Source: Chloroflexota bacterium
GTDB lineage: Bacteria > Chloroflexota > Dehalococcoidia > UBA2979
Assembly (NCBI GenBank): GCA_009839925.1
Contig: VXOS01000142.1
Coordinates: forward strand, 3,039-67,038
Direction of reading: 5' to 3'
Length of the DNA: 64,000 nt
Shown: positions 1-64,000 of the stretch, piece by piece
Layout of the letters: the number at the start of each line of letters is the position of its first letter
Numbering within the stretch: the first letter of the stretch is position 1
The notes under the pieces: model-generated
The model's database searches: none
Told to the model about the DNA's origin: nothing
What the model saw: the letters and a program-made list of their open reading frames with translations, nothing else
Position numbers and translations under genes: made by a program

Positions 1-2
1 AC

Positions 3-869
3 CACCTCGACTTCCACGGCAGCGTCGAGGCCTACCGCGCGGCGAAGCTGCGGCTCTTCGAGCGGCTCTCTCGCGGCGCGGTCCTCAACGCCGACGACCC
101 GGAGTACGCGCGCTTCGCCGAGGCGAGCAGCGCGCCGGTGCTCAGCTACGCCCTCGAAGCGGCGTCGGCCGACCTGACCGCACGCCGCATCGACAACGTC
201 GGCGACGGCTCGACCTTCGAGCTGGTGACGCCGGAGGTCTCGCTGCACGCGCAGGTGCGTCTGCCCGGCCGCTTCAACGTCGCCAATGCGCTGGCGGCGT
301 TCGGCGCGGTGGTCGCGCTCGACCTCGATCCCTACATGGCGAGCGTCGGCATCTCGCAGACGCCCGGGGTACCGGGGCGGCTGCAGCGCGTGCTGACCAC
401 CCCGATCGGCGTCGTGGTGGATTACGCGCACACCGGCGACGCGCTGGCGAACGTCCTCGAGCTGCTGCGCGGGCTCACCGACGGGCGGCTGATCGCCGTC
501 TTCGGCGCGGCCGGCGAGCGCCCGCGAGCGCGGCGCACGGGCATGGCCGAGGCCGCCGCGCGCCAGGCCGACTACGCCGTGCTGACCGAGGAGGACTCCC
601 GCTCCGAACCCACCGACGAGATCATCGACGAGATCGCGCGGGCGATGACGGCCGAGGGCGCGGCGGAGGGGCGGCGCTTCGAGCGCGTACCGGACCGCGC
701 CGACGCGATCGCGCGCGCGATCGCGCTCGCCGAGCAGGGCGACGTGGTCCTGATCGCCGGCAAGGGCCACGAGCCGACGATCGAGCGCGCCGACGGCTCG
801 CACCCCTGGGACGACGCCGAGGCCGCACGCGAGGCGCTGCGCGAGCGCTTTGCCGAGCCCGACGATTGA
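3..869 (+). CDS. murE: UDP-N-acetylmuramoyl-L-alanyl-D-glutamate--2,6-diaminopimelate ligase (MurE), C-terminal part; the 5' end lies outside the window
   Basis: The frame is open from position 3 (HLDFHGSVEAYRAAKLRLF...). The Mur ligase C-terminal domain motifs GRFNVANALAA, VVDYAHTGDAL and GKGHE match the MurE C-terminus. Confidence 0.8.
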   Translation, partial: HLDFHGSVEAYRAAKLRLFERLSRGAVLNADDPEYARFAEASSAPVLSYALEAASADLTARRIDNVGDGSTFELVTPEVSLHAQVRLPGRFNVANALAAFGAVVALDLDPYMASVGISQTPGVPGRLQRVLTTPIGVVVDYAHTGDALANVLELLRGLTDGRLIAVFGAAGERPRARRTGMAEAAARQADYAVLTEEDSRSEPTDEIIDEIARAMTAEGAAEGRRFERVPDRADAIARAIALAEQGDVVLIAGKGHEPTIERADGSHPWDDAEAAREALRERFAEPDD

Positions 870-931
870 CCATAGGCTGACTCACGCTCGCGGGAGCACC
901 CCGCAGCGGCTGCGCGAAGGGAGCGCACGCG

Positions 932-2311
932 ATGACGACAGCAACGCAGTCCGGAGCGGGGAGCCTCGACGACCAGGCGATCGCCGGCCTCGAGGCGTCC
1001 GACCTCGCGCACCTGCTCCACCCGCAGTACTACGCGCCGGACCACACGCACCCGGTGATCTACGACCACGGCGAGGGCGTGTGGCTGACCGACGTGCGCG
1101 GGCGGAGCTACATCGACGGGCTCGCCTCGCTCTGGAACGTCGCGATCGGCCACGGCCGTGCCGAGCTGGCCGACGTGGCGGCGGAGCAGATGCGCAAGGC
1201 CGCCTTCGTCAACAACTACACCGGCTACTCGAACGTCCCCGCCATCGAACTCGCGGCGAAGCTCACCGGCGGCCTCGCTTACGACAACCTGCAGGGCGTG
1301 TTCTTCACCAACTCGGGTTCCGAGGCGAACGAGGGCGCGGCCAAGACGGCGCGCTTCTACTGGAACCTGCGCGGGCGGCCGGACAAGGTGAAGATCATCG
1401 CCCGTCCTCGCGCCTACCACGGCGGCACGCTGCTCACGACGGCAATGACGGGTCTGCCGCCGTTCTGGAAGTACTTCGGCCCCCTGCCCGCCGAGGTCGT
1501 CCATGCGACCGAGCCCGAGGACCCCTGCGAGTGCGTGCCCAACACGGACGGCGAGTGCGCCTGCTGGCTGGATACGGTGATCGAGCGCGAGGGCGCGGAG
1601 ACGATCGCGGCGCTGATCGCCGAGCCGGTCAAGGGCGCCGGCGGCGTCTGGGTGCCCTCCGACGAGTACTTCGCGCAGGTGCGCGAGATCTGCGATCGCA
1701 ACGAGATCCTGTTCATCGCCGACGAGGTGATCACCGGCTACGGGCGCACCGGCCACTGGTTCGCCCTCGAACACTGGGGCGTGCAGCCGGACATCATGAC
1801 GATGTCGAAGGCGATCACCTCCGGCTACGTGCCGCTCGGCGGCTTCCTCGTGAGCGGCGAGATCATGGACGCCCTGCAGGACCTGCCGCCGGACGCGCGC
1901 TTCATGCACGCCTACACCAACAGCGCGCACCCGACGGCCTGCGCCGTGGCCCTGCGCAACCTGCAGATCATCGAGGACGAGAACCTGGTCGAGGACGCCG
2001 CCGCGATGGGCGAACGCCTCGGCGAGGGTCTCGCCTCGGAGCTGGGCGACCACCCACACGTCGACAACATCCGCCGCCTCGGGCTGATGGCTGGGCTCTC
2101 GCTCGTGCGCGACCGCGCGAGCGGCGAGCGCTTCGACCCCTCCGAGGGCACGGGCGGCCGCGTCGCGCGCCACATGCGCGAGGAGGGCGCCGTCATCACC
2201 CGCTTCGTCGTCGACGAGATCGTCGTCGCCCCGCCGCTCGTGGTGCAGCCCGAGGAGATCGACCAGATCGTCGGCGCCATCTCGGCCGCCGTGCGCGCCG
2301 TGACGGAGTAG
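932..2311 (+). CDS. Class-III PLP-dependent aminotransferase (omega-transaminase family)
   Basis: 459 aa. Fold-type I class III signature, including the PLP-lysine region MSKAITSGYVPLGG, the FFTNSGSEANE block and ADEVITGYGRTG. Confidence 0.85.
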   Translation: MTTATQSGAGSLDDQAIAGLEASDLAHLLHPQYYAPDHTHPVIYDHGEGVWLTDVRGRSYIDGLASLWNVAIGHGRAELADVAAEQMRKAAFVNNYTGYSNVPAIELAAKLTGGLAYDNLQGVFFTNSGSEANEGAAKTARFYWNLRGRPDKVKIIARPRAYHGGTLLTTAMTGLPPFWKYFGPLPAEVVHATEPEDPCECVPNTDGECACWLDTVIEREGAETIAALIAEPVKGAGGVWVPSDEYFAQVREICDRNEILFIADEVITGYGRTGHWFALEHWGVQPDIMTMSKAITSGYVPLGGFLVSGEIMDALQDLPPDARFMHAYTNSAHPTACAVALRNLQIIEDENLVEDAAAMGERLGEGLASELGDHPHVDNIRRLGLMAGLSLVRDRASGERFDPSEGTGGRVARHMREEGAVITRFVVDEIVVAPPLVVQPEEIDQIVGAISAAVRAVTE

Positions 2312-2346
2312 CGGGGGACGCAGGCCCGGGCGACGAGGCCAGGGCG

Positions 2347-2763
2347 CTACTGGCGTCGCGCCCGCTCGATGGCCTCGGGCACTGAGACGGCGACGTCCGG
2401 GGCGCCTTCGACAATCGCGCCGTCGAGCGTCGCCAGAGGCACACCCAGCGTTCTAGCCAGAACGACGAACTCCGCGTCGTAGGCTGTAAGGCCGCACTCC
2501 AGCGCCGTGTCGATCACCCGATCGTGCGGCACATCCTCGACGCGATCACCAAGCGCCCGGGCGGCATCGTCACACATGGATTTGACATGATCCGGACCGA
2601 GGACTCCGCGGCGGACGAACCCGAGCAGCACGTTTCGCAACTCGCTCATGAGGATCGTCGGCGCGGCCCACTCCGGATCCTCCGCATAGAGCAGGGCCGC
2701 ATCGGCGCTGCCATCGTCGCCCACAACGAACTGAACCACGACGTTCGTATCCGCGACGATCAA
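2347..2763 (-). CDS. vapC: PIN-domain ribonuclease toxin VapC
   Basis: 138 aa. N-terminal MIVADTNVV is the PIN acidic-residue signature. Overlaps the upstream antitoxin gene by 4 nt. Confidence 0.8.
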   Translation of the reverse strand: MIVADTNVVVQFVVGDDGSADAALLYAEDPEWAAPTILMSELRNVLLGFVRRGVLGPDHVKSMCDDAARALGDRVEDVPHDRVIDTALECGLTAYDAEFVVLARTLGVPLATLDGAIVEGAPDVAVSVPEAIERARRQ

Positions 2764-3002
2764 GGCCGTCCTTCGTTCTTCAGCTTGTTGATGGTCTCAT
2801 TGCTGACGTCGATGTCTCCGAAGGTGTCGCGGCGTGCCCGGATCCGTTCCAGCAGCTCCGCGGTGTCAACCGTGCTGCCTCGAACCGAGGTTGTCAGCCT
2901 GGCCAGGATCTCTCCGTTCAGGCTGCGGTGGTTACGGCTCGCGGCAGACTTGAGCTCGCGATGCACGTCCTCGGGGAGACCTCGAAGCGCCACGTCCGGC
3001 AC
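2760..3002 (-). CDS. vapB: Ribbon-helix-helix antitoxin (VapB/FitA-like plasmid-stability family)
   Basis: 80 aa. The motif LRGLPEDVHRELKSAASRNHRSLNGEI is typical of Arc/CopG-like antitoxins. Translationally coupled to the VapC gene. Confidence 0.65.
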   Translation of the reverse strand: MPDVALRGLPEDVHRELKSAASRNHRSLNGEILARLTTSVRGSTVDTAELLERIRARRDTFGDIDVSNETINKLKNEGRP

Positions 3003-3075
3003 GACATCCTCCTCAGCGCGGTCGACATCGAAATGATATCAGAATGATGTCGCCTGGGCGGCAAGAGGCCGCCCG

Positions 3076-3345
3076 CTACCCCGCCGGCGCACCCTCCGTC
3101 ACCTCGAGGGCGAAGTCCTCGATGACCGGGTTGGCGAGGAGGCGCTCGCACATCTCGCGCGCGGCCGCCTCGGCGGCGCCGGCGTCGGCAGCCTCGAGGG
3201 TGATCTCGATGCGCTTGCCGACGCGGACCTCGCGCACGCCGTCGAAGCCGAGGTTGCGCAACCCGTCCGCGACGGCGAGGCCTTGCGGGTCGTTGACCAG
3301 CGGCTTCAGCATCACGTCGATGCGCGCGAGGTAGGACTGCGTCAC
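3076..3345 (-). CDS. purS: Phosphoribosylformylglycinamidine synthase subunit PurS
   Basis: 89 aa. KPLVNDPQG / GLRNLGF blocks are characteristic of PurS. Overlaps purC by 4 nt. Confidence 0.85.
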   Translation of the reverse strand: MTQSYLARIDVMLKPLVNDPQGLAVADGLRNLGFDGVREVRVGKRIEITLEAADAGAAEAAAREMCERLLANPVIEDFALEVTEGAPAG

Positions 3346-4247
3346 GCGCTCGTTCCCGGCAGGGGTTCGCCGGTGATCAGCCGGTACGCCTCGGTGTAGC
3401 GCTCCGCGCTGGCCGCGACGACCTCGGCCGGCAGCTCGGGGGCCGGAGGCTCGCGGTCCCAGCCGGCGTTGGTCAACCAGTCGCGTACGTACTGCTTGTC
3501 GAACGAGGGCTGATCGCGGCCGGCCTGGTACTGGTCGGCCGGCCAGAAGCGCGAGGAGTCCGGGGTCAGCACCTCGTCGATCAGCGTGATCTCGCCGTCG
3601 AGCAAGCCGAACTCGAACTTCGTGTCCGCGATGATCACGCCGCGCTCGCGCGCGACGCCGGCTGCGTAGCCGTAGAGCGCCAGCGATCGCAGCTTCAGCA
3701 CGTTCGCCGTGTCCGGGCCGACGAACTCCTCGACCTCCTCGTAGGTCATCGGCATGTCGTGGCCTTCGGCGGCCTTCGTGGTGGGGGTGAAGAGCGGATC
3801 AACCAGCTGCTGCGCCTCCTGCAGCCCCTCCGGCAGCTCGATGCCGCAGACGGAGCCGGAGCGCTGGTACTCGGCCCAGCCGGAGCCGACGAGGTAGCCG
3901 CGCACGACGCACTCGACCAGGATTGGTTCGGCCTTGCGCACGACCATCGATCGGCCGACCAACTGCGGGTCGTCGGGCGCGCCGTAGCTCGCCGCCTCGC
4001 CCGCCTCGAGGACCGCGACCATGTGGTTGGGCACGACCGAGGCGGTGCGGTCGAACCAGTGGGCGGAGAGCCGCGTCAGCACCTCGCCCTTGTGCGGGAT
4101 GCCGTTCGGCATCACCACGTCGTAGGCGGAGATGCGGTCCGTGGCGACCATCAACAGACGGTCGTCCGGGAGGTCGTAGAGCTCGCGCACCTTGCCTTCG
4201 TGCACCTTGCCCTCCAGGTCCGTCCCGAGCAGTGGAGCTGCTGTCAT
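3342..4247 (-). CDS. purC: SAICAR synthetase (phosphoribosylaminoimidazole-succinocarboxamide synthase)
   Basis: 301 aa. GKVRELYD...DRISAYD and IIADTKFEFG motifs. Confidence 0.9.
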   Translation of the reverse strand: MTAAPLLGTDLEGKVHEGKVRELYDLPDDRLLMVATDRISAYDVVMPNGIPHKGEVLTRLSAHWFDRTASVVPNHMVAVLEAGEAASYGAPDDPQLVGRSMVVRKAEPILVECVVRGYLVGSGWAEYQRSGSVCGIELPEGLQEAQQLVDPLFTPTTKAAEGHDMPMTYEEVEEFVGPDTANVLKLRSLALYGYAAGVARERGVIIADTKFEFGLLDGEITLIDEVLTPDSSRFWPADQYQAGRDQPSFDKQYVRDWLTNAGWDREPPAPELPAEVVAASAERYTEAYRLITGEPLPGTSA

Positions 4248-4272
4248 TCGTTACTCCGTTTCCCGTACCCGT

Positions 4273-5568
<1,296 letters not shown>

Positions 5569-5595
5569 CTGGTGACTCCGCTACCGCGAGAGGGA

Positions 5596-5934
5596 TCAGT
5601 CATCGGCGAAGTCCTCACGTACAGGCGAGAAGACCTCGATCAGCGTGGAGTCCTCGAGGGCCACGACGTGGTGCGGCACATCGCCGGGAATCAGGTACGA
5701 GGAGCCGGGGCCGAGCTCGGACTCGACGGCGCCGATCCGGAAGCGGACGCGCCCCGCGGCGACGTGGCCGGCCTGCTCGTGCGGGTGCGTGTGCTCCGGC
5801 ACCTCGGCGTCCGGCTGCAGCTGGATCTCGACGAAGGTAAGGCGGTCGCCGGAGACGAGCGTGCGGCGCGTCACGCCGGGAAACTGCGCGACGGGGCTGA
5901 GGTTCTCGTAGCTGCGGATCCGGATCTCGCTCAT
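5596..5934 (-). CDS. Cupin-domain protein
   Basis: Internal start MSEIRIRS. Cupin metal-site-like motif HTHPHEQAGHV...G. The ORF track extends it artificially to 5982. Confidence 0.6.
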   Translation of the reverse strand: MSEIRIRSYENLSPVAQFPGVTRRTLVSGDRLTFVEIQLQPDAEVPEHTHPHEQAGHVAAGRVRFRIGAVESELGPGSSYLIPGDVPHHVVALEDSTLIEVFSPVREDFADD

Positions 5935-5959
5935 CGCGCTGCTCCCGCCTCGCGCGCGG

Positions 5960-6430
5960 CTAGCGCCGCGCCTGCTCCTCACGATACGCCGCCAGTGTCG
6001 TTGCGATCTCCGGGTGCGAGAGCGCGAGGATGCGCGCGGCGTAGACGGCCGCGTTGCGCGCCCCCCAGCTGCCGATGCTCATCGCCGCTACGGGCACGCC
6101 GGGCGGCATCTGCGCGATCGCGTAGAGCGCGTCCACGCCGTTGAGCGGGGACGACGCGATCGGCACGCCGATCACGGGCAGCGGACTGTAGGCCGCTGCG
6201 ACGCCGGGCAGCGCCGCTGCTCCGCCCGCCGCCGCGATGAGCACCTCGAAGCCCGCATCGGCGGCGCCGAGGCAGAACTCGCGGACGGCGTCCGGCGTGC
6301 GGTGAGCCGACATCACGTGCTGCTCGTAGGGGATGCCGAGGCGTTCCAGCAACTGGCCGCAACCCGACATCTCGTCTTCGTCCGAGGCCGATCCCATCAC
6401 GATCGCGACCAGCGCACCGTCAGCCATCAA
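5960..6430 (-). CDS. purE: N5-carboxyaminoimidazole ribonucleotide mutase PurE
   Basis: 156 aa. VAIVMGSASDEDEM, AAGGAAALPGV and PVIGVPI motifs. Confidence 0.9.
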   Translation of the reverse strand: MMADGALVAIVMGSASDEDEMSGCGQLLERLGIPYEQHVMSAHRTPDAVREFCLGAADAGFEVLIAAAGGAAALPGVAAAYSPLPVIGVPIASSPLNGVDALYAIAQMPPGVPVAAMSIGSWGARNAAVYAARILALSHPEIATTLAAYREEQARR

Positions 6431-6488
6431 TCCGCCCTCCGTCTTCGGTTCTCGTCTGCCTCTTCATTCGCAGTCTCTCACGCTCGTC

Positions 6489-6926
6489 TCAGGCCGGCCG
6501 CATCGAGCCGCCGCCGAGGATCGGGTCCGGTCCGGCAATGACCTGCGCCAACTCGCGGCTCGCCGCCGAGCGCTCGTGGCGGTCGCCGACGGCCGCCCCC
6601 CGCCTGCCGCCGTCCTCGATCACGACGTGCAGCCGCTGCTGCACGATGCCGGCGAGCATCCCCAGGTCGGCGGCGCGGAGGCGGCGGCGGACCTCCTCGT
6701 CGCTCGCGCGCACGTTGCGGATCACGAACTCGCGATCGCCGTCGAGGCCGTAGATGATCGCCTCGACCATCGCCGCCTCGCTCTCGCCACCCTCGGGCCA
6801 GATCGCCACGAAGTGGATGCACGGCTCGCTCGTCCGCGTGCCCGTCGTCGACCAGAACTCGGACTCGAGGGCGCGGCGGCACTCGGGCATCGGGCAGCGC
6901 AGCGGGCTCGGGTCGCGCGTCGTCAT
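6489..6926 (-). CDS. Hypothetical protein, translationally coupled to purD
   Basis: 146-aa ORF starting MTTRDPSP. Its ATG overlaps the purD stop (ATGA). Non-repetitive composition (CPMPEC...VAIWPEGGESEAAMVEAIIYGLDG). The longer 325-aa version in the track is a GC-frame artefact. Confidence 0.45.
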   Translation of the reverse strand: MTTRDPSPLRCPMPECRRALESEFWSTTGTRTSEPCIHFVAIWPEGGESEAAMVEAIIYGLDGDREFVIRNVRASDEEVRRRLRAADLGMLAGIVQQRLHVVIEDGGRRGAAVGDRHERSAASRELAQVIAGPDPILGGGSMRPA

Positions 6927-8212
6927 GCACCGCCGTCCATCCCGCCCTCGCGTGCGCCGATGTCCGTGCGGTAGTGCGCGCCCTCGAAGCTGATCGCTCG
7001 CACCCGGTCGTAGGCGGTCGCGCGCGCCTCGGCGAGGCTGGCGCCGCTCGCGACGACGCAGAGCACGCGGCCCCCAGCGGTGCGCAGCACGCCGGCCTCG
7101 TCTCGCTGCGCGCCCGCGAGGAAGACCTGCACTCCGTAGTCCGAACCACCGACGCCGCTGATCGGGAGGCCGGTCTCGTAGCCGCCGGGGTATCCGCCCG
7201 AGGCCATCACCACGCCGACCGTGGCCTCGTCCGACCACTCGACCTTGACGTCCGCGAGGCGGCCATGCGCGACGGCCTCGCAGATCTCGAGCAGGTCCGA
7301 GCGCAGGCGCGGCAGTAGCGCCTCCGCCTCCGGGTCGCCGAAGCGGCAGTTGAACTCGATCACCCTCGGGCCGTCCGCGGTCATCATCATGCCGGGGTAG
7401 AGCACGCCCCGGTATTCGCGGCCGGAGGCGCTGAGGGCGGCGACGGCGCGCTCGGTCACCTCGCACTCGATCGCGCGCGCGTCCTCCTCGGCGAGCCAGC
7501 CGGGCGGTGAGTAGACGCCCATGCCGCCGGTGTTGGGGCCGCGGTCGCCGTCGAAGACCGGCTTGTGGTCGCAGCTGAACGGCATGTGCGCGACGCTCGT
7601 GCCGTCGGTGAAGGCGTGCGCCGAGGTCTCCGGACCGCGCAGCCGCTGCTCGACGAGGACGCGCGCGCCGGCCTCGCCGAAGACGCCTCCCACCATCGCC
7701 GCCTCGATCGCCGCGAGGGCTTCCCCGGGCGTGTCGCAGACGGCGACGCCCTTGCCGGCGGCGAGGCCGTCGGCCTTCACAACGTGCTCGCCGCCGAAGC
7801 GCCGCACGTAGTGCATTGCGGCCTCGGGGTCGTCGAAGGTGGCCGCGTGGCCGGTCTCGATGCCGGCGTCGTGCATCAGCTCCTTGGCGAAGGACTTCGA
7901 TGACTCGATCTTCGCCGCGGCTTGCGAGGGCCCGAAGACCGGGACGCCCTCGGCGCGCAGCGCGTCGGCGACGCCCGCCGCGAGCGGCGCCTCCGGCCCG
8001 ACGATCGCGAGCGCCTCGCGCAGCCGCGCGGCCGCCGCGACGACGGCGGCGCCGTCATTCTCATCGAGACCGGCGAGGTTCTCGCCGTACTGCGCCGTCC
8101 CGGCGTTGCCCGGCGCGCTGCTGAGGCTGCCGAGGCGCGGCGACTGCGCGAGCTTCCAGGCGATCGCGTGCTCGCGGCCGCCGCCGCCGAGCAGGAGGAC
8201 GTTCGTGCTCAT
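6923..8212 (-). CDS. purD: Phosphoribosylamine--glycine ligase
   Basis: 429 aa. ATP-grasp PurD signature [29 protein letters not shown] and [10 protein letters not shown]. Confidence 0.9.
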
Positions 8213-8233
8213 CGCGCCCTCCGGCTCACCGGC

Positions 8234-9913
8234 CTACTCCCACTCGATCGTGCCGGGGGGCTTCGAGGTGATGTCGTAGACGACGCGGTTGACCTCTGGA
8301 ACCTCGTTCACGATGCGGCGCGAGATGACCGAGAGCAGGTCGTAGGGGAGGCGCGCCCAGTCCGCCGTCATCGCGTCCTCGGCGGTGACGCAGCGCAGCG
8401 CGATGCAGAAGCCGTAGGTGCGGCCGTCGCCCTGCACGCCGACCGTGCGCGTGTCCGTCAGCACGGCGAACGACTGCCAGAGGTCGTAGTACACCGCTGC
8501 GTTCTTGATCTCGTCCATCACGATCCAGTCGGCGCGGCGCAGGATGTCGAGCTTGTCGCGCGTCACCTCGCCGATCACGCGGATCGCGAGGCCGGGACCG
8601 GGGAAGGGCTGGCGGTAGACCATCTCGTCGGGCAGACCCAGCTCCTTGCCGACGCGCCGCACCTCGTCCTTGAAGAGGTTGCGCAGCGGCTCGATCAGCG
8701 AGAGCTCCATGTCCTTCGGCAGGCCGCCCACGTTGTGGTGCGTCTTGATCTTCGCCGTCGCGTCCGTGCCGCTCGAGGCGGACTCGATCACGTCGGGGTA
8801 GGTGGTGCCCTGGACGATGTAGTTGACGTCGCCGATGCCGCGCGCCTGCTCCTCGAAGACGCGGATGAAGGTCTCGCCGATGCGGATCCGCTTCGTCTCC
8901 GGGTTCGTCACCTCGGCGAGGTCGGCGAGGAAGCGATCGGCGGCGTCGATGTGGCGCAGATCGATCGACATGTGGCCGCGGAAGGTGTTGACCACACGCT
9001 CCGGCTCCTCCGCGCGAAGCAGGCCGTTGTCGACGAAGATGCAGGTCAGCTGGTCGCCGACGGCGGCGTGCACCAGCGTCGCCGCCACGGCGGAGTCGAC
9101 GCCTCCGGAGAGCGCGCAGATCACCTGGCCGTCGCCAACCTGTTCGCGCGTCGTGCGGATCGACTCCTCGATGAAGTTGGCGGCGGTCCAGTCGCCCGAG
9201 CAGCCGGCGACCTCGAAGAGGAAATTGCGCAGCAGCTGACTGCCCTGCGGCGTGTGCACCACCTCCGGGTGGAACTGGATGCCGAGGCAGCCCGTGTCGT
9301 TCGACATCGCAGCGATCGGCGAGTCGTCCGAGTGGGCGACGGAGCGGAAGCCGGGCGGCAGCTCGACGATGCGGTCGGCGTGCGACATCCAGACGGGCAT
9401 CGTCGCCGGCAGGTCGTGCAGCAGACCGTGCGCGGGCTCGGAGAGCGTGATCACCGCGTGCCCGTACTCGCGCCGCGAGGCCGGGGCGACGCGCCCGCCG
9501 AGCGACTGCGCCAGCAGCTGCATCCCGTAGCAGATGCCGAGCACCGGCAGCCCCGATGCCACGACATAAGGCGGAAGGGTAGGCGCGCCCTCGTCGTAGA
9601 CGGAGGCCGGGCCGCCGGAGAGCACGAAGCCCTTGACCTTGAGGTGCGAGAGCTTCTCCGAGGGTGTGTCCCAGGGCGCGAGCTCGGCGTAGACGCCGGC
9701 CTCGCGGATGCGGCGCGTGATCAGCATCGAGAACTGCGAGCCGTAGTCGAGGACGACGATCGCCTCGGGGGCCTCGGGGGCGGGCGTCAGCAGCTGGCCG
9801 GGCTCGCGCGCCTCGGCGATCTCGAGGTAGGTGCTGACCTCGCTGTCGCCCGAGGTGCGGATGCGATCACCCGACCCTGCGACCGTCGCGGACGCTTCGC
9901 TCGTGTCGACCAT
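8234..9913 (-). CDS. guaA: GMP synthase (glutamine-hydrolysing)
   Basis: 559 aa. GATase domain GICYGMQ and ATP-PPase domain SGGVDSAV. The N-terminal ~50-aa extension suggests the true start may be internal. Confidence 0.9.
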
Positions 9914-10211
9914 CGCGCCCTTGGTGGGTGGGGAGTCCGTCAGAACGCGATCCTATCGGCGCGCCCGAGCCGGGTCAACGCGCGGGGGCCGCGCGGGCCT
10001 GCCGGCGTGGCGCTCCAGCGCGCCCTCCATGCCGATGTGCCGGGTGAGCGGCCCGCCGTTCGGGCCTCGAACGTTGTCGCTAGTGTAGGCGTGACCGCCT
10101 GGGAAGCTCTTGGGTCAGCTGCGCGCTCGTCCCGAACCCGCCGATACTCACCCTAGTCCCTATTCAGTAGGCCGGTGAGTGCCGTGCAGGGGCGGGTCAG
10201 AGAAGGCCTCG

Positions 10212-11603
10212 TCACTCGCTCGCACCCCAGCCGGGGATCTCCACGGACGCGATGATCTGATCGAAGAGGGCGTTGATCCCTGCCTTGTCGGCCGCGTCAT
10301 CCGGTATCCACCGGCCTGTCACGGCGCCGGTGTCGCTGTCGAAGGACAGACGGGCCCCAGTCTCCGCATCCACCACGGCAAGGGAGTAGACGCCACCGGC
10401 GTAGCCTCCCCCCCTCACTTCAATGGTCACGCCTGCCGGTATCCGGATGACGACCTCTGAAGCGCCATCCAGGCGGTAGCGCCCAGGTCCCGTGACCGGT
10501 TCGTTCTCTATCTGGCGGATGCCGTCGGGCCCCACATCCCACGGCGGCGGCCTCCAACGGAAGCTGAGGGGCTGGACCTCGTCCCTCAGCCGTGGCCCGT
10601 CGCAGTCGAACCGGATCAACTGCACTTCCTCGATCACCAGGAGCTTGCGCGCCGGCGTTCCCGGAGGATCCGGCTTCACCTCCAGCACCTTGAAGCGGTT
10701 GTAGCAGTCGTCCCCCCGCCACCAGTCGAAGGTGTCGCCCGCCACGACCGTGTCGTAGAACGCCGCCCGCGAGGCGCCGCCCGCATCGGACTGGTGGATC
10801 AGCAAGCCAAAGGAGCCATCAATGGGCCGTTCGAGCGTGCTCCCGAGGTCGTTCACGTCGGAGAGGAACGCGTAGCTGCCCTGCGCCGTCACCGCGCCCG
10901 TCGTGTGCAGGTTGTAAGGCAGGTTTGTCGTAGGAGGCGGGGCGCAGGTCTCCTCGAGCCCGAGGGAGGCGAGGTCGTGGCTGGCCACAGCCAGCAGGGC
11001 GACGGGGAGGCAGCCTGTGAGCTCGTTCTCGCCCAGGAACAGCGCCGAGAGGCTGGACAGGCTCACGAGCTCGGACGGGATGCCTCCGCCGAGCTTGTTC
11101 GAGCTCAGGTCCAGGATCGTCAGCGCCGTCAGCTTGCCGAGGGCGGGCGGCAGCCGGCCGTCGAGCCCGCGCGTCGCCAGCGCCAGCGCCGTCACGCGTG
11201 CGGGCGCGCCGCTCACCGTCACGCCCTCCCAGCTCGCGATCGTCAGCGTCGCGCTCCAATTGAGCGGGGCCGTGCCGCGCAGCTCGTCGCCCAGGCCGAG
11301 CAGCGCGGCGCAGTCCGAGGCGAGTGCGTCGCCGCCCGCGCCCACGGCGCCTCCGTCGATGCACTGCCGCCCGGGCGCAGCCTTGGGTGCGGCCTCGGGG
11401 GTCGCGCGGGCGGCTGTCTCCGGAGTCGGCCTCTCGGTGGCCTCGGGCGTGGCCGTCGCCGTCGGCGTGGGTGTCCCGCTGTCCTCGGTCGTCACCACGG
11501 GCGTCGCGGGCGTGGGTCGTGGCGCGTCGCCGCCCGTGCAGGCGAACGCCGCCGCCAGCAACAGCGGCGCGAGCGCGGCGAGGGCTGCGCGGCGCATCCG
11601 CAT
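10212..11603 (-). CDS. Secreted lipoprotein with leucine-rich repeats
   Basis: Start MRMRRAALAALAPLLLAAAFAC gives a signal peptide plus lipobox cysteine. A Pro/Thr-rich linker is followed by LRR units (LTALTILDLSSNKLGGGIPSEL, LSALFLGENELTG). Confidence 0.7.
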   Translation of the reverse strand: MRMRRAALAALAPLLLAAAFACTGGDAPRPTPATPVVTTEDSGTPTPTATATPEATERPTPETAARATPEAAPKAAPGRQCIDGGAVGAGGDALASDCAALLGLGDELRGTAPLNWSATLTIASWEGVTVSGAPARVTALALATRGLDGRLPPALGKLTALTILDLSSNKLGGGIPSELVSLSSLSALFLGENELTGCLPVALLAVASHDLASLGLEETCAPPPTTNLPYNLHTTGAVTAQGSYAFLSDVNDLGSTLERPIDGSFGLLIHQSDAGGASRAAFYDTVVAGDTFDWWRGDDCYNRFKVLEVKPDPPGTPARKLLVIEEVQLIRFDCDGPRLRDEVQPLSFRWRPPPWDVGPDGIRQIENEPVTGPGRYRLDGASEVVIRIPAGVTIEVRGGGYAGGVYSLAVVDAETGARLSFDSDTGAVTGRWIPDDAADKAGINALFDQIIASVEIPGWGASE

Positions 11604-11766
11604 GGCCTGCTCCCGGCGCCGCGTCCGCATCACGCGGACATTGCCTTGCATGATAGGCGGTGCGGCGTTCCCGCTGATGGTACGCACCCGGACCGCGCGC
11701 GGTTTCCCTGGAGGCCCGCGGGCTATACTCGCCCGTGAGACGAAGGCGCGCGGACGGGGGACGAGG

Positions 11767-12903
11767 ATGGCGAGCACGGCGCCGCAGACGGCTGAGCGCA
11801 TGACCGAGGCCGCGACCGACTTCCTCGAGGCCCTCGACGAGGACCAGCGTGCGCTCGCGATGCTGCCCTTCGACGACGAGGCGGAGCGCCAGACCTGGCA
11901 CTACACGCCGATCGAGCGCTGCGGCCTCACGCTCAACGAGATGCGCCCGCAGCAGCGCCGCCTGGCGATGCGGCTGATGGGCTCCGGCCTGAGCATGGGC
12001 GGCTTCGTCACCGCCAGCACGATCATCGGCCTCGAGGCCACCCTCGAGGGCCTCGACGGCTGGCCGGCGCGGGCCTACGCGGAGACGCGGCCGAACGTGC
12101 CGTTCCGCGATCCCGGCATGTACTACGCCGCCGTCTTCGGCGAGCCCGGTGGCGAGGCGCCGTGGGGCTGGCGGATCGGCGGCCACCACGTCGCGCTGCA
12201 GTACACGATCGCCGGCGGCCGGATCGTCAGCCCGACGCCGACCTTCTTCGGCGCCCACCCCGCAGAGGCGCGGCAGGTCGGCGCGCACTCGCTGCGCCCC
12301 CTCGCCGCCGAGGAGGACCTCGCGCGCGAGCTGCTGCACGCCCTCGACGAGGAGCAGCGCGCGAGCGCCGTGATCTCGCCCGCCGCGCCCACCGACATCG
12401 TGCAATCGAACCGCCCTCGCGTGCTCGACGGCGCCTACAACATCCCGCTCGCCGAGCTGATGGACCGCCAGGAGCCGGCGCGCACCGAGGCCTACGAGCG
12501 CGAGGCGCGGCAACGGGCCGCGCTCGGCCTCACCGACGAGCTGATCGAGGTGCTGCGCTACTCCTCGACGGACCCGCGCGGCCTCGTCGCGACCGCGATG
12601 AACGGCTCGCAGCGCGAGCTGCTGACCGCGCTCGTGCGCCAGTACGTCGACCGCATGCCCGAGGAGATCGCCGAGCTGGAGTGGGGCAAGATCGACGGGC
12701 CGACCTTCGACGCGATCCACTTCGCCTGGGCAGGTCCCGGTGACCCGCACAAGCCGCACTACTACCGGCTGCAGGCGCCGCGCTTCCTGATCGAGTTCGA
12801 CAACGTGCAGAGCGACGTGAACCACATCCACTCGGTCTGGCGCGACCCGGAGGGCGACTTCGGCGCGGACATCCTCGCGCAGCACTACGCGCACGCGCAC
12901 TAG
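11767..12903 (+). CDS. DUF3500 family protein
   Basis: 378 aa from MASTAPQT. The conserved WxWRIGGHHVALQYT block is typical of DUF3500. Upstream track extension (11017..) overlaps the lipoprotein gene and is an artefact. Confidence 0.7.
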   Translation: MASTAPQTAERMTEAATDFLEALDEDQRALAMLPFDDEAERQTWHYTPIERCGLTLNEMRPQQRRLAMRLMGSGLSMGGFVTASTIIGLEATLEGLDGWPARAYAETRPNVPFRDPGMYYAAVFGEPGGEAPWGWRIGGHHVALQYTIAGGRIVSPTPTFFGAHPAEARQVGAHSLRPLAAEEDLARELLHALDEEQRASAVISPAAPTDIVQSNRPRVLDGAYNIPLAELMDRQEPARTEAYEREARQRAALGLTDELIEVLRYSSTDPRGLVATAMNGSQRELLTALVRQYVDRMPEEIAELEWGKIDGPTFDAIHFAWAGPGDPHKPHYYRLQAPRFLIEFDNVQSDVNHIHSVWRDPEGDFGADILAQHYAHAH

Positions 12904-12911
12904 CCCGGCCC

Positions 12912-13526
12912 GTGAGCGCTCCGGACGACTCCGCCCGCGTCGAGGAGATCGCCGCCGCGATCCAGGCGGGCGAGGTCGTCGCGATCCCGACGGACACCGT
13001 CTACGGCCTCGCCGCGCTGCCCGACGACGAGGCGGCCCTGCGCGCGCTCGCGGAGCTGAAGGGGCGGCCGGAGGGCCAGCCGTTCGCCGTGCTGTTCGAC
13101 AACTTCGAGGCGATCCGCGCCTCGGTCGAGGAGCCGGACGCCCTCGACGCGCTCGATCCCTTCTGGCCGGGGCCGCTCACGGCGGTGGTGCGGGCGGCGC
13201 GCTCGTCGCCCCACGCCTTCGTCGAGCCCGCCGTCACGCCCGAGGGCACGATCGGGCTGCGCATGCCGGACGACGCGATCGCGCTCGCCGTGATCCGCGC
13301 CTGCGGCGGCGCGCTCGCCGTGACGAGCGCGAACCTCAGCGGCGAGCCGCCCGCCGAGAGCGCCGCCGAGGCCGCCGCGATGTTCGGCGACGCGCTCCCC
13401 ATCCTCGACGGCGGCCCGCGCCGCCGCCCGCCCTCGACGGTCATCGACCTGACGGCACGCCCGCCCGCCGTGCTGCGCGAGGGCCCGATCGACCCCGCGG
13501 CGCTGCTCGCCGCGCTGGAGGGGTAG
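12912..13526 (+). CDS. L-threonylcarbamoyladenylate synthase (TsaC/YrdC/Sua5 family)
   Basis: 204 aa. VVAIPTDTVYGLAA and AVTSANLSGEPP motifs. Confidence 0.85.
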   Translation: MSAPDDSARVEEIAAAIQAGEVVAIPTDTVYGLAALPDDEAALRALAELKGRPEGQPFAVLFDNFEAIRASVEEPDALDALDPFWPGPLTAVVRAARSSPHAFVEPAVTPEGTIGLRMPDDAIALAVIRACGGALAVTSANLSGEPPAESAAEAAAMFGDALPILDGGPRRRPPSTVIDLTARPPAVLREGPIDPAALLAALEG

Positions 13527-13530
13527 GCGC

Positions 13531-15231
<1,701 letters not shown>

Positions 15232-15277
15232 CCCTGCGGCCGCCCGGCCAACCGCGCTGCGGTACGCTCTCAGCACT

Positions 15278-17680
15278 GTGATTGGCCTCGAGGATCTGCG
15301 CTTGCTTCCGCAGCTCGCCGCCGGGGCGGCGCGTGCCCTCGCCGTCGCGAGCGGCGGGCGGGCGCATCCGCGCGTCGACGGCCGCGCCGAGGCGGGCGGA
15401 CTGCGCGAGCCGGTCAGCATCGTGCGCGACCGCTTCGGCGTCCCGCACGTCTACGCGAGCACGATGGCGGGCGCGATCTACGGGCAGGGCTTCGTGCACG
15501 CCCAGGACCGCCTCTTCCAGATCGACATCCAGCGGCGGCTTGCCTCGGGACGGCTCGCCGAGGCCGCCGGAGAGCGCGGGGTGGAGACCGACCGGCTGAT
15601 GCGGCGACTCGGCTTCGCCGACCGGGCCGCGCGCGACCTCGCGACGATCAGCGCCGAGGATCGGGAGCTGCTTCGCGCGTACTCGGCGGGGGTCAACGCC
15701 GGGATGCGCAGTCTGCGGGCGCTGCCGCCGGAGTACGCGCTGCTGCAGAGCCGGCCGGAGCCGTGGCATCCGGAGCACTCGCTGCTGCTCGGACGCTTCC
15801 TGATGTTCAGCTTCGCCCCGAACTGGGACACCGAGCTGCAGAGAATGCAGCTGCTCGAGGCGATCGGCCCCGATCGCACCGCCTTCGTTGACGTCGCCTA
15901 CCCCGAGGACGCGCCCACTGCGACAGGCGAACCGTACCCCGATGCGGCGCGGCGGCTGCTCGAGGCGTACGGGCGAGCGATCGAGGCGGGCGCGCCGGCG
16001 GGCGGCGCTTCGAATGCCTGGGCGCTGACGGGCCAGCACACGGCCACGGGCGCCCCGCTGCTCGCCTGCGACCCGCACCTGCGGCCGGCCATTCCCACGC
16101 TCTTCCACGTCGCGCAGGTCTCGGGCGGCGAGCTCGACGTGATCGGTGCGGGCGTGCCCGGCCTGCCGGGCGTGATCGCCGGGCACAACCGCGACATCGC
16201 CTGGGGCCTCACCGCCGGCATGGCCGACGTCAGCGACTGCTACCTCACGACCATCGACCCGGACGACCCCGGCCGCTACCGCACGCCCGAGGGCTGGGCG
16301 CGCGGCCGCGTGCGCATCGAGCGCATCGCCGTGCGCGAGGGCAAAACCGTCGAGGAGCGTGTGCTGGAGACCCGCCACGGCCCGGTGATCGGTCCGGCGC
16401 CCGGCGGCGATCGCGCGATCGCGCTGCGCTCGACGGCCCTCGACAGCGGCGAGACGGTGGGACCGCTGCTCGGCCTGGCGCTCGCCCGGACGGTCGAGGA
16501 GTTCGACGCGGCGCTGACGCTCTGGCCGGGCGCTACCTTCAACTTTGTCTTCGCCTCGCGCGAGGGCGGGGGCGAGGGCCGGGTCGGGTACCGCCTCGCC
16601 GGCGCGGTCCCGGCGCGCGCACGCGGCGAGGGGTTGCTCCCCGCCGACGGCGACGCCTCGGACGATCCGCCCCCGCCGATCCCCGGCGCCGAGCTGCCGG
16701 GCCTGCTCGACCCGCCGGCCGGCGTCGTCGTCTCGGCGAACCAGCACCCGGGCGGCGCGCTGGAGCTGGGCGACGAGTTCACGGAGGCCTGGCGTGCGCT
16801 ACGCATCGCGGAGCTGCTGGCGGCGGACGGCCGACACACGGTGGCCTCAATGCGGGCGATCCAGAACGACCTGCACAGCAAGCCGCTGTGCCGCCTCCGC
16901 GACCTCTCTGTCGCCCTCGGGGTGATCGCAGATGGAGACGCCGCGCGTGTTGTGGCGGTCTGGGACGGGCAGGTCCGCGCGGAGAGCGCCGGCGCCGCGC
17001 TGCTGGAGACGGCGTACCAGCAGATCCTGCGACGGCTCGTGCGGCGCGTTGCCGGCCCCAGCGCCTCGCTCGTGCTCGGCGAGCGCGTGGAGGGCCCGGC
17101 CGGGGTCTTCACCCCGGAAAGCCGTTTCCACTACCGCCTGCAGGGTCCGCTGATCGAGGCCTGCGAGCGGTCGGCCTCGCCCTGGTTCGACGGCGAGGCG
17201 GATCGCGACCGCCTGCTGCGCGCCGCCTGGTGGAGCGCCCTCGAGGATCTGCGCGAGCGGCTTGGGCCCGACCCCGACGGCTGGAGCTGGGGCGCCGTGC
17301 ACCGCCAGCTGCTGGAGCACACGCTGGCGGCGATTCCGGTCGTCGGCCGTGCCTTCTCGCGCGGTCCCTACCCCGCGGGTGGCGACGTGAACACTGTCTG
17401 GCAAGGCGCATACGCAGCGACGCGCGACGGGCCGTCGCTCGCCGGCTTCAGCCCCGGCTACCGCCAGGTGCTGGACCTCGGGCGCTGGGATCGCTCCACC
17501 TTCCAACTGCCGACGGGCGTCTCGGGCATCCCCGGCCACCCCCGCTACGACGACTCGATCGAGGAGTTCCGCGCCGGGCGCCAGCGCCCGCTGCTGTACT
17601 CTCGCGAGGCCGTCGAGGCACACGCGGAGCACCGGCTGCTGCTCCAGCCTGCGGCGACGGAGGAAGAGGCGGAGCGATGA
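15278..17680 (+). CDS. Penicillin acylase family Ntn-hydrolase (penicillin amidase / AHL acylase-like)
   Basis: 800 aa. GVPHVYA and the beta-subunit N-terminal nucleophile GGASNAWAL. Confidence 0.85.
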   Translation: MIGLEDLRLLPQLAAGAARALAVASGGRAHPRVDGRAEAGGLREPVSIVRDRFGVPHVYASTMAGAIYGQGFVHAQDRLFQIDIQRRLASGRLAEAAGERGVETDRLMRRLGFADRAARDLATISAEDRELLRAYSAGVNAGMRSLRALPPEYALLQSRPEPWHPEHSLLLGRFLMFSFAPNWDTELQRMQLLEAIGPDRTAFVDVAYPEDAPTATGEPYPDAARRLLEAYGRAIEAGAPAGGASNAWALTGQHTATGAPLLACDPHLRPAIPTLFHVAQVSGGELDVIGAGVPGLPGVIAGHNRDIAWGLTAGMADVSDCYLTTIDPDDPGRYRTPEGWARGRVRIERIAVREGKTVEERVLETRHGPVIGPAPGGDRAIALRSTALDSGETVGPLLGLALARTVEEFDAALTLWPGATFNFVFASREGGGEGRVGYRLAGAVPARARGEGLLPADGDASDDPPPPIPGAELPGLLDPPAGVVVSANQHPGGALELGDEFTEAWRALRIAELLAADGRHTVASMRAIQNDLHSKPLCRLRDLSVALGVIADGDAARVVAVWDGQVRAESAGAALLETAYQQILRRLVRRVAGPSASLVLGERVEGPAGVFTPESRFHYRLQGPLIEACERSASPWFDGEADRDRLLRAAWWSALEDLRERLGPDPDGWSWGAVHRQLLEHTLAAIPVVGRAFSRGPYPAGGDVNTVWQGAYAATRDGPSLAGFSPGYRQVLDLGRWDRSTFQLPTGVSGIPGHPRYDDSIEEFRAGRQRPLLYSREAVEAHAEHRLLLQPAATEEEAER

Positions 17681-18693
17681 CGGCCCTCGACGACCGGCTG
17701 GCGATCTACCGTCCGCACATCGTCCGCGAGATGCGCGAGATCGTCGGCGAGGACCGCGCCCGGCTCTATTCGTGGATGCGCTACCACCTCGGCTGGGAGG
17801 ATCCTGAGGGCAACCCCGCCGAGACCTCGCCGGGCAAGCTGCTGCGCCCCGCCTCGCTGCTGCTCGCCGCCGAGGCGCTTGGCGGCAAGCTCGATCAGGC
17901 CCTCCCGGCGGCGGCCGCCGTGCAGCTCGTCCATGACTTCTCGCTGCTGCACGACGACATCGAGGACGAGAGCGAGACCCGCCGCGGCCGCGCGACGCTC
18001 TGGACGATCACCGGCATCGCGCAGGCGATCAACAGCGGCGACGGCATGTACACGCTGTCCCGCATCGCGCTGCTGCGTCTGCGTGACCGCGGCGTCGACG
18101 CGCAGCGCACGCTTGACGTGATCAGCGAACTCGAACAGGCCTGCCTGCGGCTGATCGAGGGCCAGCAACTCGACATCTCCTTCGAGGATCGCAGCTCCGT
18201 CACCCGCGACGAGTACCTCGCGATGATCGAGGGCAAGACGGCGGCCCTGCTCGCGGCCTGCTTCGCGATCGGGGCGCGCGTCGCCGGCGCGCCGGAGCAG
18301 TCCGTGGACGCGATGCGCGAGTTCGGTCGCCGCTGCGGGCTCGCCTTCCAGGCGGCCGACGACCTGCTCGGCATCTGGGGCGACCCCGCGGTCACCGGCA
18401 AGCCCGTGGGCGACGACCTGATCTCGCGCAAGCAGACCTACCCCGTGATTGCCGCCATCGAGAGCGGCGAGGCGCCCGCGCTCCAGGCGGCCTACCGCGA
18501 GCGCGCGGGGGCGTCGATCGATATCGCCGCACTCGCCGCGGAGATCGAGGCGGCGGGCGCCCGCGCCGCCACCGAGGAACTCGCCGCCGAGCAGGTCGAG
18601 GCGGCGCTGGCCGCCCTCGCGTTACTCTCGCTCGGAGACGATCGCACGCTGTTCGGTGACCTGGCGGAGCTGCTTGCCGCGCGGGACGCGTAG
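17677..18693 (+). CDS. Polyprenyl diphosphate synthase (trans-isoprenyl diphosphate synthase)
   Basis: 339 aa from MTALDDRLAIY. First DDxxD VHDFSLLHDDIED and second DDxxD FQAADDLLG. Start ATG overlaps the acylase stop (ATGA). Confidence 0.85.
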   Translation: MTALDDRLAIYRPHIVREMREIVGEDRARLYSWMRYHLGWEDPEGNPAETSPGKLLRPASLLLAAEALGGKLDQALPAAAAVQLVHDFSLLHDDIEDESETRRGRATLWTITGIAQAINSGDGMYTLSRIALLRLRDRGVDAQRTLDVISELEQACLRLIEGQQLDISFEDRSSVTRDEYLAMIEGKTAALLAACFAIGARVAGAPEQSVDAMREFGRRCGLAFQAADDLLGIWGDPAVTGKPVGDDLISRKQTYPVIAAIESGEAPALQAAYRERAGASIDIAALAAEIEAAGARAATEELAAEQVEAALAALALLSLGDDRTLFGDLAELLAARDA

Positions 18694-18702
18694 CGGGAGC
18701 GA

Positions 18703-19938
18703 TTGCCCGCCCCGGACGCCGCACCTATCATCCCGGCCGTGAGCCCGGCACACTCAAAGCGCACCATCCGCGACATCGACCTCCAGGGGCGCCGGGTCTT
18801 CCTCCGCGTCGACTACAACGTCCAGCTCGACGAGCACGGCTTCGTCTTCGACGACCTGCGCCTACGCGAATCGCTCCCGACGATCGAGTACCTGCGCGAG
18901 GCCGGCGCTCGCATCGTGATCTGCTCGCATCGTGGTCGCCCGCGCGGGGAGGTGGTCGAGACGCTGCGGAACGCTCCGGTCGCCCGACACCTCGGCAGCC
19001 TGCTCGGCGCTCCCGTCGCCTCAACGGAGGACTGCATCGGACTCGAGGCCTATGCAGCGGTCGAGGCGCTTAAGCCGGGTGACGTGCTGCTGCTGGAGAA
19101 CGTGCGCTTCCACCCCGGTGAAGAGGCGAACGATCCGGAGTTCGCCTGGCAGCTTGCCTCCCTCGCCGACGTCTACGTTGGCGACGCGTTCGGCACGGCG
19201 CACCGCGCGCACGCCTCGATCGTCGGCGTGCCGGAGTATCTGCCTGCCGTCGCCGGACTGCTGATGGACCGCGAGATCGACTACCTCCGGAGGCTCTCGG
19301 ACAACCCCGAGCACCCCTTTGCGCTGGTGCTCGGTGGCGCGAAGGTCGCCGACAAGATCGGCATCCTCAATCACCTGTGCGGCGAATCGAACGTGATCTG
19401 CGTCGGCGGCGGGGTGGCGAATACCTTCCTCAGCACGCAGGGCATCGACATCGCCGACTCGTTGTGGGACGCCGAGGGCGTCCCGGACGCCAGGCACGTG
19501 TTCGAGCAGGTGGAGGCGCGGCCCGATTTGCGGCTCTACCTGCCGGTAGACGCGATCGTCGGCTTCGGCGCCGCCGACCGCGATCACGTGCGCCGTGCGC
19601 CGGTCGACCACGTGCCCTCGGGCTGGCGCATCCTCGACATCGGCCCGGCGACGATCGAGCTGTTCCGCAGCGCGCTCGAGCCGATGCGCACGGTCGTCTG
19701 GAACGGGCCGCTCGGCTGGTTCGAGCGCGAGCCGTTCGACCACGGCTCGCTGGCGATGGCGGAGATGCTGGCCGACCTCGACGGCACCGTGGTGGTCGGC
19801 GGTGGCGAGACCGCGGCCGTGGTTCAGCGGGCGGGGGTGGCCGACCGCATCAACCACGTCTCGACGGGCGGGGCGGCCTCGCTGGCGATGTTGCAGGGGA
19901 AGCCACTGCCGGGCGAGGCGGCGCTCGACGACGCCTGA
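18703..19938 (+). CDS. pgk: Phosphoglycerate kinase
   Basis: 411 aa. KRTIRDIDLQGRRVFLRVDYNV, GGAKVADKI and GGGETAA. True start may be the downstream GTG (VSPAHSK). Confidence 0.9.
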   Translation: MPAPDAAPIIPAVSPAHSKRTIRDIDLQGRRVFLRVDYNVQLDEHGFVFDDLRLRESLPTIEYLREAGARIVICSHRGRPRGEVVETLRNAPVARHLGSLLGAPVASTEDCIGLEAYAAVEALKPGDVLLLENVRFHPGEEANDPEFAWQLASLADVYVGDAFGTAHRAHASIVGVPEYLPAVAGLLMDREIDYLRRLSDNPEHPFALVLGGAKVADKIGILNHLCGESNVICVGGGVANTFLSTQGIDIADSLWDAEGVPDARHVFEQVEARPDLRLYLPVDAIVGFGAADRDHVRRAPVDHVPSGWRILDIGPATIELFRSALEPMRTVVWNGPLGWFEREPFDHGSLAMAEMLADLDGTVVVGGGETAAVVQRAGVADRINHVSTGGAASLAMLQGKPLPGEAALDDA

Positions 19939-19959
19939 GTTCGTCGCGCGAGTTGCGGC

Positions 19960-20382
19960 TCAGGCCGCGGGCGACAACGCGACGAGCGGGATCCGCCGGG
20001 ACGTTTTCTCCTGGTAAGCCCCGTATGAGGAGTACAGCGCGAGCAGGCGTTGCCAGGCCGCTTCCCGCTCCTCGCCCTCCAGTTCGGACGCGACCATCAC
20101 CTCGGCGCCCCGCTTCGCCGACCAGATCCGGCAGCGCGGGTTCGCGAGCAGGTTCTTCCACCACTGCGGATGCTCGGAGTGTCCCCCGTACGACGCGACC
20201 ACGACGACTCGCGGCCCATCGTCGAGGTAGAGCAGCAGTACCGAGCGCTCCCGGCCCGATGTGCGCCCCATCGTCCAGAGCCGCAGCGTCGGCGGCCCCT
20301 GCCAGCGCCCGCGCATCAGCGTGAAGAGCGGCTGCTGGATCCGGGTCAGCACCCTGATCAATCGTGGTCCCATACCCCGCAT
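19960..20382 (-). CDS. Deazaflavin (F420)-dependent nitroreductase-family protein
   Basis: EHPQWWKNLLANP and the hydrophobic core match the DUF385/F420H2-dependent reductase family. Start chosen at the internal Met. Confidence 0.6.
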   Translation of the reverse strand: MRGMGPRLIRVLTRIQQPLFTLMRGRWQGPPTLRLWTMGRTSGRERSVLLLYLDDGPRVVVVASYGGHSEHPQWWKNLLANPRCRIWSAKRGAEVMVASELEGEEREAAWQRLLALYSSYGAYQEKTSRRIPLVALSPAA

Positions 20383-20525
20383 CGTACACGTGCCGGCGGG
20401 TCTCCCCATCTTGCGATGATCAGGTCATACAGGTCATACTGGTCAGACAGCACAGAATCCAGCCGGCGACCAGGGCCCCGCTCGCGCAGGCCCGGCAGCC
20501 CTCGAGTTGGTGAGGGGGTGAGGCA

Positions 20526-20888
20526 GTGACGGAAACACCGGCAGGCTACGGTGAGAACGAAGAGCTCGGCCCGCGGCACATCGGCGTCGCCGAGGCGAAG
20601 GCGACCTTCTCGGCGATGATCGAGGGCGTCCAGCATCGCTCGGAGCGCTACGTCATCGAGCGCCACGGCAAGCCCGCCGCCGCCCTCGTCAGTCTCGAGG
20701 AACTCGAGCGCCTCGAAGCCGACCAGGCTGCACCGGCAGGGCACACTGGAGGAGCAGGGCTGATCGGTCTATTCAAGGGCTTGCTCACCAACGAGGAGAT
20801 CGATGAGATGGTCGACCACATCTACGCCGCTCGTGATCGCGATCGCTACTCGCCTGCGCGCGTGGACTTCAGCGACGTCGTCGACTGA
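20526..20888 (+). CDS. Phd/YefM-family antitoxin
   Basis: 120 aa. The IGVAEAKATFSAMIEGVQH...RYVIERHGKPAAALVS block is the Phd/YefM N-terminal fold. Confidence 0.7.
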   Translation: MTETPAGYGENEELGPRHIGVAEAKATFSAMIEGVQHRSERYVIERHGKPAAALVSLEELERLEADQAAPAGHTGGAGLIGLFKGLLTNEEIDEMVDHIYAARDRDRYSPARVDFSDVVD

Positions 20889-21295
20889 TGTACCTCCTGG
20901 ACACCGACACGATCAGTGCCCTGACCAAGCCCGCGCCTTCCTCGACGCTGCTCCTGCGAATCGCGATGACGGCTCCGCAGGACCGTGCGACCTCGACCGT
21001 CACGCTCGGTGAGTTGTTGTTCGGTGCGCATCGGGCCGGGTCGCGGTCGGCGGAGTTGCTTGAACTCACCCGCCGAACGGTACCCGGCGAGATTCCCCTG
21101 TTGCCTTTCGATCAGGCTGCCGCGGAAGAGTACGGGTGGCTGCGCGGCTACCTGGAGGAGCGAGGGACGCCGATCGGCCATGAAGACACGCAGATCGCGG
21201 CGATCGCGCTCGCGAACGACCTCACCGTCGTCACCGGCAACACCCGCCACTTCGAGCGCGTCCCCGGCCTCAACGTCGAGAACTGGCTCGAGTAG
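20888..21295 (+). CDS. vapC: PIN-domain toxin VapC
   Basis: 135 aa. MYLLDTDT start, IAAIALANDLTVVTGNTRHF C-terminal PIN motif. ATG overlaps the antitoxin stop. Confidence 0.8.
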   Translation: MYLLDTDTISALTKPAPSSTLLLRIAMTAPQDRATSTVTLGELLFGAHRAGSRSAELLELTRRTVPGEIPLLPFDQAAAEEYGWLRGYLEERGTPIGHEDTQIAAIALANDLTVVTGNTRHFERVPGLNVENWLE

Positions 21296-21362
21296 CCCCG
21301 TCACGCCCGCACGCTTCGAGGCGCAACGCGCGCGATAGCGGCGCGCCCGATAGCATGTAGCC

Positions 21363-22574
21363 ATGGACCCCGATCTGATCCGCCGGCTGTCGATACCGGG
21401 TGAGAGCAAGGTGCTGCTCTGTGTCCTCGACGGCCTCGGTGGGCTGCCGGGGCCACTCGGCCGCAGCGAGCTGGAGTCGGCGGATTGCCGCCACCTCGAC
21501 CGCCTCGCCACGGACGGCGCGCTCGGCCAGACGATCCCCGTCGGCCACGGCATCACCCCCGGCTCCGGCCCCGGCCACTTCGCGCTCTTCGGCTACGACC
21601 CGCTCGTCTACGAGGTCGGGCGCGGCGTCCTCGAGGGCACTGGCATCGACATCGAACTGCAGCCCTCGGATCTCGCAGCGCGCGGCAACCTCTGCACCGT
21701 CGACGCCGACGGCCGGATCAGCGACCGCCGCGCCGGCCGCGTGGCCACCGAGGTGACTGCGGAGCTCGCGGCGGAGCTCTCGACCATCGAGTTGCCGGGC
21801 TGCGAGGTCGTCGTCCACGCGGTGCGCGAGCACCGCTTCGTGCTCGTGCTGCGCGCCACGGAAGGCAGCCTGCCGCTGAGCGACGCGATCAGCGAGACCG
21901 ACCCGCAGGCCGAGGGCGTCCCGCCGCTCGACGCCGTCGCCACCGGCCCCGAGGGCGAGCACACCGCCGCGCTCGTCAACCAGTTCGCGCGGGAGGCGCG
22001 GGCGCGCCTCGCGGGCCGCGAAACGGCGAACGCCGTGCTGCTGCGCGGCTGGTCGACGCTGCCCGATCTGCCACAGCTGCCAGAGCTGTGGAAGCTCCGC
22101 GCCGCCGCGATTGCCGTCTACCCGATGTACCGAGGGCTCGCGCGGCTGGTCGGCATGGACGTGCTCGACGCGGGCGAATCGTTCGAGACGGCGGTCGCGA
22201 GGGTGCGCGCTGCCTGGGACGACTACGACTTCTTCTTCCTGCACTACAAGCCGACCGACGCCGCCGGCGAGGACGGCGACTTCGCGCGCAAGCGGCAGGC
22301 GCTGCGCGACTTCGACGCCTGCGTGCCGGAGCTGCTGGCCCTCAACCCCAACGTGCTGATCGTCGCCGGGGACCACTCGACCCCGGCGATGATGGCGGCG
22401 CACTCCTGGCACCCGGTCCCGCTGCTGCTCTGGGGCGACAACGTGCGCACGGACGCCTCGCACCACTTCGACGAGGGCGAGTGCTCGGTCGGGGGCCTCG
22501 GCACGATACCGGCGAAGGAGTTGCTGCCGCTCGCCTTTGCCCACGCCATGCGCCTCGCCAAGTTCGGCGCCTGA
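21363..22574 (+). CDS. apgM: 2,3-bisphosphoglycerate-independent phosphoglycerate mutase, archaeal-type (ApgM)
   Basis: 403 aa. VLLCVLDGLGG and GDHSTPA motifs of the ApgM cofactor-independent mutase family. Confidence 0.8.
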   Translation: MDPDLIRRLSIPGESKVLLCVLDGLGGLPGPLGRSELESADCRHLDRLATDGALGQTIPVGHGITPGSGPGHFALFGYDPLVYEVGRGVLEGTGIDIELQPSDLAARGNLCTVDADGRISDRRAGRVATEVTAELAAELSTIELPGCEVVVHAVREHRFVLVLRATEGSLPLSDAISETDPQAEGVPPLDAVATGPEGEHTAALVNQFAREARARLAGRETANAVLLRGWSTLPDLPQLPELWKLRAAAIAVYPMYRGLARLVGMDVLDAGESFETAVARVRAAWDDYDFFFLHYKPTDAAGEDGDFARKRQALRDFDACVPELLALNPNVLIVAGDHSTPAMMAAHSWHPVPLLLWGDNVRTDASHHFDEGECSVGGLGTIPAKELLPLAFAHAMRLAKFGA

Positions 22575-22585
22575 GAGGAGCGGCC

Positions 22586-23353
22586 GTGGCTACGCGAACG
22601 CCGATCGTCGGCGGCAACTGGAAGATGCACCTCGACCGCGCCGGCGCCCGCGACCTCCTGCGCGAGCTGCGCGGGCAACTCGACGGCCTCGCGGGCGTCG
22701 AGGTCGTGATCTTCCCGCCCGCTGCGTGGCTTGGCGATGCTGCCGACGCGCTCGAGGGCAGCACGCTGCGGGTGGGCGCGCAGAACGCCTACTGGCTGCC
22801 GCACGGCGCGTACACCGGCGAGGTCGGTGCGGCGATGCTCGTCGGCACCGCCGACTACGTGCTCGTCGGCCACTCCGAGCGCCGCCACGTCTTCGGCGAG
22901 AGCGACGAGGACACGGCCCGCAAGCTCGACGCCGTCCTCGGGCTGGCGTTGCAGCCGATCCTCGCGGTCGGCGAGCAGCAGGAGGAGCGCGAGGGCGGGC
23001 GCACCGCCGAGGTGCTGCGCCGCCAGCTTGACGCCGCCTTCGCAGACATCGACCGGCTGCCGGAGGGCTTCACGATCGCCTACGAGCCGGTCTGGGCGAT
23101 TGGCACCGGGTTGACCGCGACGCCCGAGATCGCGCAGGCCACCGTCGCCGAGATCCGGCGCATGGTCGCCGACCGCTTCGGCGCCGCGAGCGCCGAGGCC
23201 TGCCGCATCCAGTACGGCGGCTCGGTCAACGCCGGCAACGTCGCCGACCTCGCGAGCCAGCCGGACATCGACGGCGCGCTCGTCGGCGGCGCCTCGCTCG
23301 ACGCCGAGGCGTTCGCGACGATCTGCCGCGCCGTCGCGGCTGCCGCGGAGTAG
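22586..23353 (+). CDS. tpiA: Triosephosphate isomerase
   Basis: GTG start after a GAGGAG RBS. IVGGNWKMH, VGHSERR, AYEPVWAIGTG and YGGSV motifs. Confidence 0.9.
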   Translation: MATRTPIVGGNWKMHLDRAGARDLLRELRGQLDGLAGVEVVIFPPAAWLGDAADALEGSTLRVGAQNAYWLPHGAYTGEVGAAMLVGTADYVLVGHSERRHVFGESDEDTARKLDAVLGLALQPILAVGEQQEEREGGRTAEVLRRQLDAAFADIDRLPEGFTIAYEPVWAIGTGLTATPEIAQATVAEIRRMVADRFGAASAEACRIQYGGSVNAGNVADLASQPDIDGALVGGASLDAEAFATICRAVAAAAE

Positions 23354-23357
23354 CCCG

Positions 23358-24278
23358 CTGAGCACGCCCGGCGTCGTCGCGCTGGTCGGTCCGACCGCCT
23401 CGGGCAAGACGGCGGCCGCCGTCGCCATCGCCGAACGGCTGCCGATTGAGGTCGTCTCCGCCGACTCGCGCCAGATCCGGCGAGGGATGCGCATCGGCAC
23501 GGCCGCACCCAGCGACGAGGAGCTGGCCGCCGTCCCGCACCACCTCGTCGGCGTGGCCGAGCCGGACGCGCCGTGGACGCTCGCCGACTTCCTCGGGGGC
23601 GCGCACGCCGCGATCGAGGGCATCCACGCGCGCGGGAGGTTGCCGCTGATCGCGGGCGGCGCCGGGCAGTACGTCTGGGCGCTGCTCGAGGGCGTGCAAC
23701 CGCCCGCCGTACCGCCGGACCCGGCACTGCGCGCGCGCCTTGAGGCCGAGGCGCGGGAGCAGGGCGGCGAGGCGCTGCACGCCCGCCTCGCCGCGCTCGA
23801 CCCGCCCTCGGCGGAGCGGATCGACCCGCGCAACCGCCGCCGCCTGATCCGCGCGCTCGAGATCATCGAGGCGACCGGCGAGCCGATCGCTCCGCTCGCG
23901 CGCGTGCCGCCACCCTGGCCGTGGCGCGTCATCGGCCTCGAGTGGTCGCGGAGCGCGCTCTTCCGCCGCGCCGACGAGCGCGCCGCGCGCATGTACGCCG
24001 CGGGCCTCGTCGAGGAGACGCGCGCGCTGGTCGACCGCTGCGGCGAGGACTTCGAGGCGCTCAGCTCGATCGGCTACGCCGAAGCGCTCGGGGTGCTGCA
24101 CGGCGAGTGGGACGAGGCAGAGGCGATCGAGCGCACGCAGGCCGCGACCCGCCGCCTGATCCGCCGCCAGGCCGCCTGGTTCCGCCCCGCCGACTCCCGC
24201 ATCAACTGGCTCGACGGCTCAGACCTCGCTGGCGTCGTGTCCGCGGCCGAGGCCGCGTTCGAGGAGCTACGCGCGTAG
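23358..24278 (+). CDS. miaA: tRNA dimethylallyltransferase
   Basis: P-loop ALVGPTASGKT lies upstream of the first ATG (23487), so the gene uses a non-ATG start near 23358 (start uncertain). DSRQIRRGMRIGTAAPS follows. Confidence 0.8.
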   Translation: MSTPGVVALVGPTASGKTAAAVAIAERLPIEVVSADSRQIRRGMRIGTAAPSDEELAAVPHHLVGVAEPDAPWTLADFLGGAHAAIEGIHARGRLPLIAGGAGQYVWALLEGVQPPAVPPDPALRARLEAEAREQGGEALHARLAALDPPSAERIDPRNRRRLIRALEIIEATGEPIAPLARVPPPWPWRVIGLEWSRSALFRRADERAARMYAAGLVEETRALVDRCGEDFEALSSIGYAEALGVLHGEWDEAEAIERTQAATRRLIRRQAAWFRPADSRINWLDGSDLAGVVSAAEAAFEELRA

Positions 24279-25445
24279 CTACTCCGGGCCGTCGAGCGCG
24301 GCGCGGGCGATGGTTTCGAGGGCGCGCGCCTCGATTGGGGGGTTGACGAGGCCGCTGCGGACGTCGCGGAAGTAGCGCTCGATGGGCTCGGAGCGGTGCA
24401 GGGCGACGCCGCCGACGATGCGCATCGCCGTCTCGGCGACCTCGACGGCGCTGTTGGTGGCGAGGCGCTTCGCGGCGGCGACCTGCGGGCCCAGCCGGAC
24501 GCGCTCCTCGGGGTGCTGCTCCCAGTCCTCGGCGGTCTGCAGCAGCAGGGCGCGGGCGGCCAGCACCGTCGCGTCGATGCGGCCGATCTGCTCGCGGACG
24601 TGGGGGATGGTGGCGAGCGGCGCCGCGTCGCCGAGTGGCTGGCGCTCGCGCGCGAAGCGGACGGCGTAGTCGCGCGCGGCCTCGGCGACGCCGAGGCTCG
24701 TCGCGCCGACGAGGATCGGGAACCAGGCGTTCGCGCCCGCCTCGCGGCGCGCCCCGCCGCCACTGCGCGAGAGGAAGTCGTCGTCGCTCACCATAACGCC
24801 GTCGAAGTGGACGTCATGGGAGCCGCTGGCGCGCATGCCGAGGGCGTCCCACGTCTCCTCGACGCGCACACCGGGCAGATCGCGCTGCGCGGCGAGGCGC
24901 GCCGTGTCGCCCGAGCCGTCCTCGACGGCGACGTAGGTGACGAAGTACGTGAGCACGGGCGCGAGCGTGGTGAAGGTCTTGTGCCCGCTGAGCCGCCAGC
25001 GGCCCGGCCCCTCGGGCGTCACGGTCGTCTGAGGTCGCCCGCCGCCCTGGGGCGAGCCGAGCTCGGGCTCGGCGGCGGCGTTGTTGATCAGCGCGCCGTC
25101 GCGCACGACCTCGTCGAAGATGCGAGCGCGGGCGGCCTCCGGCCAGGCGCGGGCCTGCCCCTCGCCGCCGCAGAGCATGAGGTGCATCGCCAGCCCGATC
25201 GCCGTCGAGCCGTCGCCCTTCGCGAGAGCGAGGTGGGCGAGCGCGACATCGTCGAGCCCGTAGCCCCCGCCGCCGTACTCGGCGGGGACCGACGCAGCCG
25301 TGTACCCGCTACGCCGCAGCCCCTCGAAGTTCTCGAACGGGAACGAGCCGTCACGGTCGTGCTCGGCAGCCCGCTCCGCGAACGCGGGCGCGAGCGATTG
25401 CGCGAGCGCGAGCAGGGCAGCTTGCCGTTCGGTCTTCGGCCACAT
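24279..25445 (-). CDS. Acyl-CoA dehydrogenase family protein
   Basis: Start MWPKTERQ. ACAD fold blocks include GSHDVHFDGV, the C-terminal QIGRID...A helices and YFRDVRSG. Confidence 0.85.
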   Translation of the reverse strand: MWPKTERQAALLALAQSLAPAFAERAAEHDRDGSFPFENFEGLRRSGYTAASVPAEYGGGGYGLDDVALAHLALAKGDGSTAIGLAMHLMLCGGEGQARAWPEAARARIFDEVVRDGALINNAAAEPELGSPQGGGRPQTTVTPEGPGRWRLSGHKTFTTLAPVLTYFVTYVAVEDGSGDTARLAAQRDLPGVRVEETWDALGMRASGSHDVHFDGVMVSDDDFLSRSGGGARREAGANAWFPILVGATSLGVAEAARDYAVRFARERQPLGDAAPLATIPHVREQIGRIDATVLAARALLLQTAEDWEQHPEERVRLGPQVAAAKRLATNSAVEVAETAMRIVGGVALHRSEPIERYFRDVRSGLVNPPIEARALETIARAALDGPE

Positions 25446-26088
25446 CGCCGGCGAGCGTAGCACCGATGGGGGTGGGGGCTGGGGAGCAAGTGCTCCCGGT
25501 CGGTAGAGGAGGATTCGGCTGCGGTGATGCCGAAAATGTTCAGGCGCGCAGCTCCTACGCCTAACACGTCCGCGTGCTAGAGTGGAAAGTCCACGAGCGC
25601 CCGCCTGGAAGGCACCATGTCGCAGGCGAAACCGAAACCAAGTTCGTCACCGAATACCACACCTCCTGCGAAGCCCCCGGGCGACCGCCCGCAACCGCTG
25701 CCCCCTGGGTACAGCGAGCGAGGTGCATCAGCGACGCTGCGACGGATTCGATAGGCCTGTCCATACTGAGAACGTGAGGGAATCGAGTGCCGAAGGAACC
25801 AAGCCCGCCACCACCACCTCAGCGCGAACGCCCCGCGCCGCCGCAGCCTGGGCGAAGGGAGTCGACCTATCCGGTACCGAGACGACCAGCCCGGAGTTGA
25901 CACCGGCCGACTGGAGCAGGAGCGAAGCACCCCTCGTAGCAGTCCGAGACCACCGAGCCGAGTCCCACCCCGCCCAGCTTCACCCCCCGAGCGCCCGCGC
26001 CCCTTGCCTCCGGAGCGCGTAGAGAAGGGCAGGTGATTGGGCGGGATCGGCACGAGTTGATGATCTTGTAGTGGGTCTGCTATCGACT

Positions 26089-26787
26089 TCATGGGCCGAG
26101 GTGCGCCGCGAACGCCGCAAGGACGAGCACAGCTCCCGCCATCATTGAGGAGTAGGTGAGTTTTACGGTAGCGACGCGAGCCTTCATGACCCGCTCGTTC
26201 ACCCCGACTGCTTGTTCTATCGACACGGAAATTGACCAGTGGACATCGTCATCCGTCGCATCAGTGGCGGCGAGCCTGCGGATGTCACCGAGGCTCGGTA
26301 GGTCTCTGTAGGTTCGAGGCCACAGGCCCCGAACGCTGTTCAAGAACGCGAAGCACAGCGCAGTCGCGCCAGCGATGAGGAGTCCGATCTCAGCGTCTCC
26401 AAGTTCCTGCGCCGAGCCGAAGAGTGAAAGGGCTGCGAGAATCAGCGCCGCTCCCGCGAGCGCAGCACCTCCGGCGACAGCCAACTTGTTGTCGATGATT
26501 GCCGCCTCTGAGTTCTGGCTCTCCAGCTTCGCGATGCCAGCTTGGAAGTGAAGGGCTGCCAGTCGCGTCGGATAGTCTTCAGGCCCGATCTTCGGCAACT
26601 TCTCGATATCGACTCGTTGCCACGTGAGTGAGAGCCAGTCGACAACTGTTCGCGCTGACGTGGTGAGGCGGTCTTGGGTTGCGCGGCCGTACGTTCCCGT
26701 GCCTACAAGCGGATCGCGAGCAGGTCGGACCCCGGCAGCCCACTTCGCTGCTGCCAGCACCCCCGAAGTCAACCGATCGAGTTGCAT
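26089..26787 (-). CDS. Hypothetical membrane protein
   Basis: 232 aa. Two strongly hydrophobic segments (GGAALAGAALILAALSLFG; MMAGAVLVLAAFAAHL). No recognisable domain. Confidence 0.5.
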   Translation of the reverse strand: MQLDRLTSGVLAAAKWAAGVRPARDPLVGTGTYGRATQDRLTTSARTVVDWLSLTWQRVDIEKLPKIGPEDYPTRLAALHFQAGIAKLESQNSEAAIIDNKLAVAGGAALAGAALILAALSLFGSAQELGDAEIGLLIAGATALCFAFLNSVRGLWPRTYRDLPSLGDIRRLAATDATDDDVHWSISVSIEQAVGVNERVMKARVATVKLTYSSMMAGAVLVLAAFAAHLGP

Positions 26788-26882
26788 TGGACCGCCTCAT
26801 CAGATCTGGCTACCCCCAGATGGTAAGGGAGACTTGTTCCCGCCTGTTGAGCCCGCCGCGCGGGCGACCGTACGATTACTGG

Positions 26883-27755
26883 ATGAACGAGTTGCTGTTC
26901 TGGAAGATGCACGGCGCCGGCAACGACTTCGTCGTGCACGACGCCGGCGAGGGCGCAACGCGCTCCGACGAGGCGTGGGCCGCGCTCGCCGAGCGCGTCT
27001 GCGACCGGCACTTCGGGGTCGGCGCGGACGGGCTGATCGCCGTGCTGCCCTCGGATGTCGCGGACCGGCGGATGCGGATCTTCAACCCCGACGGCTCCGA
27101 GGCGGAGATGTGCGGCAACGGTATCCGCTGCCTCGTCAAGTTCGCCCTCGACCAGGACGAGGCGCTGCGCTCGCGCGGCGGGCTGCGCGTCGAGACGCTC
27201 GCCGGCGTGCTCGACGCCGTAGCGACCTTCGGCGCGGACGGCACGGTCGATCGCGTGCGCGTCAGCATGGGCGCGCCCCGCTTCGAACCCGAGGCGATCG
27301 GCGCGCTTGTCGAGCAGGCCCCGCCGGTGCTCGACCTGCCGCTCGAGGCGGCCGGCGAGGAACACCGCGTGACGCTGGTTTCGATGGGCAACCCGCACGC
27401 CGTCATGTTCGGCAGTGAGCCGGTCGAGGCGTTCGACCTCGAGCGGGTCGGGCCGGCGATCGAGCATCACCCGCTGTTCGCGAACCGCACCAACGTCGAG
27501 ATCGTGCGCGTGCGCGATCGCGGCGCGATCGAGATGCGTGTCTGGGAGCGCGGCGTGGGCGAGACCCTCGCCTGCGGCTCCGGCGCCTGCGCGGCCGTCG
27601 TCGCCGCGCGCCTGCACGGCCTCACGGACGGTGAGGTCGCCGTGCGCGTTGCGGGCGGCGTGCTCGGCATCGGCTGGGACGGCGCGGGCGAGGTGACGCT
27701 CGAGGGCCCGGCCGTCAAGGTCTTCGAATCGACCTGGCACGAGCCGGGACCGTAA
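26883..27755 (+). CDS. dapF: Diaminopimelate epimerase
   Basis: Start MNELLFWKMHGAGNDFVV. Catalytic cysteines in CGNGIRC and ACGSGACA. Confidence 0.9.
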   Translation: MNELLFWKMHGAGNDFVVHDAGEGATRSDEAWAALAERVCDRHFGVGADGLIAVLPSDVADRRMRIFNPDGSEAEMCGNGIRCLVKFALDQDEALRSRGGLRVETLAGVLDAVATFGADGTVDRVRVSMGAPRFEPEAIGALVEQAPPVLDLPLEAAGEEHRVTLVSMGNPHAVMFGSEPVEAFDLERVGPAIEHHPLFANRTNVEIVRVRDRGAIEMRVWERGVGETLACGSGACAAVVAARLHGLTDGEVAVRVAGGVLGIGWDGAGEVTLEGPAVKVFESTWHEPGP

Positions 27756-27815
27756 CGCGAGAGCAAGCAAAGATAGGGCCGCGGCACGGCGCCGCGCAGC
27801 CAGGGAGACGCAGCC

Positions 27816-28703
27816 ATGACGCAGCCACGGACCGGAGGGCAACTCGGCGACGCGCTGCAGACGCGCAACGCGCCTCGGAGCATCGATGAGTGGGAGGCGC
27901 TGCTCGACAGCGACGCGGCCGAGGTGGTGGAAACCGACATCGGCGAGATGGCGATCGTGCGCGAGCGCGGCCAACTGCACCTCCACTACGCCTTCGACGA
28001 CCTCGAGGCGTTGACTGCCGCCTGGCATCCCTGCTTCGACGCGCTGCGCGAGCGGATCGGCGGCTCCGGCTTCCCCTACGTGACGATCGACCTCGTCGAG
28101 CACATCAACCGGCGCTGGATCGAGAACCTGCTCGCCGAGTGCGACTTCCAGGAGATGGGGGAGTGGCTCGAGCTGGTGCATCCCGGCCTGCGCGACGTCG
28201 TCCCGCCCGAGATCCCCGAGGGCCTGACGATGCGGCGTGCTCAGCCCGACGACGCGGACGCGATCGTCGCGATCGAGGGCGCCGCCTACGGCGAGTGGAC
28301 CGACGGCGAGGCGGCCACCCTCGCACGCATCGAGGCGGCCGGCTGGACCGGCGTGCTCGAGCGCGACGGCGAGGTGATCGCCTACGCGATCAACACACCG
28401 GTCGGGGACGGGCGCGGCGAGGTCATGTCCTGCGCCGTGACGCCCGACGCGCAGGGCGGCGGCATCGGCAAGGTGATCCTCGGCGCGGCCACCTACCAGC
28501 TGGCCGCCTCGGACGGTCGCGAGGCCGCCGTGCGCGTGCGTCCCGACATCCCGCAGGCGGCTCGCACCGCTACGGCGGTCGGCTACCTCGTGGGCCGGCG
28601 CGGCATCGAGCTGCGGCGCGACTCGGACGAGGAAGTGCTGCGCCAGGCGCGCGACGACGCGCGGGTCCGCGGCATGAAGGTTCGCTTCGGCGGCTGGCGC
28701 TAG
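27816..28703 (+). CDS. GNAT-family N-acetyltransferase with N-terminal extension
   Basis: 295 aa. The C-terminal half carries an acetyl-CoA binding motif, VMSCAVTPDAQGGGIGKVIL. Confidence 0.6.
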   Translation: MTQPRTGGQLGDALQTRNAPRSIDEWEALLDSDAAEVVETDIGEMAIVRERGQLHLHYAFDDLEALTAAWHPCFDALRERIGGSGFPYVTIDLVEHINRRWIENLLAECDFQEMGEWLELVHPGLRDVVPPEIPEGLTMRRAQPDDADAIVAIEGAAYGEWTDGEAATLARIEAAGWTGVLERDGEVIAYAINTPVGDGRGEVMSCAVTPDAQGGGIGKVILGAATYQLAASDGREAAVRVRPDIPQAARTATAVGYLVGRRGIELRRDSDEEVLRQARDDARVRGMKVRFGGWR

Positions 28704-28707
28704 CCGG

Positions 28708-29877
28708 ATGAGACTCGCGCGCCGCGTCGAGCAGCTCCCGCCCTACCTCTTCGCTCGCATCTCCGAGCTGATCGCCGAGCAGCAGGCCGCCGGCGTCGAC
28801 GTCATCTCGCTCGGCATCGGTGACCCCGACCTGCCGACGCCCGACCACATCCTCGACGCACTGCGCGAGGCTGCGGGTGATCCCGCCAACCACCGCTACC
28901 CGGAGACCGAGGGCCTGCCCGAGTTCCGCGAGGCCGTCGCGCGCTGGTACGACACGCGCCACGGCGTGGCGCTCGACCCGGAGACCGAGGTCGTCTCGCT
29001 GATCGGCTCGAAGGAGGGCCTCGGCCACCTCCCGCTTTGCCTGATCGATCCGGGCGACCTCGCGATCGGTACACAGCCCGGCTATCCGGTCTACGACATC
29101 GCGACGATGTTCGCCGGCGGCGAGACCCTCTCGCTGCAGCTGCGCGAGGAGGACGGCTGGCTGCCGCGCCTCGAGGACGTCCCCGCCGCCGAGGCGGAGC
29201 GCGCCCGCCTGCTCTGGCTCAACTACCCGAACAACCCGACCGGCGCGATCGCCGACGAGGCCTTCTTCGCCCGCGCAATCGCCTGGGCGCGTGACCACGA
29301 CGTGGTGATCGCGCACGACCTCGCCTACTCGGACGTCTGCTACGACGGCTACCAGGCGCCCTCGATCCTCGAGGTGGAGGGCGCGCGCGATGTCGCGATT
29401 GAGTTCAACTCGCTCTCCAAGACCTTCAACATGACCGGCTGGCGGATCGGCATGGCGGTCGGCAACGCCGACCTCGTGGGCGTGCTGCGGCGCGTCAAGT
29501 CGAACCTCGACAGCGGCGTGCCGCAGGCGGTGCAGCAGATGGCGATCACCGCGCTGGACGACCCGCGCGACTCGATTGAGCGACATAACGAGATATACCA
29601 GCGTCGCCGCGACCGCGTCGTCGAGGTGCTGCGCGAGCTGGGTCTGCACGTCGACCCGCCGAAGGCCTCGCTCTACGTCTGGGCGCGGCTGCCGGAGGGG
29701 GAGCGCTCCTCGGCGGCGTACGCGCAGCAACTCGTCGAGGCCACCGGTGTGGTCGTCACGCCGGGCACGGGCTACGGTGACGGCGGCGAGGGCTACATCC
29801 GCATCTCAATCACGATCGCCGACGAGCGCCTCGAGGAGGCCCTGTCACGGCTGAGCGCCTTCGCGCGCGGCCAGTAG
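28708..29877 (+). CDS. Class I/II PLP aminotransferase (LL-diaminopimelate or succinyl-DAP aminotransferase-like)
   Basis: 389 aa. LGIGDPDLPTP, NYPNNPTG and the PLP-lysine SKTFNMTGWRIG. Lies next to dapF. Confidence 0.75.
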   Translation: MRLARRVEQLPPYLFARISELIAEQQAAGVDVISLGIGDPDLPTPDHILDALREAAGDPANHRYPETEGLPEFREAVARWYDTRHGVALDPETEVVSLIGSKEGLGHLPLCLIDPGDLAIGTQPGYPVYDIATMFAGGETLSLQLREEDGWLPRLEDVPAAEAERARLLWLNYPNNPTGAIADEAFFARAIAWARDHDVVIAHDLAYSDVCYDGYQAPSILEVEGARDVAIEFNSLSKTFNMTGWRIGMAVGNADLVGVLRRVKSNLDSGVPQAVQQMAITALDDPRDSIERHNEIYQRRRDRVVEVLRELGLHVDPPKASLYVWARLPEGERSSAAYAQQLVEATGVVVTPGTGYGDGGEGYIRISITIADERLEEALSRLSAFARGQ

Positions 29878-29888
29878 GGGCGGCGGCG

Positions 29889-30125
29889 ATGGCGCGCCGC
29901 CCGGTGCAGCCGATGCCGAAGGCAGTCCTCGAAGCCCTCGAGGCGCGCGGTGTACGCGAGGACTACGAGGCGCGCCCGTTCTACCAGCGCAACGACTACC
30001 TCGCGTGGATCGCCCGGGCGAAGCTGCCGGAGACGCGCGAGCGGCGCATCGCGCAGCTGCTCGACGAGCTGGAGCGAGGGGGCGTCTACATGAAGATGGC
30101 GCACGCGCCCAGCCGCAAGGACTAA
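29889..30125 (+). CDS. YdeI/OmpD-associated family small protein
   Basis: 78 aa. RPFYQRNDYLAWIARAKLPETRERR is typical of the YdeI-like family. Confidence 0.5.
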   Translation: MARRPVQPMPKAVLEALEARGVREDYEARPFYQRNDYLAWIARAKLPETRERRIAQLLDELERGGVYMKMAHAPSRKD

Positions 30126-30186
30126 CTCCCGCAGCACGCGCGTGCCGCGCGCGCTATCATCGCCTCCCTCCCCCGGAACCACTGCG

Positions 30187-31140
30187 ATGACCACCACCGC
30201 CGTCCCGAGGACCGTGAGCGCCGATCCGGCGTCGTCGGCGCCGGGTGTCTTCTCCTCGCGGATGCTGCGCGAGGCGATCCGCTCCGGGCGCATCTCGCCG
30301 AAGCGGATCGCGGCGGCGCAGATCCAGCCGGCGAGCATCGATCTGCGGCTGGGCGCGAAGGCCTACCGGCTGCGCAGCAGCTTCCTGCCCGGGCCGAACG
30401 CCCGCGTGCGGGATCGGCTGCCGGAGCTGCAGATGGGCGCGCCGCTCGACCTCGCGGACCCGGAAGGCGTGGTCCTCGAGCCGGGCCGGCCCTACCTCGT
30501 GAAGCTGATGGAGAGCGTGCGGCTGCCTGAGGGCGCGATCGGGCGCACCAACCCGCGCAGCTCCACCGGCCGGCTCGACGTCTTTACGCGTGTGATCAGC
30601 GACCACGGGACGCAGTTCGACGAGGTCGAGCCGGGCTACGAGGGTCCGCTCTGGCTCGAGGTCTACTCCAACACCTTCACCGTGAACGTGCGCCAGGGCC
30701 TCGCGCTGACGCAGCTGCGGATCTCCTCGGGCGACTCGTGGCTGGACGCCGCCGCGATCCGCGAACTGCACGCGCGCGAGGGCCTCGTCTTCGAGCGCGG
30801 GCGGTCCGCACGTGCGCCTCGCGAGCCTGTCGAGGAGCCGAGGATCGGCCAGCGCGGGTTGCTCGTCAGCGTCGATCTGCCGGGCGGGCAGTTCTGCGGC
30901 TGGCGGGCGAAGCGCAACAGTGCGCTGCTCGACCTCGCGAGCACCGACGCCTACGACCCGTTCGACTACTGGGAGCCGGTCTTCGCCGAGCCGGGCGGGC
31001 GGCTGGTCATCCAGCCGGGCGACTTCCACCTGCTGATCACCCGGGAGTTCGTGAGCATCCCGCCCGAGGTCGCGGCGGAGATGGTGGCCTACGACCCGAC
31101 CAACGGCGAGCTGCGCACGCACTACGCCGGTTGTCGTTAG
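30187..31140 (+). CDS. 2'-deoxycytidine 5'-triphosphate deaminase, long DCD family
   Basis: Start MTTTAVPR. QIQPASIDLRLG and GRTNPRSSTGRLDV are dUTPase-fold dCTP deaminase motifs, duplicated in a ~318-aa protein. Confidence 0.65.
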   Translation: MTTTAVPRTVSADPASSAPGVFSSRMLREAIRSGRISPKRIAAAQIQPASIDLRLGAKAYRLRSSFLPGPNARVRDRLPELQMGAPLDLADPEGVVLEPGRPYLVKLMESVRLPEGAIGRTNPRSSTGRLDVFTRVISDHGTQFDEVEPGYEGPLWLEVYSNTFTVNVRQGLALTQLRISSGDSWLDAAAIRELHAREGLVFERGRSARAPREPVEEPRIGQRGLLVSVDLPGGQFCGWRAKRNSALLDLASTDAYDPFDYWEPVFAEPGGRLVIQPGDFHLLITREFVSIPPEVAAEMVAYDPTNGELRTHYAGCR

Positions 31141-31563
31141 GGTTTCTCAGTGTTGATCCTCTTTCCTCCGAACGAGCTTAAGTACAGCAAGAGATCCGGT
31201 TTCAGCTTGATCTTCGGGGCGAGCACCTTATGTAGTGCCAAGAATTTTTGAAATTCGCGGAGGCCGTTTGGGATGGGTTGGCGGGGCTCTAGGGGAGGGG
31301 CGTTGGCTGGCAGCGAGGCTGGCGGTCGCGTCCGGCGCAGTTGGTGGCGCGGGTGCCGCAGCTCCAGCTAGGTTCCTCCGTCTGCACCGCGCGCGGGCGT
31401 GCCCAGCGCCTCAGATCCAACACGCGGTCGCGCACACTCTCGCGCTCACGTCGCAGGGTAGCCGGATGCAAGGAATGCGCCGCCTCGACGAGCTCTGGGC
31501 TGTAGAGCCAACCTCAACTAACTCAGCACCCGGCGGATGCGTGTCAACCGGCGGAACTCAGTT

Positions 31564-31598
31564 GGAAGGGGTCGCCCAGCGACCCCTTCCCTTTCTCC
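31564..31598 (+). terminator. Perfect 12-bp GC-rich hairpin (GGAAGGGGTCGC-CCA-GCGACCCCTTCC) followed by CTTTCTCC. Terminator-like or 5'-leader regulatory stem ~50 nt upstream of the CoiA-like gene.
   Basis: Inverted repeat read directly from the sequence, 31564-31590, plus a pyrimidine-rich tail. Confidence 0.3.
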
Positions 31599-31641
31599 CC
31601 CTGCGCAACCCAGCACCCGGCGCAGCAGTACCCTCTTGACC

Positions 31642-32730
31642 ATGCCGCAGATTCAGTACCCGGTCGCTCTGGACGGGCGGTTCGCCGTAACTATCCGAGC
31701 AGCTATGTCTGGTCACAGCTACCGTTGCCCTGGCTGCGAAGAGCGCATGGTTGCCCGCCAGGGGGCTCGGCGCCAATGGCACTTTGCGCATCACCGATCG
31801 GTTGCGGCGTGCGAGCCGGATCGCGCGCTTCATCAATCAGCGCAGGTATTGATCGCGACATCGCTCGAGGCAGCGCTCCGTGCAGGGACGCGATACCACG
31901 TGCTGCTCCAATGTCCCGGCTGCGGCGATCGACAAGCCCGGAATCTCGCCCAGTCCGGCTCCCGAGTCGAGTGCGAGGCAACCATCGTGCCGCGCGTCCG
32001 TACGGATGTCGCGATCCTGCGCGATTCGGCCTTGCCGATCGCGATCGAAGTGGTGGTGACGCACGGCATCGAGCCGGAAACACGCCAGCGCTACAAGGAC
32101 GCCAGGATCGCCGTCATCGTCGTCGAGCCAACGTGGGACACGTTGCCCGAATTGCGTTCCAGAATCGTGCCTGCGCGGACCCTGAATGTCCCATCCTGGC
32201 AATGCACGTCGTGCACCGTGGCGGAAGAGCGCCGTGACGCAGCGCATCGGCGCGCCGATGCGCTTCTGGGGTGTCTCGACAATCGCGTGCCTCACCACGG
32301 TGAGGAGCTGCCGTTCCACCCGTGGCGACACGATCGCTTCGAGCGCGCCTTGCGGCCGTTGGTCCGTGCGCGTACCCACGCAGGCGCCCTGATACTCAGC
32401 GAGCTCGGGTTCCGGCAGTCCCGAGCCAAACCGTGGCTGTTTCTCCTCGAGTTGGAGCGCGGACGGACGGTGTTCGTCAACTACGGGTCAACCGCCGAGA
32501 TCCCCATCTGGGAAGACACGGCAGGGGTCCTCTCCTGGGTGTTTCGGAAGCAGGTCACGCCCGAGGAGGAAGCGGCCATCATCGCCGGAGTCCTGGAACG
32601 ATGCCGTCGCGCCGGCGTGGATCTCCGTGTGAGCTTCTACCGAGGGAGTTTCGACCCGGGCAGGCCGGAGAGGCCGACCGACCCGCGGGCACTCGTCGAC
32701 CGAGCGGTGCTTGCGCGCGTTCTCCGATGA
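31642..32730 (+). CDS. CoiA-like competence-family protein (Zn-finger + putative PD-(D/E)xK nuclease)
   Basis: Start MPQIQYPV. CPGCEERMVARQGARRQWHFAHH matches the CoiA N-terminal CxxC...HFAH signature. A second CPGC follows, with RTDVAIL...IAIEVV nuclease-like strands. Confidence 0.55.
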   Translation: MPQIQYPVALDGRFAVTIRAAMSGHSYRCPGCEERMVARQGARRQWHFAHHRSVAACEPDRALHQSAQVLIATSLEAALRAGTRYHVLLQCPGCGDRQARNLAQSGSRVECEATIVPRVRTDVAILRDSALPIAIEVVVTHGIEPETRQRYKDARIAVIVVEPTWDTLPELRSRIVPARTLNVPSWQCTSCTVAEERRDAAHRRADALLGCLDNRVPHHGEELPFHPWRHDRFERALRPLVRARTHAGALILSELGFRQSRAKPWLFLLELERGRTVFVNYGSTAEIPIWEDTAGVLSWVFRKQVTPEEEAAIIAGVLERCRRAGVDLRVSFYRGSFDPGRPERPTDPRALVDRAVLARVLR

Positions 32731-32808
32731 GGCCGGCCTTCGGGCCGGCGGTGTGGCCAGTGCTGCCCAGCGGTGTTGCGGAAGCGGTTACATCGCTGAT
32801 CCGGCAAT

Positions 32809-35800
32809 ATGGGCAGAGACGCGCCGACATCGGTCCTGTCCGCATGCCAGTGGTGCTCCGTGGATGCAATCCTGCCTGCTGACGTTCTTCCGCTACTCAT
32901 TCAGCTCGTGCCTGACGGGATCCGCGCGCTGCGCGCTCGTGATCCCGATGTCGTGGAGTCGGCGATAGTCGCCACGTCTGGGGTGTACCCGTCGATCGAA
33001 ATCGACGCGGCACTCCGGAAGTGGGCGGAGACTGCAGGTTTCGACGCTCTCATCGATCGGCTCGAGCAGGGCCAACGTAACGTTATTGATGCGGACGTGG
33101 TCCGTTCGTTCGTTGAAGAGGGCGACTTCTACCTGCCCGATGCTGAGGATCGAGACGACACGGCGGCGTCCGTGCTCTCTACACTCGCCCACCACTTGGT
33201 GGATGCACTGCTCCAGAGCAGCGGCGGACTAGCAGTGCTGGCAAATCGCATCGAGAAGCTCAGTGCTGAGAGTCAGGAGGCAACTACTACCCACATCGAC
33301 GCGGGCTTCGCTGCCATACAGGATCAACAGGAACAACTCCTCGCGGTGCTTCAGTCGTCCGCTGCGGTAGCCCTGCCGGGGGAGTCGGATGACGAGGCGG
33401 CGGCCGACCCGGAGTACGGCAACCTCGCAGCGCAACTCGAATCAGCGCGGGAACTGATCGCATCGGGAAAGGCCGCTTCGGCGCGTCCTCTCCTCGAGCT
33501 ACTCAAAGGCAGCGCTCAGGATGCGCCAGAGGACCTCCAATCCCGCGTTCTCACAAGCCTCGGAGCCTGCGCGCTCACACGCGGCGACATCGAGGAGGGC
33601 TGCACCTACTTGGAGGAGGCGCACAGGCTCCGCCCGGACAAGCCGGAAGCCCTCGCGAATGCCGCAGTGGCTGCCCGGCTTCGAGGCGATTCTCATCGCG
33701 CCATCGAATTGGCCCAACGATCACTCGAACTGAAGCCACAAGACGCACACGCCGCGTCCGTCCTAGCGGAATCCCTCTGGACGGCCCGCGAGAGCGAGCG
33801 ACTCGATGAGTTGGTCGTTGCTGAGAACTGGATGGTTGACGAGCCGCAATGCGCGGTCGCGCTCGCAGCGATCTGGACCGAACAGGGTCGCTTCGATGAA
33901 GCGATCGGTCTCTCACGGCGAATCGCCAAGCGCGAGGCGGAGGACTATGAAGCACGCCTTGTGCTCGCGGCGAGCCTGCTCACGGCTTCCCAGGCCCGCC
34001 AGGCCGCCGACACCGTCGCCTGGTGCCGTGAAGCGGAGTGCCAGGCCACTGGGGCGCTCAGGTTGCTGGAAGACAAGGAACTTCCGACGCAACGTCTCCA
34101 GGCTCTGAGCATCCGGGCCGGGGCCCGGCTGCTTCTTGGTGATCACGAAGGAGCCTTGAGTGATATCGACGCCGCACTCCGCGATGTCCCGGACGACTCG
34201 GGCGCGCTCCTTAACAAGGGTTTGGTATTCCTCGAGGCCGGCCGGTTCCCGGAGGCGCGAGCCTCGTTCGAACTCATCACGGACCCCGGTCTTGCCGCCA
34301 GGGCTCTCGTGCCCCACGCGACCGCATGCCACTGGTCAGGTGACGCGGCCGCGGCGGCCGGGTTGCTTCGTGGTCAGTTCTCCCTCAACCGGGGCGACTG
34401 GAACGACATCCACCGGGCCGAGCTGCTGTGCGAGGCTGAGGCGGCGCTCGGCGGTGAGGACTCGGTCCGGAGCTTGCTTGAACAAGCTCTGGAACAGAGG
34501 CCCGGGGACCCACGGCTGTTTGCCGTGGTCGCAACGCGCCATGAACTTCGTGGTGAGTACGACGCTGCGGAGGCCTCGCTCATGCAGGCGGTCGACCTCG
34601 CATCGGAGCCGGATCGCCACGAGCTCGTATGGCGGATCGCCAACTTCCACGCACGGCGGGAGCGCTACTCTGATGCGGCTGACGGGTACATCGAGGTTGT
34701 TGGAGGCGATGCCTCACATACGGCAGCGCTGGCACTCCTTCGCAGTCTCCAGAGCAGCGGAAGGTTACGCGAGGCACTCTCGTGGGCCCGAACGATTCGC
34801 GAGTCGCAGCACCTGCCGGCAAAGCTGGTCGTCGAAACCGAGGCGCAAGTCCTCAACTACGTGGGCGATGTCTCGGCGGCCGCCGAGCGCTGGGCCGACA
34901 TCTGTTCGCGCCCCGACGCAACGATGCTGGACGAAACGAGGCTAGCGCAGGCGTTGCTGTGGAGCGGGGAGCACGACTCGGCGACCGCTGCCGTTCGGGC
35001 AATCGACGCCTCGGAACTCCGGGACCATCCGCGAGAACTGCTCAACCTGGCGCGACTCAAGCACCTCCTTGGTGAAGAGGGCTACCTGGAGGACGCGTAC
35101 GCCGCCCTCCGGTACGGGCCCGACGATCCATCGATCCACCTCGGCTACTTCGCGCTGTGCCTCAACGAGGAAGATGATGCTCCTGGACCGGAGACGGTCG
35201 AGCCCGGTTACGCTGTGTTGCTCCGAGAAGGCTCCGAAGAGCGATGGTGGCGCATCCTCGAACACGGCGAAGAGCGACGTTCGGAGCACGAACTACTGCC
35301 CACCGAAGACCTAGCGCGTGCTCTCGTGGGCCGTGGGCGCGGTGATTCGGTGGTGCTTCAGGAGGGGATCGGGGCGCTCTCTGCCGAGGTCGTGGACATC
35401 CAGACCAAGTACGTTCGGGCGGCTCAGGAATCCACCGAAGCGTTCTCGACGCGATTCCCGGGCAACACCGACCTGACGCGCGTCCCCGTCGATGTCGATG
35501 ACTTGTCCAACATTCGCAGCCTCGTCAGTCAACGGGATGAGTTCGGTCGCGAGATCCTGAAGCTATATCAGGCGGACAAGGTGCCATTCGCCTTCCTGTG
35601 CGCCAAGCTCGGACGCCCGACGCCTGAAATCTGGCGCGCGAGCACCGCGAGCGGCGAGATCAGGATCCGCATTGGTGATGGGACTGAGATCGAATCTGCG
35701 CGGGCGGCCGAGTCGCTGCGCCGCGCCGACAGTATCGTGCTGGATATGGTCGCCCTGCTTACGATGCATGCGCTCGACCTGGGGGAATGCCTGCGCGCGC

Positions 35801-36660
35801 GGTTCGATCGCATCGGCGTGCCTCAGCAAGTTCTCGATGAAGTCCGGACGCTACTGTACGAAGTCACCCTGGGGAAGCGACCTCGAGCGACCCTCGCCAG
35901 GAACACCGACGGCTCGCCCGTGTTGCTCGAGGTTTCCGATCAGGAGTGGGCCGACCGCCAGGAGTTCGCCCGATCGCTTCTCGAGTTCGCCTCATCGTTC
36001 GAGACGATCGCGTCGTACCCCGTTCTCGATGTCGAACCGGATCACCTCGAAGCGCTTGCCGATCTAGTTACTCAGTCTGGTGTAGGGGCCCTCTACGCCG
36101 GCGATGAAGCCGCCCCCGAACGGCCGCTTCTCGTCTCGGACGATCTTGGGCTGGCCAATCTGACTCGCGCACTCGGGGGCGAGGCTGTGAACACACAGGC
36201 GGTGCTGCTGGAGCTGCACCGCGAGCGCATCCTGACGGACATGGAGTACTCCGGGCTCATCGCCCGCCTCGCTCAGTTGGGGTACCGGTTCGTCCGTCTG
36301 GACGCGGAGGACATCCTGCGGCTTCTGGAAGCCAACGGCTACATGACCGATGAGGCGACACGCGCATTGCTCGCGACAATCGAGGATCCGGAGTGCTCCA
36401 ACGAATCCGCGGTGTCTGTCACAGCCGAATTGATCGCGGCGCTGAGCGCACGGGGTCTTCCGCAACAGCAGGAGACGCTCCTCATCTCAGTGATTCTTGG
36501 GCATCTCCACGGCGGGCGCAGGACCACGCGGGCGCTGTACGAGTGCCTGTCCCAGCTCGAGATCAGGCTTGGACACGTTCCTACGGTGAGGGGGCGGGTC
36601 CTCGCTTCGGTGACCGACTACATTCGAATTGTGATGGGTGATCCGGATCTTGCGCTGTGA
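32809..36660 (+). CDS. Very large (1,283 aa) TPR-repeat protein with unknown N- and C-terminal domains
   Basis: Continuous ORF. Central region has repeated A/L-rich helical TPR-like units. C-terminal ~450 aa has Asp-containing blocks (SIVLDMVALL, PLLVSDDLGLANL) that could be PIN-like. Start codon uncertain. Confidence 0.6.
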   Translation: MGRDAPTSVLSACQWCSVDAILPADVLPLLIQLVPDGIRALRARDPDVVESAIVATSGVYPSIEIDAALRKWAETAGFDALIDRLEQGQRNVIDADVVRSFVEEGDFYLPDAEDRDDTAASVLSTLAHHLVDALLQSSGGLAVLANRIEKLSAESQEATTTHIDAGFAAIQDQQEQLLAVLQSSAAVALPGESDDEAAADPEYGNLAAQLESARELIASGKAASARPLLELLKGSAQDAPEDLQSRVLTSLGACALTRGDIEEGCTYLEEAHRLRPDKPEALANAAVAARLRGDSHRAIELAQRSLELKPQDAHAASVLAESLWTARESERLDELVVAENWMVDEPQCAVALAAIWTEQGRFDEAIGLSRRIAKREAEDYEARLVLAASLLTASQARQAADTVAWCREAECQATGALRLLEDKELPTQRLQALSIRAGARLLLGDHEGALSDIDAALRDVPDDSGALLNKGLVFLEAGRFPEARASFELITDPGLAARALVPHATACHWSGDAAAAAGLLRGQFSLNRGDWNDIHRAELLCEAEAALGGEDSVRSLLEQALEQRPGDPRLFAVVATRHELRGEYDAAEASLMQAVDLASEPDRHELVWRIANFHARRERYSDAADGYIEVVGGDASHTAALALLRSLQSSGRLREALSWARTIRESQHLPAKLVVETEAQVLNYVGDVSAAAERWADICSRPDATMLDETRLAQALLWSGEHDSATAAVRAIDASELRDHPRELLNLARLKHLLGEEGYLEDAYAALRYGPDDPSIHLGYFALCLNEEDDAPGPETVEPGYAVLLREGSEERWWRILEHGEERRSEHELLPTEDLARALVGRGRGDSVVLQEGIGALSAEVVDIQTKYVRAAQESTEAFSTRFPGNTDLTRVPVDVDDLSNIRSLVSQRDEFGREILKLYQADKVPFAFLCAKLGRPTPEIWRASTASGEIRIRIGDGTEIESARAAESLRRADSIVLDMVALLTMHALDLGECLRARFDRIGVPQQVLDEVRTLLYEVTLGKRPRATLARNTDGSPVLLEVSDQEWADRQEFARSLLEFASSFETIASYPVLDVEPDHLEALADLVTQSGVGALYAGDEAAPERPLLVSDDLGLANLTRALGGEAVNTQAVLLELHRERILTDMEYSGLIARLAQLGYRFVRLDAEDILRLLEANGYMTDEATRALLATIEDPECSNESAVSVTAELIAALSARGLPQQQETLLISVILGHLHGGRRTTRALYECLSQLEIRLGHVPTVRGRVLASVTDYIRIVMGDPDLAL

Positions 36661-36834
36661 GAGGGGAGCGGCCGCGCGTGTTCAGGATTTGGGCGAGGCG
36701 GTCGAGCAGCGCCATGGTCAGCTTCTCGTCGCCGAAGACCGGCACCCACTCGCTGGAGGGGCCGGGTTGGATGTGCGATCCGCAGAGATTCGGCCCCAAC
36801 GTTAGGACCTTTACGGCACGGTGGCCGATGCTGC

Positions 36835-37401
36835 TTAGCGGTGGTAGTCGGTGTGGCCGCGGCTCGCGGTCGGGCCCGTCTGGCCTTGGTACTTCGAGCG
36901 CAACTCGGGGGAGCCATACGGCCGCTCCGAGGGGGTCGTGAGTTCGAGGAAGGAGAGCTGGCCGATCTTCATTCCGTAGTAGAGCCGGATCGGCAGGTTC
37001 GCGACGTTCGAGAGCTCCATCGTCAGGTGACCGTCCCAACCCGAGTCGACGTATCCGGCTGTGCTGTGGATCAAAAGCCCTAGCCGGCCCAACGATGACT
37101 TGCCCTCGACTCGCGCGACGATGTCATCGCCGAGTGTCACGCGCTCAAGGGTGGAACCCAGCACGAATTCGCCCGGGTGCAAGACGAACGGTTCGTCGTC
37201 TCCGACCGTTTCCAGTTCGGTGAGATTCGCGGTCGATTCGCGCACGTCGATGTACGAGTCGCGGTGGTTGCGGAAGACGCGGAACTGGCGGTCGAGACGG
37301 ATGTCCACAGAGGCTGGCTGCAACGCGTCTTCGGCGAGCGGTTCGATGACGATCCTGCCCGATCCGAGCGCTTCGCGGATCGATCGGTCGGAGAGAACCA
37401 C
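36835..37401 (-). CDS. dcd: dCTP deaminase (canonical short form)
   Basis: 188 aa. [23 protein letters not shown] and [20 protein letters not shown] motifs. Confidence 0.85.
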
Positions 37402-37755
37402 AGGTCATTCCTCGAATCGGGGGAGCCCACAGATGCTACCGCGTGGACCATCGTGTGAACAGGCTAGAGGCCGACGATGAACGATCGCTGCACCTACCGC
37501 GTCGCCTGGTCAGGATAGGGAGAGTGCGTGGACCCGGGCCTGGAGTTACCCGCTCCTCGGCTGGCCGGCGCCGCGACCAACAGGCGCGCTCGCTAGGCGA
37601 GAGCCGAGAACCGATCAGGAGGATCCGGGGCCCGGGCGGGGACGGCGACTGCGGGGCGATCATCCTTGATGCTAGGCTTGCGGCGGAGTGAGGCGGTTCG
37701 AGATGAGACACCGTCGGCGGCATCACCAAGCGCATAGACGTACCGGGGCGAGCTG

Positions 37756-38013
37756 ATGCTGGAGCACAAGGGTTACGTCGGCGAAGTCGTGTACGACGAC
37801 CAGGCGGAGGTGCTGCACGTCCGCGTGACAAACAGCGGTTCCTACCCGATCGCGAACGCCGAGGCGACCGACGTCAAGGGCGTCACGCGGGAGTTCTGGC
37901 GGTCCATCGACGAGTACCTCGACGGATGCATGGAACTCGGCATCGACCCCGCGGCACCCACGCAGGTTCCGCCCAGACACGAGCGGGCTGATTGGCTGGT
38001 GGCGCCCGAGTAG
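37756..38013 (+). CDS. HicB-family antitoxin N-terminal-domain protein; no HicA partner nearby
   Basis: 85 aa. KGYVGEVVYDDQAEVLHVRVTN...EFWRSIDEYLDGC matches the HicB-like (DUF1902) fold. Confidence 0.55.
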   Translation: MLEHKGYVGEVVYDDQAEVLHVRVTNSGSYPIANAEATDVKGVTREFWRSIDEYLDGCMELGIDPAAPTQVPPRHERADWLVAPE

Positions 38014-38192
38014 CCCGCGGTGTGATGGCGCCGGCCGCTCTCGTGGCAACAGATTCAATAATGCGATCCGAGCGATGCGGGTCGGCCCCGCTCACACGTA
38101 TGATGCGCCGGACGATGTGAGAGTGGGTTGCGTTCTCTAGGGGGCGACCCACCAAGCACGGTCCGGTCACGGAGGCATCGGGAGGAGGCGCC

Positions 38193-38696
38193 TTGTCCAT
38201 CTTCAGGTTCGGGAAAGCTGCTTGGTTCACGCTAGTGACCCTGGGATACCTCTACGTTGGCGGGGCAGTGACTCTTGGCTGGTGGCCCGTTGGGGCACCG
38301 GCCGACCCGGGAATCGGGGTCTGGTTCTGCTGCTGGGCAGCGGGCGGACTCGGCGCGACCTTGGATGCAGTGCGGGGCCTGTACTGGTCGGTTGGCCTTG
38401 AACGGGCCGGTCGTCCACTTCCCATTCTCGATCCGTCGTCGACCTGGTGGTATGTCGTGCGCCCCCTGGCCGGCAGCCTCCTCGGCCTAGTGGGCTACGT
38501 CGCCGTGCGCCTGGTGCTGAGTCCGCTCAACGTACCCGCACCGGTCGATGAGCAATCGATGTTGCCGTTCGTTGCCGTCGCGTTCGCCGCTGGGTTCGGC
38601 TTGATGCGACTCATCGAGTGGCGCGACCGGACGGTAGACAACCTGTTCAGCGAGAGCGAGCGGTTGCTCAGTGATGAAATCGTCCTTCGACGCTGA
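38193..38696 (+). CDS. Hypothetical integral membrane protein (about 4 TM helices)
   Basis: 167 aa with four hydrophobic stretches rich in W/G. Confidence 0.5.
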   Translation: MSIFRFGKAAWFTLVTLGYLYVGGAVTLGWWPVGAPADPGIGVWFCCWAAGGLGATLDAVRGLYWSVGLERAGRPLPILDPSSTWWYVVRPLAGSLLGLVGYVAVRLVLSPLNVPAPVDEQSMLPFVAVAFAAGFGLMRLIEWRDRTVDNLFSESERLLSDEIVLRR

Positions 38697-39181
38697 GCTC
38701 GGATCACTGTGACCGCCTGCTGAAGGGGAGGTTCGGGAACTCGAGCGACGCTCTTGAGGACCGAGGAACACTCACCTCGACCCTTCGCATTGCAGCGCCT
38801 TCCGGCCAGCGAGCCCGCGAGATCGACGCTGCGGTCGGGACCGGCGCCTCTTACATCGCGATACCCGCCCCGTGGCCGCGGGAGGTGGGAGTTGAACCGT
38901 TCGGCGCGCGGGGGCTGCTGCTTGCCAATGGACGGCACGACCGCGCGGACATCGGGCAAGCGCCGGCAACGTTCCGGCGCTCAAGGCGTCAGGCTGGTGA
39001 GGACCGACCCGACTGCCGCCGCCCGGCGGACCCAGCCAATAGTTACTTCCGGTGCTCAGCCAGCGCACCCTGCACACTCGATGCGAGGGCGGCCCGAAGC
39101 GGAATCGAACCGTCCGTAGGTCAGAGAATCAAAAGGGTCTCGGCCGCGGTGACGAACCGCACGACAGTCTGCCCAGGCTGA
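38678..39181 (+). pseudogene. Retropepsin-like (clan AA) aspartic protease remnant; no start codon and active-site Asp replaced
   Basis: The frame reads EIDAAVGTGASYIAIP...LLLANGR...IGQAP, which resembles bacterial retropepsin-like proteases (DTGAS becomes GTGAS). No ATG/GTG/TTG start in frame. Confidence 0.3.
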
Positions 39182-39384
39182 AGCCCCTCCTCGACGAGAC
39201 AAGAAAGGACGGTTTCGAAGTCAGGATCGTGAGCGACCACCTCGCCATCCCACACGGCGATCCACTGCTCGGGGTACTGCTCAGTCAGGCGCGGCTCCAT
39301 CTCTGAGAACGCCGCGGCGTCGGCGCTGAACCGGCGCAGATTCTCGGATGCAGTCTCGAGCGAAAGGACCTGTTCCAGCGTCAT
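39121..39384 (-). CDS. Small hypothetical protein (DUF5678-like)
   Basis: 87 aa. QWIAVWDGEVVAHDPDFETV...GQTVVRFV resembles small antitoxin-like DUF5678 proteins. Confidence 0.4.
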   Translation of the reverse strand: MTLEQVLSLETASENLRRFSADAAAFSEMEPRLTEQYPEQWIAVWDGEVVAHDPDFETVLSCLVEEGLQPGQTVVRFVTAAETLLIL

Positions 39385-39541
39385 GCGCGCGCTCCTTGCC
39401 GGGGCGAGGCTACCAGGCCGCAGAGGCCGCGGTGAGCAGGGCGAGGCCGGCCTTGAACGTGTCGGCTATCGGGAATTCCATTCGTCAGTCTCGGGAGCAC
39501 CTGAGGTGCATCCGGGTAGATGGACCCGCTCGACGGAAGGG

Positions 39542-39841
39542 TCAGCGTTCCCACGACGCCTTCTCCTCGTCCAGATACGCCTTGACCTCCTCGCCCGTCT
39601 GGAGCAGGTGGTCCTCAGGGCCACTGTTCAGGATCTCCATGATGGAGCGGCTCTTCGTGACGCTGGACTCGTGCAATATAACGATGTCGGCCGTCTGGCC
39701 CGCCTCCAGATCCTCGCTAACGATCTCGAGCTTGCCGCCCGGGCGCACAGTCAACGTCACTTCAGTGCCCTCTTCGATGTCGAGGGGCTCCGAGGGCGTA
39801 AGCACGCCATTGGCGTAGGTGGCCTTGACGGTGGTGGTCAT
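39542..39841 (-). CDS. DUF104/AF2212-like putative antitoxin
   Basis: 99 aa. The N-terminal VKATYANGVLTPSEPLDIEEGTEVTLTV matches the DUF104 antitoxin fold. Confidence 0.5.
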   Translation of the reverse strand: MTTTVKATYANGVLTPSEPLDIEEGTEVTLTVRPGGKLEIVSEDLEAGQTADIVILHESSVTKSRSIMEILNSGPEDHLLQTGEEVKAYLDEEKASWER

Positions 39842-40212
39842 CAGCCGGCCCTCCCGGTGCGCGCGTCACCACTCCCTATCCTATCGCGCCCGTCGACGCG
39901 GGCCGCTTCCAAGACGATGTTCGCGCCGAGCCGGTCAGTCTCGGCAAGGAGCAGGCGGGAACGCTCCGGCGTGCGCTTCGTCCAGCAGAAACGGGGCCAC
40001 CGGAACGTTCGTATCGACGGCTGAGATCACCGGCCGCGCATCTCTTCGATCAGTTCGTCTGTGCTGTCGTACCCCAGGTGGCTCCAGCGGCCTCCCCACT
40101 TGTCGAGCGGGTTCTCACCCACGTCCTTTCTCAGGACAGAATCCGGCGATGGCGGGCTGTGAATTCGCCTGACCTTGCCTCCTCCATCCCGCTCCGAACT
40201 TTGTACCTGCAC

Positions 40213-40250
40213 AATTTCAATCCCGGCAACTGGCCTCACGATCGTTCCGA
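40213..40250 (+). repeat. 38-bp direct repeat, left copy (ATTTCAATCCCGGCAACTGGCCTCACGATCGTTCCGAC). CRISPR-repeat-like: GTTTCAATCC... at the 5' end and ...GTTGCGAC at the 3' end.
   Basis: Matches the 41230-41266 copy at about 32 of 38 positions. 1,017 bp apart, bracketing the HsdS fragment and the DUF433/DUF5615 cassette. Confidence 0.5.
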
Positions 40251-40257
40251 CGAATGA

Positions 40258-40532
40258 CCAAGGCAACTGGCCGACAAGAGCGTACTAGATTCAATCCCGC
40301 GGCTCACACCTCCAGTTCCAGAACAAACCGCCATCGTTCGTTACCTCGACCACGAGATCGCAGTCACCGCTACGGGCATTGACCGCCCGCGCCGCATGAT
40401 CGAGTTGCTCGGCGAGTATCGCACCCGCCTCGTCGCCGACATAGTCACTGTAAGATTGACGTACGCGAGGCGGCGTCGCGTCTGCCGGACGAGGAAGGCA
40501 GCGGCCGCGGTTACAAAGAGCCCGGTGAGTGA
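40258..40532 (+). pseudogene. hsdS: Type I restriction-modification specificity subunit (HsdS) C-terminal fragment, frameshifted
   Basis: Reads ...IPRLTPPVPEQTAIVRYLDHEIAVTATGIDRPRRMIELLGEYRTRLVADIVT, then after a 1-nt frameshift (G)KIDVREAA. This is the conserved HsdS C-terminal coiled-coil with the TGKIDVRE tail. No target-recognition domain or start codon. Confidence 0.45.
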
Positions 40533-40558
40533 TCGGTGATCGAGAGCGAGGTGACGGC

Positions 40559-40780
40559 ATGACAGATTGGGAGAGCTGCCCCGCGGTCGAGAATGTGCCT
40601 GGCAGGGTCAGTGGCGCCTCCGTCTTCTCAGGGACACGGGTGCCCGTCGCGGCTCTGTTCGAGAACTTGGCGAGCGGGGCCACGGTGGAGGAGTTCCTAG
40701 ACTGGTTCCCGGGCGTCGAGGAGTGGCAGGTGCGCGCCGTTCTCGAGCACGGGGCGAATTCCCTCCGTGTACCCGCCTAG
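40559..40780 (+). CDS. DUF433-family antitoxin-like protein
   Basis: Start MTDWESCP. SGTRVPVAALFENLASGATVEEFLDWFPGV matches the DUF433 fold. Confidence 0.7.
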   Translation: MTDWESCPAVENVPGRVSGASVFSGTRVPVAALFENLASGATVEEFLDWFPGVEEWQVRAVLEHGANSLRVPA

Positions 40781-40782
40781 TC

Positions 40783-41133
40783 GTGAGGATCCTGTTCGAT
40801 CAAGGCACGCCCGCTCCTCTCCGGCGACACCTGGGCGACCATGAGGTCGATACGGTGGCGGAGCTGGGGTGGTCGGAGTTGGCTAACGGTGACTTGATCG
40901 CGACGGCCGAGGACGAGGGCTACGACATCGTCATCACCACCGATCAGAGCATGCGCTACCAGCAGAACCTCACCGGCCGGCGGCTGGCGATCGTGGTATT
41001 GCTGTCCACCGCATGGCCGTACGTGCGCTTGCGGACCGAGGAGATTCGCGAGGCCCTCGCTCAGGTACGCCCGGCCGAGTTCAGGGAAGTCGCCATTCCC
41101 CACGCGGACGCATCATCTGATCCGCCGGGCTAG
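40783..41133 (+). CDS. DUF5615-family PIN-like (Mut7-C-like) putative toxin
   Basis: GTG start 3 nt after the DUF433 stop. VRILFDQGTP...GDLIATAEDEGYDIVITTDQSMRYQQNL...AIVVL matches DUF5615. DUF433+DUF5615 is a recurrent two-gene cassette. Confidence 0.7.
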   Translation: MRILFDQGTPAPLRRHLGDHEVDTVAELGWSELANGDLIATAEDEGYDIVITTDQSMRYQQNLTGRRLAIVVLLSTAWPYVRLRTEEIREALAQVRPAEFREVAIPHADASSDPPG

Positions 41134-41229
41134 TCGCGCTCAGCGATTGGGCTCCCCGCTGGGGGCGGCGTCCACTGGCTGCGCTCGACGAAGGCCGGGG
41201 GTTGCTGAAGTCTCACAACGCAACGACCC

Positions 41230-41266
41230 GTTTCAATCCCCGCGGCCGCCTCACGATCGTTGCGAC
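41230..41266 (+). repeat. 37-bp direct repeat, right copy (GTTTCAATCCCCGCGGCCGCCTCACGATCGTTGCGAC)
   Basis: See the left copy at 40213-40250. Confidence 0.5.
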
Positions 41267-41301
41267 AACGATGTAGGCGGCGAACCCAGTCAACCCTGCG
41301 A

Positions 41302-41395
41302 GTTTCAATCCCGCGGCGAGCGGCCGCGCTACGGCGGGCAACATGCGCTGCTGAATGAGTTTCGACCCCGCACTTCTGCCCGCCCGCAGAAAGTT
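41302..41395 (+). repeat. Two further degenerate partial copies of the GTTTC(A/G)A(T/C)CCCGC... repeat (at 41302 and 41359). A shorter copy (GATTCAATCCCGCGGCTCAC) lies at 40288.
   Basis: Shared 5' core GTTTCAATCCCGCGGC. Unit spacing 72 and 57 bp downstream of the 41230 copy. Confidence 0.35.
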
Positions 41396-41636
41396 GGCAC
41401 ACTCACCGTGTCTGGCACCGATCCCGGTCCGCCCTGGTCCCGATCGCCACGTGCACCAAGAAGGGACCGACCATGTCCGGCACGTAGGCCGCGCCTTCTG
41501 GTTGCGGTCGTGGCGCAGGAGAGGGGATCCAGCGTCTGGGGGTGACCGGCTGGCAGCCAGACCGCAGCGCATCAAACGGGACGTAGTCCTCCTCGTCGGA
41601 GGCAGCGCGTGCCGCCCGGACCGCCGAGACGCAGGC

Positions 41637-42275
41637 TCAGGCGCCGGCGATGTCGAGCGGCCAGACCCTCACGACCTTGCCGTCCTCGACCTCGAAGCGC
41701 CATTCATCCCCCTCCCGACACTCGCCGTTCGGGCAAATGCCGAGGAACCGCATCTCTCGCTGGCGGCCGGACACGCCGCGCAGCTCCGCGACGGGCTCGT
41801 TCGTCTGGTAGGAGTGGACGTTGGAGCCCGTCTCGCCCATGAAGTAGACCTGGAACTCGCCCTGGTACTCGGTCCCGCAGTGCGGACAGGTCACGTCGGC
41901 GAGCAGCATCCAGTACTTCTCGAGCTCCGCGAGTTCGTGCTCCAGATCGACCTCGAGCACGCTGAAGCTCGTCTCGATCGCGTCGGCCGGCGGGTCGATC
42001 CCCTCCGCGGCCAGCCTGGCTTCCATCTCCCCGCGGAGGGGATCAGCCAGGATCCGGGCGTGCTCCACCATCGCGTCGGCGACGGAGCTCGTTGCGGGCG
42101 GAACGGGGTCGCCGTCATCCATCAGGGCCTCGATGTGGATGGCGATGGCCTCGCGCATCATGCGGTTCATGTCCTCCAGGTCGTCGCCCACGCTGATGCA
42201 GCCGGGGAGATCCGGGACATACCCGCAGTAGTTCTCATCACCGCGCTCGTACACGACCACGTACTGGACCTTCAT
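41637..42275 (-). CDS. HicB-family N-domain fused to a C-terminal Cys-rich (zinc-ribbon-like) domain
   Basis: Start MKVQYVVVYERGDENYCGYVPDLPGCISVGDDLEDMNRMMREAIAIHIEAL (HicB/UPF0150 fold). C-terminus has CPHCGTEY...CPNGEC. Divergent from the STAND gene. Confidence 0.6.
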   Translation of the reverse strand: MKVQYVVVYERGDENYCGYVPDLPGCISVGDDLEDMNRMMREAIAIHIEALMDDGDPVPPATSSVADAMVEHARILADPLRGEMEARLAAEGIDPPADAIETSFSVLEVDLEHELAELEKYWMLLADVTCPHCGTEYQGEFQVYFMGETGSNVHSYQTNEPVAELRGVSGRQREMRFLGICPNGECREGDEWRFEVEDGKVVRVWPLDIAGA

Positions 42276-42429
42276 CGGGATTCTCCCTTGCAGTCCAGCA
42301 TGCCCAGCACGTTGCTGTGCGCCCCTCGGACGCCGCATCATCGGGGTCGGCATCCTAGCAGTTCGCCTCGGGGCGGTGACATGATACGGTTCAAATGTTC
42401 TAGAGGGAGCCAGAAGTTCCGAGGGTAAA

Positions 42430-45400
42430 GTGACCAGGGCACGAACGAGAACGGCCGCCAGGCGATCCGGTGATGACTATCAGGATCTGGTGGCGGCGGA
42501 AGCCATGCTCCGCGTCCTCAGGCATCCGTCACGGTACCGCTGGGTCAAGCTTGAGGCCCGCGAAGCCGGCCGATTGGACGACGTCTTCGTCTATCGCATC
42601 GACGGTACCGTTGAGGCGACACAGGTCAAGTTCTCCACGGACGCTCTGCGCCCTGGCGATCCTTGGACGTGGGACAAACTCCTCGAGGAGACGAATGGCC
42701 GACCATCTCTGATCCGCGCTTGGTACGAGTCGGTTGTAGGCCTGGACCCCACACATCAGGCGACGGAGCCGCGGCTTGTCTCGAATCGACTTGGGGGAGA
42801 CGACCTACTGCTCACTGAGGACGGCTATGTCGACCGCAATCGCACCGCTCCTGTGGTCCTGGAGAGACTGCGCGCTCAGCTGGGTGACGGCAGCGATGAC
42901 TTCCTCCGACGGTTCCGCTTCGAGGTTGGAGAGCAAGACCTACGAGACTTGAACGATCGGCTCGCACGGGAATTCCGGGCCCTTGGGCTGCTTGAGCAGA
43001 ACTGGGTGGCTCTCAAGGACGCCATCAGAGGGTGGATCCGCGGTGAAGGATTGCCGGAGACGGGTGAAATCAGCACTGAGCACATCAGGTCAGCGTCCGG
43101 GTGGCGGCAACTCTCGCCGTTGCCGCAGGGCCTAGAGATCCCGCGCGACTACACACTTCCGCTCCAAGGGTTCCACGACGACTTCCTCAGCAGTGTCACG
43201 CAGGGCGCCGGATCTGCAATCGTCCTGACTGCAGGCCCCGGCATGGGGAAGAGCACTTACCTCAGTTACCTGGTTGAGAAGCTCCACGAACAAGAACAAC
43301 CAGTTGTCAGGCACCACTACTCGTTGCGGGCCAGCGGCGATCGCCCAGAACGCCTCGAGGCGAGGCGTGCAGCTGAGTCTCTCGTGGCAGACATCGAGAC
43401 TTGCCTAAGTCCTTACGTCCACGAACTTCCCACCCAGAATCCCGATCCTGGCGCGCTGCGAGCTTGGCTTGATGGCGTCGGGGCGCAGCTCGCCGATGAG
43501 GGCAAGTTCCTGGTGGTGGTGGTTGATGGCTTGGACCACGTGTGGCGGGCAAGGAACTCCCGTGAAGAGCTCCAGAAGTTGTTCGACCAACTCCTTCCAG
43601 CACCTCCGGGCATCGTGGTAGTCGTTGGCACGCAGCCGGTTGAGGATCAGCAGCTTCCGCCTTCGCTACTTCGATTCGCACCCAGAGAGCAGTGGATCGA
43701 GTTGCCCCGACTCGATAGGCAAGCCATCCGTGAGTGGTTGACTCATCATCGCGACCTCATGCCAGCGGAGTGGGCCCCGCGCGGCATGGGCTGGCACCAC
43801 GCAGAACTGGCAAGAGTGCTCCATGCTCGGACACGAGGCCATCCCCTCTTGATGCGCTACACCGTCGAGCAGGTCGCAAGCCGAGGCGAGAGCCTGACGA
43901 CGAACTCAATCCGTGTAATCCCCGAAGCGCCAGCGGGCACAGTCGAGGACTACTACCGAGCTCTTTGGGTGAGTCTCCCGGACGCGGCTAGAGACGTCGT
44001 CTTCCTGTTGGCCGTGGCGAGGTTTCCTTGGCCAGAAGGAGGTCTCCATGAGTGCCTCCGGCTTGTCGGCTATGAGCAGGCCAGCGCTTCGATGGCGGTC
44101 AGTGCGACCCGTCACCTTCTCGCCGACGACGGACTTGGATGGTCGCCCTTCCATAGCAGTCTTCTCCTGTACGCGGGGCAGCAGGCGGCGTTCGTGGAGC
44201 GCGAGCCCGCACTCCGCCAGGCGGCAATCGAATGGCTGGAAGGCGCGGCATCGGAGTACTGGCGAAGATCCCATCTCTGGCTTCTACAGCTCGATGCGGG
44301 CGATGCCGACCACCTGATGGCGGGTTCCGCTCGTGAGTGGGTCGTCGAGGCCGTTGCTGCCAGCCATCCGCTGGGCGAGATCGAAGATGTACTACGGGCA
44401 GCTGCCTTCGAGGCAATTGAGCAGGCAGACCTGACGACATACGTGGACCGGGGCATTCTGGCCGATACCGTGGACAGAAGCGCCAGCGACGAGGACGCGT
44501 TGCGGTGGATGTTCGCCGCGCAACTCTCGCTCGGGGCAGACGACTTCTTGGAGCCGCGAGCGATTGCGAGACTGAGCGAGCTGAGCGACCGGCACGTGAT
44601 CGCGTTGGCGCGGCATCTGCACCTTTCAGGGAGACCAGAGGCGGTCGAGAGGTGTTTCGATGAGCTTAAGCGGCGGCTTGCGCGAGAGGCCGCCGATCTT
44701 CGGTGGTTCGGGGAGCAACGAGAGCGGAGAGAGACCGTCGCTGAACTCGCTGGGCTTGCTGGAATCGAGCCCGAGAGGTTCGCGAGGTTTGCGGCCAGCC
44801 TTGGGTCCGAAGACATGCAGGCATCTCTGGCGACCAACTGGGTCGCGGGACTACGCCGCGCCCGCGAGGTCCGGTTCGCCCTTCGAGCCCTGGCCGAACC
44901 GCTCAGCGCCGCTGCCGCGCGCCGCCTATCCTGCCATGTGGCAATGGTTGGGGCTGACGAGGGGATCGCGCTGTCGGAGCCCGACTGCCAGTTGCTCGCT
45001 TCGCCCTACGCCTGGGTGTATCGCATGTTCCATGAAGGAGACCCCGGAGGGGTTGCGACAGAGGAGCCGCCCGCTCCAGCGGCTGGAAGAGACTACGCGT
45101 TCGAGCAGTATCCCGGAGTCGTTGCGCGATACGCGCATGACTTGTTCTTCTTCATCGTAGTCCGCGAGTTCCAGTCGCCTGGCTTTGCCGGCCGGTGGGC
45201 ACCGCCGGCAACTCTTCGCTCGTGGCTGACATCGTCGCTAGAAGCTCTCGCGCAGGGCGCAGTCGCGGTGGCGGAAGCCTGGAAGCACTCTCAGGAAGTC
45301 GATGTGGTTGCAGGCTACGAGGCCACCCGGCCGCTGAAGACCCCACCCTGGGACGACGGAATGGAGGACCGAGAAAGCTCAACGGGTATACGACGAGCGC

Positions 45401-46806
45401 TCCGCACAATCACCGAAGACCTTCTGGTCTTGCGGCGCGCAGCCGGGGGAAGCGCCGAGCTCCACTGGGAGGAAGTAGCGTCAGTCGCCTCTCACACATT
45501 CGCCGACCACGGACAGATCCTTCGGTGGGTTGCGGAAGGAACGGCTGACATCGATATCGGGGCGCTTCGCGGCCTCTCTAAGTCCGTCGACGATGAACTT
45601 GCCGGACGAATCGCGCCGTTCGACTCGAGGGCTAACACCTTCGCGCTTCTTGCTGCGGCATGCGCGCGCTATGGCCTGCGCCAGGATGCAGAACAACACC
45701 TGCGCCAGGCCGCAGAGAACCTTGTCGCGTACGGCTCTCACAAGGACATTCTGCTGCACTCGGCGCTGAACGCGATCGAAGCAGGGGCAGACCGGTTCGA
45801 CGGACGTCGGCAGCTTTGGATCGGGTTGGCGCCCGCGATCGCGGCCGTGCTTGAGTTCACGGACGGCGATGAAACTTCGCACTTGGCGGCGCGTTTCGGG
45901 GCGCTCCTGTTGCGCTTCGACGCGGACCTCGCGATCCGGTACATGAAGGCGCTCATGGATTCCGAGCGGTACCAAGATGTGGATGGGGTGTTACGTGATC
46001 TCGTGAGGAGCGCCGATCTAGCGAATCCCGAGCTGCGGGATCTCGTCAGCACGTGCATCGATCCCGACTCAATCCGGTTCCTCGAGGATCGGGCACGCAA
46101 CTCTGATCAGTCTGCAAGCGAGCTGCTGGAACTCAGCCCACGGTACTCCAGCAGCCTCGCAGAAGTGGACGCGGGGTCGGTGACAAGCACGACCGGCGAC
46201 GACATCGCCCGAGTAGCGTCCGACTCAGGCCGTGCTCATCGACATGTCGATTTCCCTCCCGAGCGGCTCGCCGACCTAGTCAGGTCAGAGGCGCTCGCTT
46301 GGCCCCTTGATCGAGAACGCGAGTTGTCGGCGTGGTTGGACAGTTGGGCGGACACGGAGCGAGCGGCCGACGCTCTCGACGCTGCCGAACTGTACTTCTT
46401 CGGGGATGACCGGCTGAGCGTAAGCAATCAGACAGTAGCCGCAGCGAGGCGGATCGGTGGGCGCAGCGGAAGTTATCGCTGGCTCGTGCGAGCCCAGCAA
46501 ACCAACAATGGCTGGCGCGAGTATTGGACCAGCTTCGAGGATGCCAAGGAGCGATGGCGCTGGGTAAAGCGAGACTTCCCGAGCCGTTGGCGCGACTTCC
46601 TCACCGAATCGCTACGGCCTCTACCGGGAGTCCAGCCTCACTTCGGCATGACGATCGCACGCATTGTTGAGTACCTCATCTACTTCGAACGCTGGCAGGA
46701 CGCCGCCGCCGTCACGTCGCAACTCGTCGCCACACTTCGTGATCAGGTGTCAGGTCAAGCGCTCCCGATGCCAGACTGGGCTGAGCACTCGGCGGAGAGC
46801 ACATGA
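42430..46806 (+). CDS. STAND/NACHT-like P-loop NTPase (Avs-like antiviral STAND candidate) with N-terminal Cap4/DUF4297-like PD-(D/E)xK nuclease domain and C-terminal helical-repeat region
   Basis: 1,458 aa. N-terminus DDYQDLVAAEAMLRVL...E...DDVFVYRIDGTVEATQVKFS fits the DUF4297/Cap4 nuclease signature (YQ...E...DDV...QVK). Walker A LTAGPGMGKST. Walker B FLVVVVDGLDHV. About 1,000 aa of alpha-helical repeats follow. Lower GC than the core genome. Confidence 0.7.
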   Translation: MTRARTRTAARRSGDDYQDLVAAEAMLRVLRHPSRYRWVKLEAREAGRLDDVFVYRIDGTVEATQVKFSTDALRPGDPWTWDKLLEETNGRPSLIRAWYESVVGLDPTHQATEPRLVSNRLGGDDLLLTEDGYVDRNRTAPVVLERLRAQLGDGSDDFLRRFRFEVGEQDLRDLNDRLAREFRALGLLEQNWVALKDAIRGWIRGEGLPETGEISTEHIRSASGWRQLSPLPQGLEIPRDYTLPLQGFHDDFLSSVTQGAGSAIVLTAGPGMGKSTYLSYLVEKLHEQEQPVVRHHYSLRASGDRPERLEARRAAESLVADIETCLSPYVHELPTQNPDPGALRAWLDGVGAQLADEGKFLVVVVDGLDHVWRARNSREELQKLFDQLLPAPPGIVVVVGTQPVEDQQLPPSLLRFAPREQWIELPRLDRQAIREWLTHHRDLMPAEWAPRGMGWHHAELARVLHARTRGHPLLMRYTVEQVASRGESLTTNSIRVIPEAPAGTVEDYYRALWVSLPDAARDVVFLLAVARFPWPEGGLHECLRLVGYEQASASMAVSATRHLLADDGLGWSPFHSSLLLYAGQQAAFVEREPALRQAAIEWLEGAASEYWRRSHLWLLQLDAGDADHLMAGSAREWVVEAVAASHPLGEIEDVLRAAAFEAIEQADLTTYVDRGILADTVDRSASDEDALRWMFAAQLSLGADDFLEPRAIARLSELSDRHVIALARHLHLSGRPEAVERCFDELKRRLAREAADLRWFGEQRERRETVAELAGLAGIEPERFARFAASLGSEDMQASLATNWVAGLRRAREVRFALRALAEPLSAAAARRLSCHVAMVGADEGIALSEPDCQLLASPYAWVYRMFHEGDPGGVATEEPPAPAAGRDYAFEQYPGVVARYAHDLFFFIVVREFQSPGFAGRWAPPATLRSWLTSSLEALAQGAVAVAEAWKHSQEVDVVAGYEATRPLKTPPWDDGMEDRESSTGIRRALRTITEDLLVLRRAAGGSAELHWEEVASVASHTFADHGQILRWVAEGTADIDIGALRGLSKSVDDELAGRIAPFDSRANTFALLAAACARYGLRQDAEQHLRQAAENLVAYGSHKDILLHSALNAIEAGADRFDGRRQLWIGLAPAIAAVLEFTDGDETSHLAARFGALLLRFDADLAIRYMKALMDSERYQDVDGVLRDLVRSADLANPELRDLVSTCIDPDSIRFLEDRARNSDQSASELLELSPRYSSSLAEVDAGSVTSTTGDDIARVASDSGRAHRHVDFPPERLADLVRSEALAWPLDRERELSAWLDSWADTERAADALDAAELYFFGDDRLSVSNQTVAAARRIGGRSGSYRWLVRAQQTNNGWREYWTSFEDAKERWRWVKRDFPSRWRDFLTESLRPLPGVQPHFGMTIARIVEYLIYFERWQDAAAVTSQLVATLRDQVSGQALPMPDWAEHSAEST

Positions 46807-48263
46807 TCGAACTGCTTGTTGACCGCCTGCGATGGCCAGCCCCGCTCGTTCGCGAACGTGCGGCATCGCAGCTCGGCGACCGTATAGCGGCCGGCGACGA
46901 TGGGGCCGTTCAAGCGCTGCTCGTCTGGATCGCCGACCAAGAGCTCGAGAGTCTCGCAGCGATCGGCCTGCTTCCGTTCCTACACGCAGCGGGGAGGGCG
47001 GACGCAAACTCGCCGTCAACAAGTAGGATCGCTTCGGCCGTTAGGGCCCGCTCCGTCTTGTCGGAGCTGTACCTCGGTCACCTCGACCCCTCCTACACGA
47101 GTAACCCGAGCCTCGGTCGGCACTCTGGATTGCCGCCCAGTTCGTGGGTGCCCCCAAGGACGAGTGCCGGCGCCCGAGAGGTATTCTTCGAAGAGATGAT
47201 CCGGGAACGCTTGGAGAGGGCCGCCCGGGTCTTCCAGGCACCTCTGGAAAGGCAGTTTGATTTTGAACTCTCGGTCTTGAGTGGCCGCCACGGCGAGTCG
47301 CCCGCGAGCGCTTACAGTGCAGCTGGACCCTACGAGAGTGGCTACCACCCCGGCTGGCGGCCTATCTCTGCGGAAACCCGCACTTCGGCATACCTGCGCG
47401 CCCTAGCGTGGGCAGCCTCGCACACGAGCGCGCCCGCGGATTGGCTCCTCGGCGCTGCAGCCAAGGTCTCCCCGGCCGATCTAGGCCTCTGGGGCGTGAG
47501 GCCGACTAAGGCTCCAGGCTGGTGGCCAAGCCTCGACACCCACGGCGACGCAAACGAGATCGATTCCGAAGTCGCGACAACGCTACGCAAGGTGAACGCG
47601 GCCGTGCAGGCGTGGCGGTCTGACGGCCACGCAGTACTCGCAGCGAGCGGATGCATCTCTCACACGAACCGCACGCAACATGATCTGGAAATCCGCGCGT
47701 TCTTCCAACGGACTGATGGGCCAAGCCGGCCGGGGAGCGAGCAACTGTTCGAGTACCTCAAATCAGTCCGATCGCCGTTTAGGCAGCGGCCGTCGCCGCT
47801 GCGGTTCGAAGGAGCGATCGGCGCGAATGGAGGTGCACAGGAACTCGCCGACTGGGTTGTAGTGCCTTGCTCGGGCTCGACCGGACCTCTCGCATTCATT
47901 GTCTGGCAGGGATGGCGTGGGCTTCGCGGCTTCCAATGCCCGTCGCCGGAATTGGTAGATGCAGAGATCCGAGCGATTTGCCGGCAGGACTCGGTCGACT
48001 ACGAGTGCGCCGGGGAACTCGTAGCCCAATGGACCGATTGGTCGGGGAGCCTCTCCGCGACCGCGGTGAGGGATCTCCTGCCTGCAAGTGGATGGGTTCT
48101 CGTCGCGCCTCAGGCCGTTGTCGACAGGTTCACGAGTGAAACTGGTATGGCGCTGGCCTGGGCGTGGGAGGTCACGAGTCGCTTCCGTGACTACGCCCAT
48201 GGAGAGTTCATAGTGCACCGGGCGCACGGCGATCATGGCACGACCATGGTAATCCGACCGTGA
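46803..48263 (+). CDS. Hypothetical 486-aa protein translationally coupled (ATGA overlap) to the STAND NTPase
   Basis: Start ATG overlaps the STAND stop. No recognisable motif. Non-repetitive composition. Confidence 0.5.
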   Translation: MIELLVDRLRWPAPLVRERAASQLGDRIAAGDDGAVQALLVWIADQELESLAAIGLLPFLHAAGRADANSPSTSRIASAVRARSVLSELYLGHLDPSYTSNPSLGRHSGLPPSSWVPPRTSAGAREVFFEEMIRERLERAARVFQAPLERQFDFELSVLSGRHGESPASAYSAAGPYESGYHPGWRPISAETRTSAYLRALAWAASHTSAPADWLLGAAAKVSPADLGLWGVRPTKAPGWWPSLDTHGDANEIDSEVATTLRKVNAAVQAWRSDGHAVLAASGCISHTNRTQHDLEIRAFFQRTDGPSRPGSEQLFEYLKSVRSPFRQRPSPLRFEGAIGANGGAQELADWVVVPCSGSTGPLAFIVWQGWRGLRGFQCPSPELVDAEIRAICRQDSVDYECAGELVAQWTDWSGSLSATAVRDLLPASGWVLVAPQAVVDRFTSETGMALAWAWEVTSRFRDYAHGEFIVHRAHGDHGTTMVIRP

Positions 48264-48388
48264 TCGGCGATCGGCTGCCCAGCGTCGGAACAGCCCGAGT
48301 CAGGAACGGTGTAGGGCAGTGGCACTGTTACAGAAGACGTCATCGGGCTCTTCGATTGGCAAGCTCGATCGGCCACGCATAGGGGGAA

Positions 48389-51300
48389 CTAAGCTAGGCC
48401 GTCCGAGCAGACGATGCGGATCACCTCAGGCTCCGGCGGCCGGGCCGTCTCGGAATCGTCGGGGACGCTGAGGCGGTAGCGCTCGCGCAGGGCCTCGAGG
48501 CGGATGCGCAGCACTCGGCCCTCGAGCTGCAAGCTCCGAATCTCGCCGAGGGCGTTCTCGGCCGGCGGGGGCAGGTCGCCGTTGAAGATTCGACGGAGCA
48601 CTTCGAGACGCCGCATCTCAGCCGGGTCGTCGGCGGCGGCATGGACGGCAAGGTTGAGCTGCCGGGACATGTAGCGCCGAGCCCTCGTGTTGCGCGGCCG
48701 GCGGGCCCGGCCCAGCCGTTGCCCGAACTCCGTCCTGAACGCTTCGAACGCCGCCATCACGCGCTCGTTCGTGTCCTCCGAGAGCGCCTCCGCTGGCGTG
48801 TCGGGGGTGCACTCGGCGGCCGCGACAAACTGGGCGGGGCTGATGGGCCGGGGCTCGAGACCCGACCCCACGGCGTAGCAGCCATGCACCTCGCCGGCGC
48901 CGAGGAGCACCAGCGTCTCGCCGGGCACCGGGTCATCGAAGGCCGCCGGGGGCGCGGCCCGGATGTTCGCCGGCGACATTAGCGGAGCCTGCGCGCCCTC
49001 GAGAGGCATCACATCCTGCACGTAGATGTCGTCAGGGGCGTCCTCGCGCGCTGGCCTCGGCGCCCGCACGGCGAGAGCAGACCGGATGCCATCCGGCAGG
49101 GATGTGATGGTCTCCCAGAGCTCCGGGTTGTCTTCGCGGATCCGCTGGAGCAGGGCGACGGCGCGCTGGTGCGCGGCCACCTCGTCGAGCCCGTCGTCGG
49201 CCTCCGGCATGCGCTGCTCGCCGTAGATGCGGTACATCGCGTCGGCGTTCAGGCGCTCGGCCTCCGACAGGAGCCTGTTGTCGAGGCCGATCAAGTCGTG
49301 GAACGACTGGATACGGCGGCCCAGCCGCTCGGTCAGCTCCAGCCCCTCATCGACCGCGGTGTCCGGCCACATGCTGTGCAGGTCGATGACGTCGTGCTCT
49401 GTCCCGATGCGATCGACGCGGCCGAAGCGCTGGATCAGCCGCACGGGGTTCCAGTGGAGGTCGTAGTTCAGGACCCGCGCGCAGTCCTGCAGGTTCTGGC
49501 CCTCCGACACGATATCCGTGGCCAGCAGCACGCGGATCTCAAGGCCGGGAACCTGGCGCCCAGTGGTCAGGTTCGCGCGCGGCGAGAACCGGGTCACGAT
49601 GGTCTCGGCGTTGTCGCGGTTGCCGCCACTGAGGTGAGCGATCTCCGGGTCGTGGCCGCCGGGATTCAACTGCTCGTAGAGGTAGTCGATGGTCGTCTCG
49701 GCCTCGGAGAAGATGAGCACCTTGTCGGCACGGACCGCGGGCTGGTCGAGGAACTCCCGGAGCGCTCGGAGCTTGTCGTCGTCGTCCGGAGCGATGTCCG
49801 CTATCCGCTCGAAGAGGCCACCGAGCACCTCGTAGTCCGCGTCGAGATCGGCGATCCAGCGTTCGGTTTCGAAGTGCGCGGCAGGATACGCCGCACTGCG
49901 GGCGTGGCCGCGCGCCTCCTCCTGCTGGAGGACTTCCAGCAGTTCGTCGGCGTCGAACTCGTGACCCGCCAGGAGGCGGGTTGCCGTAGCGCCGACGGGC
50001 ACGAATCCGGCTTCCAGCGACTCCCGGAAGTTCCGGTTGCTATTGATGAGCGTTTCGAGCGTGGACCGGAACGCCGCGACGCTCGACTCGAGCCGCTTCA
50101 GGAGCAGCACCTTCATCAGGCCGGCGATCCGGTCCCTCGCGCGCAGCAGCCCTCGGTATTCGGCCCGCGTCTTGAAGTCGTCGCCCAGGTACTCGGAGGC
50201 GCGATACCGCGAGGCCTCGTGTTGTGCCAGCGCCTCCGTGATCTCCTGGAACTCCCCGGCCCGGGCGTACACGCGGTCAAGCCGGTAGTGGACATTCTCG
50301 AGCACTGGATCCGGGAAGCGCACGGGCTGGCCCCCGACCATCGCGGTATCGCCGTAGAGGTCGAGGATGTCGCGTCGCCGGCGGCGGATGAACAAGGGCG
50401 ACAGCACCTGCGTGATGTCGGCTCGCGGCACTGTTGGTTGTGATGGTGGCACCGGCGGCGTGCGTGTGGGGCGCTCTCGCTCCCAGGCCTCGTACTCGGC
50501 CTCGTAGTTGGTCTTTGCCGCGTGGTAGTCGAGCCAGCGTTCCGCGTTCCGGAAATACTCCTGCAGGTCGAGGGGCTCGATCGGCAGGCCGTGACTGGTG
50601 TCGTCCAGGAACAGGCTGAGCTGGCGGTAGATGTCCAGCGGGCCGAGGTTCTGGGGCGTGGCGCTGAGCAGCACCACCTTGTGGTCGCCGGACTCAAGGT
50701 ACTCCTCCAGGCCCGCGTAGCGCTGGTTTCGATTGCGGAAGTTGTGCGCCTCGTCCACCAGCACGGGGCCCCGGTCTGGGTACATCTGATTGAGGACGAC
50801 GCCTCGCTCGGGGGGCGCCGCGTCGATGTAGCGGCCGAGCTCCTCGTCGAACTCAGCCTCACCGGACGGGGCGATCATGCTGTGCGAGATCACCTCGGCG
50901 CCCAGCTGGAAGCGCTCGTTGAACGACTCCCACATCGGCTTCAGGCCGGCAGGGCAGAGGATGAGCGGGCGGCCGTCGTTCGGATAGCTGAACTGGAGCT
51001 GGCGCAGCAGCTCTGCGCCGATGAAGGTCTTGCCGAGCCCCACGACGTCGCCGATGTAGCAGCCGCCGTGGACATCGATCATCGCCAGACCGCGGCGTAC
51101 CGCGTCCAGCTGGAAGTTGGCCAGCTCACCGTCCTGCGGCTCGAGCGGTAGCTCGCTCGCCCCGGCGCCGCCGCTGTAGAGCTCGTGGAGGGCCTTCAGG
51201 TAGACGTGGTAGGGCGGCGTCTTCGCAAGCGCCCAGGAGAGCTCCAGCGTGACCTGCAACTCCTCGCTGATGTCCTCCGAGTCCTCCCAGAGGGCGTCGA

Positions 51301-51880
51301 ACCAGTCGCGCAGGGCGGCCATCTCAGCGTCGCCGGTGACCCGCACGTTGAGCTCGGTGTTGCCGCTGAAGCCGGCCAGCGTGAGGTTCGAGGAGCCGAC
51401 GACAGCCGAGCCGGGCTCGGCGTGGTCGTCGTACCAGCAGAGGTATGCCTTGGCGTGCAGCGGGCTGCGCCGGTAGGCCCGGACTTCCGCCTTGCCCGAG
51501 GCGACCATGTCCCGGAGCAGGCTCACCGCGTTCTGGGCGTCCTCCGTCTGCGGCAAGAGGGACACCCCGTCAGCGATGCGGTCGACGGAGTCCCGCGCCA
51601 CCGCGGCGCGCTCGCGCCGCTGCACAAGCCCATCGGAGTGCAGCCGCGCCCGCAGCGCGTCCGGCTGCTGTAGCCCCGCAGCGACCGCCTCGATCACCTG
51701 CCGGTCGGCACGGCCGACGAGGATGCGCACCTTGTCCAGCCGCGCCAGTTCTTCGCTGACCGCGCCGAAGCCAGACATGAAGAAGTAGCCGACGGCGATG
51801 TCGGCCCGGGCCGAACTACCGAGCATCTCCTGCAGCCGGGTCAGCAGGTCAGGGTCAGTGAAGGCGTGGAGGATGTTCAA
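48389..51880 (-). CDS. Phospholipase-D-family nuclease domain fused to SNF2/SF2 helicase (candidate ATP-dependent restriction or defence nuclease-helicase)
   Basis: 1,163 aa. N-terminal HKD motif PLHAKAYLC...VVGSSNLTLAG. Helicase motif I DVVGLGKT, motif II VLVDEAHNFRN, motif VI QRFGRVDRIG. Confidence 0.8.
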   Translation of the reverse strand: MNILHAFTDPDLLTRLQEMLGSSARADIAVGYFFMSGFGAVSEELARLDKVRILVGRADRQVIEAVAAGLQQPDALRARLHSDGLVQRRERAAVARDSVDRIADGVSLLPQTEDAQNAVSLLRDMVASGKAEVRAYRRSPLHAKAYLCWYDDHAEPGSAVVGSSNLTLAGFSGNTELNVRVTGDAEMAALRDWFDALWEDSEDISEELQVTLELSWALAKTPPYHVYLKALHELYSGGAGASELPLEPQDGELANFQLDAVRRGLAMIDVHGGCYIGDVVGLGKTFIGAELLRQLQFSYPNDGRPLILCPAGLKPMWESFNERFQLGAEVISHSMIAPSGEAEFDEELGRYIDAAPPERGVVLNQMYPDRGPVLVDEAHNFRNRNQRYAGLEEYLESGDHKVVLLSATPQNLGPLDIYRQLSLFLDDTSHGLPIEPLDLQEYFRNAERWLDYHAAKTNYEAEYEAWERERPTRTPPVPPSQPTVPRADITQVLSPLFIRRRRRDILDLYGDTAMVGGQPVRFPDPVLENVHYRLDRVYARAGEFQEITEALAQHEASRYRASEYLGDDFKTRAEYRGLLRARDRIAGLMKVLLLKRLESSVAAFRSTLETLINSNRNFRESLEAGFVPVGATATRLLAGHEFDADELLEVLQQEEARGHARSAAYPAAHFETERWIADLDADYEVLGGLFERIADIAPDDDDKLRALREFLDQPAVRADKVLIFSEAETTIDYLYEQLNPGGHDPEIAHLSGGNRDNAETIVTRFSPRANLTTGRQVPGLEIRVLLATDIVSEGQNLQDCARVLNYDLHWNPVRLIQRFGRVDRIGTEHDVIDLHSMWPDTAVDEGLELTERLGRRIQSFHDLIGLDNRLLSEAERLNADAMYRIYGEQRMPEADDGLDEVAAHQRAVALLQRIREDNPELWETITSLPDGIRSALAVRAPRPAREDAPDDIYVQDVMPLEGAQAPLMSPANIRAAPPAAFDDPVPGETLVLLGAGEVHGCYAVGSGLEPRPISPAQFVAAAECTPDTPAEALSEDTNERVMAAFEAFRTEFGQRLGRARRPRNTRARRYMSRQLNLAVHAAADDPAEMRRLEVLRRIFNGDLPPPAENALGEIRSLQLEGRVLRIRLEALRERYRLSVPDDSETARPPEPEVIRIVCSDGLA

Positions 51881-51892
51881 TGCTGGACCAGC

Positions 51893-52150
51893 CTAAGGTG
51901 GGTCGTTCCAGTGCGAGGCACGCCAGAGCACGAGTGCATCCACGACGCGCGCGCTGTGCTCCTCGGAGCCCCGATCCACGGCGGCGGCGTGGCGTCCGTC
52001 CCACCAATCATCTCCGACATCGAGCACGATACTCGTGACGGACACCCGCTCGGACTCGACGTCGTCGAAGCCGCTTTCGTACCCGTTCACAACCACGCGC
52101 AGGTCAGGCGGGTAGGTCGCCAGGAGCGTCATCAACTGTCGCACGTTCAT
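51893..52150 (-). CDS. Small hypothetical protein immediately upstream (12-nt gap) of the PLD-SNF2 gene
   Basis: 85-aa ORF with non-GC-artefact composition (MNVRQLMTLLATYPPDLRVVVNGYESGFDD...). Confidence 0.35.
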   Translation of the reverse strand: MNVRQLMTLLATYPPDLRVVVNGYESGFDDVESERVSVTSIVLDVGDDWWDGRHAAAVDRGSEEHSARVVDALVLWRASHWNDPP

Positions 52151-52563
52151 GGCGTCGCCACCTTCCTGCTCGGGGGCGGAACCGTGGGCCTGCCCGACCC
52201 GGGCCCGACCTCAATGGTACGTCGGGATGTCGCTGTATGCCCTGCGGGGTCGCAGCAGTGGTTCTGTTGTGAGCCGCGTAGCGCTCCCTGGCGGCCCGGA
52301 CTCGCTGGTGCTCCATCGATTGAGTCGAGCGACCCGTCTCGGCGAAGACATGCCAGCGGCATTCTGATTAGTTGAGCCGCTCGCCGAATGATCAGGCCTC
52401 GGGAGGGGCTGTAGCGTGGTGGGCGAACGGGCCGGCGCTGCGGCGGCTTGGCGGCCTCCCGCCGGTCAGCCGTGTCTCACACCTCTACAGTCTCGGCAAC
52501 GATGCGCAGCCCCCTAGGCCAATCTAGGAGACAGAATTGCCGACGGCGCAGGAGTCGGCGCTC

Positions 52564-54750
52564 TCACGTGGGCGTACCGGGTCGGCGCTGTCGTTCTCTG
52601 GCGCTGCCGTCGATCCAGTCGTCGAGGGCCATCCGCTGTAGATCGCTGGGGACGAGATCTCCACCCTGAATCGCAGCGTTGAGTCGCCGACCTAGTGTCT
52701 TACCCGATTTGGTTCGGACACTCTCACTCACGGTGCGAGCCAACACGGACGTGTCGCTGACCGCCTCGAGAAAACCCGCTACGGGCCAATCCCGCTGCCC
52801 GAATGCCTCGACGAGTGCTCTTCTCAGGACTTGCCCTCTTCCGACCCCACCGCGACGGATGAGTCTCCGCAATGACCGCGGCGACCTTGGGAAGGCGCGT
52901 TTCAGCTTGTTCCAGTCATCATTACTGAGTCGACCTGCCTCGGCGGCGTCGTGGACGGTCTGGAAGACTTGGGCTACGAGGTGGCTCGCGGACGGGCGCT
53001 CATCGCCGAACCCAACGCCGAGTGCAAATGCACGAACCGAGGTCCCTGCAGCGGTGGAAGGGTCAGTTTGGTTGACGATCTCGCTCCAACGCTTGTTCTC
53101 AAGAGCACGGAGCCGCCGATCCCCCGGAGGGAACTGCTCGAGGACGAGCTTGGCGAGCGCTGTAGATGGCATCTCGCTCCTGCCAAGCCACAAAATGCCT
53201 CGCTTAGGATGTGTGCGCAGGGTTGCTGCCCATTCGGGACGCGCCGGCAGAACCTCCTCCTGATCCACGCGTTCCCCCAGCACGTCGAAGGCAGCTTCGA
53301 TCGCACGGCTCCCCAGTTCGCCAGCGAGGTCACTTAAGGCAACGGACGGCCCCGCAGCGATCACGGCACGCACTATCGCGACGATCTGAGAGTCATCCAA
53401 GTCAGCTCCACGGAGCCAGGCAAGAGCACGGGGCTTAGCGTTGTCCGATCTCCAGAGTGTCGGGTCCGCGACAATCGAAGGCCTGAGATCGAGTGCGCTC
53501 GACGTGACCACATCTGGCCACGACCCAAGGAGCTCAACAAACGTCTCGGTTTCGAGATCTTCGGCCGCGAGCCGCACGAGCGCATTGCGCGCATCCGCTG
53601 TCGCGAACGTTGGGAACTCTCGCAGGAACACCCGCAACTCTGGTTCATCGACTGACATCGCTTGCAGGAACGCGCTGCTCAGGGAGCGCCACCATCCGGG
53701 GAAGGCAGATCCGGCCGCCGAGCGCGACAGGACGGAGAGCCGATCCAGACTTGTGAGCGGTTCAGTGAGGCTCGATCCGGATTCGTCGAGTGCCCAAGAC
53801 TTCAATGCCTCGGCGGCCGCCCGTCGCGGATACCACGCACCGACCCTCTCCAGCAGCGACTGCCAATCAGTGCGATCCGACAGGCCCCGAGCGATCGAGT
53901 GAAGTTCTGCTACACGCCCGAACGACAACCGGTCGGGGGCAAGTCGCGGTCCGAATTGCCACGCGAAGTTCCTCAGCTCGCGCAAGGCGGCGGCATCTGG
54001 TCGAAGACCGGTGGCCCATGTAGCTGAGTGTGAGTGAGCGCGGTGCCCAGCACCCAGGAGGATCACCTCCTGAGCGGCGAGCCGCTCGATCGTCGTTGAG
54101 CGATCTTGAGGGATGACCTGTAGATCGAAGGGGCGGCCAGCGACTTGGCGGAAGGATAGAGCTCCAGTGCAGAACGAGAAGTGCTCGCGGAGCTCAGGCC
54201 ACTGAATGGACCAGACATCAAGCAGGACTTCCTCGTAGTCAGCGGCGGATGCCGCCGGCAGGAGAATCGCGTGATTCGCACTGTCGCTCTGGTACAGAGC
54301 TCCGATGATATCGGCTAGACGGATGTTGTTGTCAGTCGACTGCGAGCGTGTAGGCGGATGTGGAGGCTCAGCGATATCGTGTTCATCGATCTCAAGCGGG
54401 CTCCCGTACTCAATCGCCTGATCGACGGATCGCGGCCTCCGGAACCAATCCGCCAGACTCGCTACATTCGGCAGCGCGATCTGCTCAGGCGTGAGAAGCA
54501 ACGTATGGGTCCACACCGAACCCGGCCTTGCGCCACCGTCCGCCAACCACGTCCGCGCAAACGCGTAGAGGCGTTCGCCCGGCACCGGGTATCCCGATAT
54601 GTAGCTCTCGAACCCGCGAGTCCTAGAGGCCGACCCGGAGAGATCAGACAGCTCGAGGAGGGCTCGCTCCCCCTCCCTGGATAGCCGACGAGAACTCGCC
54701 AATAGGTCGTGCCCGCTGCGGTACCCATGGAGGGCTTGAGCGACTCGCAT
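52564..54750 (-). CDS. Large (729 aa) hypothetical protein, last gene of the tandem-GTPase operon
   Basis: Start MRVAQALHGYRSGHDLL chosen 22 nt after the GTPase stop (alternatives 54789 or 54822). Mostly alpha-helical, Leu/Ala/Arg-rich. No known motif. Confidence 0.5.
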   Translation of the reverse strand: MRVAQALHGYRSGHDLLASSRRLSREGERALLELSDLSGSASRTRGFESYISGYPVPGERLYAFARTWLADGGARPGSVWTHTLLLTPEQIALPNVASLADWFRRPRSVDQAIEYGSPLEIDEHDIAEPPHPPTRSQSTDNNIRLADIIGALYQSDSANHAILLPAASAADYEEVLLDVWSIQWPELREHFSFCTGALSFRQVAGRPFDLQVIPQDRSTTIERLAAQEVILLGAGHRAHSHSATWATGLRPDAAALRELRNFAWQFGPRLAPDRLSFGRVAELHSIARGLSDRTDWQSLLERVGAWYPRRAAAEALKSWALDESGSSLTEPLTSLDRLSVLSRSAAGSAFPGWWRSLSSAFLQAMSVDEPELRVFLREFPTFATADARNALVRLAAEDLETETFVELLGSWPDVVTSSALDLRPSIVADPTLWRSDNAKPRALAWLRGADLDDSQIVAIVRAVIAAGPSVALSDLAGELGSRAIEAAFDVLGERVDQEEVLPARPEWAATLRTHPKRGILWLGRSEMPSTALAKLVLEQFPPGDRRLRALENKRWSEIVNQTDPSTAAGTSVRAFALGVGFGDERPSASHLVAQVFQTVHDAAEAGRLSNDDWNKLKRAFPRSPRSLRRLIRRGGVGRGQVLRRALVEAFGQRDWPVAGFLEAVSDTSVLARTVSESVRTKSGKTLGRRLNAAIQGGDLVPSDLQRMALDDWIDGSARERQRRPGTPT

Positions 54751-54772
54751 CGCCTCGCCACCGCGACTGGTA

Positions 54773-55633
54773 TCACCCCGTATCGACATCGACGACCCAC
54801 CGGAGGGGCTCGGTAATGTCATGCGATTCTGCGTTCGCGTCGCGCGCGACGCGTATCCGCTCAGAAGCGCTGAGGAGGGACTTGAGGCGATCGCTGTCCT
54901 GAGGGAGCTCACCGCCCTGCGCGGAGACTCCGTAAACGCGAACATCAAAGCGCGAGTGGTCGTGGCTTCTCAGGAACTGATCAACCAGTGGGAGCTCCTT
55001 GGCCAACCACTCTGACGGGGTGCCTTGTTCTTCCACCAGATCCCACGCAGACACGATCACGGCGAGCCTGAAGTGTCCCGCCGCAATCTCCGTGCAAAGA
55101 AGCTGGAGTAGGTCGACGAGCTGCACGTCCGTCGGTACTTGCTCAGCGCTCCATTCACTCTCGGTTGGCGCGTCCGCCGCGCCAGATTCCTGAGATGGCA
55201 GTGCTTCCTCGCCCGCGATCTCCATTGCGTCGAGAATCGGCCATGGCTCGCTTGTCTCCTTCGGGTGAACGAAGAGCAACACGCCCGTGGAATCGTGCAC
55301 GTAGTCCCGGAAGCTAGTTGGCCATTGGCGATCCGCAAGGCTCCGCTTGATTGATTCGCCGGCGAGGTCGGGTACGACGATCTCAGTGATGGAGTCCGCG
55401 TCGCTGGGCTTGATTCTGATCGTGGCAATCTGCTCGGCGTCGATACTCGTTCGGTTGGCCACCTCGAACCGTAGCCAGCGACCCGTCAGGTCGTTCAGGT
55501 GGTCCACGGGCGCCTCCAGAACTTCTAGCTCGAGGGCGCCATCAACATCCCGGCTAACGATGACTTGCCACAAGGCTGCGAGGAACGTCGTCTTGCCGGA
55601 TGACGGCAGACCGACGAGCAACGCTTGGTGCAT
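54773..55633 (-). CDS. TRAFAC-class P-loop GTPase (GTPase 2 of tandem pair)
   Basis: 286 aa. G1 GLPSSGKTT, G3 VPDLAGES, degenerate G4 VSAWD. Start shares 1 nt with the upstream stop (TGATG). Confidence 0.7.
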   Translation of the reverse strand: MHQALLVGLPSSGKTTFLAALWQVIVSRDVDGALELEVLEAPVDHLNDLTGRWLRFEVANRTSIDAEQIATIRIKPSDADSITEIVVPDLAGESIKRSLADRQWPTSFRDYVHDSTGVLLFVHPKETSEPWPILDAMEIAGEEALPSQESGAADAPTESEWSAEQVPTDVQLVDLLQLLCTEIAAGHFRLAVIVSAWDLVEEQGTPSEWLAKELPLVDQFLRSHDHSRFDVRVYGVSAQGGELPQDSDRLKSLLSASERIRVARDANAESHDITEPLRWVVDVDTG

Positions 55634-56529
55634 CAGTCGACCCTCTGCGGCGGGCGAGACCGAAAGCGATCGAATTCGCGCACCTCTTGGACCCCGGGGG
55701 GCAGAGAGGCCTCAAGCGGTCGGCGAGCGGAACGAAGCCAGATTCGGAGGACTTCATCCAGGTTCTTCCCGCGGCACAGCTCGGAGCCAGATTCCGGACG
55801 AGCCGCTGTCCAAATGAACTGAAGCTCACCCGTGCGGGCCTCGTGCTTGCGGCGGATCTCCTCTTCGAACCTCTTGACGAAGTCCTCGAGTTGATCAGCG
55901 CCGTCTCCCCTCAACGCTGCGTCCCACTTCGTGTAGATGACCGACTTCACAGCTCTATCGACGCCCGCGTCGAGAATGCTCTGGATCAACATTTCGGTTT
56001 CGTGTTGAGCCTCTTGCCGCAGTGCTTGTGTTCCGAAGCGCTCGCCATCCACAAGGAAGGCGATGTGGTCAGCCCGGTAGAGAAACGGGTGTGCTCTGGC
56101 TGTCTGTACGTCGTCCCGCATCGCTCGGAACTCCTCGCCTGGCCAATCGGCGATCAAGATGTCTCGCGCTGGCGCCACGCCGTCGTGGGCGGCGAGTCGG
56201 AGATGCAAGAACACGTCGCGGTCAGCGAGAGGCGTCCTAGGCGTCTCTGGGGTCGCCCGGCCGGAAGCTATCCGCGCATGATGCGAGCGCTGCTCGAACC
56301 CGTGAAGCGTTCGGGACCACGCGTATTGATGGCCAGCAAACGGGCCCTGAAGGAATTTGCCGTATATCTCGGTAAGCAACGTCGTCTTCCCGACGCCAGC
56401 GAGGCCCACGGGGATAATGACTCGCGTTACTGAGGAACGGGTGGTCTGGTTCGCCTCCTCGATTGTCAGTGCGTCCGCAGACGGTAGCGCGACGAAGCCC
56501 GCCGCAGTGTCGTTCGGAGTCATGGCCAC
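55633..56529 (-). CDS. TRAFAC-class P-loop GTPase (GTPase 1 of tandem pair)
   Basis: 298 aa. G1 GLAGVGKTT, G3 IADWPGEE, G4 YTKWD. Confidence 0.7.
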   Translation of the reverse strand: MAMTPNDTAAGFVALPSADALTIEEANQTTRSSVTRVIIPVGLAGVGKTTLLTEIYGKFLQGPFAGHQYAWSRTLHGFEQRSHHARIASGRATPETPRTPLADRDVFLHLRLAAHDGVAPARDILIADWPGEEFRAMRDDVQTARAHPFLYRADHIAFLVDGERFGTQALRQEAQHETEMLIQSILDAGVDRAVKSVIYTKWDAALRGDGADQLEDFVKRFEEEIRRKHEARTGELQFIWTAARPESGSELCRGKNLDEVLRIWLRSARRPLEASLPPGVQEVREFDRFRSRPPQRVD

Positions 56530-56541
56530 GTCCTGCCCCAG

Positions 56542-57654
56542 CTAGGAGTTGCCAAGGCACCGGGTGAGCAACAGTTCCCGTAGGAGCTGCAGCCCGACTT
56601 CCTCCGGAGCGTCAGCGAAGTCCGCCCCGAGCCCCGTCCGGTCCCGAAGTGCCTGATTCCAATCTCCAGCAGCAGGTGTCTCGCCCATGATCCGCAAGCC
56701 AGCAAGCAGCGGCAAGACGTGGCCTGGGGCCTCTTCAGGTAAGGCGGCCGTCGCCGAGTCTCGCCAGTCCGGGGTGGTTGCCTCCATGGCTTCCGCGACG
56801 GTGAGTTGTATTGGCGCCTCCCCTTCGGCAGACGCCAACGCGTGTCGCAGATATTCGATCGAAGCCGTCGGCGGCACGTCGTGTGTGACAAGGCTTGCCA
56901 GCTCATAGGCTGAAGGGAGGACCAGTCCCTGGGGTGACGCTTGTCCGCGTGGCCTGCTCAACTCTCGTGAGTAGTCGTTGATGACCCACCAGAGAATATC
57001 GTTCTCTTCCGAGAGCGCAGCTAGGCTCTGGACTAGTTGATTGCGAGCAGTGACGTCGGACGCCGCAACGTTCTCGAGGCGCTTCGCGAGGTTCGAAACA
57101 GCGCCGTTCAGGGCTGTCACCGCTGCTGCGTAGTCATTCTGACCGAGCGCCTCCTCGACCTGGTTGGACAGCTTGGTTCCCACACCCATCTGAGCAGGAG
57201 TAAGGGCGGACGTATGCAGTGGTTCCTCGTGGGGCCGGATGCTCACCGCTCGACGGCTGAGATAGTCGTGCGCGAGGGAATCCAGATCGGGTGTCGCTTC
57301 CGGTGCGCGGTCGCCGAATGTGCCGGTAGCCACGCAGAGCGCTGCCGTATCGGTAGCCAGTCCTTCCTCTTCGAACAACGCGACGATCGTCGAGGCCGCG
57401 AGAACCTGCATTTCCGCGTCGTTGTCGATCGTCGAGAACGCTACATCGCCGCTTTGGAGCACCCCAGATATCTCCCGAAGCCACTCCTTCGGAGCCGATG
57501 CAGCCGCAACGGCGCACGCCGAGAGACGGAGCGCCCTCTGTGGCTCCGTGGTCCAGCGAGCCAATGCCTCGACCGCCCCCCATCGGCTCTCGGCGACCTC
57601 GCTCGTCAGACCTACGTTCACACCTCCGAGCCAGTAGGAAAAATGTTGATGCAT
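56542..57654 (-). CDS. Hypothetical 370-aa protein (GTPase-operon component)
   Basis: All-alpha composition. Start ATG shares 1 nt with the upstream stop. Confidence 0.5.
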   Translation of the reverse strand: MHQHFSYWLGGVNVGLTSEVAESRWGAVEALARWTTEPQRALRLSACAVAAASAPKEWLREISGVLQSGDVAFSTIDNDAEMQVLAASTIVALFEEEGLATDTAALCVATGTFGDRAPEATPDLDSLAHDYLSRRAVSIRPHEEPLHTSALTPAQMGVGTKLSNQVEEALGQNDYAAAVTALNGAVSNLAKRLENVAASDVTARNQLVQSLAALSEENDILWWVINDYSRELSRPRGQASPQGLVLPSAYELASLVTHDVPPTASIEYLRHALASAEGEAPIQLTVAEAMEATTPDWRDSATAALPEEAPGHVLPLLAGLRIMGETPAAGDWNQALRDRTGLGADFADAPEEVGLQLLRELLLTRCLGNS

Positions 57655-58262
57655 CAGGTTGCTGCTCCAAGTCCATCCGGCGGTCGGTCGGGGATACCCT
57701 TGCTCTCTTGAGCCGTCTCGCTCCAGAGCTCCGCGAGCCGATTAGCTGCGCGGGCTCGCTCGAAGACCGCACGCGCAAAGCCCTTGCGAGAAAGAGCGTC
57801 GTCTCCCTCATGGAAGAGGTCAAGACGGACTGCGATGGCGCGACGTGTCGTGCTCGGCAGTGCCAGGAAAGCGTAGGCAAGCCTCGTCCGGGGCGGGGCG
57901 GCCTCAAGCTGCTCCTGCAAACTCTGGATCGCATCCTCTAGCGCTGCGCACACGCGCTCTGCCGATTCTGCAACGACGGCAGCAACACTAGGCGAGACGC
58001 TTCGGCCGTGGGCTACGGGGTCCGTCGCTCCGAGCACGTCGCGAATCGCGCGCACAGTCTTCGTGTCAAAGCCACTCTGAGACTTCAGCACGTTGAGGGC
58101 GGACTCGGATGATCCGAGGCGATGCCTATCGGGAGCGAGGTAGCTCGCCAACCACTCGAGGCGTGCCTCAATCGCCCTCCGAGCGAGGACCAGAGCCACC
58201 TCCGGCTGGTCGTCCAGTTCCAGATCTCGGAGTTGGAATGAGGGGAGCTGCGGTCTAACCAT
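57654..58262 (-). CDS. Hypothetical ~202-aa protein (GTPase-operon component)
   Basis: Start MVRPQLPS overlaps the upstream membrane-protein stop by 8 nt. A longer alternative start lies at 58346. Confidence 0.45.
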   Translation of the reverse strand: MVRPQLPSFQLRDLELDDQPEVALVLARRAIEARLEWLASYLAPDRHRLGSSESALNVLKSQSGFDTKTVRAIRDVLGATDPVAHGRSVSPSVAAVVAESAERVCAALEDAIQSLQEQLEAAPPRTRLAYAFLALPSTTRRAIAVRLDLFHEGDDALSRKGFARAVFERARAANRLAELWSETAQESKGIPDRPPDGLGAAT

Positions 58263-58629
58263 CCCCGTCCTCGTCTTCCCACTCCGAGCCCAACGGAGGA
58301 AGCTCGAGGGTCGGCACCGCCTGCGTGATGCCCTGCTCCGCAGCACGACCCGACTCGCGCGTCCCTTCAGTGTTGAATTCGACTACGCCCCCGCCAGGGA
58401 GCAGCAGCCTTTGGGCGAATGGAAGGAGCGGTGCGACAAGCAGTCCCGCGAGCAGCATGAGGGTTTCGGTCGTCGGCTCGACTTCCTTACCGAAGTCGAG
58501 CGAGCGTATGACCACCGACGCGGCGAACAGAGTTACGGCCAACGCCCACACGAAGTAGATCCACCCGAGGAGCTTCCTGAGCCATCTAGGGAATTCGGCT
58601 AGTCTTAGCACGTTTTCCGGCTCTCCCAC
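58255..58629 (-). CDS. Small membrane protein (2 TM), first gene of the GTPase operon
   Basis: 124 aa. LLGWIYFVWALAVTLFAASVVI and LMLLAGLLVAPLLPF hydrophobic helices. Confidence 0.45.
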   Translation of the reverse strand: MGEPENVLRLAEFPRWLRKLLGWIYFVWALAVTLFAASVVIRSLDFGKEVEPTTETLMLLAGLLVAPLLPFAQRLLLPGGGVVEFNTEGTRESGRAAEQGITQAVPTLELPPLGSEWEDEDGDG

Positions 58630-58808
58630 TCGTTCCCGAGTCTACGTGGCACCTGAATGCCCTGGCTAGGCGTACTCACCACGGAGGAGTGATCCAGAGC
58701 TGGCGGAAGCGAGGTCGCCGAGCGAGCAGTGGGGACGACGCTATGGTACCACCCGAGCCATCCGGCGGGGGAGTGCATACGTGCGCGCTTCGTCGCGTAG
58801 ACGAACTC

Positions 58809-59249
58809 CTAGGCCCAACCCCGCCGCAGGATCTGGATGAAGCGCTCCGCCTTGAACGCCGGCTGCTCGGAGGTGCGATCCCAGAAGCAACTGATCTTCC
58901 CCAGGGGCCACCGCACCGCCCGGAGCCAGCGAGCGGCCCGCGACGAGCTCGCAGGTACTCGGCTTGCCGGGTCAGGACAGGTCCTTCCGCGCAGGTCGGG
59001 CCAGAGTTCGGGCGGGAGGATCCTGGCGATGGCGGCCCTGATTCGCTCGTCGAGGTCGCGCCGCTCCTCGTGCGCCCAGGCTTGGGGGCCGCCGTCTGCG
59101 GCGACGACGCCGAGGCCGAGATCGACGAGCAACCGAAGCGTCTTGGCGTAGTCGCTCTCGCGGAGCCGCGCGAACTCGGCTATTGCGGCGTGCTGAGCCT
59201 CCGAGATACGCAGGCCGACGTGGTGCGGGTACCGGGACTGCCGTGTCAT
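58809..59249 (-). CDS. Putative ribbon-helix-helix-like DNA-binding protein upstream of the GTPase operon
   Basis: The N-terminal 45 aa ([36 protein letters not shown]) resemble CopG/RHH. The remainder is low-complexity, so the true C-terminus may be shorter. Confidence 0.35.
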
Positions 59250-59261
59250 TTCGTCAGGCTA

Positions 59262-59471
59262 TCACTGGTTATCGGCAGCGTGCGCTACAAGCTCCGGGCA
59301 CGGCCCTAGCGGATCTCCGCTGGGTGGAGTCGTAGTGGCGGGCCCGGCGTGGTCGGCCAGCAGCTGTTCTCTCTCGGCGCCGAGCGATCGGAGCGTTGCC
59401 AGCTGGCGAGAAGGCCCGTCGAGGGGCTGCCCAGCGGCCCAGGAACTCCCGCGCGCGCGGATCGCCGACAC
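59262..59471 (-). pseudogene. Fragmentary duplicate of the 253-aa gene at 60426-61187
   Basis: Encodes ...[20 protein letters not shown]..., paralogous to ...[21 protein letters not shown]... in the downstream gene. About 95 bp of near-identical DNA (59361-59455 vs 60961-61055). Confidence 0.4.
59361..59455. repeat. ~95-bp direct repeat, copy 1; copy 2 at 60961-61055
   Basis: GCTCTCGGCGCCGAGCGATCGGAG(C/G)GTTGC...AGGAACTCCCGC is about 85% identical between the two loci, 1.6 kb apart. Confidence 0.55.
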
Positions 59472-59586
59472 CTACCACGCGTGGCGGGGCGCGGAGGGCG
59501 CGGGCGGATACCCCGACGAGCCGGGCTTCTGCAAGTCAGCGGAGCCGTAGGGGGCGCTGACCGCAGCTGCGGCCAGTCTCGGCGTG

Positions 59587-60429
59587 TCACGCGGATCCTT
59601 CGAGTCGCGGGGTTTCGAACGACACGCCGAGTTCACACCTGGCCAGGAGGACCTGCTCGCGGACGCTGTCCCACTGTTGGAAGGCCTGCTCGATTGTCAG
59701 ACGGCTCTTCGCTCCGGAGGGACTTTGACCGCTCGCCGGATTGATGTAGCCGGGGAGGGAAACGGTTGGCCTGGCGAAGCGCGCATCCGGGCGTGCAGCA
59801 TCACGGCAGGGGACGTACGAGTACATCCCCTTCATTGGCTTGTCGAAGGTGGCGCCCCGGTAGAGTGTGAACCGATACTCGCCGCTCCCGTCGGTAGTGA
59901 GAGACTCGATGGTGCAGACGCGAAACGCCTCGTCGGTCTCGGGAGGGTGGTGCGGGGCGTAACATTCGGCCTCCTCGACGACGAATACCGTGTCGAGAAC
60001 GAACTCTCCGCGAAGCTTCGAGCCGAAGAGGATCACTGATCCCGGCGTCAGCTCCTGCAGGGCGGACGGGTTCTTGTAGCTGGTCAGCTGCTTGCAGTTG
60101 CTGTATCGGAAGGCCTCGCCGAAGACCCATGGATCCGTGTTCAGGCGGTAGTTCGATGTCGGCGGGCGCTCCCAGACCGGAACCTGGAGTGCCCGTGGAA
60201 GCTGCCCCTCGCGCGGCCACCGCTCAACGACCCAGGAGGGTGCCTCCCACTCTCCCCAGAAGACGAGGGGCTTGCCCCTTGCCTGCTCCTGCGAGTCCAA
60301 GGAGCGCCCGGCGCTGAGGAGGAACTTCCGCCCGTGATCGCCCGTGTTCCACGGCATCCGGTCGCCATGGCGAAGGATGCGCTCGCCGCCCGGATGCGGG
60401 AACTGCACCACGAAGACCGAGGCGCTCAT
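59587..60429 (-). CDS. Hypothetical 280-aa protein, ATGA-coupled to the upstream 253-aa gene
   Basis: Start MSASVFVVQF. No recognisable motif. Confidence 0.5.
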   Translation of the reverse strand: MSASVFVVQFPHPGGERILRHGDRMPWNTGDHGRKFLLSAGRSLDSQEQARGKPLVFWGEWEAPSWVVERWPREGQLPRALQVPVWERPPTSNYRLNTDPWVFGEAFRYSNCKQLTSYKNPSALQELTPGSVILFGSKLRGEFVLDTVFVVEEAECYAPHHPPETDEAFRVCTIESLTTDGSGEYRFTLYRGATFDKPMKGMYSYVPCRDAARPDARFARPTVSLPGYINPASGQSPSGAKSRLTIEQAFQQWDSVREQVLLARCELGVSFETPRLEGSA

Positions 60430-61187
60430 GAGCTGCTGCTTCTCTGCTGTCGTGCCACGCTCGCGACCCACGCAGCGAGGCGGCTCTTGAACTCATTGGT
60501 CACACCGCGACTGCCCTGCAGGTTCGTCGACCAGCCCACGTACTGCACCCCTTCGCCGTCCCCCATGTAGAGCGAGCACGTCGTGTGGCCCATCGGCATC
60601 GTTCCGCAGTCGCTCAGCTCCACCAGCCCGACGGACTTGACGTGGTCCAGCACCTGGCGGCCGTTAAGCAAGACAAGGGTGGTCTTGCCGAAGGTGAACA
60701 GCGCCCGGAGGTGTGGCAGCCCCTCGGCCAGGAGCTGCTCCCTCGTGCGCTCGGCCAGCTCGCCCCAGATTGGGTCCGTCGCCCATTGAACAAGATCGAG
60801 GTGGCAGGCGCTCCCGGTGTAGTAGCTTGCGCCGACGCTGGCGCGGAGCACCATGTCGAGCGAGTTGAACCACCGGCCGTAGGGGTTCCTGTCTGCGTCG
60901 AAATAGCGCGCACAGTCCTCGACGACCTCCAGCACCTGCGCGTCGGTGAGTGATTCGAGACTCTCGGCGCCGAGCGATCGGAGGGTTGCGAGCCGGCGAG
61001 ACGACCCGTCGAGGAGCTTCCCGCGGCCTAGGAACTCCCGCAAGCTCGGATTGATGCCCAGCGTGGCCACGGTGGCGACGAACGGATCCCCGAACGCGAC
61101 CACAGGCGTCGATTCCGGTACGACCTCCGCGACCGGTGCCTCTCGGCGGACCATGTCGACGAGGTACCTCGGGATAGGTGGTGTCAT
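60426..61187 (-). CDS. Hypothetical 253-aa protein, possibly uracil-DNA-glycosylase-superfamily fold
   Basis: VVAFGDPFVATVATLGINPSLREF resembles the MUG/TDG GINPG motif. A weak second motif lies near WSTNLQGSRG. Low confidence on the fold. Confidence 0.5.
   Translation of the reverse strand: MTPPIPRYLVDMVRREAPVAEVVPESTPVVAFGDPFVATVATLGINPSLREFLGRGKLLDGSSRRLATLRSLGAESLESLTDAQVLEVVEDCARYFDADRNPYGRWFNSLDMVLRASVGASYYTGSACHLDLVQWATDPIWGELAERTREQLLAEGLPHLRALFTFGKTTLVLLNGRQVLDHVKSVGLVELSDCGTMPMGHTTCSLYMGDGEGVQYVGWSTNLQGSRGVTNEFKSRLAAWVASVARQQRSSSS
60961..61055. repeat. ~95-bp direct repeat, copy 2 (inside the 253-aa gene)
   Basis: See copy 1. Confidence 0.55.
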
Positions 61188-61278
61188 CGTCAGCGCCTTG
61201 CTAGGCGGTCACTACCCGCGATGCGGTGGTCCATCTCCGCTGGCAGCATGATGACGCTGAAGACGTCAAAGAGGTGGC

Positions 61279-63978
61279 TCAGGGCAAGCTGTGCTCGACA
61301 GCCGCCGTCTCCTCTGTTGTCAGGCCGTACAGGTCGTAAACGAGCCCGTCTAGCGTGCGCTCCCACTCGTTCACGTCGGATCCTGCATCCGACGCCTTTG
61401 CGTCGATGATGCGGTCCACCAACTCCACGAACGGCCGCTGCTCCTCTACGCTAATCCGCGGCACAGGGATTGGGGCGACCGTGAGGCGCTCCCACTGGAT
61501 GAGCCCCATACCTGTGGTGAATGCGGTGCGTTCCATGAACCACTTGACAAGCGTACTGTTGAGAATCGCGGCAAGGTACTTCAGGGAAGGACCCGTAAGA
61601 ACATACCCTTTCTGGTTGCAGAACTCGTCGCTGTCCGAGTACGCGAACCGCCCCTCCGGTGACATAGTCGCCCAGAAGAGTTTCGGATTCTCGAAGGCCC
61701 GATATGCACCCGATCTGTAGTAGTCAACCTGAAGTTGCCACCAGTCATACGGTACGCGCCCCGTCCGAGGATTCGCGCCACCTCGGCGGCTCGCGAGTCG
61801 CTCTTTGTGAGTGAGTAGGTGCCTGCGTACTGCCGGATAGTCGTGCTCAGCCACCCCACTGTGACTGTAAATCAGCCACTTGTCCGCCCACTCCGCCTGC
61901 CAGCGACGGATGTCGCGACCCCGCAGAATCGGCTTGATGATCTCCGCCGACTTAGGATCCTCGACGACGAGGGCGTCTCGAGCGGCACTGTCGATGATGA
62001 ATGCCTCGTTGTACCCGGTCTTGATGCCATAGTTGAGCTTGACGCCGTCCCACTGCGCGAGCGGCGTCCCACGTGCACTCATCTTCGCCATCACCTCGTG
62101 CTCGGTGAGCGAGAGGATGCTCCACGGTGCCTCGGGTTCCGTGCGAATGAGGCCCCAGTCCTCCTCGGGTGGCGGGAAGGCGACTCCGGGCACTCGATCC
62201 ATGTCGACTGCGGGGAAAGGAGTAGACTCGCCTCCGGTGCGAAGCAGCAACACACCGCTGTCGACGATCGCGCTTTCGAAGACGTCCTTGCCGAGGTCGA
62301 GCCAGCGCAGCGGCTTGTGACTTCCGGCGAAGAAGCGGCGCAGGCGCTTACCGTAGGCCGCGCGCATCCAGCTGTTGGAGGTGATGTAGGCCAGTACCCC
62401 ACCGTCGGGCTTGAGCAGATCGCAACCGCGCTCGTAGAACAACTGGTAGATGTCACCGCTCCGAACGAAGGTCGTGTAGCCGGCGTCGCGATAGAGGTTG
62501 GCGAGCCGCCCGCCGTCGCGCTGCAACTGGTGGTACGGCGGGTTGGCGAGCACAATGTCAAAGCCGCCACCACGTGCGTCGCGGGCCTCGAACACCTCCG
62601 GGAAGGCCGAACGCCACTCGACGCCGCCGCCGGCGTCCGCCGCTCCCGAGCCGCCGTAGCGCTCCCGCAACCTGCGGTTGATTTCCGCGATCTGTGCGCG
62701 CAGAGCCGCCTTGGCGGGTCCGGCGAACTCGTGCATGTAGCGCGCCTTGAGCTCCTGCAGCTCCACTGTCTGGTCCCCGAAAGTCCCTTGGACGCCGCCC
62801 TCCCCTCCGTGCGCCGCCAGCAGGCTGTCCCCTGTCAGGATCCCTAGATCGAGGTTTGGTAGCGGCGGAACGGGCGGGGGGCCGTCGTACTCGATTGCGA
62901 GCGACAGCCACAGCCGCAACTGCGCGATGTGGACAGCAAACGGATCGATGTCCGCGCCGCGCAGGTTGCGCTCGATGATCTCGAGCTTGAGCGTATGGAG
63001 CGACTTGTCGTCTGCGCCGACGTTGAACAGCACGGTCTGGAGTTCGACCAACTCCTGCATCATCCCGAGCAGGTAGGCGCCGGAGCCGCAGGCCGGGTCG
63101 ACGACCGTAACCTCGCTCAGCGCGTCCGCAACCTTGCGCGCCGCCGGGACGTCTATGTCGTCGGTACGGTGCTTGTCCACGAATGCGGCGATCGCGTCGG
63201 GTGTTAGTCCGGTGTCGCGCGCATCGAGGTAGCCCTTGAGCGCCTCGCGGCACATGAACGACACGACCTGCCGCGGCGTGTAGTAGGAGCCGGACTGCTG
63301 GCGGCCCGTCACCAGTTCCTCGAAGACCTTCCCAAGCATCTCGGGATCGACGGCCACCTCGATGTCGAAGGGAGTCGACTCCATCACGGTGAAGTTGAAG
63401 CGCTCGAACAGGCTGGTTAGCACAGCCTCTACGGCGTCGTCGGGCACCGTGACGCCCTCGCGATTGTCGAGGTCGCCCTGCTCGAACAGACCGCCGTTGA
63501 GGAATTGGACCTCGCCGATCAGCGGGTTCGTTCCGTCCGTCAAGTCGCGGGAGTCGGGGTTGTTGAGCCCCACAAAGAACAGGGTCCTGAGCCGACTGAC
63601 GTGGAAGTTGTCACCCTCGCGGTGGTTCTGCCGGTAGTCGTTCCACAGCGCCTTGAGGTAGTCCGTGTCACCGCGGAACTTGAGCCAGCCCTTGCGCTGC
63701 AGGAAGTAGACGAACATCAGCCGGTTGAACAGCGTCTGGACGAACAGCCGACGCTCCTCGTCCTCGCCCTCGGCAAACCCCGTCACGCTCTGCTCGACCT
63801 GCTCGAAGACCCGCTTGTACTCCTGGAAGAACCGCTTGGTGACGGGCTCGACATCGAAGGCCTCGGTGAGTGCAACGCGGACGCTCCGGGTGTCCCGTGG
63901 ACCCCTGTAGATCTTCGAGAGCTGTTCGACGGGAGTTCGATTGTGCTCGCCACGCTCGAACACGAGGCGCCGCAGCAC
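61279..63978 (-). CDS. N6-adenine DNA methyltransferase, PglX/Eco57I-like (type IIG/BREX-type gamma-class). The N-terminus may extend beyond the window end.
   Basis: 899+ aa. N-terminal helical FxxxFNRLMFVYFLQRKGWL region. SAM motif VVDPACGSGAYL. Catalytic LANPPYHQL. The large C-terminal region serves as target-recognition domain. No stop occurs before the window edge. Confidence 0.85.
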   Translation of the reverse strand: MLRRLVFERGEHNRTPVEQLSKIYRGPRDTRSVRVALTEAFDVEPVTKRFFQEYKRVFEQVEQSVTGFAEGEDEERRLFVQTLFNRLMFVYFLQRKGWLKFRGDTDYLKALWNDYRQNHREGDNFHVSRLRTLFFVGLNNPDSRDLTDGTNPLIGEVQFLNGGLFEQGDLDNREGVTVPDDAVEAVLTSLFERFNFTVMESTPFDIEVAVDPEMLGKVFEELVTGRQQSGSYYTPRQVVSFMCREALKGYLDARDTGLTPDAIAAFVDKHRTDDIDVPAARKVADALSEVTVVDPACGSGAYLLGMMQELVELQTVLFNVGADDKSLHTLKLEIIERNLRGADIDPFAVHIAQLRLWLSLAIEYDGPPPVPPLPNLDLGILTGDSLLAAHGGEGGVQGTFGDQTVELQELKARYMHEFAGPAKAALRAQIAEINRRLRERYGGSGAADAGGGVEWRSAFPEVFEARDARGGGFDIVLANPPYHQLQRDGGRLANLYRDAGYTTFVRSGDIYQLFYERGCDLLKPDGGVLAYITSNSWMRAAYGKRLRRFFAGSHKPLRWLDLGKDVFESAIVDSGVLLLRTGGESTPFPAVDMDRVPGVAFPPPEEDWGLIRTEPEAPWSILSLTEHEVMAKMSARGTPLAQWDGVKLNYGIKTGYNEAFIIDSAARDALVVEDPKSAEIIKPILRGRDIRRWQAEWADKWLIYSHSGVAEHDYPAVRRHLLTHKERLASRRGGANPRTGRVPYDWWQLQVDYYRSGAYRAFENPKLFWATMSPEGRFAYSDSDEFCNQKGYVLTGPSLKYLAAILNSTLVKWFMERTAFTTGMGLIQWERLTVAPIPVPRISVEEQRPFVELVDRIIDAKASDAGSDVNEWERTLDGLVYDLYGLTTEETAAVEHSLP

Positions 63979-64000
63979 GGGCCGTGTACCAGTGAGGTCG

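Follow-up and report, generated by a model that had tools for sequence, protein, structure and literature searches.

The locus and its two genes

The window analysed here is a 64,000-nt stretch of a Chloroflexota contig (VXOS01000142.1). Its GC content is 0.724 at 30-31 kb, drops to 0.649 at 31-32 kb and lies between 0.61 and 0.70 from there to the end of the window. Two forward-strand genes follow this drop. Gene A (31642..32730, +) encodes a 362-aa protein that we predict, from its open reading frame, 33 homologues, an AlphaFold2 model and hhalign comparisons, to be a zinc-finger PD-(D/E)xK nuclease of the CoiA superfamily. After a gap of 78 bp, the second gene (32809..36660, +) encodes a large TPR protein, 1283 aa long when counted from its ATG and 100% identical to P0001 (MYB42498.1). 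This arrangement of a CoiA-like gene and a large TPR gene behind the GC drop (72% to 65%) had been described in an earlier note on this DNA and was borne out by the open reading frames and the GC profile. The same note had called the region a defence island, in agreement with the presence in the window of an Avs-like NACHT protein, a PLD-SNF2 helicase, a GTPase-centred conflict system and an Eco57I-like methylase. As marks of the island edge, tRNA genes or an integrase were considered and rejected, the search for a tRNA gene there having returned none; the comparison with PHROGs gave nothing useful.

Both genes have more than one candidate start. The open reading frame of gene A extends upstream to 31537, and NCBI calls a longer product of 397 aa (MYB42497.1); the family alignment supports the start at 31642. 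For the TPR protein, the GTG at 32860 is likelier than the ATG at 32809, since a 1-nt indel puts this ATG out of frame in the 92%-identical copy of locus L002 and since the residue encoded at 32860 is the first one in the family alignment. With this start, the distance between the two genes becomes 129 bp.

Gene A, a predicted nuclease related to CoiA

The AlphaFold2 model of gene A has a mean pLDDT of 92.5, and most of the 33 homologues carry a precomputed CoiA_N match. The N-terminal part (aa 22-53; 31705..31800, +) is a C2H2-type zinc finger, CPGC...WHFAH, recognized by CoiA_N (PF25164, E 2.5e-9, 36.9 bits for a cut-off of 26.3). This profile matches 25 of 25 family members, and the H47, F48 and H50 residues of the finger are invariant in 25 homologues. 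The putative nuclease core (aa 59-165; 31816..32136, +) was delimited from the modelled secondary structure, the invariant residues and the hhalign alignment to CoiA. In the model, helix 1 is followed by an inserted hairpin bearing C91xxC94, by strands that carry E112, D122 and the E136-V-V-V-T-H141 motif, by helix 2 and by strand 4. A second pair, C188xxC191 (aa 188-191), comes after the core. D122, E136 and the four cysteines C91, C94, C188 and C191 are invariant across 25 homologues, and the two CxxC pairs probably form a Cys4 zinc site. Regarding the C-terminal part, family conservation (W228, D231, G256-F257-Q259, W265, G282 and R329) defines an alpha/beta domain (aa ~225-345; 32314..32676, +) that has no Pfam match. 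A Foldseek search returned weak matches, mainly to PD-(D/E)xK nucleases, the family profile searched against PDB sequences gave nothing, and PADLOC gave only a weak match, to DruB in its zinc-finger region.

Comparison of the gene A family with genuine CoiA by hhalign revealed a homology that reaches through the nuclease core (97.1% probability, E 6e-11) and aligns D122 and E136 with the RADL and IEFQ motifs of CoiA. The Asp of strand 2 and the Glu of strand 3 in the PD-(D/E)xK core are essential in pneumococcal CoiA (bioRxiv 10.1101/2024.02.06.579203). Gene A thus shares with CoiA (PF25164 + PF06054 + PF25166) an N-terminal C2H2 finger with the WHFAH motif, an atypical PD-(D/E)xK core with its Asp and Glu on the same strands, a C-terminal extension and a comparable overall size. 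However, it differs from CoiA by a 27-aa CxxC hairpin insertion (C91xxC94), by the second CxxC pair, by E-V-V where CoiA has E-x-Q, and by a C-terminal domain unrelated to CoiA_C, the C-terminal halves of the two proteins giving no alignment in hhalign. PF06054, the CoiA nuclease domain, matched 0 of 25 family members at E<=1, with three genuine CoiA proteins at E 1e-36 to 1e-42 as the positive comparison, and PF25166, the CoiA C-terminal domain, was likewise without a match in the family at this threshold. The zinc finger and nuclease core proposed in the earlier note are therefore upheld by the PF25164 match above its cut-off, the conserved D122 and E136 and the hhalign score, while the alignment to PF06054 that it had suggested as a check recovers the catalytic Asp and Glu through profile-profile comparison only. 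Judged by its sequence, gene A is a predicted nuclease of the CoiA superfamily and not a CoiA orthologue.

Two other roles were weighed for this gene. That it is a true CoiA orthologue serving natural competence is very improbable: the CoiA_N match and the homologous core would fit, but the two other CoiA profiles are unmatched in the whole family, the zinc ribbon insert, the EVV motif and the C-terminal domain set the protein apart, CoiA has been reported from Bacillota only whereas the host here is a Chloroflexota MAG, and the window ORFs scanned contain no com genes. On the same grounds of host, neighbours and absent profiles, the earlier suggestion that the gene has no competence function holds. 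Gene A could also have a housekeeping role in recombination or repair, as a nuclease functionally analogous to CoiA or YraN; it would then work with a helicase to resolve D-loops or branched DNA, take no part in defence and stand at the island edge incidentally. CoiA itself, a structure-specific endonuclease, resolves D-loops in partnership with the RadA helicase, and helicases recur in the family: in L005 a full UvrD/PcrA helicase is fused to an A-family domain, and UvrD-like helicases adjoin the gene in L013 and L076. In L004 it lies amid ubiquinone-biosynthesis and tRNA-synthetase genes. Against this, the family is sporadic, with ~14 full-length matches among the representative genomes of 185,579 species in a scan limited to two peptide patterns. 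Its neighbourhood is not conserved, no neighbour recurring across 18 loci, and its surroundings are mostly toxin-antitoxin genes, transposases, restriction-modification genes and recombinases. In the window, moreover, it lies in a low-GC island and moves together with the TPR gene. We consider the housekeeping role unlikely.

The relatives of gene A were found in Dehalococcoidia, Caldilineaceae and Acidimicrobiales. The family has the profile of an accessory gene sporadically present in Chloroflexota and Acidimicrobiia, in variable regions rich in mobile elements or toxin-antitoxin genes, unlike CoiA, which belongs to Bacillota and to a competence context. Methylases and helicases also occur beside the A-family genes. 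The family is modestly new, as a coherent branch of the CoiA superfamily that had not been named before. With its zinc ribbon insert, its own C-terminal domain and its occasional fusion to UvrD/PcrA, this branch extends the CoiA-type nucleases past Bacillota and past competence. Like CoiA, gene A probably cleaves structured or branched DNA, possibly with SF1/SF2 helicases.

[quoted passage not shown]

The central part of the large protein (aa ~205-780; 33421..35148, +) is a TPR or helical-repeat array of about 575 aa, with Pfam repeats over aa 243-663 (TPR_19, TPR_2, TPR_16, TPR_1 and others) and matches to PDB TPR proteins down to E 1e-61. As these matches swamped the search of the full-length family profile against PDB, aa 785-880 were cut out and searched separately. 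The six best PDB matches of this segment are to GreA (1grj, E 9.4e-4), Gfh1 (5.6e-3) and GreB (8.7e-3), which points to a GreA/GreB C-terminal domain at aa ~795-865 (35191..35403, +). Domains of this type are FKBP-like and bind RNA polymerase. The protein's own match to PF01272 is sub-threshold (E 0.068, covering profile positions 5-76 of 77), and two homologues score 26.9 bits (P0025, equal to the cut-off) and 24.1 bits (P0021). Further downstream, PF20698 (E 2.9e-12, 47.5 bits for a cut-off of 27.8) identified a TGP-type PIN nuclease domain (aa 977-1120; 35737..36168, +). Its D979, D1111 and D1112 residues are invariant in the closer alignment (15 sequences); in a wider set of 19, D979 and D1112 remain invariant and D1111 nearly so. 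D1010 and N1128 are nearly invariant in this region. The PIN-like acidic blocks pointed out earlier in the C-terminal region thus correspond to a recognized domain with conserved aspartates. The last part of the protein (aa 1121-1283 + stop; 36169..36660, +) is a tail defined by family conservation (Y1147, Y1159, F1161, D1168, P1194-x-C1196 and G1236-R1237), on which Pfam gives nothing but a sub-threshold UBA match.

This succession of a TPR array, a GreA/B C-terminal domain and a PF20698 PIN domain makes the protein a member of the TPR-GreA/B-C-PIN (TGP) family, described as conflict systems with a predicted anti-phage role (Kaur, Iyer, Burroughs & Aravind, eLife 2021; Pfam PF20698). MYB42498.1, identical to the protein in the window, is catalogued in the source data of that paper as a standalone "TPR+GreAB-C+PIN" protein. 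It shares with the published systems the core order of TPR array, GreA/B-C and PIN domain with conserved acidic residues, the variable N-terminal module and the occurrence as a single gene in a defence island. It differs from them by a ~160-aa conserved tail beyond the PIN domain and by an N-terminal module that is all-helical and unannotated in the catalogue, and that is not EAD10, REase, HNH, TIR, PNPase or SIR2. The earlier reading of the protein as an unassigned scaffold consequently gives way to a published family whose table lists this very protein; of its two terminal regions, both taken as unassigned, the ~450-aa C-terminal one resolves into GreA/B-C, PIN and conserved tail, and the N-terminal one alone stays unassigned. 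No PADLOC model matches the protein. Since the family was already predicted in 2021 and a pair built on a relative, Bab/Agp, protects E. coli against phage T5, the TPR protein alone adds little.

The N-terminal domain (aa ~18-190; 32860..33378, +) was characterized from its AlphaFold2 model and from family searches. The model consists of helices throughout, with a pLDDT of 77 (86-95 in the core). The structure prediction that had been suggested for this end of the protein thus yielded an all-helical fold, and the model found no significant fold match in the PDB; Pfam gave no match even at E<=10. We found the domain in 117 cluster representatives, almost always at the N-terminus. It is joined with NPHP3_N/AAA_16 and HEAT repeats in P0165 and P0172 and with HTH_upstream_double_PIN in P0174. 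A profile search returned six proteins, short and fragment-like. There is no second copy in the window. In the manner of EAD-type domains, it is a small all-helical N-terminal module carried by varied scaffolds (TGPs, STAND/AAA_16-HEAT and double-PIN proteins), and it matches none of the described EAD or Death-like families in sequence or fold. In sister TGPs, DUF4062 or other modules stand in its place, which suggests that it already fills the effector or adaptor position of the family. Since it also heads STAND NTPases, it behaves as an exchangeable module with an adaptor or effector role and is a candidate new module of this kind in bacterial immune proteins.

Relationship between gene A and the TGP gene

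Gene A and the TGP gene form a discrete 5.1-kb block present in three contigs (the window, L002 and L079), with identities in blastn of 91.7% to L002 and 86.5% to L079. The block ends sharply, on the left at 31579 (against L002) or 31478 (against L079) and on the right at 36661/36662. The flanks of L002 are unrelated on both sides to those of the window, so that the block occurs in at least two flank contexts and the pair has remained joined across at least one change of surroundings; the three contigs may, for their part, represent only one or two independent observations. A fourth locus, L003, considered as a case of gene A lacking the TGP gene, was dropped because blastn shows a 5'-truncated, rearranged remnant.

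Beyond these close relatives, the two genes were not found together. No TGP gene lies within 10 kb of the A-family relatives at any of 64 genome loci. Conversely, none of the five loci of same-clade TGPs (51-57% identity, same N-terminal domain), a small sample, has an A-like gene. At all five the TGP gene is standalone, and its neighbours are type I restriction-modification genes, GmrSD, an SNF2 helicase and transposases, with glycine-cleavage genes in L001. A metagenome scan with a narrower TGP alignment returned three loci, all truncated at the 5' side and devoid of upstream context. Nor do the two proteins share a domain: the best BLASTP match between gene A and the TGP N-terminus has an E of 1.5, hhalign gives a probability of 0.2% between the two families, and 0 of the 117 representatives bearing the N-terminal domain contain an A-like sequence. 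A resemblance between the C-terminus of gene A (VDRAVLARVL) and the N-terminus of the TGP (VDAILPADVL), examined as a shared motif of the BASS11 kind, goes undetected by BLASTP and was treated as due to chance, since both motifs are also present in family members without the respective other gene.

Known TGP systems offer two points of comparison. The only experimentally tested one that we found is Bab/Agp of E. coli ECOR25, which protects against phage T5 and loses this protection upon mutation of GreA/B-C (bioRxiv 10.1101/2024.11.07.622273). As in our locus, a gene for a possible effector directly precedes the TGP gene on the same strand. However, Bab is a 109-aa membrane-targeting Bell-like protein whereas the upstream gene here encodes a 362-aa predicted nuclease, and the amyloid motif BASS11, which couples Bab to Agp and is shared by the Bab C-terminus and the Agp N-terminus, has no counterpart in our pair, in which BLASTP and hhalign detect neither a shared motif nor a shared domain. 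The second is REase+TPR+GreAB-C+PIN, the commonest TGP architecture, whose string appears 1034 times, that is in ~517 rows as it is printed twice per row (Kaur et al., eLife 2021). These fusions likewise place a nuclease of the PD-(D/E)xK fold directly upstream of the TGP core, but in the same polypeptide and from another REase family (DUF4365 in one row), whereas here the nuclease is a separate CoiA-superfamily gene and the TGP retains its own N-terminal module. Split operons with an effector gene followed by a TGP gene are also on record (HetE-N1 then TGP; Bab then Agp), and a separate upstream PD-(D/E)xK nuclease fits the pattern drawn by these operons and by the REase fusions.

The same-clade TGPs without gene A, the A-family loci without a TGP and the lack of a shared domain lead us to favour, as the probable though by no means assured explanation, that the defence island carries the two as separate pieces of cargo that merely chance to be neighbours in this lineage, the TGP being self-contained and gene A an independent DNA endonuclease. 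Less likely, and tentative at best, is a lineage-specific two-gene defence cassette in which the TGP would sense infection at RNA polymerase and license the upstream CoiA-like DNase as its effector, a split version of REase+TPR+GreAB-C+PIN arranged like Bab/Agp. Several observations are consistent with such a cassette: the genes point the same way and the 78-129 bp between them hold no convincing terminator, the sharp-ended block is conserved in three contigs and set in unrelated flanks in L002, nuclease fusion is the commonest TGP architecture and split operons with an upstream effector exist, and Bab/Agp shows that control by a TGP can extend to an effector encoded next to it on the upstream side. 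But co-occurrence does not extend beyond relatives of at least 83% identity, and every validated or proposed split TGP system is underlain by a shared adaptor or motif (BASS11, EAD10), of which BLASTP (E>1) and hhalign find no equivalent here. TGPs bearing the same N-terminal domain occur without gene A, so that this domain does not need it; none of its 117 representatives is an A-TGP fusion, and Kaur et al. (2021) list the TGP gene as standalone. The more specific proposal that the 5.1-kb block is a two-gene defence module, in which a TGP docked on RNA polymerase would control a separate CoiA-superfamily DNase by contact between its helical N-terminal module and the C-terminal domain of the nuclease, with no shared domain, appears more doubtful still. 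As for the sensor/effector pair suggested in the earlier note, it keeps in its favour the occurrence of the pair as one bounded block between at least two different sets of flanks and the prevalence of REase-TGP fusions, and loses support from the missing co-occurrence and shared domain; the adjacency of homologues that was to be checked is seen in L002 and L079 and at none of the five same-clade TGP loci.

For the preferred reading of two independent genes, a working scheme can be proposed from the work on Agp and from Kaur et al. (2021). In it, the GreA/B-C domain of the TGP would dock on the secondary channel of RNA polymerase, the TPR array would sense a phage-induced change and the PIN domain would cut transcripts; the N-terminal helical module might then act as the adaptor or effector of a second-line response, for example oligomerization or abortive infection. 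Should the pair prove functional instead, TGP sensors could use a nuclease effector from a separate gene, and a two-gene module would represent both the first split "REase + TGP" system and the first defence role of a CoiA-type nuclease outside competence.

Two potential hairpins were noted around gene A. In the 78-bp intergenic spacer (32731..32808, +), which shows no terminator or promoter consensus, a GC-rich hairpin without a T tract comes right after the gene A stop codon. Its folding energy of -19.4 kcal/mol is not better than that of shuffled sequence (z -0.41) and it is degraded in L002; it was therefore rejected as a terminator and counted neither for nor against a link between the genes. 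Upstream of gene A, a blastn self-match revealed a perfect 27-nt palindrome (31564..31590, +), GGAAGGGGTCGC-CCA-GCGACCCCTTCC, located 52 bp before the gene A start and included in the longer reading of the gene from 31537. It may form a hairpin with a regulatory or terminator-like role, and it sits close to the left edge of the conserved block.

A nuclease gene and a TPR protein behind a GC drop

At about 31 kb of the window, within an otherwise high-GC contig, the GC content drops from 0.72 to 0.65 and does not recover before the window ends. The first open reading frames after the drop are co-directional and 78 bp apart: gene A (31537/31642-32730, forward strand; 362 aa from the second start) and a large TPR gene (32809-36660, forward strand). 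Their products are 100% identical to MYB42497.1 and MYB42498.1, respectively, both from a Chloroflexi MAG (GCA_009839925.1). The coordinates, the CxxC...HFAH motif of the smaller protein and the TPR repeats and C-terminal acidic blocks of the larger one, all reported in the earlier note, were found in the sequence. The annotated ATG of the TPR gene (32809) is probably wrong, and GTG 32860 the shared start, which would widen the intergenic gap to 129 bp. This start is favoured by the family alignment and by the related contig L002 (2649-2700), in which the ATG is frameshifted by a 1-nt indel. The ~17 residues at the N-terminus are unconserved in the homologue P0002 (locus L079) and are modelled as disordered. 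Upstream, a perfect 27-nt palindrome (31564-31590) followed by CTTTCT lies 52 bp 5′ of the gene A start, within the longer annotated frame. The 85-bp stretch ending just 5′ of this palindrome (31478-31560) has an inverted copy beside a truncated gene A in L003.

By its sequence, the TPR protein is a catalogued member of the known TPR-GreA/B-C-PIN (TGP) family and is explained by published work. The architecture was defined by Kaur, Iyer, Burroughs and Aravind (eLife 2021, PMC8195603), whose Figure 2-source data 1 includes MYB42498.1 as 'TPR+GreAB-C+PIN*->' with no annotated neighbours. TPR families span residues 243-663 (Pfam), and PF20698, the 'PIN domain associated with the TPR-GreAB-C-PIN system', matches residues 977-1120 (E 2.9e-12, 47.5 bits, cut-off 27.8). 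Between them, a profile of residues 785-880 built from 13 homologues drew all six of its top PDB matches from GreA, Gfh1 and GreB (E 9.4e-4 for E. coli GreA). The protein's own match to PF01272 is sub-threshold, yet spans the whole profile, and the homologues P0025 and P0021 match that family at or near the cut-off. In the PIN region, D979 and D1112 are invariant in 19/19 homologues, down to 22% identity; D1111 shows no variation among the 15 closer homologues and is nearly invariant in the full set. Given these domains and the published entry, the C-terminal ~450 residues, which the earlier note had left unassigned, are no longer so and hold GreA/B-C and PIN domains of a known family.

Following the family literature, the GreA/B-C domain would dock in the secondary channel of RNA polymerase, the TPR array would sense infection, the PIN domain would cleave RNA and the N-terminal module would drive a second-line response. 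Agp, a TGP relative from E. coli ECOR25, together with the adjacent Bab, protects against phage T5, and this activity is lost on GreA/B-C mutation.

The model of the all-helical N-terminal domain (N-domain, residues ~18-190; pLDDT 77, core 86-95) shows about seven bundled helices and, after them, a single long one. The domain had no significant match in a PDB fold search, and Pfam gave nothing for it, even with E ≤ 10 as the limit. An exhaustive phmmer search revealed the domain, nearly always N-terminal, in 117 cluster representatives, most of them TGPs of ~1245-1297 aa. In P0165 and P0172, it precedes NPHP3_N/AAA_16 STAND-type NTPase matches and HEAT repeats, and in P0174 it is combined with an HTH_upstream_double_PIN domain, while sister TGPs carry other N-terminal modules, such as DUF4062 in P0025. 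These varied carriers and the exchange of modules among sister TGPs therefore suggest that the N-domain behaves as a swappable adaptor/effector module of conflict systems, and it may be an undescribed one of bacterial immune proteins. No second copy was found within the 64-kb window.

Gene A and the CoiA superfamily

The only Pfam match of gene A is CoiA_N, a C2H2 finger at residues 22-53, which is matched by 25/25 aligned members of the A family. None of these 25 matches PF06054 (CoiA nuclease domain) or PF25166 (CoiA_C), even at E ≤ 1, whereas PF25164, PF06054 and PF25166 are all present in 3/3 reference CoiA genes, taken from Bacillota loci picked up by a pattern scan. The AlphaFold2 model of gene A is confident (pLDDT 92.5), and its Foldseek matches in the PDB are weak and mostly PD-(D/E)xK nucleases (Bax1, VRR-NUC, NucS/EndoMS, AdnA, EcoRV). 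An hhalign comparison of the A family with CoiA gave 97.1% probability (E 6e-11) over 127 columns covering the finger and the nuclease core. In this alignment, D122 and E136, invariant in the A family, fall on the CoiA Asp and Glu, which in pneumococcal CoiA (D95 and E105) were shown to be essential (bioRxiv 10.1101/2024.02.06.579203).

Gene A nevertheless differs from CoiA in several respects. A 27-residue hairpin bearing C91xxC94 is inserted before strand 1, and C188xxC191, likewise an invariant pair, comes after the core; together they probably form a Cys4 Zn site. E-V-V replaces the ExQ motif, and the alpha/beta domain at the C-terminus is not related to that of CoiA. Because the core and catalytic residues align while the insert, the EVV motif and the C-terminal domain differ, we assign gene A to the CoiA superfamily as a nuclease with intact predicted catalytic residues, and not as a CoiA orthologue. 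CoiA is reported as Bacillota-restricted (bioRxiv 10.1101/2024.02.06.579203), and A-family hosts are Dehalococcoidia, other Chloroflexota, Caldilineaceae and Acidimicrobiales. The earlier note is right to call gene A a nuclease and to read it as something other than a competence gene. By analogy with CoiA, gene A would be a metal-dependent nuclease that uses D122 and E136 to cut structured DNA and binds DNA via the finger and Zn ribbon.

A separate family in Bacteroidales MAGs and isolates (L023-L058) shares 23-41% identity with gene A over residues ~6-141 (the finger and the first half of the nuclease core) and appears to be another CoiA_N-bearing nuclease branch outside Bacillota.

A homologues adjoin TacA/GNAT and HigB/A-like toxin-antitoxin genes, transposases, an M78 peptidase/HTH pair, a large methylase, serine recombinases and helicases; at one locus (L004), the context is housekeeping-like. 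In a Dehalococcoidia MAG (DAOUJH010000017.1; L005 9944-13777, forward strand), one 1277-aa ORF joins an A-family nuclease to an entire UvrD/PcrA helicase (UvrD-helicase, UvrD_C, PcrA tudor), and in both L013 and L076 UvrD-like helicases lie beside the A homologue. These arrangements hint that nuclease and helicase act as partners, like CoiA and RadA. The contexts fit an accessory nuclease of sporadic occurrence, perhaps one acting alongside helicases; defence, mobile-element and repair roles are all compatible with them.

Linkage of gene A and the TGP

The earlier note proposed that gene A and the TGP form a sensor/effector pair. The two genes share one strand and a short gap, with no convincing terminator found between them. 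Window 31579-36662 matches L002 1416-6489 at 91.7% identity (blastn), while the L002 flanks on both sides have no match to the window at the DNA or translated level, and L079 matches window 31478-36661 at 86.5% (blastn) before resuming at 48398. From these alignments, the two genes have kept together as a block with sharp ends while their context changed at least once. In the Kaur et al. catalogue (PMC8195603), REase+TPR+GreAB-C+PIN is the commonest architecture (1034 occurrences of the string, or ~517 rows since it is printed twice per row), and split operons with an upstream effector are present; Bab/Agp is another example.

However, every described split TGP system relies on a domain or motif common to both partners, and BLASTP and hhalign detect none, whether domain or terminal motif, between the gene A and TGP families. 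With 25 A-family queries, an A-like gene was detected at 0/5 same-clade TGP loci (51-57% identity, same N-domain), and a TGP lies within 10 kb at none of the 64 genome loci of A-family relatives. Among 18 loci, A has no conserved neighbour, and A-like sequence is absent from all N-domain proteins. On balance, the adjacency is confined to a single shallow lineage; the block's persistence across contexts speaks for the proposed pairing, but we consider functional coupling rather unlikely. L003, a truncated and rearranged remnant by blastn, was dropped from the count as a case of A without TGP.

Other genes of the island

Two dCTP-deaminase-like genes flank the block. One encodes a 332-aa, two-domain PRK07559-type protein (30142-31140, forward strand, E 1e-91) in the high-GC flank; the other, a 188-aa Dcd (36835-37401, reverse strand, PF22769, E 6e-49), lies in the low-GC island and is convergent with the TGP. 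Genes for dCTP deaminases can serve in defence.

The jump in the L079 alignment implies that 11.7 kb of the window (36662-48397), starting right behind the TGP stop codon, have no counterpart in L079 and look like a separate insertion; in L079, the TGP is followed by ~400 bp and then a homologue of 48398-48559. This segment contains the Dcd-like gene, several small ORFs without matches, a weak DUF5615 ORF and a three-gene NACHT operon with overlapping start and stop codons (41355-48263, forward strand). The operon encodes a 1458-aa STAND/NACHT protein, Avs1b-like with an N-terminal PD-(D/E)xK effector (PADLOC, E 6.5e-17 and 3.5e-18), between 357-aa and 486-aa proteins without matches. Further along, on the reverse strand, lie a 1163-aa PLD-nuclease and SNF2-helicase fusion (48389-51880) and an 899-aa Eco57I/MmeI-like methyltransferase with a TaqI_C specificity domain (61279-63978), both defence-island cargo, as well as a GTPase-centred conflict system like those of Kaur et al. 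2020, with GAP1-N1 (794 aa), DO-GTPase1, DO-GTPase2, GASH and GAAD in a row (52564-58346).

Follow-up and report, generated by a model that had tools for sequence, protein, structure and literature searches.

A candidate two-gene Avs-type anti-phage receptor with a divided sensor in a Chloroflexota defence island

Two overlapping genes from a Chloroflexota genome probably encode an Avs-type anti-phage receptor composed of a Cap4 nuclease, a STAND switch and a sensor that is split over two polypeptides. Avs receptors, which correspond in bacteria to NLRs, are regarded as pattern-recognition proteins made of one chain, and the gene pair is a modest variant of this known immune family. The assignment is directly supported by the identities of the domains, the conservation of catalytic and NTP-binding residues, the strict linkage of the two genes, their fusion and fission among relatives, a fold match to the receptor SeAvs3 and a defence-island context.

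The gene pair and its genomic setting

The window, that is, the whole 64,000-nucleotide stretch of DNA analysed, contains the STAND gene (gene 1) at positions 42430..46806 of the + strand. Gene 1 encodes 1,458 aa from a GTG start that is preceded by GAGGG 5 nt upstream. The corresponding NCBI protein, MYB42507.1, is 100% identical and annotated from a GTG at 42490; the start at 42430 is preferred because the first 20 aa carry family-invariant residues. The partner (gene 2; 46803..48263, + strand; MYB42508.1) encodes 486 aa from an ATG with GGAGAG upstream. As read from the sequence, the stop of gene 1 and the start of gene 2 share four nucleotides (46803..46806, + strand), an arrangement expected to couple their translation. 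Two open reading frames, the first with its stop overlapping the ATG of the second, had been reported in a preliminary description of this DNA; both are confirmed, and the overlap is ATGA. A three-gene operon was also considered and rejected. The + strand ORF that abuts gene 1 (357 aa, 41355-42428) is the antisense shadow of a minus-strand HicB-like gene, and the unit is therefore one of two genes.

The pair lies in a horizontally acquired, low-GC defence island of at least 33 kb, which extends from ~31 kb to the end of the window. GC content at the locus is ~0.62-0.655 versus ~0.72 for kb 1-31 of the window, and GC3 is 0.70-0.71 in both genes versus 0.90-0.99 in core genes. The locus had rightly been described as lower in GC than its ~72% flank, although the value of ~60% given for it was too low. 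Low GC characterizes the island throughout and is not peculiar to the gene pair. Neighbours in the window include a type IIG R-M enzyme, an HKD-Snf2 helicase, a GTPase conflict system, a TPR-PIN protein and HicB, while the loci of relatives adjoin Thoeris, type ISP R-M, HEPN/MNT and AbiE genes. The association with other defence systems that belongs to the broad definition of Avs is found both in the window and at the loci of relatives. Neither the window nor the locus of a Pyrinomonadaceae relative has a Upx-like gene beside the pair.

Nuclease, NTPase and helical arm of gene 1

Residues 1-240 of gene 1 (42430..43149, + strand) constitute a predicted Cap4-type PD-(D/E)xK (D...QxK) dsDNA nuclease effector domain, recognized by PADLOC and by a family profile. 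The motifs of this head are G14-D-D16-Y17-Q18-D19, E42, D50-D51-V52 and Q65-V66-K67-F-S69. PADLOC matches it to a SAVED_PDDEXK effector (3.5e-18, spanning the nuclease part only, profile positions 8-134 of 483), to Effector/Endonuclease (1e-15) and to LmuA (2e-6). The Pfam model Cap4_nuclease (PF14130) is matched by 11 of 13 family members (best 5e-7), the window's own domain scoring 14.5 bits against a gathering threshold of 26.2. In the family alignment D16, Y17, Q18, D19, E42, D50, D51 and Q65 are invariant and K67, the catalytic Lys, is conserved in at least 90% of sequences and replaced by Arg in one homologue. The family profile also reaches the Cap4 domain (9n00_A) of SeAvs7 (PDB 9N00), a capsid-sensing Cap4-STAND-TPR receptor, at E 0.0016, with the motifs GDxYQ, E, DDV and QxK aligned. 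The Cap4/DUF4297-type head proposed at the outset is upheld by the PADLOC matches, by the Pfam matches of family members and by this alignment of its PD-(D/E)xK residues.

The same nuclease fold and motifs occur in CBASS Cap4 and in Lamassu LmuA, to which the first and last of these PADLOC matches relate, but the gene pair differs from both. The SAVED domain and CD-NTase that accompany CBASS Cap4 are absent, judging from the scope of the PADLOC match and from the neighbourhood in the window, and there is no LmuB/SMC partner. Activation is proposed to proceed through STAND oligomerisation and to involve neither a nucleotide signal nor an SMC complex.

The STAND (NACHT-like) NTPase module, identified from Pfam, PADLOC and NCBIfam matches, spans residues 241-600 (43150..44229, + strand). 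Its Walker A motif, G269-PGMGKST276 (residues 269-276; 43234-43257, + strand), and Walker B motif, VVVVD366-GLDH370 (residues 361-371; 43510-43542, + strand), are intact, and it also carries a GHPL motif (470-473) and the winged-helix His575. The sequence motifs quoted in the preliminary description (the nuclease signature, GPGMGKST and VVVDGLDHV) are all present in gene 1. Both NPHP3_N (31.3 bits) and NACHT (28.3 bits) score over their Pfam cut-offs. Avs1b is the sole Avs HMM to match (PADLOC 6.5e-17, NCBIfam 1.2e-15), and it does so in the NTPase region only. Membership of the Avs1b equivalog was rejected: the NCBIfam model (NF041810) gives 55.8 bits versus a curated cut-off of 1,500, from the NTPase only, and the effector is Cap4, not a trypsin-like protease. 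Fused and proteobacterial relatives score 19-51 bits with the same model, again from the NTPase only. The NTPase is 34% identical to ECC9552481.1, a clearly homologous STAND seed of Lee et al. (2026), who arrange NTPases in a tree of 589 clades and sensors in 684 structural clusters. This seed is absent from the PDB, and a search of big databases from it yielded fragments only.

The remainder of gene 1, residues 601-1458 (44230..46803, + strand), is a TPR-like sensor arm of 858 aa, all-helical in an AlphaFold2 model (pLDDT 88). Helical repeats had been anticipated here; their helical nature holds, and the length of ~1,000 aa assigned to them does not. In the broad sense, an Avs protein has an effector at its N-terminus, a central STAND NTPase whose Walker A/B motifs are intact, and a sensor made of repeats, 400 aa or longer, at its C-terminus. 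Gene 1 displays this tripartite layout, its sensor comprising 858 aa plus the 486-aa module of gene 2, and the effector-NTPase-sensor organization first suggested for the locus is retained.

The 486-aa module, its relatives and alternative readings

The product of gene 2 consists of two halves, the first HEAT-like and helical (residues 1-270) and the second beta-rich (276-480). Searches of Pfam, PADLOC, NCBIfam and PDB sequences, with the single sequence and with a 37-sequence profile, returned no match. The absence of a detectable motif noted earlier therefore stands, but the description of the protein as an unknown partner does not. Because it is fused in many relatives and its predicted fold matches part of SeAvs3, gene 2 is best regarded as the putative detached C-terminal lobe of the receptor's sensor and not as a new kind of partner. 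SeAvs3 (Salmonella enterica Avs3, PDB 8DGC) is a terminase-sensing Cap4-STAND-TPR receptor, and it was the only specific PDB fold match of the gene 2 model by two methods, at 11-13% identity. From colinearity and the fused relatives, the matched part of SeAvs3 probably lies C-terminal. The last ~500 residues of SeAvs3 include Y1714 and H1770, which touch the ATP that the terminase carries.

With SeAvs3 the gene pair shares the Cap4 nuclease effector of gene 1, and the fold predicted for gene 2 matches part of that single chain. Neither phmmer nor profile searches against PDB sequences revealed similarity to SeAvs3 in any part of the pair, and the helical arm has no specific similarity to it. 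SeAvs7 shares the tripartite layout and approximate size (1,523 aa versus 1,458 aa for gene 1) along with its Cap4 motifs. It differs in being a single gene with host EF-Tu as co-factor, and it was not matched by the gene 2 model in either PDB fold search. Avs1 (AVAST type 1, EpiAvs1a-Avs1b) has a reported structural resemblance to Avs3 and is linked to the pair by the Avs1b match of the NTPase. However, the effector of Avs1b is a trypsin-like protease, and its companion is Avs1a, an MBL pro-nuclease encoded upstream, whereas gene 1 has a fused Cap4; the additional gene here is downstream and sensor-like, the upstream gene being HicB-like and on the opposite strand. A ‘split-TPR variant of Avs1’ is mentioned once in the literature (bioRxiv 10.64898/2026.04.30.721860; loci in Evans et al., Fig. 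S13), which makes a split sensor a feature reported for some Avs1 as well.

By analogy, the most likely trigger would be the phage large terminase. The same architecture could instead respond to another conserved phage protein, such as a portal, capsid or replication protein, the module having merely inherited a fold in common with the SeAvs3 sensor. This alternative carries considerable weight, somewhat short of an even chance, since a wide variety of phage proteins is recognised by the 90 or more families of Avs sensors (PMC13581612), the arm of gene 1 is not specifically SeAvs3-like and identity to SeAvs3 is only 11-13%. Terminase is favoured over other triggers by the fact that the sole specific structural relative of gene 2 is a terminase sensor and that the nearest NTPase HMM, Avs1b, comes from a system, EpiAvs1, that is activated by terminase (PMC12799240).

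The assignment of gene 2 to the sensor is also informed by its distribution. In each of the 17 distinct split loci examined, a gene 2 homologue immediately follows the STAND gene; 13 of them belong to one set of fetched loci, and STAND identities run from 96% to ~29%. The loci derive from Chloroflexota, Paenibacillus, Acidobacteriota and the Cupriavidus plasmid pMOL28, and they include Paenibacillus sp. SYP-B4298, P. xylanexedens, a JGI metagenome contig, Cupriavidus metallidurans CH34 pMOL28 (WP_011514896.1 and WP_011514895.1) and a Pyrinomonadaceae MAG. Conservation of the partner beside homologues had been named as a point on which the initial proposal could fail; it adjoins the STAND gene in every homologue examined. 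A 4-nt ATGA-type overlap recurs in 16 of 16 fetched loci (30-96% identity) and in pMOL28, and the Paenibacillus gene overlap is 8 nt. The family comprises at least 716 sequence clusters in Chloroflexota, Bacillota, Acidobacteriota, Deinococcota, CPR bacteria and proteobacterial plasmids. Profile search was needed to reveal the module in pMOL28 and Klebsiella; tblastn of the window's gene 2 against plasmids gave no match.

Many relatives are a single protein of 1,920-2,014 aa with the module at the C-terminus. Gene 2 aligns to residues 1505-2010 of one such relative (P0187), which is a single uninterrupted ORF in independent assemblies, and to residues 1509-2010 of another (P0194); a 1,922-aa Klebsiella plasmid protein (WP_234262172.1) is likewise fused. 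When the profile was searched exhaustively, some 25 of the best 150 cluster representatives proved to be 1,926-2,006 aa long, and in every case the module occupies the very C-terminal end. Split forms are commoner, with fused ones interspersed among them. Except for the mutually closest pair P0185/P0187, the nearest relative of each fused protein has split length, pointing to repeated fusion and fission.

It is unlikely that the 486-aa protein is a separately acting regulator, an inhibitor or adaptor released or replaced on infection, and no part of the sensing surface. Such a role would accord with its being its own polypeptide in most family members and with its faster divergence in the closest comparison, where two genomes share 88% identity in gene 2 versus 96% in gene 1. 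A releasable inhibitor is hard to reconcile with the repeated linker-less covalent fusion to the STAND C-terminus; the matching module of SeAvs3 is integral to a single-chain receptor, and the conserved overlap would maintain translational coupling at 1:1. The module and the helical arm diverge at similar rates, faster than the nuclease and NTPase, as expected for parts of a sensor.

Helical-repeat STAND NTPases also serve as transcription regulators, yet there is very little to suggest that gene 1 is a housekeeping signal-transduction protein of the MalT/AfsR/LuxR type in place of an immune receptor. Pfam and NCBIfam searches found no HTH, DNA-binding or regulator domain in gene 1, and its N-terminus is a Cap4 nuclease. 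Members of the family are found in defence islands of unrelated genomes and on plasmids, and GC3 is atypical. The NACHT/NPHP3_N and Avs1b matches also speak to the earlier concern that the NTPase might cluster with LuxR/AfsR-like regulators. Slighter still is the chance that the split is a frameshift or sequencing error in one gene of ~1,950 aa, for although fused relatives exist and the window comes from a metagenome-assembled genome, the stop/start overlap is identical throughout the fetched loci, cultured strains whose genomes are finished also have the split (Paenibacillus CP115484.1, C. metallidurans CH34 pMOL28), and gene 2 has its own ATG and upstream GGAG.

Proposed mechanism and significance

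As a two-gene receptor with a divided sensor, the locus would act as an Avs1/Avs3-like abortive-infection nuclease, for which we infer the physical assembly, trigger, oligomerisation and outcome. By analogy with SeAvs3 and SeAvs7, the two polypeptides would assemble as one ADP-bound, auto-inhibited receptor. Between them, the helical arm and the C-terminal module would grip a conserved phage protein, with the large terminase the likeliest candidate, whereupon ADP may be exchanged for ATP and the NTPase may tetramerise. The Cap4 domains would then converge into an active nuclease, leading to DNA degradation and abortion of the infection.

Gene callers often shorten or overlook the 486-aa module, and it has no Pfam, NCBIfam or PADLOC model. 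Defence-system finders are therefore expected to list such a locus as an isolated ‘ATP-binding protein’, and cloning gene 1 alone would probably give an inactive system.

In this family the sensor is usually divided over two coupled polypeptides and has several times been re-fused. The family thus offers a natural system for asking how a STAND sensor is assembled from parts, which lobe carries specificity and whether specificity modules can be swapped. It is a tentative and rather doubtful suggestion that the split itself is adaptive, with the 486-aa module serving as an interchangeable subunit for specificity whose evolution, and perhaps recombination, is independent of the nuclease-NTPase chassis; the unequal divergence of the two genes (88% versus 96%) and the repeated fusion and fission would fit this idea without establishing it. 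If the split were adaptive, a lineage could retarget or broaden its recognition of phage proteins while leaving the executioner untouched, and the pair would represent a prokaryotic counterpart of paired sensor/helper NLRs.

A two-gene unit within a low-GC zone

The locus consists of two overlapping open reading frames on the forward strand, as the preliminary description had claimed. Gene 1 (42430-46806; 1,458 aa, GTG start) encodes a STAND protein with a Cap4-type nuclease, an NTPase and a helical sensor arm (residues 601-1458), and gene 2 (46803-48263; 486 aa, ATG start) encodes its partner. The stop of the former and the start of the latter share an ATGA tetranucleotide, and GGAGAG lies closely 5' of gene 2. 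The NCBI record of gene 1 (MYB42507.1, 1,438 aa) begins at GTG 42490, 20 codons late. The GTG at 42430 is the better start, as the skipped codons hold the family-invariant residues T6, R12, G14 and D16-Y17-Q18-D19 and GAGGG lies upstream. A 357-aa forward-strand frame adjoining gene 1 (41355-42428) was rejected as a third gene; it is the high-GC shadow of a HicB-like antitoxin gene (41637-42353, reverse strand; 238 aa) divergent from gene 1, so the unit comprises two genes.

GC content at the locus is 0.62-0.655 against ∼0.72 in the first 31 kb of the window, and GC3 is 0.70-0.71 for both genes against 0.90-0.99 for core genes. A GC content below the ∼0.72 core had been correctly described, but the figure of ∼60% was not upheld, and low GC is not peculiar to the locus, since the low-GC zone extends from ∼31 kb to the window end. 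This island starts with a predicted conflict system (31537-36660, forward), a CoiA_N-domain ORF and, after it, a TPR protein of 1,283 aa that has a PIN-TPR-GreABC domain. Two dCTP-deaminase-like (DCD) genes lie near each other, a two-domain form at the island border (30142-31140, forward) and a short form within it (36835-37401, reverse) that might act in defence by depleting nucleotides. A degenerate CRISPR-repeat-like pair is present in two copies (40214-40303 and 41230-41332; GTTTCAATCCCCGCGGCCGCCTCACGATCGTTGCGAC, 72-nt period), which bracket a DUF5615 (PIN-like) ORF (40567-41133); these reach just 20.4 bits (E 0.35) with Rfam CRISPR-DR9 and may be array remnants or a repeat-derived mobile element.

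Convergent with gene 2 lies a DrmD-like HKD/PLD and Snf2 helicase protein (48389-51880, reverse; PADLOC C3a139, 5e-51), also found in the closest related genome (locus L001, 11680-15312) and absent from more distant loci. It is followed on the same strand by a four-gene GTPase-centred conflict system (52564-58346) with GAP1-N1, DO-GTPase2, GASH and GAAD domains, of which the GAP1-N1 and DO-GTPase2 proteins were scanned and had no match in PADLOC 2.0, and by an MmeI-like type IIG restriction-modification enzyme (61279-63978, reverse; PADLOC 2.8e-136). A relative of the latter lies near the pair in L001 too.

Nuclease and NTPase of gene 1

All of the motifs quoted earlier are present in the translation, and both the Cap4-type nuclease head and the Avs-like STAND NTPase are substantiated. 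PADLOC models of Cap4-type effectors (3.5e-18 and 1e-15) and of LmuA (2e-6) align to residues 6-132, and a search with a profile built from this domain recovers the SeAvs7 Cap4 domain (9n00_A), its motifs in register. Of 13 orthologues, 11 match Pfam Cap4_nuclease; the copy in the window stays below threshold. The alignment of these 13 shows no variation at G14, D16-Y17-Q18-D19, E42, D50-D51, Q65 and V66, and K67 is conserved in at least 90%; in 64 homologues, conservation at each of these columns is likewise 90% or higher. One orthologue (L016, 5586-6335) carries Arg in place of the catalytic Lys of the QxK motif (QVRYS). In the NTPase, Walker A (269-276), Walker B (361-371), GHPL (470-473) and the winged-helix His (575) are invariant; Pfam NPHP3_N and NACHT exceed threshold, and PADLOC Avs1b matches residues 246-596 (6.5e-17).

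The partner as a C-terminal receptor module

Searches of Pfam, PADLOC, NCBIfam and PDB sequences returned nothing for the gene 2 protein, in keeping with its description as lacking a detectable motif. The label "unknown" no longer fits: linkage, fusions and fold resolve the partner as a detached C-terminal receptor module. The family is conserved, with 83 word-index matches and, when searched exhaustively by profile, 716 clusters at 50% identity. Each locus examined has a STAND gene directly 5' of the gene 2 homologue. The STAND ORF measures 1,453-1,478 aa and ends exactly 4 nt past the partner start in 16 retrieved loci, 13 of them distinct. Further pairs occur in two Paenibacillus genomes, a JGI contig, a Pyrinomonadaceae MAG and the Cupriavidus metallidurans CH34 plasmid pMOL28, and an assembly artefact is effectively excluded as the source of the split. 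Gene callers often shorten or miss the partner ORF, as in L021 (10557-11957; 466 aa), L024 (10378-11895; 300 aa) and the homologue P0062 (360 aa), although L024, at the least, retains an intact frame of ∼490 aa; public records thus under-annotate the pair.

In STAND homologues of 1,960-2,014 aa the partner forms the C-terminal ∼500 residues, joined without a linker. One of the homologues, P0187, is a single unbroken ORF in independent assemblies, and a Klebsiella plasmid homologue (1,922 aa) is also fused. Among the best 150 of the 716 cluster representatives, ∼25 are 1,926-2,006 aa long, all with the module at the extreme C-terminus, and ∼16 more appear to be N-terminally truncated pieces of fused proteins, again with the module C-terminal. 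The fused P0194 (2,011 aa), for example, shares 63% identity with P0193 (1,499 aa); as the nearest relatives of fused proteins are not one another, apart from the mutually closest P0185 and P0187, fusion or fission occurred repeatedly.

The AlphaFold2 model of gene 2 is confident (pLDDT 90, pTM 0.89), with a predicted HEAT-like helical half and a beta-rich half. Foldseek returned SeAvs3 (8dgc_B/A) as the sole significant match (E 6e-8 and 2e-7, probability 1.00, TMq 0.5), the runner-up having E 0.06. Colinearity and the fused relatives suggest that gene 2 is the counterpart of the SeAvs3 C-terminal region. Evolutionary rates are alike in the partner and the helical arm and exceed those of the nuclease and NTPase, as expected for sensing surfaces. 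The L001 copy of gene 2 (10001-11458) shares 88% identity with that of the window, falling to 80-83% over residues 101-300, and gene 1 shares 96%; the module may have evolved faster or have recombined.

Relation to Avs systems and proposed mechanism

SeAvs3, a Cap4-STAND-TPR protein of 2,028 aa, is a receptor for the phage large terminase; its contacts to terminase-bound ATP, Y1714 and the H1770 loop, are described as lying within the last ∼500 residues (bioRxiv 10.64898/2026.08.25.746987). The locus is not assigned to Avs3, as no sequence similarity to SeAvs3 was found for this pair and the likeness of the helical arm to it is not specific. Avs1b is the sole Avs HMM matched, over the NTPase only and far under threshold in all family members tested (NCBIfam, 55.8 bits for gene 1, the cut-off being 1,500). 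EpiAvs1, an AVAST type 1 system, employs a protease with an upstream MBL pro-nuclease (PMC12799240), whereas gene 1 carries a Cap4-type nuclease domain. On both grounds an Avs1b equivalog was rejected. The NTPase shares 34% identity with ECC9552481.1 (Salmonella enterica subsp. salamae), a seed from the 2026 STAND census by Lee et al., which places its clade within that census. Evans et al. (bioRxiv 10.64898/2026.04.30.721860) report that the predicted structure of Avs1 strongly resembles Avs3 and name, in one phrase, a "split-TPR variant" of Avs1, which the present pair may represent.

The evidence best fits an abortive-infection nuclease of Avs1/Avs3-like type with its sensor divided over two translationally coupled polypeptides; the variant architecture proposed earlier is supported, as a receptor split over two genes. 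By analogy with SeAvs3 and SeAvs7, the two polypeptides would assemble into one receptor that would tetramerise, with the nuclease cleaving DNA. Large terminase would be the favoured trigger on the same analogy, a trigger other than terminase being the rival. The partner may alternatively be a releasable regulator, a rival to its assembly into a single receptor. The genes flanking the pair vary by locus and are typically defence genes, and a non-immune regulator is effectively excluded. The system type of this Avs1/Avs3-like nuclease is already known and the concept of a split variant is not surprising; the split architecture, which has no model in current HMM libraries, is widespread.

Follow-up and report, generated by a model that had tools for sequence, protein, structure and literature searches.

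The 1,163-aa protein described here, in which a PLD nuclease is fused to an SNF2-clade ATPase (PLD-SNF2), probably serves as the motor-nuclease, the restriction subunit, of a defence system that resembles restriction-modification, is based on methylation, depends on ATP, and has two genes, the other of which encodes its partner, a Type IIG-like methylase. Both genes were found in a 64,000-nt stretch of a Chloroflexota contig (the window), with the following features.

48389..51880, minus strand: PLD(HKD)-SNF2-CTD motor-nuclease, 1,163 aa, TTG start; proposed restriction subunit
48392..49093, minus strand: conserved C-terminal domain, aa ~930-1163 (conservation among close homologues)
49271..51133, minus strand: SNF2-clade SF2 ATPase core, aa ~250-870 (Pfam, motifs, invariance, Foldseek)
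51287..51814, minus strand: single-copy HKD/PLD nuclease domain, aa 23-198 (PLDc_2; H142, K144, G162-S-S-N165)
51893..52150, minus strand: 85-aa conserved protein, ATG start; cargo
52564..58346, minus strand: GAP1-N1 double-GTPase conflict system, embedded cargo (Pfam PF19976, PF19994, PF19993, PF19975, PF20012), made up of the next five genes
52564..~54789, minus strand: GAP1-N1 (Pfam)
54773..55633, minus strand: DO-GTPase1 (Pfam)
55633..56529, minus strand: DO-GTPase2 (Pfam)
56542..57654, minus strand: GASH (Pfam)
57654..58346, minus strand: GAAD (Pfam)
58347..61278, mixed strands: further cargo between the methylase and the GTPase system (ORFs called on contigs L090 and L091)
58689..59309, plus strand: cargo ORF, no profile match
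59587..60429, minus strand: cargo ORF, no profile match
60426..61187, minus strand: cargo ORF, no profile match
61279..64000, minus strand: Type IIG-like (Eco57I/MmeI-family) N6-adenine DNA methyltransferase with a TaqI_C-type specificity domain (Pfam, PADLOC)

The TTG start of PLD-SNF2 aligned with the conserved Met of its homologues (MNILHA...). Pfam searches gave PLDc_2 at residues 23-198 (40.6 bits, cut-off 27) and Helicase_C (53.7 bits, cut-off 23.5), and RE_NgoFVII (22.6 bits) and SNF2-rel_dom (19.1 bits) scored slightly under their cut-offs of 23.8 and 24.9. When 28 homologues of 66-92% identity were compared, the protein was conserved over its full length. H142 and K144 of HAK (142-144), S163, S164, and N165 of GSSN (162-165), G281-T285 (GLGKT), D376-N380 (DEAHN), and Q817, R818, F819, G820, D823, and R824 of QRFGRVDR (817-824) were invariant, and R821 and V822 were nearly so; a further helicase motif, SATPQN, lies at 406-411. 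The ORF, the Pfam domains, and the invariant motifs confirmed the architecture of PLD nuclease and SNF2-clade ATPase given in the preliminary description. Its reading of the nuclease motif as HxK(x)4D...GSxN held for the His, Lys, and GSxN, which showed no loss of the catalytic His or Lys, but not for the Asp, whose position is occupied by W149, a residue invariant across the family.

The C-terminal domain had no Pfam match. It aligned with a Halorussus homologue to profile column 1145 of 1176, and in the AF2 model it formed a helical bundle with a short beta-sheet (pLDDT about 70-87 for residues 980-1140). Among defence profiles, PADLOC PDLC01075 'HKD+Snf2' matched residues 13-860 of PLD-SNF2 (5e-51).

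The proposed modification and specificity subunit is the methyltransferase, which carries a sequence-specificity domain. Its ORF was called at 61279..63978, and the frame is open through base 64000 without a stop, so the 5' end of the gene is cut by the window edge; the full-length gene of the same lineage (contig L091) was called as 1,237 aa. PF07669 Eco57I (109.8 bits) and TaqI_C (44.9 bits) matched it in Pfam, and motif I (VVDPACGSG) and motif IV (NPPY) were intact. PADLOC, whose methylase models are built on REBASE-type families, classes the family as 'Type IIG restriction enzyme-methyltransferase' (REase_MTase_IIG), so the methylase might carry its own nuclease. Its N-terminal domain (~130-210 aa, outside the window) had no match in Pfam or the PDB, and no conserved (D/E)xK was seen by eye in the alignment consensus. 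The gene lies 9,399 nt upstream of PLD-SNF2 in the same orientation, with GAP1-N1, DO-GTPase1, DO-GTPase2, GASH, and GAAD between them, in agreement with the distance of about 9.4 kb and the intervening GTPase operon noted earlier.

The pairing of the two genes recurred across genomes. In 73 of 80 homologous loci, all from Chloroflexota and thus not independent samples, a methylase homologue was present upstream of PLD-SNF2, on the same strand in 71, with a gap of -4 bp to 6.6 kb (median 1.8 kb). Apart from the pair itself, every gene family was limited to at most 15 of 71 gaps, and no third gene or large neighbour was conserved over 10 kb among the 80 loci. At ~30% identity, the pairing was also found on plasmids of Actinomycetota, Cyanobacteria, Thermodesulfobacteriota, and Archaea: at least five of seven plasmid loci (Rhodococcus, Synechocystis pSYSX, Pelobacter, Halorussus, and Thermococcus) had a methylase homologue next to a full-length PLD-SNF2 homologue, in either order. 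In some distant pairs (L081 and L093) the stop and start codons overlapped. A lack of co-occurrence with methyltransferases would have spoken against a joint function; what was observed instead supported the split restriction-modification system that had been raised as one option. Both genes sit in defence islands, and multiple divergent copies were found per genome. Integrases, serine recombinases, and transposases were common near the loci.

The two genes differed in their variation. The median identity to the window copy was 67% for PLD-SNF2 and 57% for the methylase core, and in 24 of 55 loci the methylase specificity domain could be aligned in part or not at all. In one genome with two systems, the PLD-SNF2 genes were 97% identical, whereas the methylases aligned over the core only, at 76%. 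The specificity domain is hypervariable and PLD-SNF2 is much more conserved, a pattern of selection that, judged from sequence, resembles that of restriction-modification systems. A tyrosine recombinase was present in the gap at seven loci. Next to it, in at least five of the seven, lay a minus-strand ORF that repeats part of the methylase C-terminus in inverted orientation, with 43-70% identity. These inverted copies are spare specificity cassettes.

In the window, the 9.4 kb that separate the methylase from PLD-SNF2 form an insertion hotspot for other defence modules, which are outside the system. Across loci the gap held toxins and Abi genes, and in the window it holds the five-gene double-GTPase system, which has been described as self-contained (PMC7159879). 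This GTPase system was absent from all 80 homologous loci; it is embedded cargo and not a part of the system. The cargo ORFs in 58347..61278 had no match in Pfam, PADLOC, or NCBIfam, and no tblastn match in the 80 loci. VapBC was embedded at the Synechocystis plasmid locus and an AbiEii toxin gene at the Thermococcus locus. In locus L002, PLD-SNF2 was 92% identical and the downstream STAND genes were as in the window, but the gap genes were different, showing that the cargo turns over between close relatives.

The 85-aa ORF had been grouped with PLD-SNF2 as a small upstream ORF. It has a good Shine-Dalgarno-like sequence (AGGAAGGTGG) upstream, and 12 nt separate its end from the TTG start codon of PLD-SNF2. 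We found 98 relatives of its product, with an invariant RVVVNGYE.G.D motif. However, it was present in none of the 80 PLD-SNF2 loci, and nine homologues examined for context were cargo of Type I R-M operons or lay in toxin-antitoxin or transposon-rich regions. The ORF represents a real gene family, but it is cargo and no core partner of PLD-SNF2.

In the mechanism we propose, the variable TaqI_C-type domain of the methylase would determine the short motif at which host DNA is marked; by analogy with MmeI-type, BREX, and MANTIS enzymes, this motif is probably asymmetric. The methylase would also recognise unmodified sites on incoming DNA. PLD-SNF2 would have to act as a dimer because it has one HKD motif per chain; two chains would pair into one active site, as in Nuc, BfiI, SauUSI, and MtsD, and the dimer would move along double-stranded DNA by its SNF2 ATPase, then cut. 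We infer from sequence and analogy that the pair methylates and cleaves DNA and that its two proteins interact physically. Restriction by MANTIS requires the nuclease and ATPase activities of MtsD, a SauUSI-like dimer with one PLD site, and specificity directed by the MTase; its methylase depends on the AAA+ loader MtsA for DNA binding, and the system needs MtsB as well (bioRxiv 10.64898/2026.09.23.753747). Since MtsA and MtsB are both absent here, the analogy may not transfer.

The two genes could instead be independent modules travelling together, an autonomous Type IIG methylase with an N-terminal nuclease and a SauUSI-like (Type IV) or Nhi/Hhe-like PLD-SNF2, which we consider unlikely. This reading is favoured by the PADLOC label of the methylase family, by the location of both genes in defence islands, where unrelated systems cluster, and by the layout of PLD nuclease, SF2 motor, and C-terminal domain, which is that of SauUSI. 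SauUSI was also the top Foldseek match (E=1.3e-6, TM 0.10-0.14), ahead of ALC1, SWR1, RapA, and ZorD, but this likeness is weak evidence because the full-length AF2 model was poor (pLDDT 59, pTM 0.33), and SauUSI was not matched in the PDB sequence search. The reading fits poorly with the frequency, fixed order, and shared strand of the pairing in Chloroflexota, and with its recurrence in other bacterial phyla and in archaea, where the stop codon of one gene in some cases overlaps the start codon of the next. Pfam searches of PLD-SNF2 showed neither DUF3427 nor another domain that would read modifications, and the MmeI_N nuclease domain had no match in full-length methylase homologues. A methylation-dependent nuclease beside an active methylase would, moreover, risk self-targeting.

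Even less probable is an incomplete or dispersed DISARM or MANTIS/BREX-related type-2 system with DrmA/DrmB, or a DUF499 ATPase and DUF3780, elsewhere or past the window edge. The best profile matches of PLD-SNF2 were 'HKD+Snf2', DrmD, and a Gao_RL-type PLD anti-phage protein, the DrmMI and PglX models of PADLOC matched the methylase weakly, and the DNA upstream of the methylase falls outside the window. The scores were, however, far under the equivalog cut-offs: 157 against 1100 bits for NCBIfam NF042964 (residues 16-865, 6.9e-46), 152 against 610 and 83 against 950 for the DrmD models, and 20 against 133 for DrmC. In contig L091, ~5.4 kb upstream of the methylase held a 229-aa sigma-r4-like protein, an integrase-like gene, and two large genes, one cut by the locus end, without a match to DUF499 or DUF3780. 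The absence of a conserved third gene in the 80 loci argues against it as well, and no such component was annotated in the seven plasmid loci. The mobile-element genes near the loci and the best PDB sequence matches, which were to RapA but covered motifs V-VI only (residues 783-836), would fit a RapA/HepA-like transcription or repair factor or a role in integrative-element maintenance. Such a housekeeping or mobile-element role is highly improbable: grouping with RapA/HepA was checked, and the RapA model scored 50.8 bits against a cut-off of 576. The invariant nuclease motif, obligatory methylase partner, hypervariable specificity domains, defence-island context, and multiple divergent copies per genome also speak against it.

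Among known systems, MANTIS (Gao_RL / GAO_29, the DUF499-centred BREX-related type-2 system; bioRxiv 10.64898/2026.09.23.753747; Rakesh & Krishnan, NAR 2026, PMC12839542) also has an N-terminal HKD/PLD nuclease fused to an SF2 helicase-like ATPase, MtsD, whose gene adjoins an N6-adenine methyltransferase carrying specificity. The NF042964 match reflects homology to MtsD, and the single-PLD-site dimer is predicted for PLD-SNF2 too. MANTIS, however, needs MtsA (DUF499 AAA+ ATPase) and MtsB (DUF3780), PLD-SNF2 is ~260 aa longer than MtsD with an extra conserved C-terminal domain, and the methylase here is from the Eco57I/MmeI-like Type IIG family. A full MANTIS identity was rejected on the missing genes and the NF042964 score. 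Class 1 DISARM (DrmD SNF2 helicase, DrmC PLD nuclease, DrmA, DrmB, DrmMI) likewise combines an SNF2-clade ATPase and a PLD nuclease with an N6-adenine methylase, and DrmD models match the C-terminal helicase half of PLD-SNF2. Here nuclease and ATPase are in one chain, and DrmA and DrmB were found neither in the scanned ORFs nor as conserved neighbours; with the low DrmD and DrmC scores, the DISARM identity suggested earlier was rejected.

SauUSI (Type IV ATP-dependent restriction enzyme, PDB 7CLG) shares the domain order and the dimer with one PLD site predicted for PLD-SNF2, but it acts alone and cuts modified cytosine DNA via its DUF3427 reader domain, whereas PLD-SNF2 is tied to a methylase. 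The CglI / NgoAVII type, also suggested before, shares a PLD nuclease and an SNF2-clade translocase. These are separate subunits there (R subunit, PLD plus B3; H/N subunit, SNF2-like ATPase) with DNA recognition through the B3 domain and a C5 methylase; here they are fused, the searches showed no B3 domain, and a large N6-adenine methylase serves as partner and brings the specificity domain, so this assignment was not upheld. Hma / BREX-related type-1 and Type I R-M loci (PMC11232893) also have unrelated defence genes inserted within a methylase-helicase system, but their core proteins are different: an SNF2 helicase that ends in a PD-(D/E)XK nuclease, and a DUF499 ATPase. Apparently the same two-gene arrangement, judged by its description, is that of Type IIG (Cj0031-like) genes with a PLD+SNF CDS: Milman et al. 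(2023, PMC9881135) listed Type II R-M CDSs with an adjoining PLD+SNF CDS and programmed inversions, giving the pair in a table alone, for two genomes, without analysis, name, or test. The inversions in the methylase gene match the loci with a recombinase and inverted cassettes found here. We rate the methylase and PLD-SNF2 as an unnamed two-gene variant, with MtsD of MANTIS as the closest characterised relative.

The restriction subunit proposed for the window is a single ORF joining a PLD nuclease to an SNF2 helicase (hereafter PLD-SNF2). The proposed modification and specificity subunit is an N6-adenine methyltransferase (hereafter the methylase), and the DNA between the two genes is called the gap. 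The features of this region are:

48389..51880, minus strand: PLD-SNF2, 1,163 aa, TTG start
51893..52150, minus strand: small ORF, 85 aa, directly upstream of PLD-SNF2
52564-58346, minus strand: GAP1-N1 double-GTPase system, five genes, cargo of the gap
61279..63978, minus strand, frame open to base 64000: methylase, Eco57I/MmeI-type gamma N6-adenine methyltransferase with a C-terminal specificity domain

Because its frame is open to base 64000, the 5' end of the methylase is cut by the window. The gene stands where the preliminary description had placed it, upstream of PLD-SNF2 in the same orientation, at a distance of 9,399 nt and with the five GAP1-N1 double-GTPase genes between.

All the PLD nuclease and SNF2 helicase motifs that had been described were found in the single 1,163-aa ORF: HAK (residues 142-144), GSSN (162-165), GLGKT (281-285), DEAHN (376-380), SATPQN (406-411) and QRFGRVDR (817-824). 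The protein was aligned with 27 homologues (28 sequences, 66-92% identity). Its TTG start matched a conserved Met of the homologues (MNILHA...), and conservation spanned the entire length, residues ~930-1163 included. The catalytic and motif residues were invariant in 28/28, only R821 and V822 being nearly invariant. A loss of the catalytic His and Lys on alignment, which would speak against a nuclease, was not seen, as H142 and K144 were invariant in all 28. The HxK(x)4D...GSxN reading of the motif held in part: H142-A-K144 and G162-S-S-N165 were invariant, but the Asp position was taken by an invariant W149, and the HKD motif is therefore a variant one.

In Pfam, PLDc_2 matched residues 23-198 (40.6 bits against a cut-off of 27) and Helicase_C scored above its threshold (53.7 bits), while RE_NgoFVII (22.6 against 23.8) and SNF2-rel_dom (19.1 against 24.9 bits) stayed just below. 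The catalytic His and Lys are in place as in Nuc/BfiI-type HKD nucleases; Walker A, the DExH box, motif III and motif VI are those of the SNF2 clade of SF2, and SNF2-clade proteins were the top profile and fold matches. The best PADLOC model was an "HKD+Snf2" profile without a name. In HKD/PLD nucleases of the Nuc/BfiI type, two HKD motifs make one active site. Each PLD-SNF2 chain has only one such motif, and by analogy with MtsD and SauUSI the protein would dimerise to build one PLD active site. The full-length AlphaFold2 model, made from the 28-sequence alignment, was poor (pLDDT 59, pTM 0.33). Foldseek against the PDB placed SauUSI at the top, followed by SNF2 remodellers, RapA and ZorD, with TM-scores of 0.1-0.2, so these fold matches are weak support only. 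A promoter and terminator scan of 48100-52700 returned nothing informative.

At least 4,205 among 8,000 candidates were relatives of PLD-SNF2 with E<=1e-10, and the best 120 were all 65-92% identical and ~1,164 aa long. When the representatives of clusters at 50% identity were searched exhaustively, 1,454 clusters from bacteria and archaea reached E<=1e-30, many of them full-length (1,040-1,170 aa) and 30-40% identical to PLD-SNF2. The homologues carried the annotation "helicase-related protein" in the database records examined. Scanning genomes gave 536 loci; those ranked in the best 80 were all from Chloroflexota, mostly Dehalococcoidia MAGs. Several genomes held two copies of the system (L001/L002 in OY839116.1, L006/L012, L017/L050, L013/L069 and L052/L066). 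In L036, two ORFs of the PLD-SNF2 cluster lay in tandem, at 9992-13486 (1,164 aa) and 14151-17726 (1,191 aa). A phage origin of PLD-SNF2 was rejected, since only partial helicase matches were found, in 7 of 50,697 phage records.

The preliminary description had proposed co-occurrence of homologues with methyltransferases as a check, and this co-occurrence was strong. When 20 window proteins were compared by tblastn with the 80 Chloroflexota loci (±10 kb where the contig was long enough), the methylase was the only protein besides the query with widespread matches, in 73/80 loci. It was upstream of PLD-SNF2 in all 73 and on the same strand in 71. Gap lengths lay between -4 bp and 6.6 kb (median 1,779 bp), and 5 of 71 gaps were <500 bp. 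Among the seven loci with no methylase match, at least three were too short upstream (L003, L040, L080); small ORFs of the methylase cluster were retained in L003, L040 and L006. The STAND protein, the 486-aa ORF and a few other neighbours matched in one or two loci each, and the GTPase genes, the small ORF and the other gap ORFs matched in none of the 80. All-against-all ORF clustering of the 80 loci revealed no other conserved neighbour: no large ORF family near PLD-SNF2 recurred beyond a handful of loci, and the commonest gene family of the gap, PIN-like by eye and lacking a Pfam match, occurred in 15 of 71 gaps.

The pairing was also seen in distant relatives. A tblastn search of plasmids with PLD-SNF2 gave 184 records, all <60% identical, of which seven were examined. 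PLD-SNF2 was followed directly by a "DNA methyltransferase" in Rhodococcus pR8C1 and by a methyltransferase in Pelobacter pPRO1; in Synechocystis pSYSX a small hypothetical gene and a VapC toxin gene came between PLD-SNF2 and the methyltransferase. The methyltransferase came first in Halorussus, with one small gene before PLD-SNF2, and in Thermococcus, with three genes including an AbiEii toxin. Two cases were ambiguous: PLD-SNF2 was followed by a 524-aa hypothetical gene and an IS3 transposase gene in Microbacterium, and by a 1,341-aa "RNA-binding domain-containing protein" in Nostoc punctiforme. In profile comparison the distant proteins aligned nearly end to end with the window family (Halorussus over columns 26-1145 of 1176, Synechocystis over 4-1075). 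The Halorussus and Synechocystis methylases matched PADLOC Type IIG models, that of Synechocystis matching one of them over its full length; residues 61-383 of a Chloroflexota methylase (L004) aligned to positions 44-358 of this same model, so the partner methylases appear to share their N-terminal region too. Judged from these sequences, the pairing of methylase and PLD-SNF2 is old and widespread.

The window methylase scored 109.8 bits with Eco57I, 44.9 with TaqI_C and 39.6 with MmeI_Mtase in Pfam, and matched the PADLOC model REase_MTase_IIG at 2.7e-136. Its catalytic motifs DPACGSG and NPPY were intact. An Eco57I/MmeI-type methylase with a C-terminal specificity domain is the make-up of a Type IIG/IIL enzyme. 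Full-length homologues share a conserved N-terminal domain of ~200 aa, which in the window's own gene lies beyond the edge. In these homologues the domain matched neither MmeI_N nor any other Pfam family, and a profile search of PDB sequences gave it no match; the PDB matches (M.BseCI, CamA, PglX/BrxX and MmeI motif I) were confined to the methylase and specificity half. E37, D40, D106, N113 and Q118 are the invariant N-terminal residues listed for the alignment, in which no conserved (D/E)xK was seen by eye.

A contig of the same lineage (L091) carries the window's locus beyond base 64000. The methylase ORF was called there as 1,237 aa (5438-9151), ~207 aa longer than the family consensus start would give, with a weak HTH_31 match at residues 74-118. 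This extension could be a fused N-terminal regulatory HTH or an over-called start. The ~5.4 kb available upstream of the methylase ORF encoded a 229-aa protein whose matches to sigma-70 region 4 were weak, an integrase-like gene and two large genes, one lacking a Pfam match and the other cut by the locus end.

The two genes differed in conservation. Median identity to the window was 67% for PLD-SNF2, the conserved effector, and 57% for the first 560 residues of the methylase, its core. From residue 601 on, in the specificity region, 12 of 55 loci had no match and 12 others only a short one; identity in the remainder was 22-65%. The two copies in OY839116.1 (L001 and L002) had PLD-SNF2 proteins 97% identical, whereas their methylases aligned over the core only (76%) and the C-terminal specificity regions failed to align. 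A tyrosine recombinase (Phage_integrase) was found in the gap of seven loci. In five of them (L017, L027, L031, L042, L064), the minus-strand ORF beside it repeated part of the methylase C-terminus in inverted orientation, at 43-70% identity; the corresponding ORF in L038 and L052 had no match to the called methylase. The specificity of the methylase is hypervariable and switchable in this family, and the recombinase with its inverted copy has the layout of a specificity-switching shufflon. No inverted specificity cassette was found beside the window's own methylase. Programmed inversions have been listed in Type II R-M genes with an adjacent PLD+SNF gene (Milman et al., PMC9881135), and the two-gene arrangement had received prior notice only in passing (PMC9881135).

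The content of the gap changed from locus to locus. In other loci it held PIN (VapC) and ParE toxins, DUF4365, Abi_alpha/DUF2806, DUF6338 and transposases. Between L002 and the window, PLD-SNF2 was 92% identical, the convergent downstream STAND NTPase 96% and the 486-aa ORF 87%, and the gap content differed. This shows that the gap is a cargo bay, a hotspot in which other defence genes turn over. Third-position GC was 0.67-0.73 in the window's cargo versus 0.90 in PLD-SNF2 and 0.82 in the methylase, consistent with a separate origin of the cargo from the flanking genes. The GAP1-N1 system is predicted to be a self-contained conflict system of DO-GTPase1/2, GAP1, GASH and a GAAD-linked effector (Kaur et al., PMC7159879). 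Its host here is a Chloroflexota genome; GAP1-N1 is commonest in proteobacteria, bacteroidetes and spirochaetes, and chloroflexi are among the main hosts of GAP1-N2 (Kaur et al., PMC7159879). Directly downstream of the methylase, two cargo ORFs of 253 aa and 280 aa overlapped by 4 nt (59587-61187, minus strand); they matched nothing in Pfam, NCBIfam or PADLOC, and none of the 80 loci had a homologue. The cargo next to the methylase also contained a ~92-nt direct repeat with 84-89% identity, at 59371-59462, downstream of ORF 59587-60429, and at 60961-61051, inside ORF 60426-61187; a duplication or insertion may have left it behind.

The small ORF upstream of PLD-SNF2, pointed out in the preliminary description, proved to be a real gene. 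It has a good ribosome-binding sequence of its own, its stop lies 12 nt before the TTG start of PLD-SNF2, and its family comprises 98 relatives down to 43% identity with the invariant core RVVVNGYE.G.D, including a 100% identical protein that is annotated in a Chloroflexi MAG. It had no Pfam, NCBIfam or PADLOC match, and its model (pLDDT 67) had no fold match in the PDB (best E=1.9). Of nine homologues placed in context, four separated hsdM from hsdS in Type I R-M operons, and in two of these four the start and the hsdM stop overlapped by 4 nt; one was beside hsdR (R-M-linked loci L084, L086, L087, L088, L089), and four were in toxin-antitoxin, transposase or otherwise variable regions. The idea of a conserved, translationally coupled partner of PLD-SNF2 was rejected, since the ORF was present in 0/80 loci and its contexts elsewhere differed. 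These contexts indicate a hotspot passenger that favours R-M operons rather than a specific partner, and it may be an R-M-associated accessory gene.

The GC content of the window is 0.62-0.75 and falls from ~0.71 to ~0.65 near 32 kb. A defence island (31537-48263), next door to PLD-SNF2, starts at this fall:

31537-32730: CoiA-like protein
32809-36660: TPR-GreAB-C-PIN protein
36835-37401, minus strand: dCTP deaminase
42430-46806: Avs/STAND NTPase with an N-terminal nuclease-like domain, flanked by ORFs of 357 aa and 486 aa

Among the options of the preliminary description, a split restriction-modification system formed by the methylase and PLD-SNF2 is well supported by the comparative evidence. 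In such a system the methylase would mark self DNA and recognise unmodified sites, and PLD-SNF2 would dimerise into one PLD site, translocate on dsDNA using ATP, and cleave. This proposal draws on MANTIS and its homologous PLD-helicase, MtsD. If the pairing is functional, its minimal two-gene make-up would offer a simple system in which to study the handover of unmodified sites from a methylase to a translocating nuclease, and defence catalogues would gain a widespread R-M-like family whose present label is only "helicase-related protein". The gap hotspot is useful for finding new systems, for example the family of the 85-aa ORF and the ORFs adjoining the methylase.

A more far-reaching view is that the pair is a distinct, unnamed class of two-component ATP-dependent restriction, in which a Type IIG-like methylase steers a MANTIS/SauUSI-like motor-nuclease directly, without an AAA+ loader. 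The space between the two genes would be a dedicated cargo bay, and the embedded modules (GAP1-N1, the small-ORF family) would be coupled back-ups firing when restriction is inhibited. PrrC within the EcoprrI locus is a back-up that fires when the restriction system is inhibited. We consider this extended view improbable.

Several known groups were weighed against the split restriction-modification reading. DISARM class 1 has a core of the helicase DrmA and DrmB (DUF1998). The likeness to a fused DrmC+DrmD pair did not survive the curated models: DrmD scores were 152 against 610 (NF038317) and 83 against 950 (NF038318), and DrmC 20 against 133 (NF038319). No DrmA or DrmB gene was identifiable among the window ORFs scanned with PADLOC or as a conserved neighbour in the 80 loci, and the only DrmA-model match was weak (3.1e-20) and fell on the helicase half of PLD-SNF2 itself. 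PLD-SNF2 is homologous to the proteins of these models but stays well short of their cut-offs, and on these scores membership in DISARM was rejected. Grouping with RapA/HepA, to which it is also homologous, was likewise rejected, the RapA equivalog (NF003426) scoring 50.8 against 576 bits and the PDB matches to RapA covering residues 783-836 only. CglI/NgoAVII-type enzymes have a PLD and B3-like subunit, a separate SNF2-like H/N subunit and a C5 methylase, and SauUSI (Type IV) carries a C-terminal DUF3427 reader of modified cytosine and acts alone. The assignment to the CglI/NgoAVII type had to be given up: B3 had no match, RE_NgoFVII stayed at 22.6 against 23.8, the partner is an N6-adenine methylase, and the two activities are fused. 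PLD-SNF2 had no DUF3427 match in Pfam, and SauUSI was absent from its PDB sequence matches at E<0.01; the fold match is weak, and a methylase partner is conserved here. Both groups have their working principle in common with PLD-SNF2 but differ in domain set and partner.

The likeness was greatest to MANTIS, which also has an adjacent specificity-carrying N6-adenine methyltransferase. Its MtsD resembles SauUSI and forms a dimer with a single PLD site; MtsD and its ATPase activity are needed for methylase-directed restriction, and the system also requires MtsA, an AAA+ loader, and MtsB, a co-factor (bioRxiv 10.64898/2026.09.23.753747). PLD-SNF2 scored 157 against a cut-off of 1100 bits with the Gao_RL/MANTIS equivalog NF042964, over residues 16-865. 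By sequence it is homologous to the MtsD-type PLD-helicase, yet it is no equivalog. The DUF499 AAA+ ATPase (MtsA) had no match among the window ORFs scanned, did not show up as a conserved large neighbour across the 80 loci and was annotated in none of the seven plasmid loci; DUF3780 (MtsB) had no Pfam match in any small ORF scanned. Upstream of the L091 methylase, neither was matched in the four genes scanned (one being a 5' fragment of the methylase ORF). BREX-related type-2 systems are defined by a DUF499 ATPase, a methylase, an HKD-SNF2 helicase and DUF3780 (PMC12839542), two of which are missing here. We filed the methylase and PLD-SNF2 as an unnamed two-gene variant among the known methylase and motor-nuclease defences, with a cargo hotspot between the genes. 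The pair is not categorically new. It occurs widely, is uncharacterised and has a simpler make-up than those relatives that have been characterised. A functional pairing would represent the minimal form of methylation-based motor-nuclease defences (MANTIS, BREX-related, DISARM), in which a specificity-setting methylase and a PLD-SNF2 effector work without the AAA+ loaders that MANTIS needs.

Follow-up and report, generated by a model that had tools for sequence, protein, structure and literature searches.

Do six tightly packed genes around a pair of GTPases, in a defence island on a Chloroflexota metagenome contig, form a conflict system, and if so, of what type? A first-pass annotation of the window (the whole 64,000-nt stretch analysed here) had likened the locus to the double-GTPase systems described by Kaur, Iyer and Aravind (2020). 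Judged by sequence, the six genes (58611/58629–52564, minus strand) are an intact copy of a DO-GTPase conflict system of the GAP1-N1 type. Such GTPase-centric systems have been predicted computationally to be immune systems (eLife 2020, PMC7159879). We assign a probability of about 0.6 to the reading that the genes constitute one operon encoding such a system, which most likely counters phages or other mobile elements via abortive infection.

Gene structure and family membership

All six co-directional ORFs of the earlier annotation were recovered, overlapping or closely spaced (Table 1). The GAAD gene overlaps the 2-TM gene by 8 nt and has GAGGA upstream; single-nucleotide overlaps join GASH to GAAD (TGATG) and DO-GTPase1 to DO-GTPase2. 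The gap before DO-GTPase2 is 12 nt from the GTG start, or 18 nt from an alternative ATG at 56523 (296 aa). GAP1 lies 22 nt from DO-GTPase1, with GGCGAGG upstream of its start; one gene caller favours an alternative ATG at 54789 (741 aa). For the 2-TM gene, the gene-caller start is the GTG at 58611, where conservation begins. A search of the operon for a promoter or terminator detected neither. The annotation had also placed an RHH-like gene ahead of the operon. The ORF exists, on this contig only, but its RHH assignment found no backing and it is no part of the six-gene system.

Table 1. Features of the operon and its upstream neighbour
Feature	Coordinates	Strand	Start	Length	Family match
2-TM membrane protein	58255–58611	-	GTG 58611 (alternative GTG 58629)	118 aa (124 aa)	
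GAAD gene (202-aa adaptor/effector)	57654–58262	-	ATG	202 aa	Pfam GAAD, E = 2.7e-12
GASH	56542–57654	-	ATG	370 aa	Pfam GASH, E = 6.9e-18, aa 27–366
DO-GTPase2	55633–56529	-	GTG	298 aa	Pfam DO-GTPase2, E = 6.7e-38
DO-GTPase1	54773–55633	-	ATG	286 aa	Pfam DO-GTPase1, E = 9.5e-68
GAP1	52564–54750	-	ATG	728 aa	Pfam GAP1-N1, E = 8e-26, aa 4–97
'RHH-like' ORF	58809–59249				no Pfam or PDB support

Five of the six proteins (GAAD, GASH, DO-GTPase2, DO-GTPase1 and GAP1-N1) match Pfam models above the curated cut-offs, with E-values of 3e-12 to 1e-67. These models (PF19975, PF19993, PF20012, PF19994 and PF19976) were built from the work of Kaur, Burroughs, Iyer and Aravind (2020), and the proposed likeness is thereby borne out. 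Given these E-values and, for the 2-TM protein, 12 cluster representatives with conserved synteny, the gene set is not a chance assembly. In ∼70 of 82 loci, the order [effector-GAAD]-GASH-DO-GTPase2-DO-GTPase1-GAP1 is kept on one strand; the groups represented are Chloroflexota, Acidobacteriota, Planctomycetota, Verrucomicrobiota, Proteobacteria, Elusimicrobiota and spirochaetes. Hence the order of the GTPase pair, whose conservation the annotation had proposed to check, recurs in many genomes, which further supports the likeness it drew. Sequence searches of PADLOC, PHROGs, NCBIfam and PDB with the operon proteins gave no match. We also searched a literature collection of 8 million papers and PDB for experimental work on any member of a DO-GTPase system and found none, in line with the annotation, which knew of no such characterisation.

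The composition of the operon agrees with the GAP1-N1 subtype as described (PMC7159879). The five core families stand in canonical order, with the Walker-B Glu in both GTPases, the GAP1 gene immediately after theirs, and a GAAD-tagged protein in the variable effector position. However, an N-terminal zinc ribbon is missing from both GTPases, and the operon comes from a Chloroflexota MAG, whereas the published hosts are mainly proteobacteria, bacteroidetes and spirochaetes. The HEPN-fold domain and novel 2-TM protein found here also fall outside the listed effectors (calcineurin phosphoesterase, PNPase, TIR, SLATT, trypsin, caspase, alpha/beta-hydrolase and glycosylase). For the GAP1-N1 subtype, the same study describes no association with multicellularity and offers a generic switch model only.

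The GTPase pair and GASH

Both motif sets reported for the GTPases are present, and Pfam assigns the upstream protein to DO-GTPase2 and the downstream one to DO-GTPase1. The DO-GTPase2-type TRAFAC GTPase has the P-loop GLAGVGKT(T), Walker B DWPGE(E) with the family's Glu, and TKWD, all conserved across 74 loci. No CxxC pairs were seen before the P-loop in these 74 loci. The DO-GTPase1-type TRAFAC GTPase has the P-loop GLPSSGKT(T), a candidate switch-I Thr62, D89xxG92E93 (DLAGES), SAWD and SAQGG. It has 1422 homologues (E ≤ 1e-5); invariant positions in alignment A1 are G8, G13, K14, T16, T62, D89, G92, E93, S195–D198 and A238–G241. Neither GTPase has a relative in PDB detectable by sequence.

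GASH (GTPase-associated system helical protein) is all-alpha. Of the 82 loci, 76 encode it, each time with the GAAD gene on one side and DO-GTPase2 on the other. Its identity among Chloroflexota relatives (38–58%) is among the two lowest of the six proteins. In these relatives the GTPases and GAP1-N1 evolve slowly, and GASH and the GAP1 solenoid fastest.

Predicted resemblance of GAP1 to longin/DENN-type regulators

GAP1 (GTPase-associated protein 1) comprises an N-terminal GAP1-N1 alpha/beta module (∼aa 1–230) and an alpha-solenoid (aa 244–722), with no Pfam match to GAP1-M or GAP1-C. GAP1 has 119 homologues; the module is conserved and the solenoid variable. In the AF2 model (pLDDT 92, pTM 0.81), the module has the topology bb-a-bbb-aa and is predicted to be longin/DENN-like. 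The best fold matches of these ∼230 residues are DENND1-Rab35, GATOR1 NPRL2/3, FLCN-FNIP, C9orf72-SMCR8, Mon1-Ccz1 and the bacterial type VI secretion protein TagF. The longin/DENN-type regulators meant here are eukaryotic and Asgard proteins, of which FLCN-FNIP and GATOR1 act on the RagA/C heterodimer; as for GAP1, the partner is a paralogous GTPase pair. One loop of the longin-like sheet bears an invariant Arg, R75, and both FLCN and NPRL2 use arginine fingers. However, GAP1 has no detectable sequence similarity to these regulators, and the DO-GTPases form a TRAFAC family separate from their Ras-like Rag, Rab or Arf partners. Convergence or a very ancient origin may lie behind the resemblance, and we do not claim membership. 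If real, it would suggest a concrete mechanism for the system.

A constant core with a swapped effector

The effector position varies while the core stays constant. Among 69 GAAD proteins, 45 carry a calcineurin-like phosphoesterase; here that enzyme gives way to a previously undescribed cassette of two genes with a membrane-protein effector, encoding the novel 2-TM protein and the 202-aa protein.

In the 2-TM protein, encoded by the first gene of the cassette, two hydrophobic helices are followed by the conserved motif APLLPFAxxLxLPGGG and then by ∼45 aa of acidic tail. The protein matched nothing in Pfam (including SLATT), PADLOC, PHROGs or NCBIfam. Among 1.84 billion proteins, 13 cluster representatives at 50% identity were found, 12 of them genuine; P0157 was rejected as a repeat-protein artefact. 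On every contig long enough to tell, the gene lies directly upstream of a GAAD protein of ∼200 aa, and this linkage persists even where the 2-TM protein has dropped to 31% identity. The annotation had proposed to check whether the membrane protein co-occurs with the GTPase pair. It is no general partner of the pair but is tied to one effector variant: it accompanies the short GAAD protein in 6/6 loci and other GAAD proteins in 0/62. SLATT proteins, the predicted pore-forming effectors of some DO-GTPase systems (PMC7159879), are likewise small two-TM proteins encoded inside the operon. However, the protein here matches no Pfam SLATT model at E ≤ 0.1 and is paired with a HEPN-like adaptor rather than a nucleotide-generating enzyme.

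In the 202-aa protein, an N-terminal four-helix domain (∼aa 10–121) precedes the GAAD (GTPase-associated adaptor domain; aa 127–183). Its AF2 model (pLDDT 86, pTM 0.77) predicts a HEPN fold for the N-terminal domain, as in MNT-HEPN toxin-antitoxin modules, Csm6/Cas13 and HepS, without the canonical Rx4-6H motif. By sequence, the domain matches no HEPN family in Pfam or PDB. It forms only 32 clusters among 5.8 billion proteins, always fused to GAAD and not to a sensor or MNT partner. Its coupling to a small membrane protein recalls Cas13b-Csx28, in which a HEPN nuclease is paired with a small membrane pore protein.

Island context and mobility

The recognised defence neighbours named earlier, an Avs-like STAND protein, an HKD+SNF2 protein and a type IIG REase-MTase, were confirmed. 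Together with a TPR-PIN gene they lie, within the window, in an island of lower GC. The system is sporadic: it is absent or decayed in close relatives, including the closest genome (decayed), and some close relatives have lost the effector genes. Its flanks are unrelated among relatives, with integrases, transposases and defence helicases as frequent neighbours in a flank census that had no background control. The system is carried by 23 plasmids, 17 of them conjugative, and one culturable homologue is a Klebsiella plasmid system; viral contigs yielded one weak relative only.

Proposed mechanism and alternatives

What the analysis shows is how the genes are arranged, which families they belong to, that their order is conserved, that the 2-TM and HEPN-like genes are exclusively linked, which folds are predicted, and in what island the operon sits. 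From the families and their order, the constant core with its swapped effector, the 2-TM linkage, the GAP1 fold, the evolutionary rates, mobility and island context, we infer a GAP1-N1-type conflict system, and with it function and mechanism. An immune role for this operon, like an anti-invader function of the family, is argued through guilt by association. Points against it are the negative promoter and terminator search, the single weak viral relative, and the published account of the subtype, with its generic switch model and no link to multicellularity. In the proposed mechanism, the paralogous GTPases, probably heterodimeric, would jointly make up a nucleotide-dependent switch. The conserved GAP1 module would dock on both and probably set their nucleotide state, as GEF or GAP, since eukaryotic GEFs and GAPs of small GTPases use this fold; Arg75 is a candidate arginine finger. 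The fast-evolving solenoid and GASH would together serve as sensor and scaffold for an invader-derived cue. Switching would reposition the GAAD adaptor on GAP1, thereby releasing or activating the clade-specific cassette, which would most likely permeabilise or depolarise the membrane so that the infected cell stops.

Within the same system, the HEPN-fold domain might instead be the real effector, as an atypical RNase or nucleotide-binding toxin, with the 2-TM protein as tether, inhibitor or antitoxin. HEPN toxins and Csm6 are the top structural matches, and a conserved motif sits at the helix 3–4 junction, the usual HEPN active-site location. In 30 close homologues, His85 and Gly86 never vary and Arg87 hardly does. 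Arg28, Glu32 and Arg34 of helix 1 are near-invariant even in distant members. TM components occur in 67% of these systems, which was taken to place the systems' action close to the membrane, not to make these components the killers (PMC7159879). The 2-TM protein matches no known pore-forming family, SLATT included, and could be a mere anchor. Nevertheless, the Rx4-6H dyad is absent (Thr80 occupies its Arg position), and two distant lineages that retain the 2-TM partner have Arg or Asn in place of His85. Many HEPN domains are non-catalytic, and the 2-TM protein equals the GAAD protein in its degree of conservation and bears a conserved cytoplasmic motif of its own. We regard an HEPN effector as unlikely, though far from negligible, and favour membrane killing by the cassette.

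Could the operon be non-immune altogether? Regulation is the classical role of longin/DENN and roadblock-type proteins that partner small GTPases, so a membrane-proximal GTPase signalling or regulatory module (akin to MglA/MglB or Rag-type nutrient signalling) is conceivable, and conjugative plasmids and adjacent integrases fit an addiction module that stabilises mobile elements as well as they fit defence. The sporadic distribution, unrelated flanks, loss of effector genes in close relatives and bona fide defence genes around the operon make this improbable, as does the hypervariable effector on a constant core, a pattern typical of conflict systems. The reading of both GTPases as Era/Obg/EngA-type housekeeping factors for ribosome assembly, with unrelated neighbours, has practically no chance. 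Its one foothold is a pair of matches to MMR_HSR1, the Era/EngA-type family, below the Pfam cut-off (E = 0.012 and 0.065). It is refuted by the specific DO-GTPase1 and DO-GTPase2 matches (E = 1e-67 and 7e-38), the NCBIfam search, which returned no equivalog, and a linkage to GAP1, GASH and GAAD that is fixed across phyla; absence or decay in close relatives also speaks against it. The annotation's view that this is not a housekeeping arrangement thus holds, and the non-conserved flanks agree with it.

Family assignment of the operon

An ORF listing over 50-64 kb bore out the six minus-strand genes and the GTPase motifs reported in the first-pass annotation (see the table of features). The 2-TM gene at the head of the series is present as claimed, but its start is probably 58611, where gene callers and conservation begin, rather than 58629. 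Five of the six proteins match Pfam families, all above the curated cut-offs, and these five families derive from a single study (Kaur, Burroughs, Iyer and Aravind, eLife 2020; PMC7159879). That paper describes a 'GAP1-N1-containing GTPase-centric subsystem', in which a pair of DO-GTPases bearing a Walker-B glutamate is joined by a downstream GAP1, by GASH and by a variable effector, the last frequently attached by way of GAAD (PMC7159879). The coupling routes in GAP1-N1-type systems are GAAD, EAD1 or fusion to GAP1, and GASH is the marker telling the N1 subtype from the N2 subtype (PMC7159879). Because the five matches reproduce exactly this gene set, they support the likeness to the double-GTPase systems of Kaur et al. 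2020 that the first-pass annotation had pointed out. Judged from its sequence, the locus appears to be a bona fide GAP1-N1-type member on every core criterion. Three features mark it as a variant, namely its cassette of a 2-TM protein and a predicted HEPN fold, its missing zinc ribbon and its Chloroflexota host.

The earlier view that this is not a housekeeping arrangement also held. We rejected an Era/Obg/EngA-type identity for the GTPases, as MMR_HSR1 scores fall below the cut-off, there is no NCBIfam equivalog and the neighborhood is not conserved. None of the six proteins matched PHROGs or NCBIfam, and the only match in PADLOC-DB v2 was a spurious P-loop match to AriA (E = 0.047). Searches of the PDB by sequence gave nothing meaningful for the DO-GTPase1 profile, DO-GTPase2, GAP1, GASH, the GAAD-protein profile or the RHH-like ORF, and our literature search found no experimental paper on the DO-GTPase family. 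This kind of system is known only as a computational prediction.

Less support was found for the RHH-like ORF proposed to precede the operon, which has no backing from Pfam or the PDB and no match in PADLOC, PHROGs or NCBIfam. Among the compared loci, this ORF, the two ORFs between 59587 and 61187 and the 85-aa ORF downstream of GAP1 are confined to the window's own contig, and we rejected each as part of the system. Given this confinement, and since no flanking gene common to the Chloroflexota loci was found, we take the unit to be the six genes from 2-TM to GAP1. A scan for promoters and terminators gave motif counts no higher than in shuffled sequence.

Features of the operon and its surroundings (window coordinates)
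Feature	Coordinates	Strand	Start	Length	Remarks
CoiA_N-domain protein	31537-32730
TPR-repeat protein	32809-36660	+		1283 aa	C-terminal PIN-TPR-GreABC (PF20698, E = 2.9e-12); no PADLOC match
Three-gene block	41355-48263	+			Tight junctions; STAND flanked by two partner proteins
Partner protein	41355-42428	+		357 aa	No Pfam or PADLOC match
Avs1b-like STAND/NACHT	42430-46806	+		1458 aa	N-terminal PD-(D/E)xK nuclease; PADLOC SAVED_PDDEXK E = 3.5e-18, Avs1b E = 6.5e-17
Partner protein	46803-48263	+		486 aa	4-nt overlap with STAND gene; no Pfam or PADLOC match
HKD(PLD)+SNF2 fusion	within 48389-52150	minus		1163 aa	PADLOC C3a139 'HKD+Snf2', E = 5e-51; DrmD-like
85-aa ORF	51893-52150			85 aa	Precedes HKD+SNF2 gene
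GAP1 gene	52564-54750	minus	ATG	728 aa	22-nt gap after DO-GTPase1, containing GGCGAGG; GAP1-N1 (PF20012), aa 4-97, E = 8e-26
DO-GTPase1 gene (second GTPase)	54773-55633	minus	ATG	286 aa	1-nt overlap with previous gene; PF19975, 54773-55633, E = 9.5e-68
DO-GTPase2 gene (first GTPase)	55633-56529	minus	GTG (alt. ATG 56523)	298 aa (alt. 296)	12-nt gap (alt. 18); PF19993, 55633-56529, E = 6.7e-38
GASH gene	56542-57654	minus	ATG	370 aa	1-nt overlap with previous gene (TGATG); PF19994, aa 27-366, E = 6.9e-18
GAAD-protein gene	57654-58262	minus	ATG	202 aa	8-nt overlap with previous gene; GAGGA upstream; GAAD (PF19976), aa 127-183, E = 2.7e-12
2-TM gene	58255-58611	minus	GTG (alt. GTG 58629)	118 aa (alt. 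124)
RHH-like ORF	58809-59249
294-aa protein	59587-60471	minus		294 aa	Overlaps 253-aa gene; no family match
253-aa protein	60426-61187	minus		253 aa	After type IIG gene; overlaps 294-aa gene; no family match
Type IIG REase-MTase	within 59587-64000	minus		1237 aa in the related locus L001	PADLOC E = 2.7e-136; cut by window end

Conservation of gene order

The window is part of a metagenome contig (ENA ERZ23491722, SAMN12347673). In GTDB, Chloroflexi bacterium SB0661_bin_44 is the closest genome, followed at greater distance by Tepidiformaceae and Dehalococcoidia, and a 'Chloroflexi bacterium' MAG at NCBI encodes an identical copy of the 202-aa protein. A scan with one genome per species confirmed 196 genomic relatives. 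We fetched 80 loci and read gene order by running the six window proteins as iterated HMM queries against every ORF, with counts given over 82 loci. When the neighborhood of the GTPase pair was followed across genomes in this way, the order [X-GAAD]-GASH-DO-GTPase2-DO-GTPase1-GAP1 was found on one strand in ∼70 of the 82 loci, spread over Chloroflexota, Acidobacteriota, Planctomycetota, Verrucomicrobiota, Proteobacteria, Elusimicrobiota, spirochaetes and others. GAP1 lies downstream of the GTPases in all loci but one (81/82).

The closest genome shares a sole segment with the window (57393-52598, 86.5% DNA identity). Neither the effector cassette nor the GASH 5' end is present there, and the sequences on either side bear no relation to those of the window. 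Close relatives show decay and duplication. The 2-TM gene, the GAAD gene and the GASH 5' end are missing from the loci L003 (8102-13038; DO-GTPase1 95% identical) and L005. DO-GTPase2 is fragmented in another locus, L006, and in L004 an intact system has a second, orphan GAP1 gene (3847-6060) upstream of it, in the opposite orientation. We read such differences, together with the flanking genes and plasmid carriage described below, as signs of mobility and turnover.

The effector cassette

The commonest effector of these systems is a calcineurin-like phosphoesterase (PMC7159879), in agreement with its presence on the GAAD protein in 45 of 69 systems here. In the window, the slot is filled by the 2-TM/HEPN-like cassette, the operon holding no other candidate effector. 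The N-terminal 124 aa of the 202-aa protein are represented by just 32 clusters in a database of 5.8 billion proteins, always fused to GAAD. An AlphaFold model built with 30 homologues (pLDDT 86, pTM 0.77) gives this domain four helices, arranged in the up-down manner of the HEPN fold. HEPN is not mentioned among the effectors of the GAP1-N1 subsystem (PMC7159879). The catalytic Rx4-6H motif is absent, no Arg being found 4-6 residues before the His; the corresponding stretch reads A-T80-D-P-V-A-H85-G-R87, with Thr80 at the expected Arg position. His85 is invariant among close homologues, and in two distant lineages, L084 and L092, its place is taken by Arg or Asn, with Arg in L084. Arg28, Glu32 and Arg34, all in helix 1, hardly vary across the relatives. 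The domain is thus modeled as a HEPN fold, possibly non-catalytic, and we regard its function as uncertain because the canonical dyad is missing and His85 varies.

The 2-TM protein consists of two hydrophobic helices, a conserved APLLPF..LxLPGGG motif and an acidic tail. It has no match in Pfam (SLATT included, E <= 0.1), PADLOC, PHROGs or NCBIfam, and a SLATT identity was rejected for want of Pfam support. When 1.84 billion representatives were searched exhaustively with phmmer, only 13 homologues came up, one of which (P0157, 1776 aa) was discarded as a repeat-protein artefact. On every sufficiently long contig the 2-TM gene directly precedes a ∼200-aa GAAD gene, an adjacency that persists for homologues down to 31% identity, and on contigs that extend further, GASH and the GTPase pair are usually found next. 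Among the fetched loci, a 2-TM ORF stands before the GAAD gene in 6/6 short HEPN-like GAAD systems versus 0/62 other GAAD systems. This strict linkage argues that the 2-TM and GAAD genes form one cassette.

On the 3-kb contig L084, a 2-TM gene 31% identical to that of the window and a 203-aa GAAD gene (together 957-1930) are followed by a convergent, unrelated Cys-rich gene instead of GASH; the pair could be an orphaned effector cassette that has become detached from its core. GAAD proteins of a second class (315-380 aa), found mostly in Verrucomicrobiota and Acidobacteriota, carry an N-terminal domain of ∼250 aa with no Pfam match (loci L015, L016, L019, L022, L024, L033, L037, L039, L062, L069, L073 and L078); we take this domain to be a further effector type. 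Three systems (L010, L011 and L032) have GAAD-only proteins of ∼90 aa.

GTPases and GAP1

DO-GTPase2 and DO-GTPase1 are adjacent paralogous TRAFAC GTPases, and both carry the Walker B glutamate (DxxGE, as DWPGEE and DLAGES, respectively). In DO-GTPase1, which has 1422 homologues at E <= 1e-5, the glutamate (E93) is invariant in 25/25 sequences. The P-loop, Thr62 (candidate switch I), the D89xxG92E93 stretch, S195-A-W-D198 and SAQGG are invariant too; SAWD stands in place of NKxD, and the nucleotide may be GTP or ATP. Most of the 74 DO-GTPase2 sequences have DxxGE, and GxxxxGKT, DxxGE and [TS]KxD are retained in most loci. The N-terminal zinc ribbon on one GTPase, typical but not universal (60% of DO-GTPases; PMC7159879), is absent from the Chloroflexota clade. 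DO-GTPase1 begins at its own P-loop, DO-GTPase2 has no Cys within 45 residues before the P-loop, and CxxC pairs are missing from the 74 related DO-GTPase2 N-termini compared. Given the 60% figure, the missing ribbon departs from the typical description, not from the defining features.

GAP1, for which we found 119 homologues, has been described as three globular domains, N, M and C (PMC7159879). Our AF2 model, based on 77 homologues (pLDDT 92, pTM 0.81), divides the protein into an N-terminal alpha/beta module (∼1-230) and a single long all-alpha solenoid (244-722); no Pfam domain beyond GAP1-N1 was reported. The predicted module has the element order bb-a-bbb-aa, which is the longin topology, and its structural similarity is likewise to longin and DENN-type domains (see the table of matches). 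Lower-ranked matches include DENND10, C9orf72, FLCN, Mon1, TRAPPC2L, LAMTOR3, Ykt6 and FNIP2. By sequence, GAP1 has no match to PDB chains.

Structural matches of the predicted GAP1 N-terminal module, with the two values recorded for each
Asgard longin domain	8.3	120
DENND1A GEF domain, in complex with Rab35	8.2	215
T6SS TagF	8.1	199
NPRL2	7.7	147
Lst4 longin domain	7.4	103
NPRL3	7.1	116
Npr2	7.0	155

The module is also the conserved part of GAP1, with Y50, W68, R75, H82 and P106 invariant. The GAP1 solenoid and GASH evolve fastest and the GTPases change least, a pattern that, at the level of sequence, is as expected for a conserved switch joined to a diversifying sensor or scaffold. Co-evolution and direct contact of GAP1-N with the GTPase pair had already been deduced (PMC7159879). 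Given this proposed contact, the conserved module and the rate pattern, a longin/DENN-like GAP1 would fit the genetics.

Genomic context

G+C content is 0.62-0.69 in the second half of the window, compared to ∼0.68-0.75 in the first 31 kb, and the drop at ∼31 kb marks the start of an island holding all the defence genes. Pfam and PADLOC matches in this half confirm the STAND, PLD-SNF2 and MTase neighbors named at the outset. The PIN-TPR-GreABC protein is another computationally predicted conflict-system component. No tRNA, Rfam match or tandem repeat was found anywhere in the window. The HKD+SNF2 gene lies directly downstream of the operon, and in an unrelated Acidobacteriota locus (L039, 13082-16573) GAP1 is directly followed by a gene for a similar 1164-aa protein; the two may be loosely associated, or the arrangement may be coincidental.

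Elsewhere, phage-type integrases account for 7 of the 105 nearest large flanking ORFs (58 loci). The other flanking ORFs include recombinases, transposases, TrbL, several DrmD/BrxH/PLD-helicase-type proteins, methyltransferases, a reverse transcriptase and PDC candidates, so that the census, as raw counts, has a mobile-element and defence-island flavour. The DO-GTPase family is found on 23 of 72,556 plasmids, 17 of the 23 being conjugative, and viral contigs yielded one weak relative (28% identity).

Proposed mechanism and alternatives

The generic proposal for these systems is that the DO-GTPases act as a switch changing the conformation of a complex, with GAP1 coordinating sensing and switch (PMC7159879). 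From the anatomy, linkage and predicted folds reported here, we infer a more specific scheme. The two GTPases would form a nucleotide-dependent pair, and the longin/DENN-like GAP1-N1 would bind them and control GTP loading or hydrolysis. Arg75 of GAP1 would be a candidate finger, FLCN and NPRL2 offering precedents for an arginine finger. The diversifying solenoid and GASH would sense an invader cue, whereupon the switch would alter the GAAD-GAP1 contact and release the HEPN-like/2-TM cassette, leading to membrane damage and abortion of the infected cell. A bolder reading goes beyond this scheme: GAP1 may be a true prokaryotic longin/DENN-type GEF or GAP on a paralogous-GTPase heterodimer, a counterpart and possibly a relative of Rag-GATOR1/FLCN or Rab-DENN that serves as an immune switch and, in this Chloroflexota clade, gates a so far undescribed pore-forming 2-TM effector via a catalytically degenerate HEPN-GAAD adaptor. 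This bolder reading is tentative, and we put its probability at roughly 0.3.

The main rival divides the roles within the cassette differently, making the HEPN-like domain an atypical nuclease and the 2-TM protein an anchor or inhibitor. The near-invariant helix-1 residues are in favour of such a nuclease, and the absence of the Rx4-6H dyad speaks against it. A second alternative concerns the system as a whole, which could serve non-immune signalling or plasmid addiction. Plasmid carriage is compatible with addiction; from that same carriage, together with the defence island in the window and the mobile and defence neighbors elsewhere, we infer a role in conflict with invasive elements, and we consider the non-immune and addiction roles improbable.

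With its family already defined in Pfam, the locus is less surprising than it had seemed. It is still worthwhile, because DO-GTPase systems form a large predicted prokaryotic immune family for which we found no experimental characterization, structure or defence-catalogue entry, and because the fold assignments make the locus directly testable. Compact and intact, with a minimal effector, it poses a tractable question, namely how a GTPase switch gates an effector. Candidate residues from the fold predictions are GAP1 Arg75, the P-loop lysines, His85, Arg28 and Glu32 of the HEPN-like domain, and the 2-TM PGGG motif. If the longin/DENN reading is true, a bacterial conflict system would be linked to the architecture of eukaryotic small-GTPase regulators.

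Homologues on conjugative plasmids of Klebsiella, Aeromonas and Pantoea offer tractable, culturable hosts. A conjugative IncFII/IncR plasmid of Klebsiella pneumoniae from wastewater carries a complete metallophosphoesterase-GASH-GTPase-GTPase-GAP1 system flanked by IS26 copies (locus L089; NZ_CP056434.1, 23174-29294), with the genes of the system annotated 'metallophosphoesterase, GASH, hypothetical x3'. Similar copies occur on plasmids of Aeromonas salmonicida, Pantoea, Rhizobium and Burkholderia.
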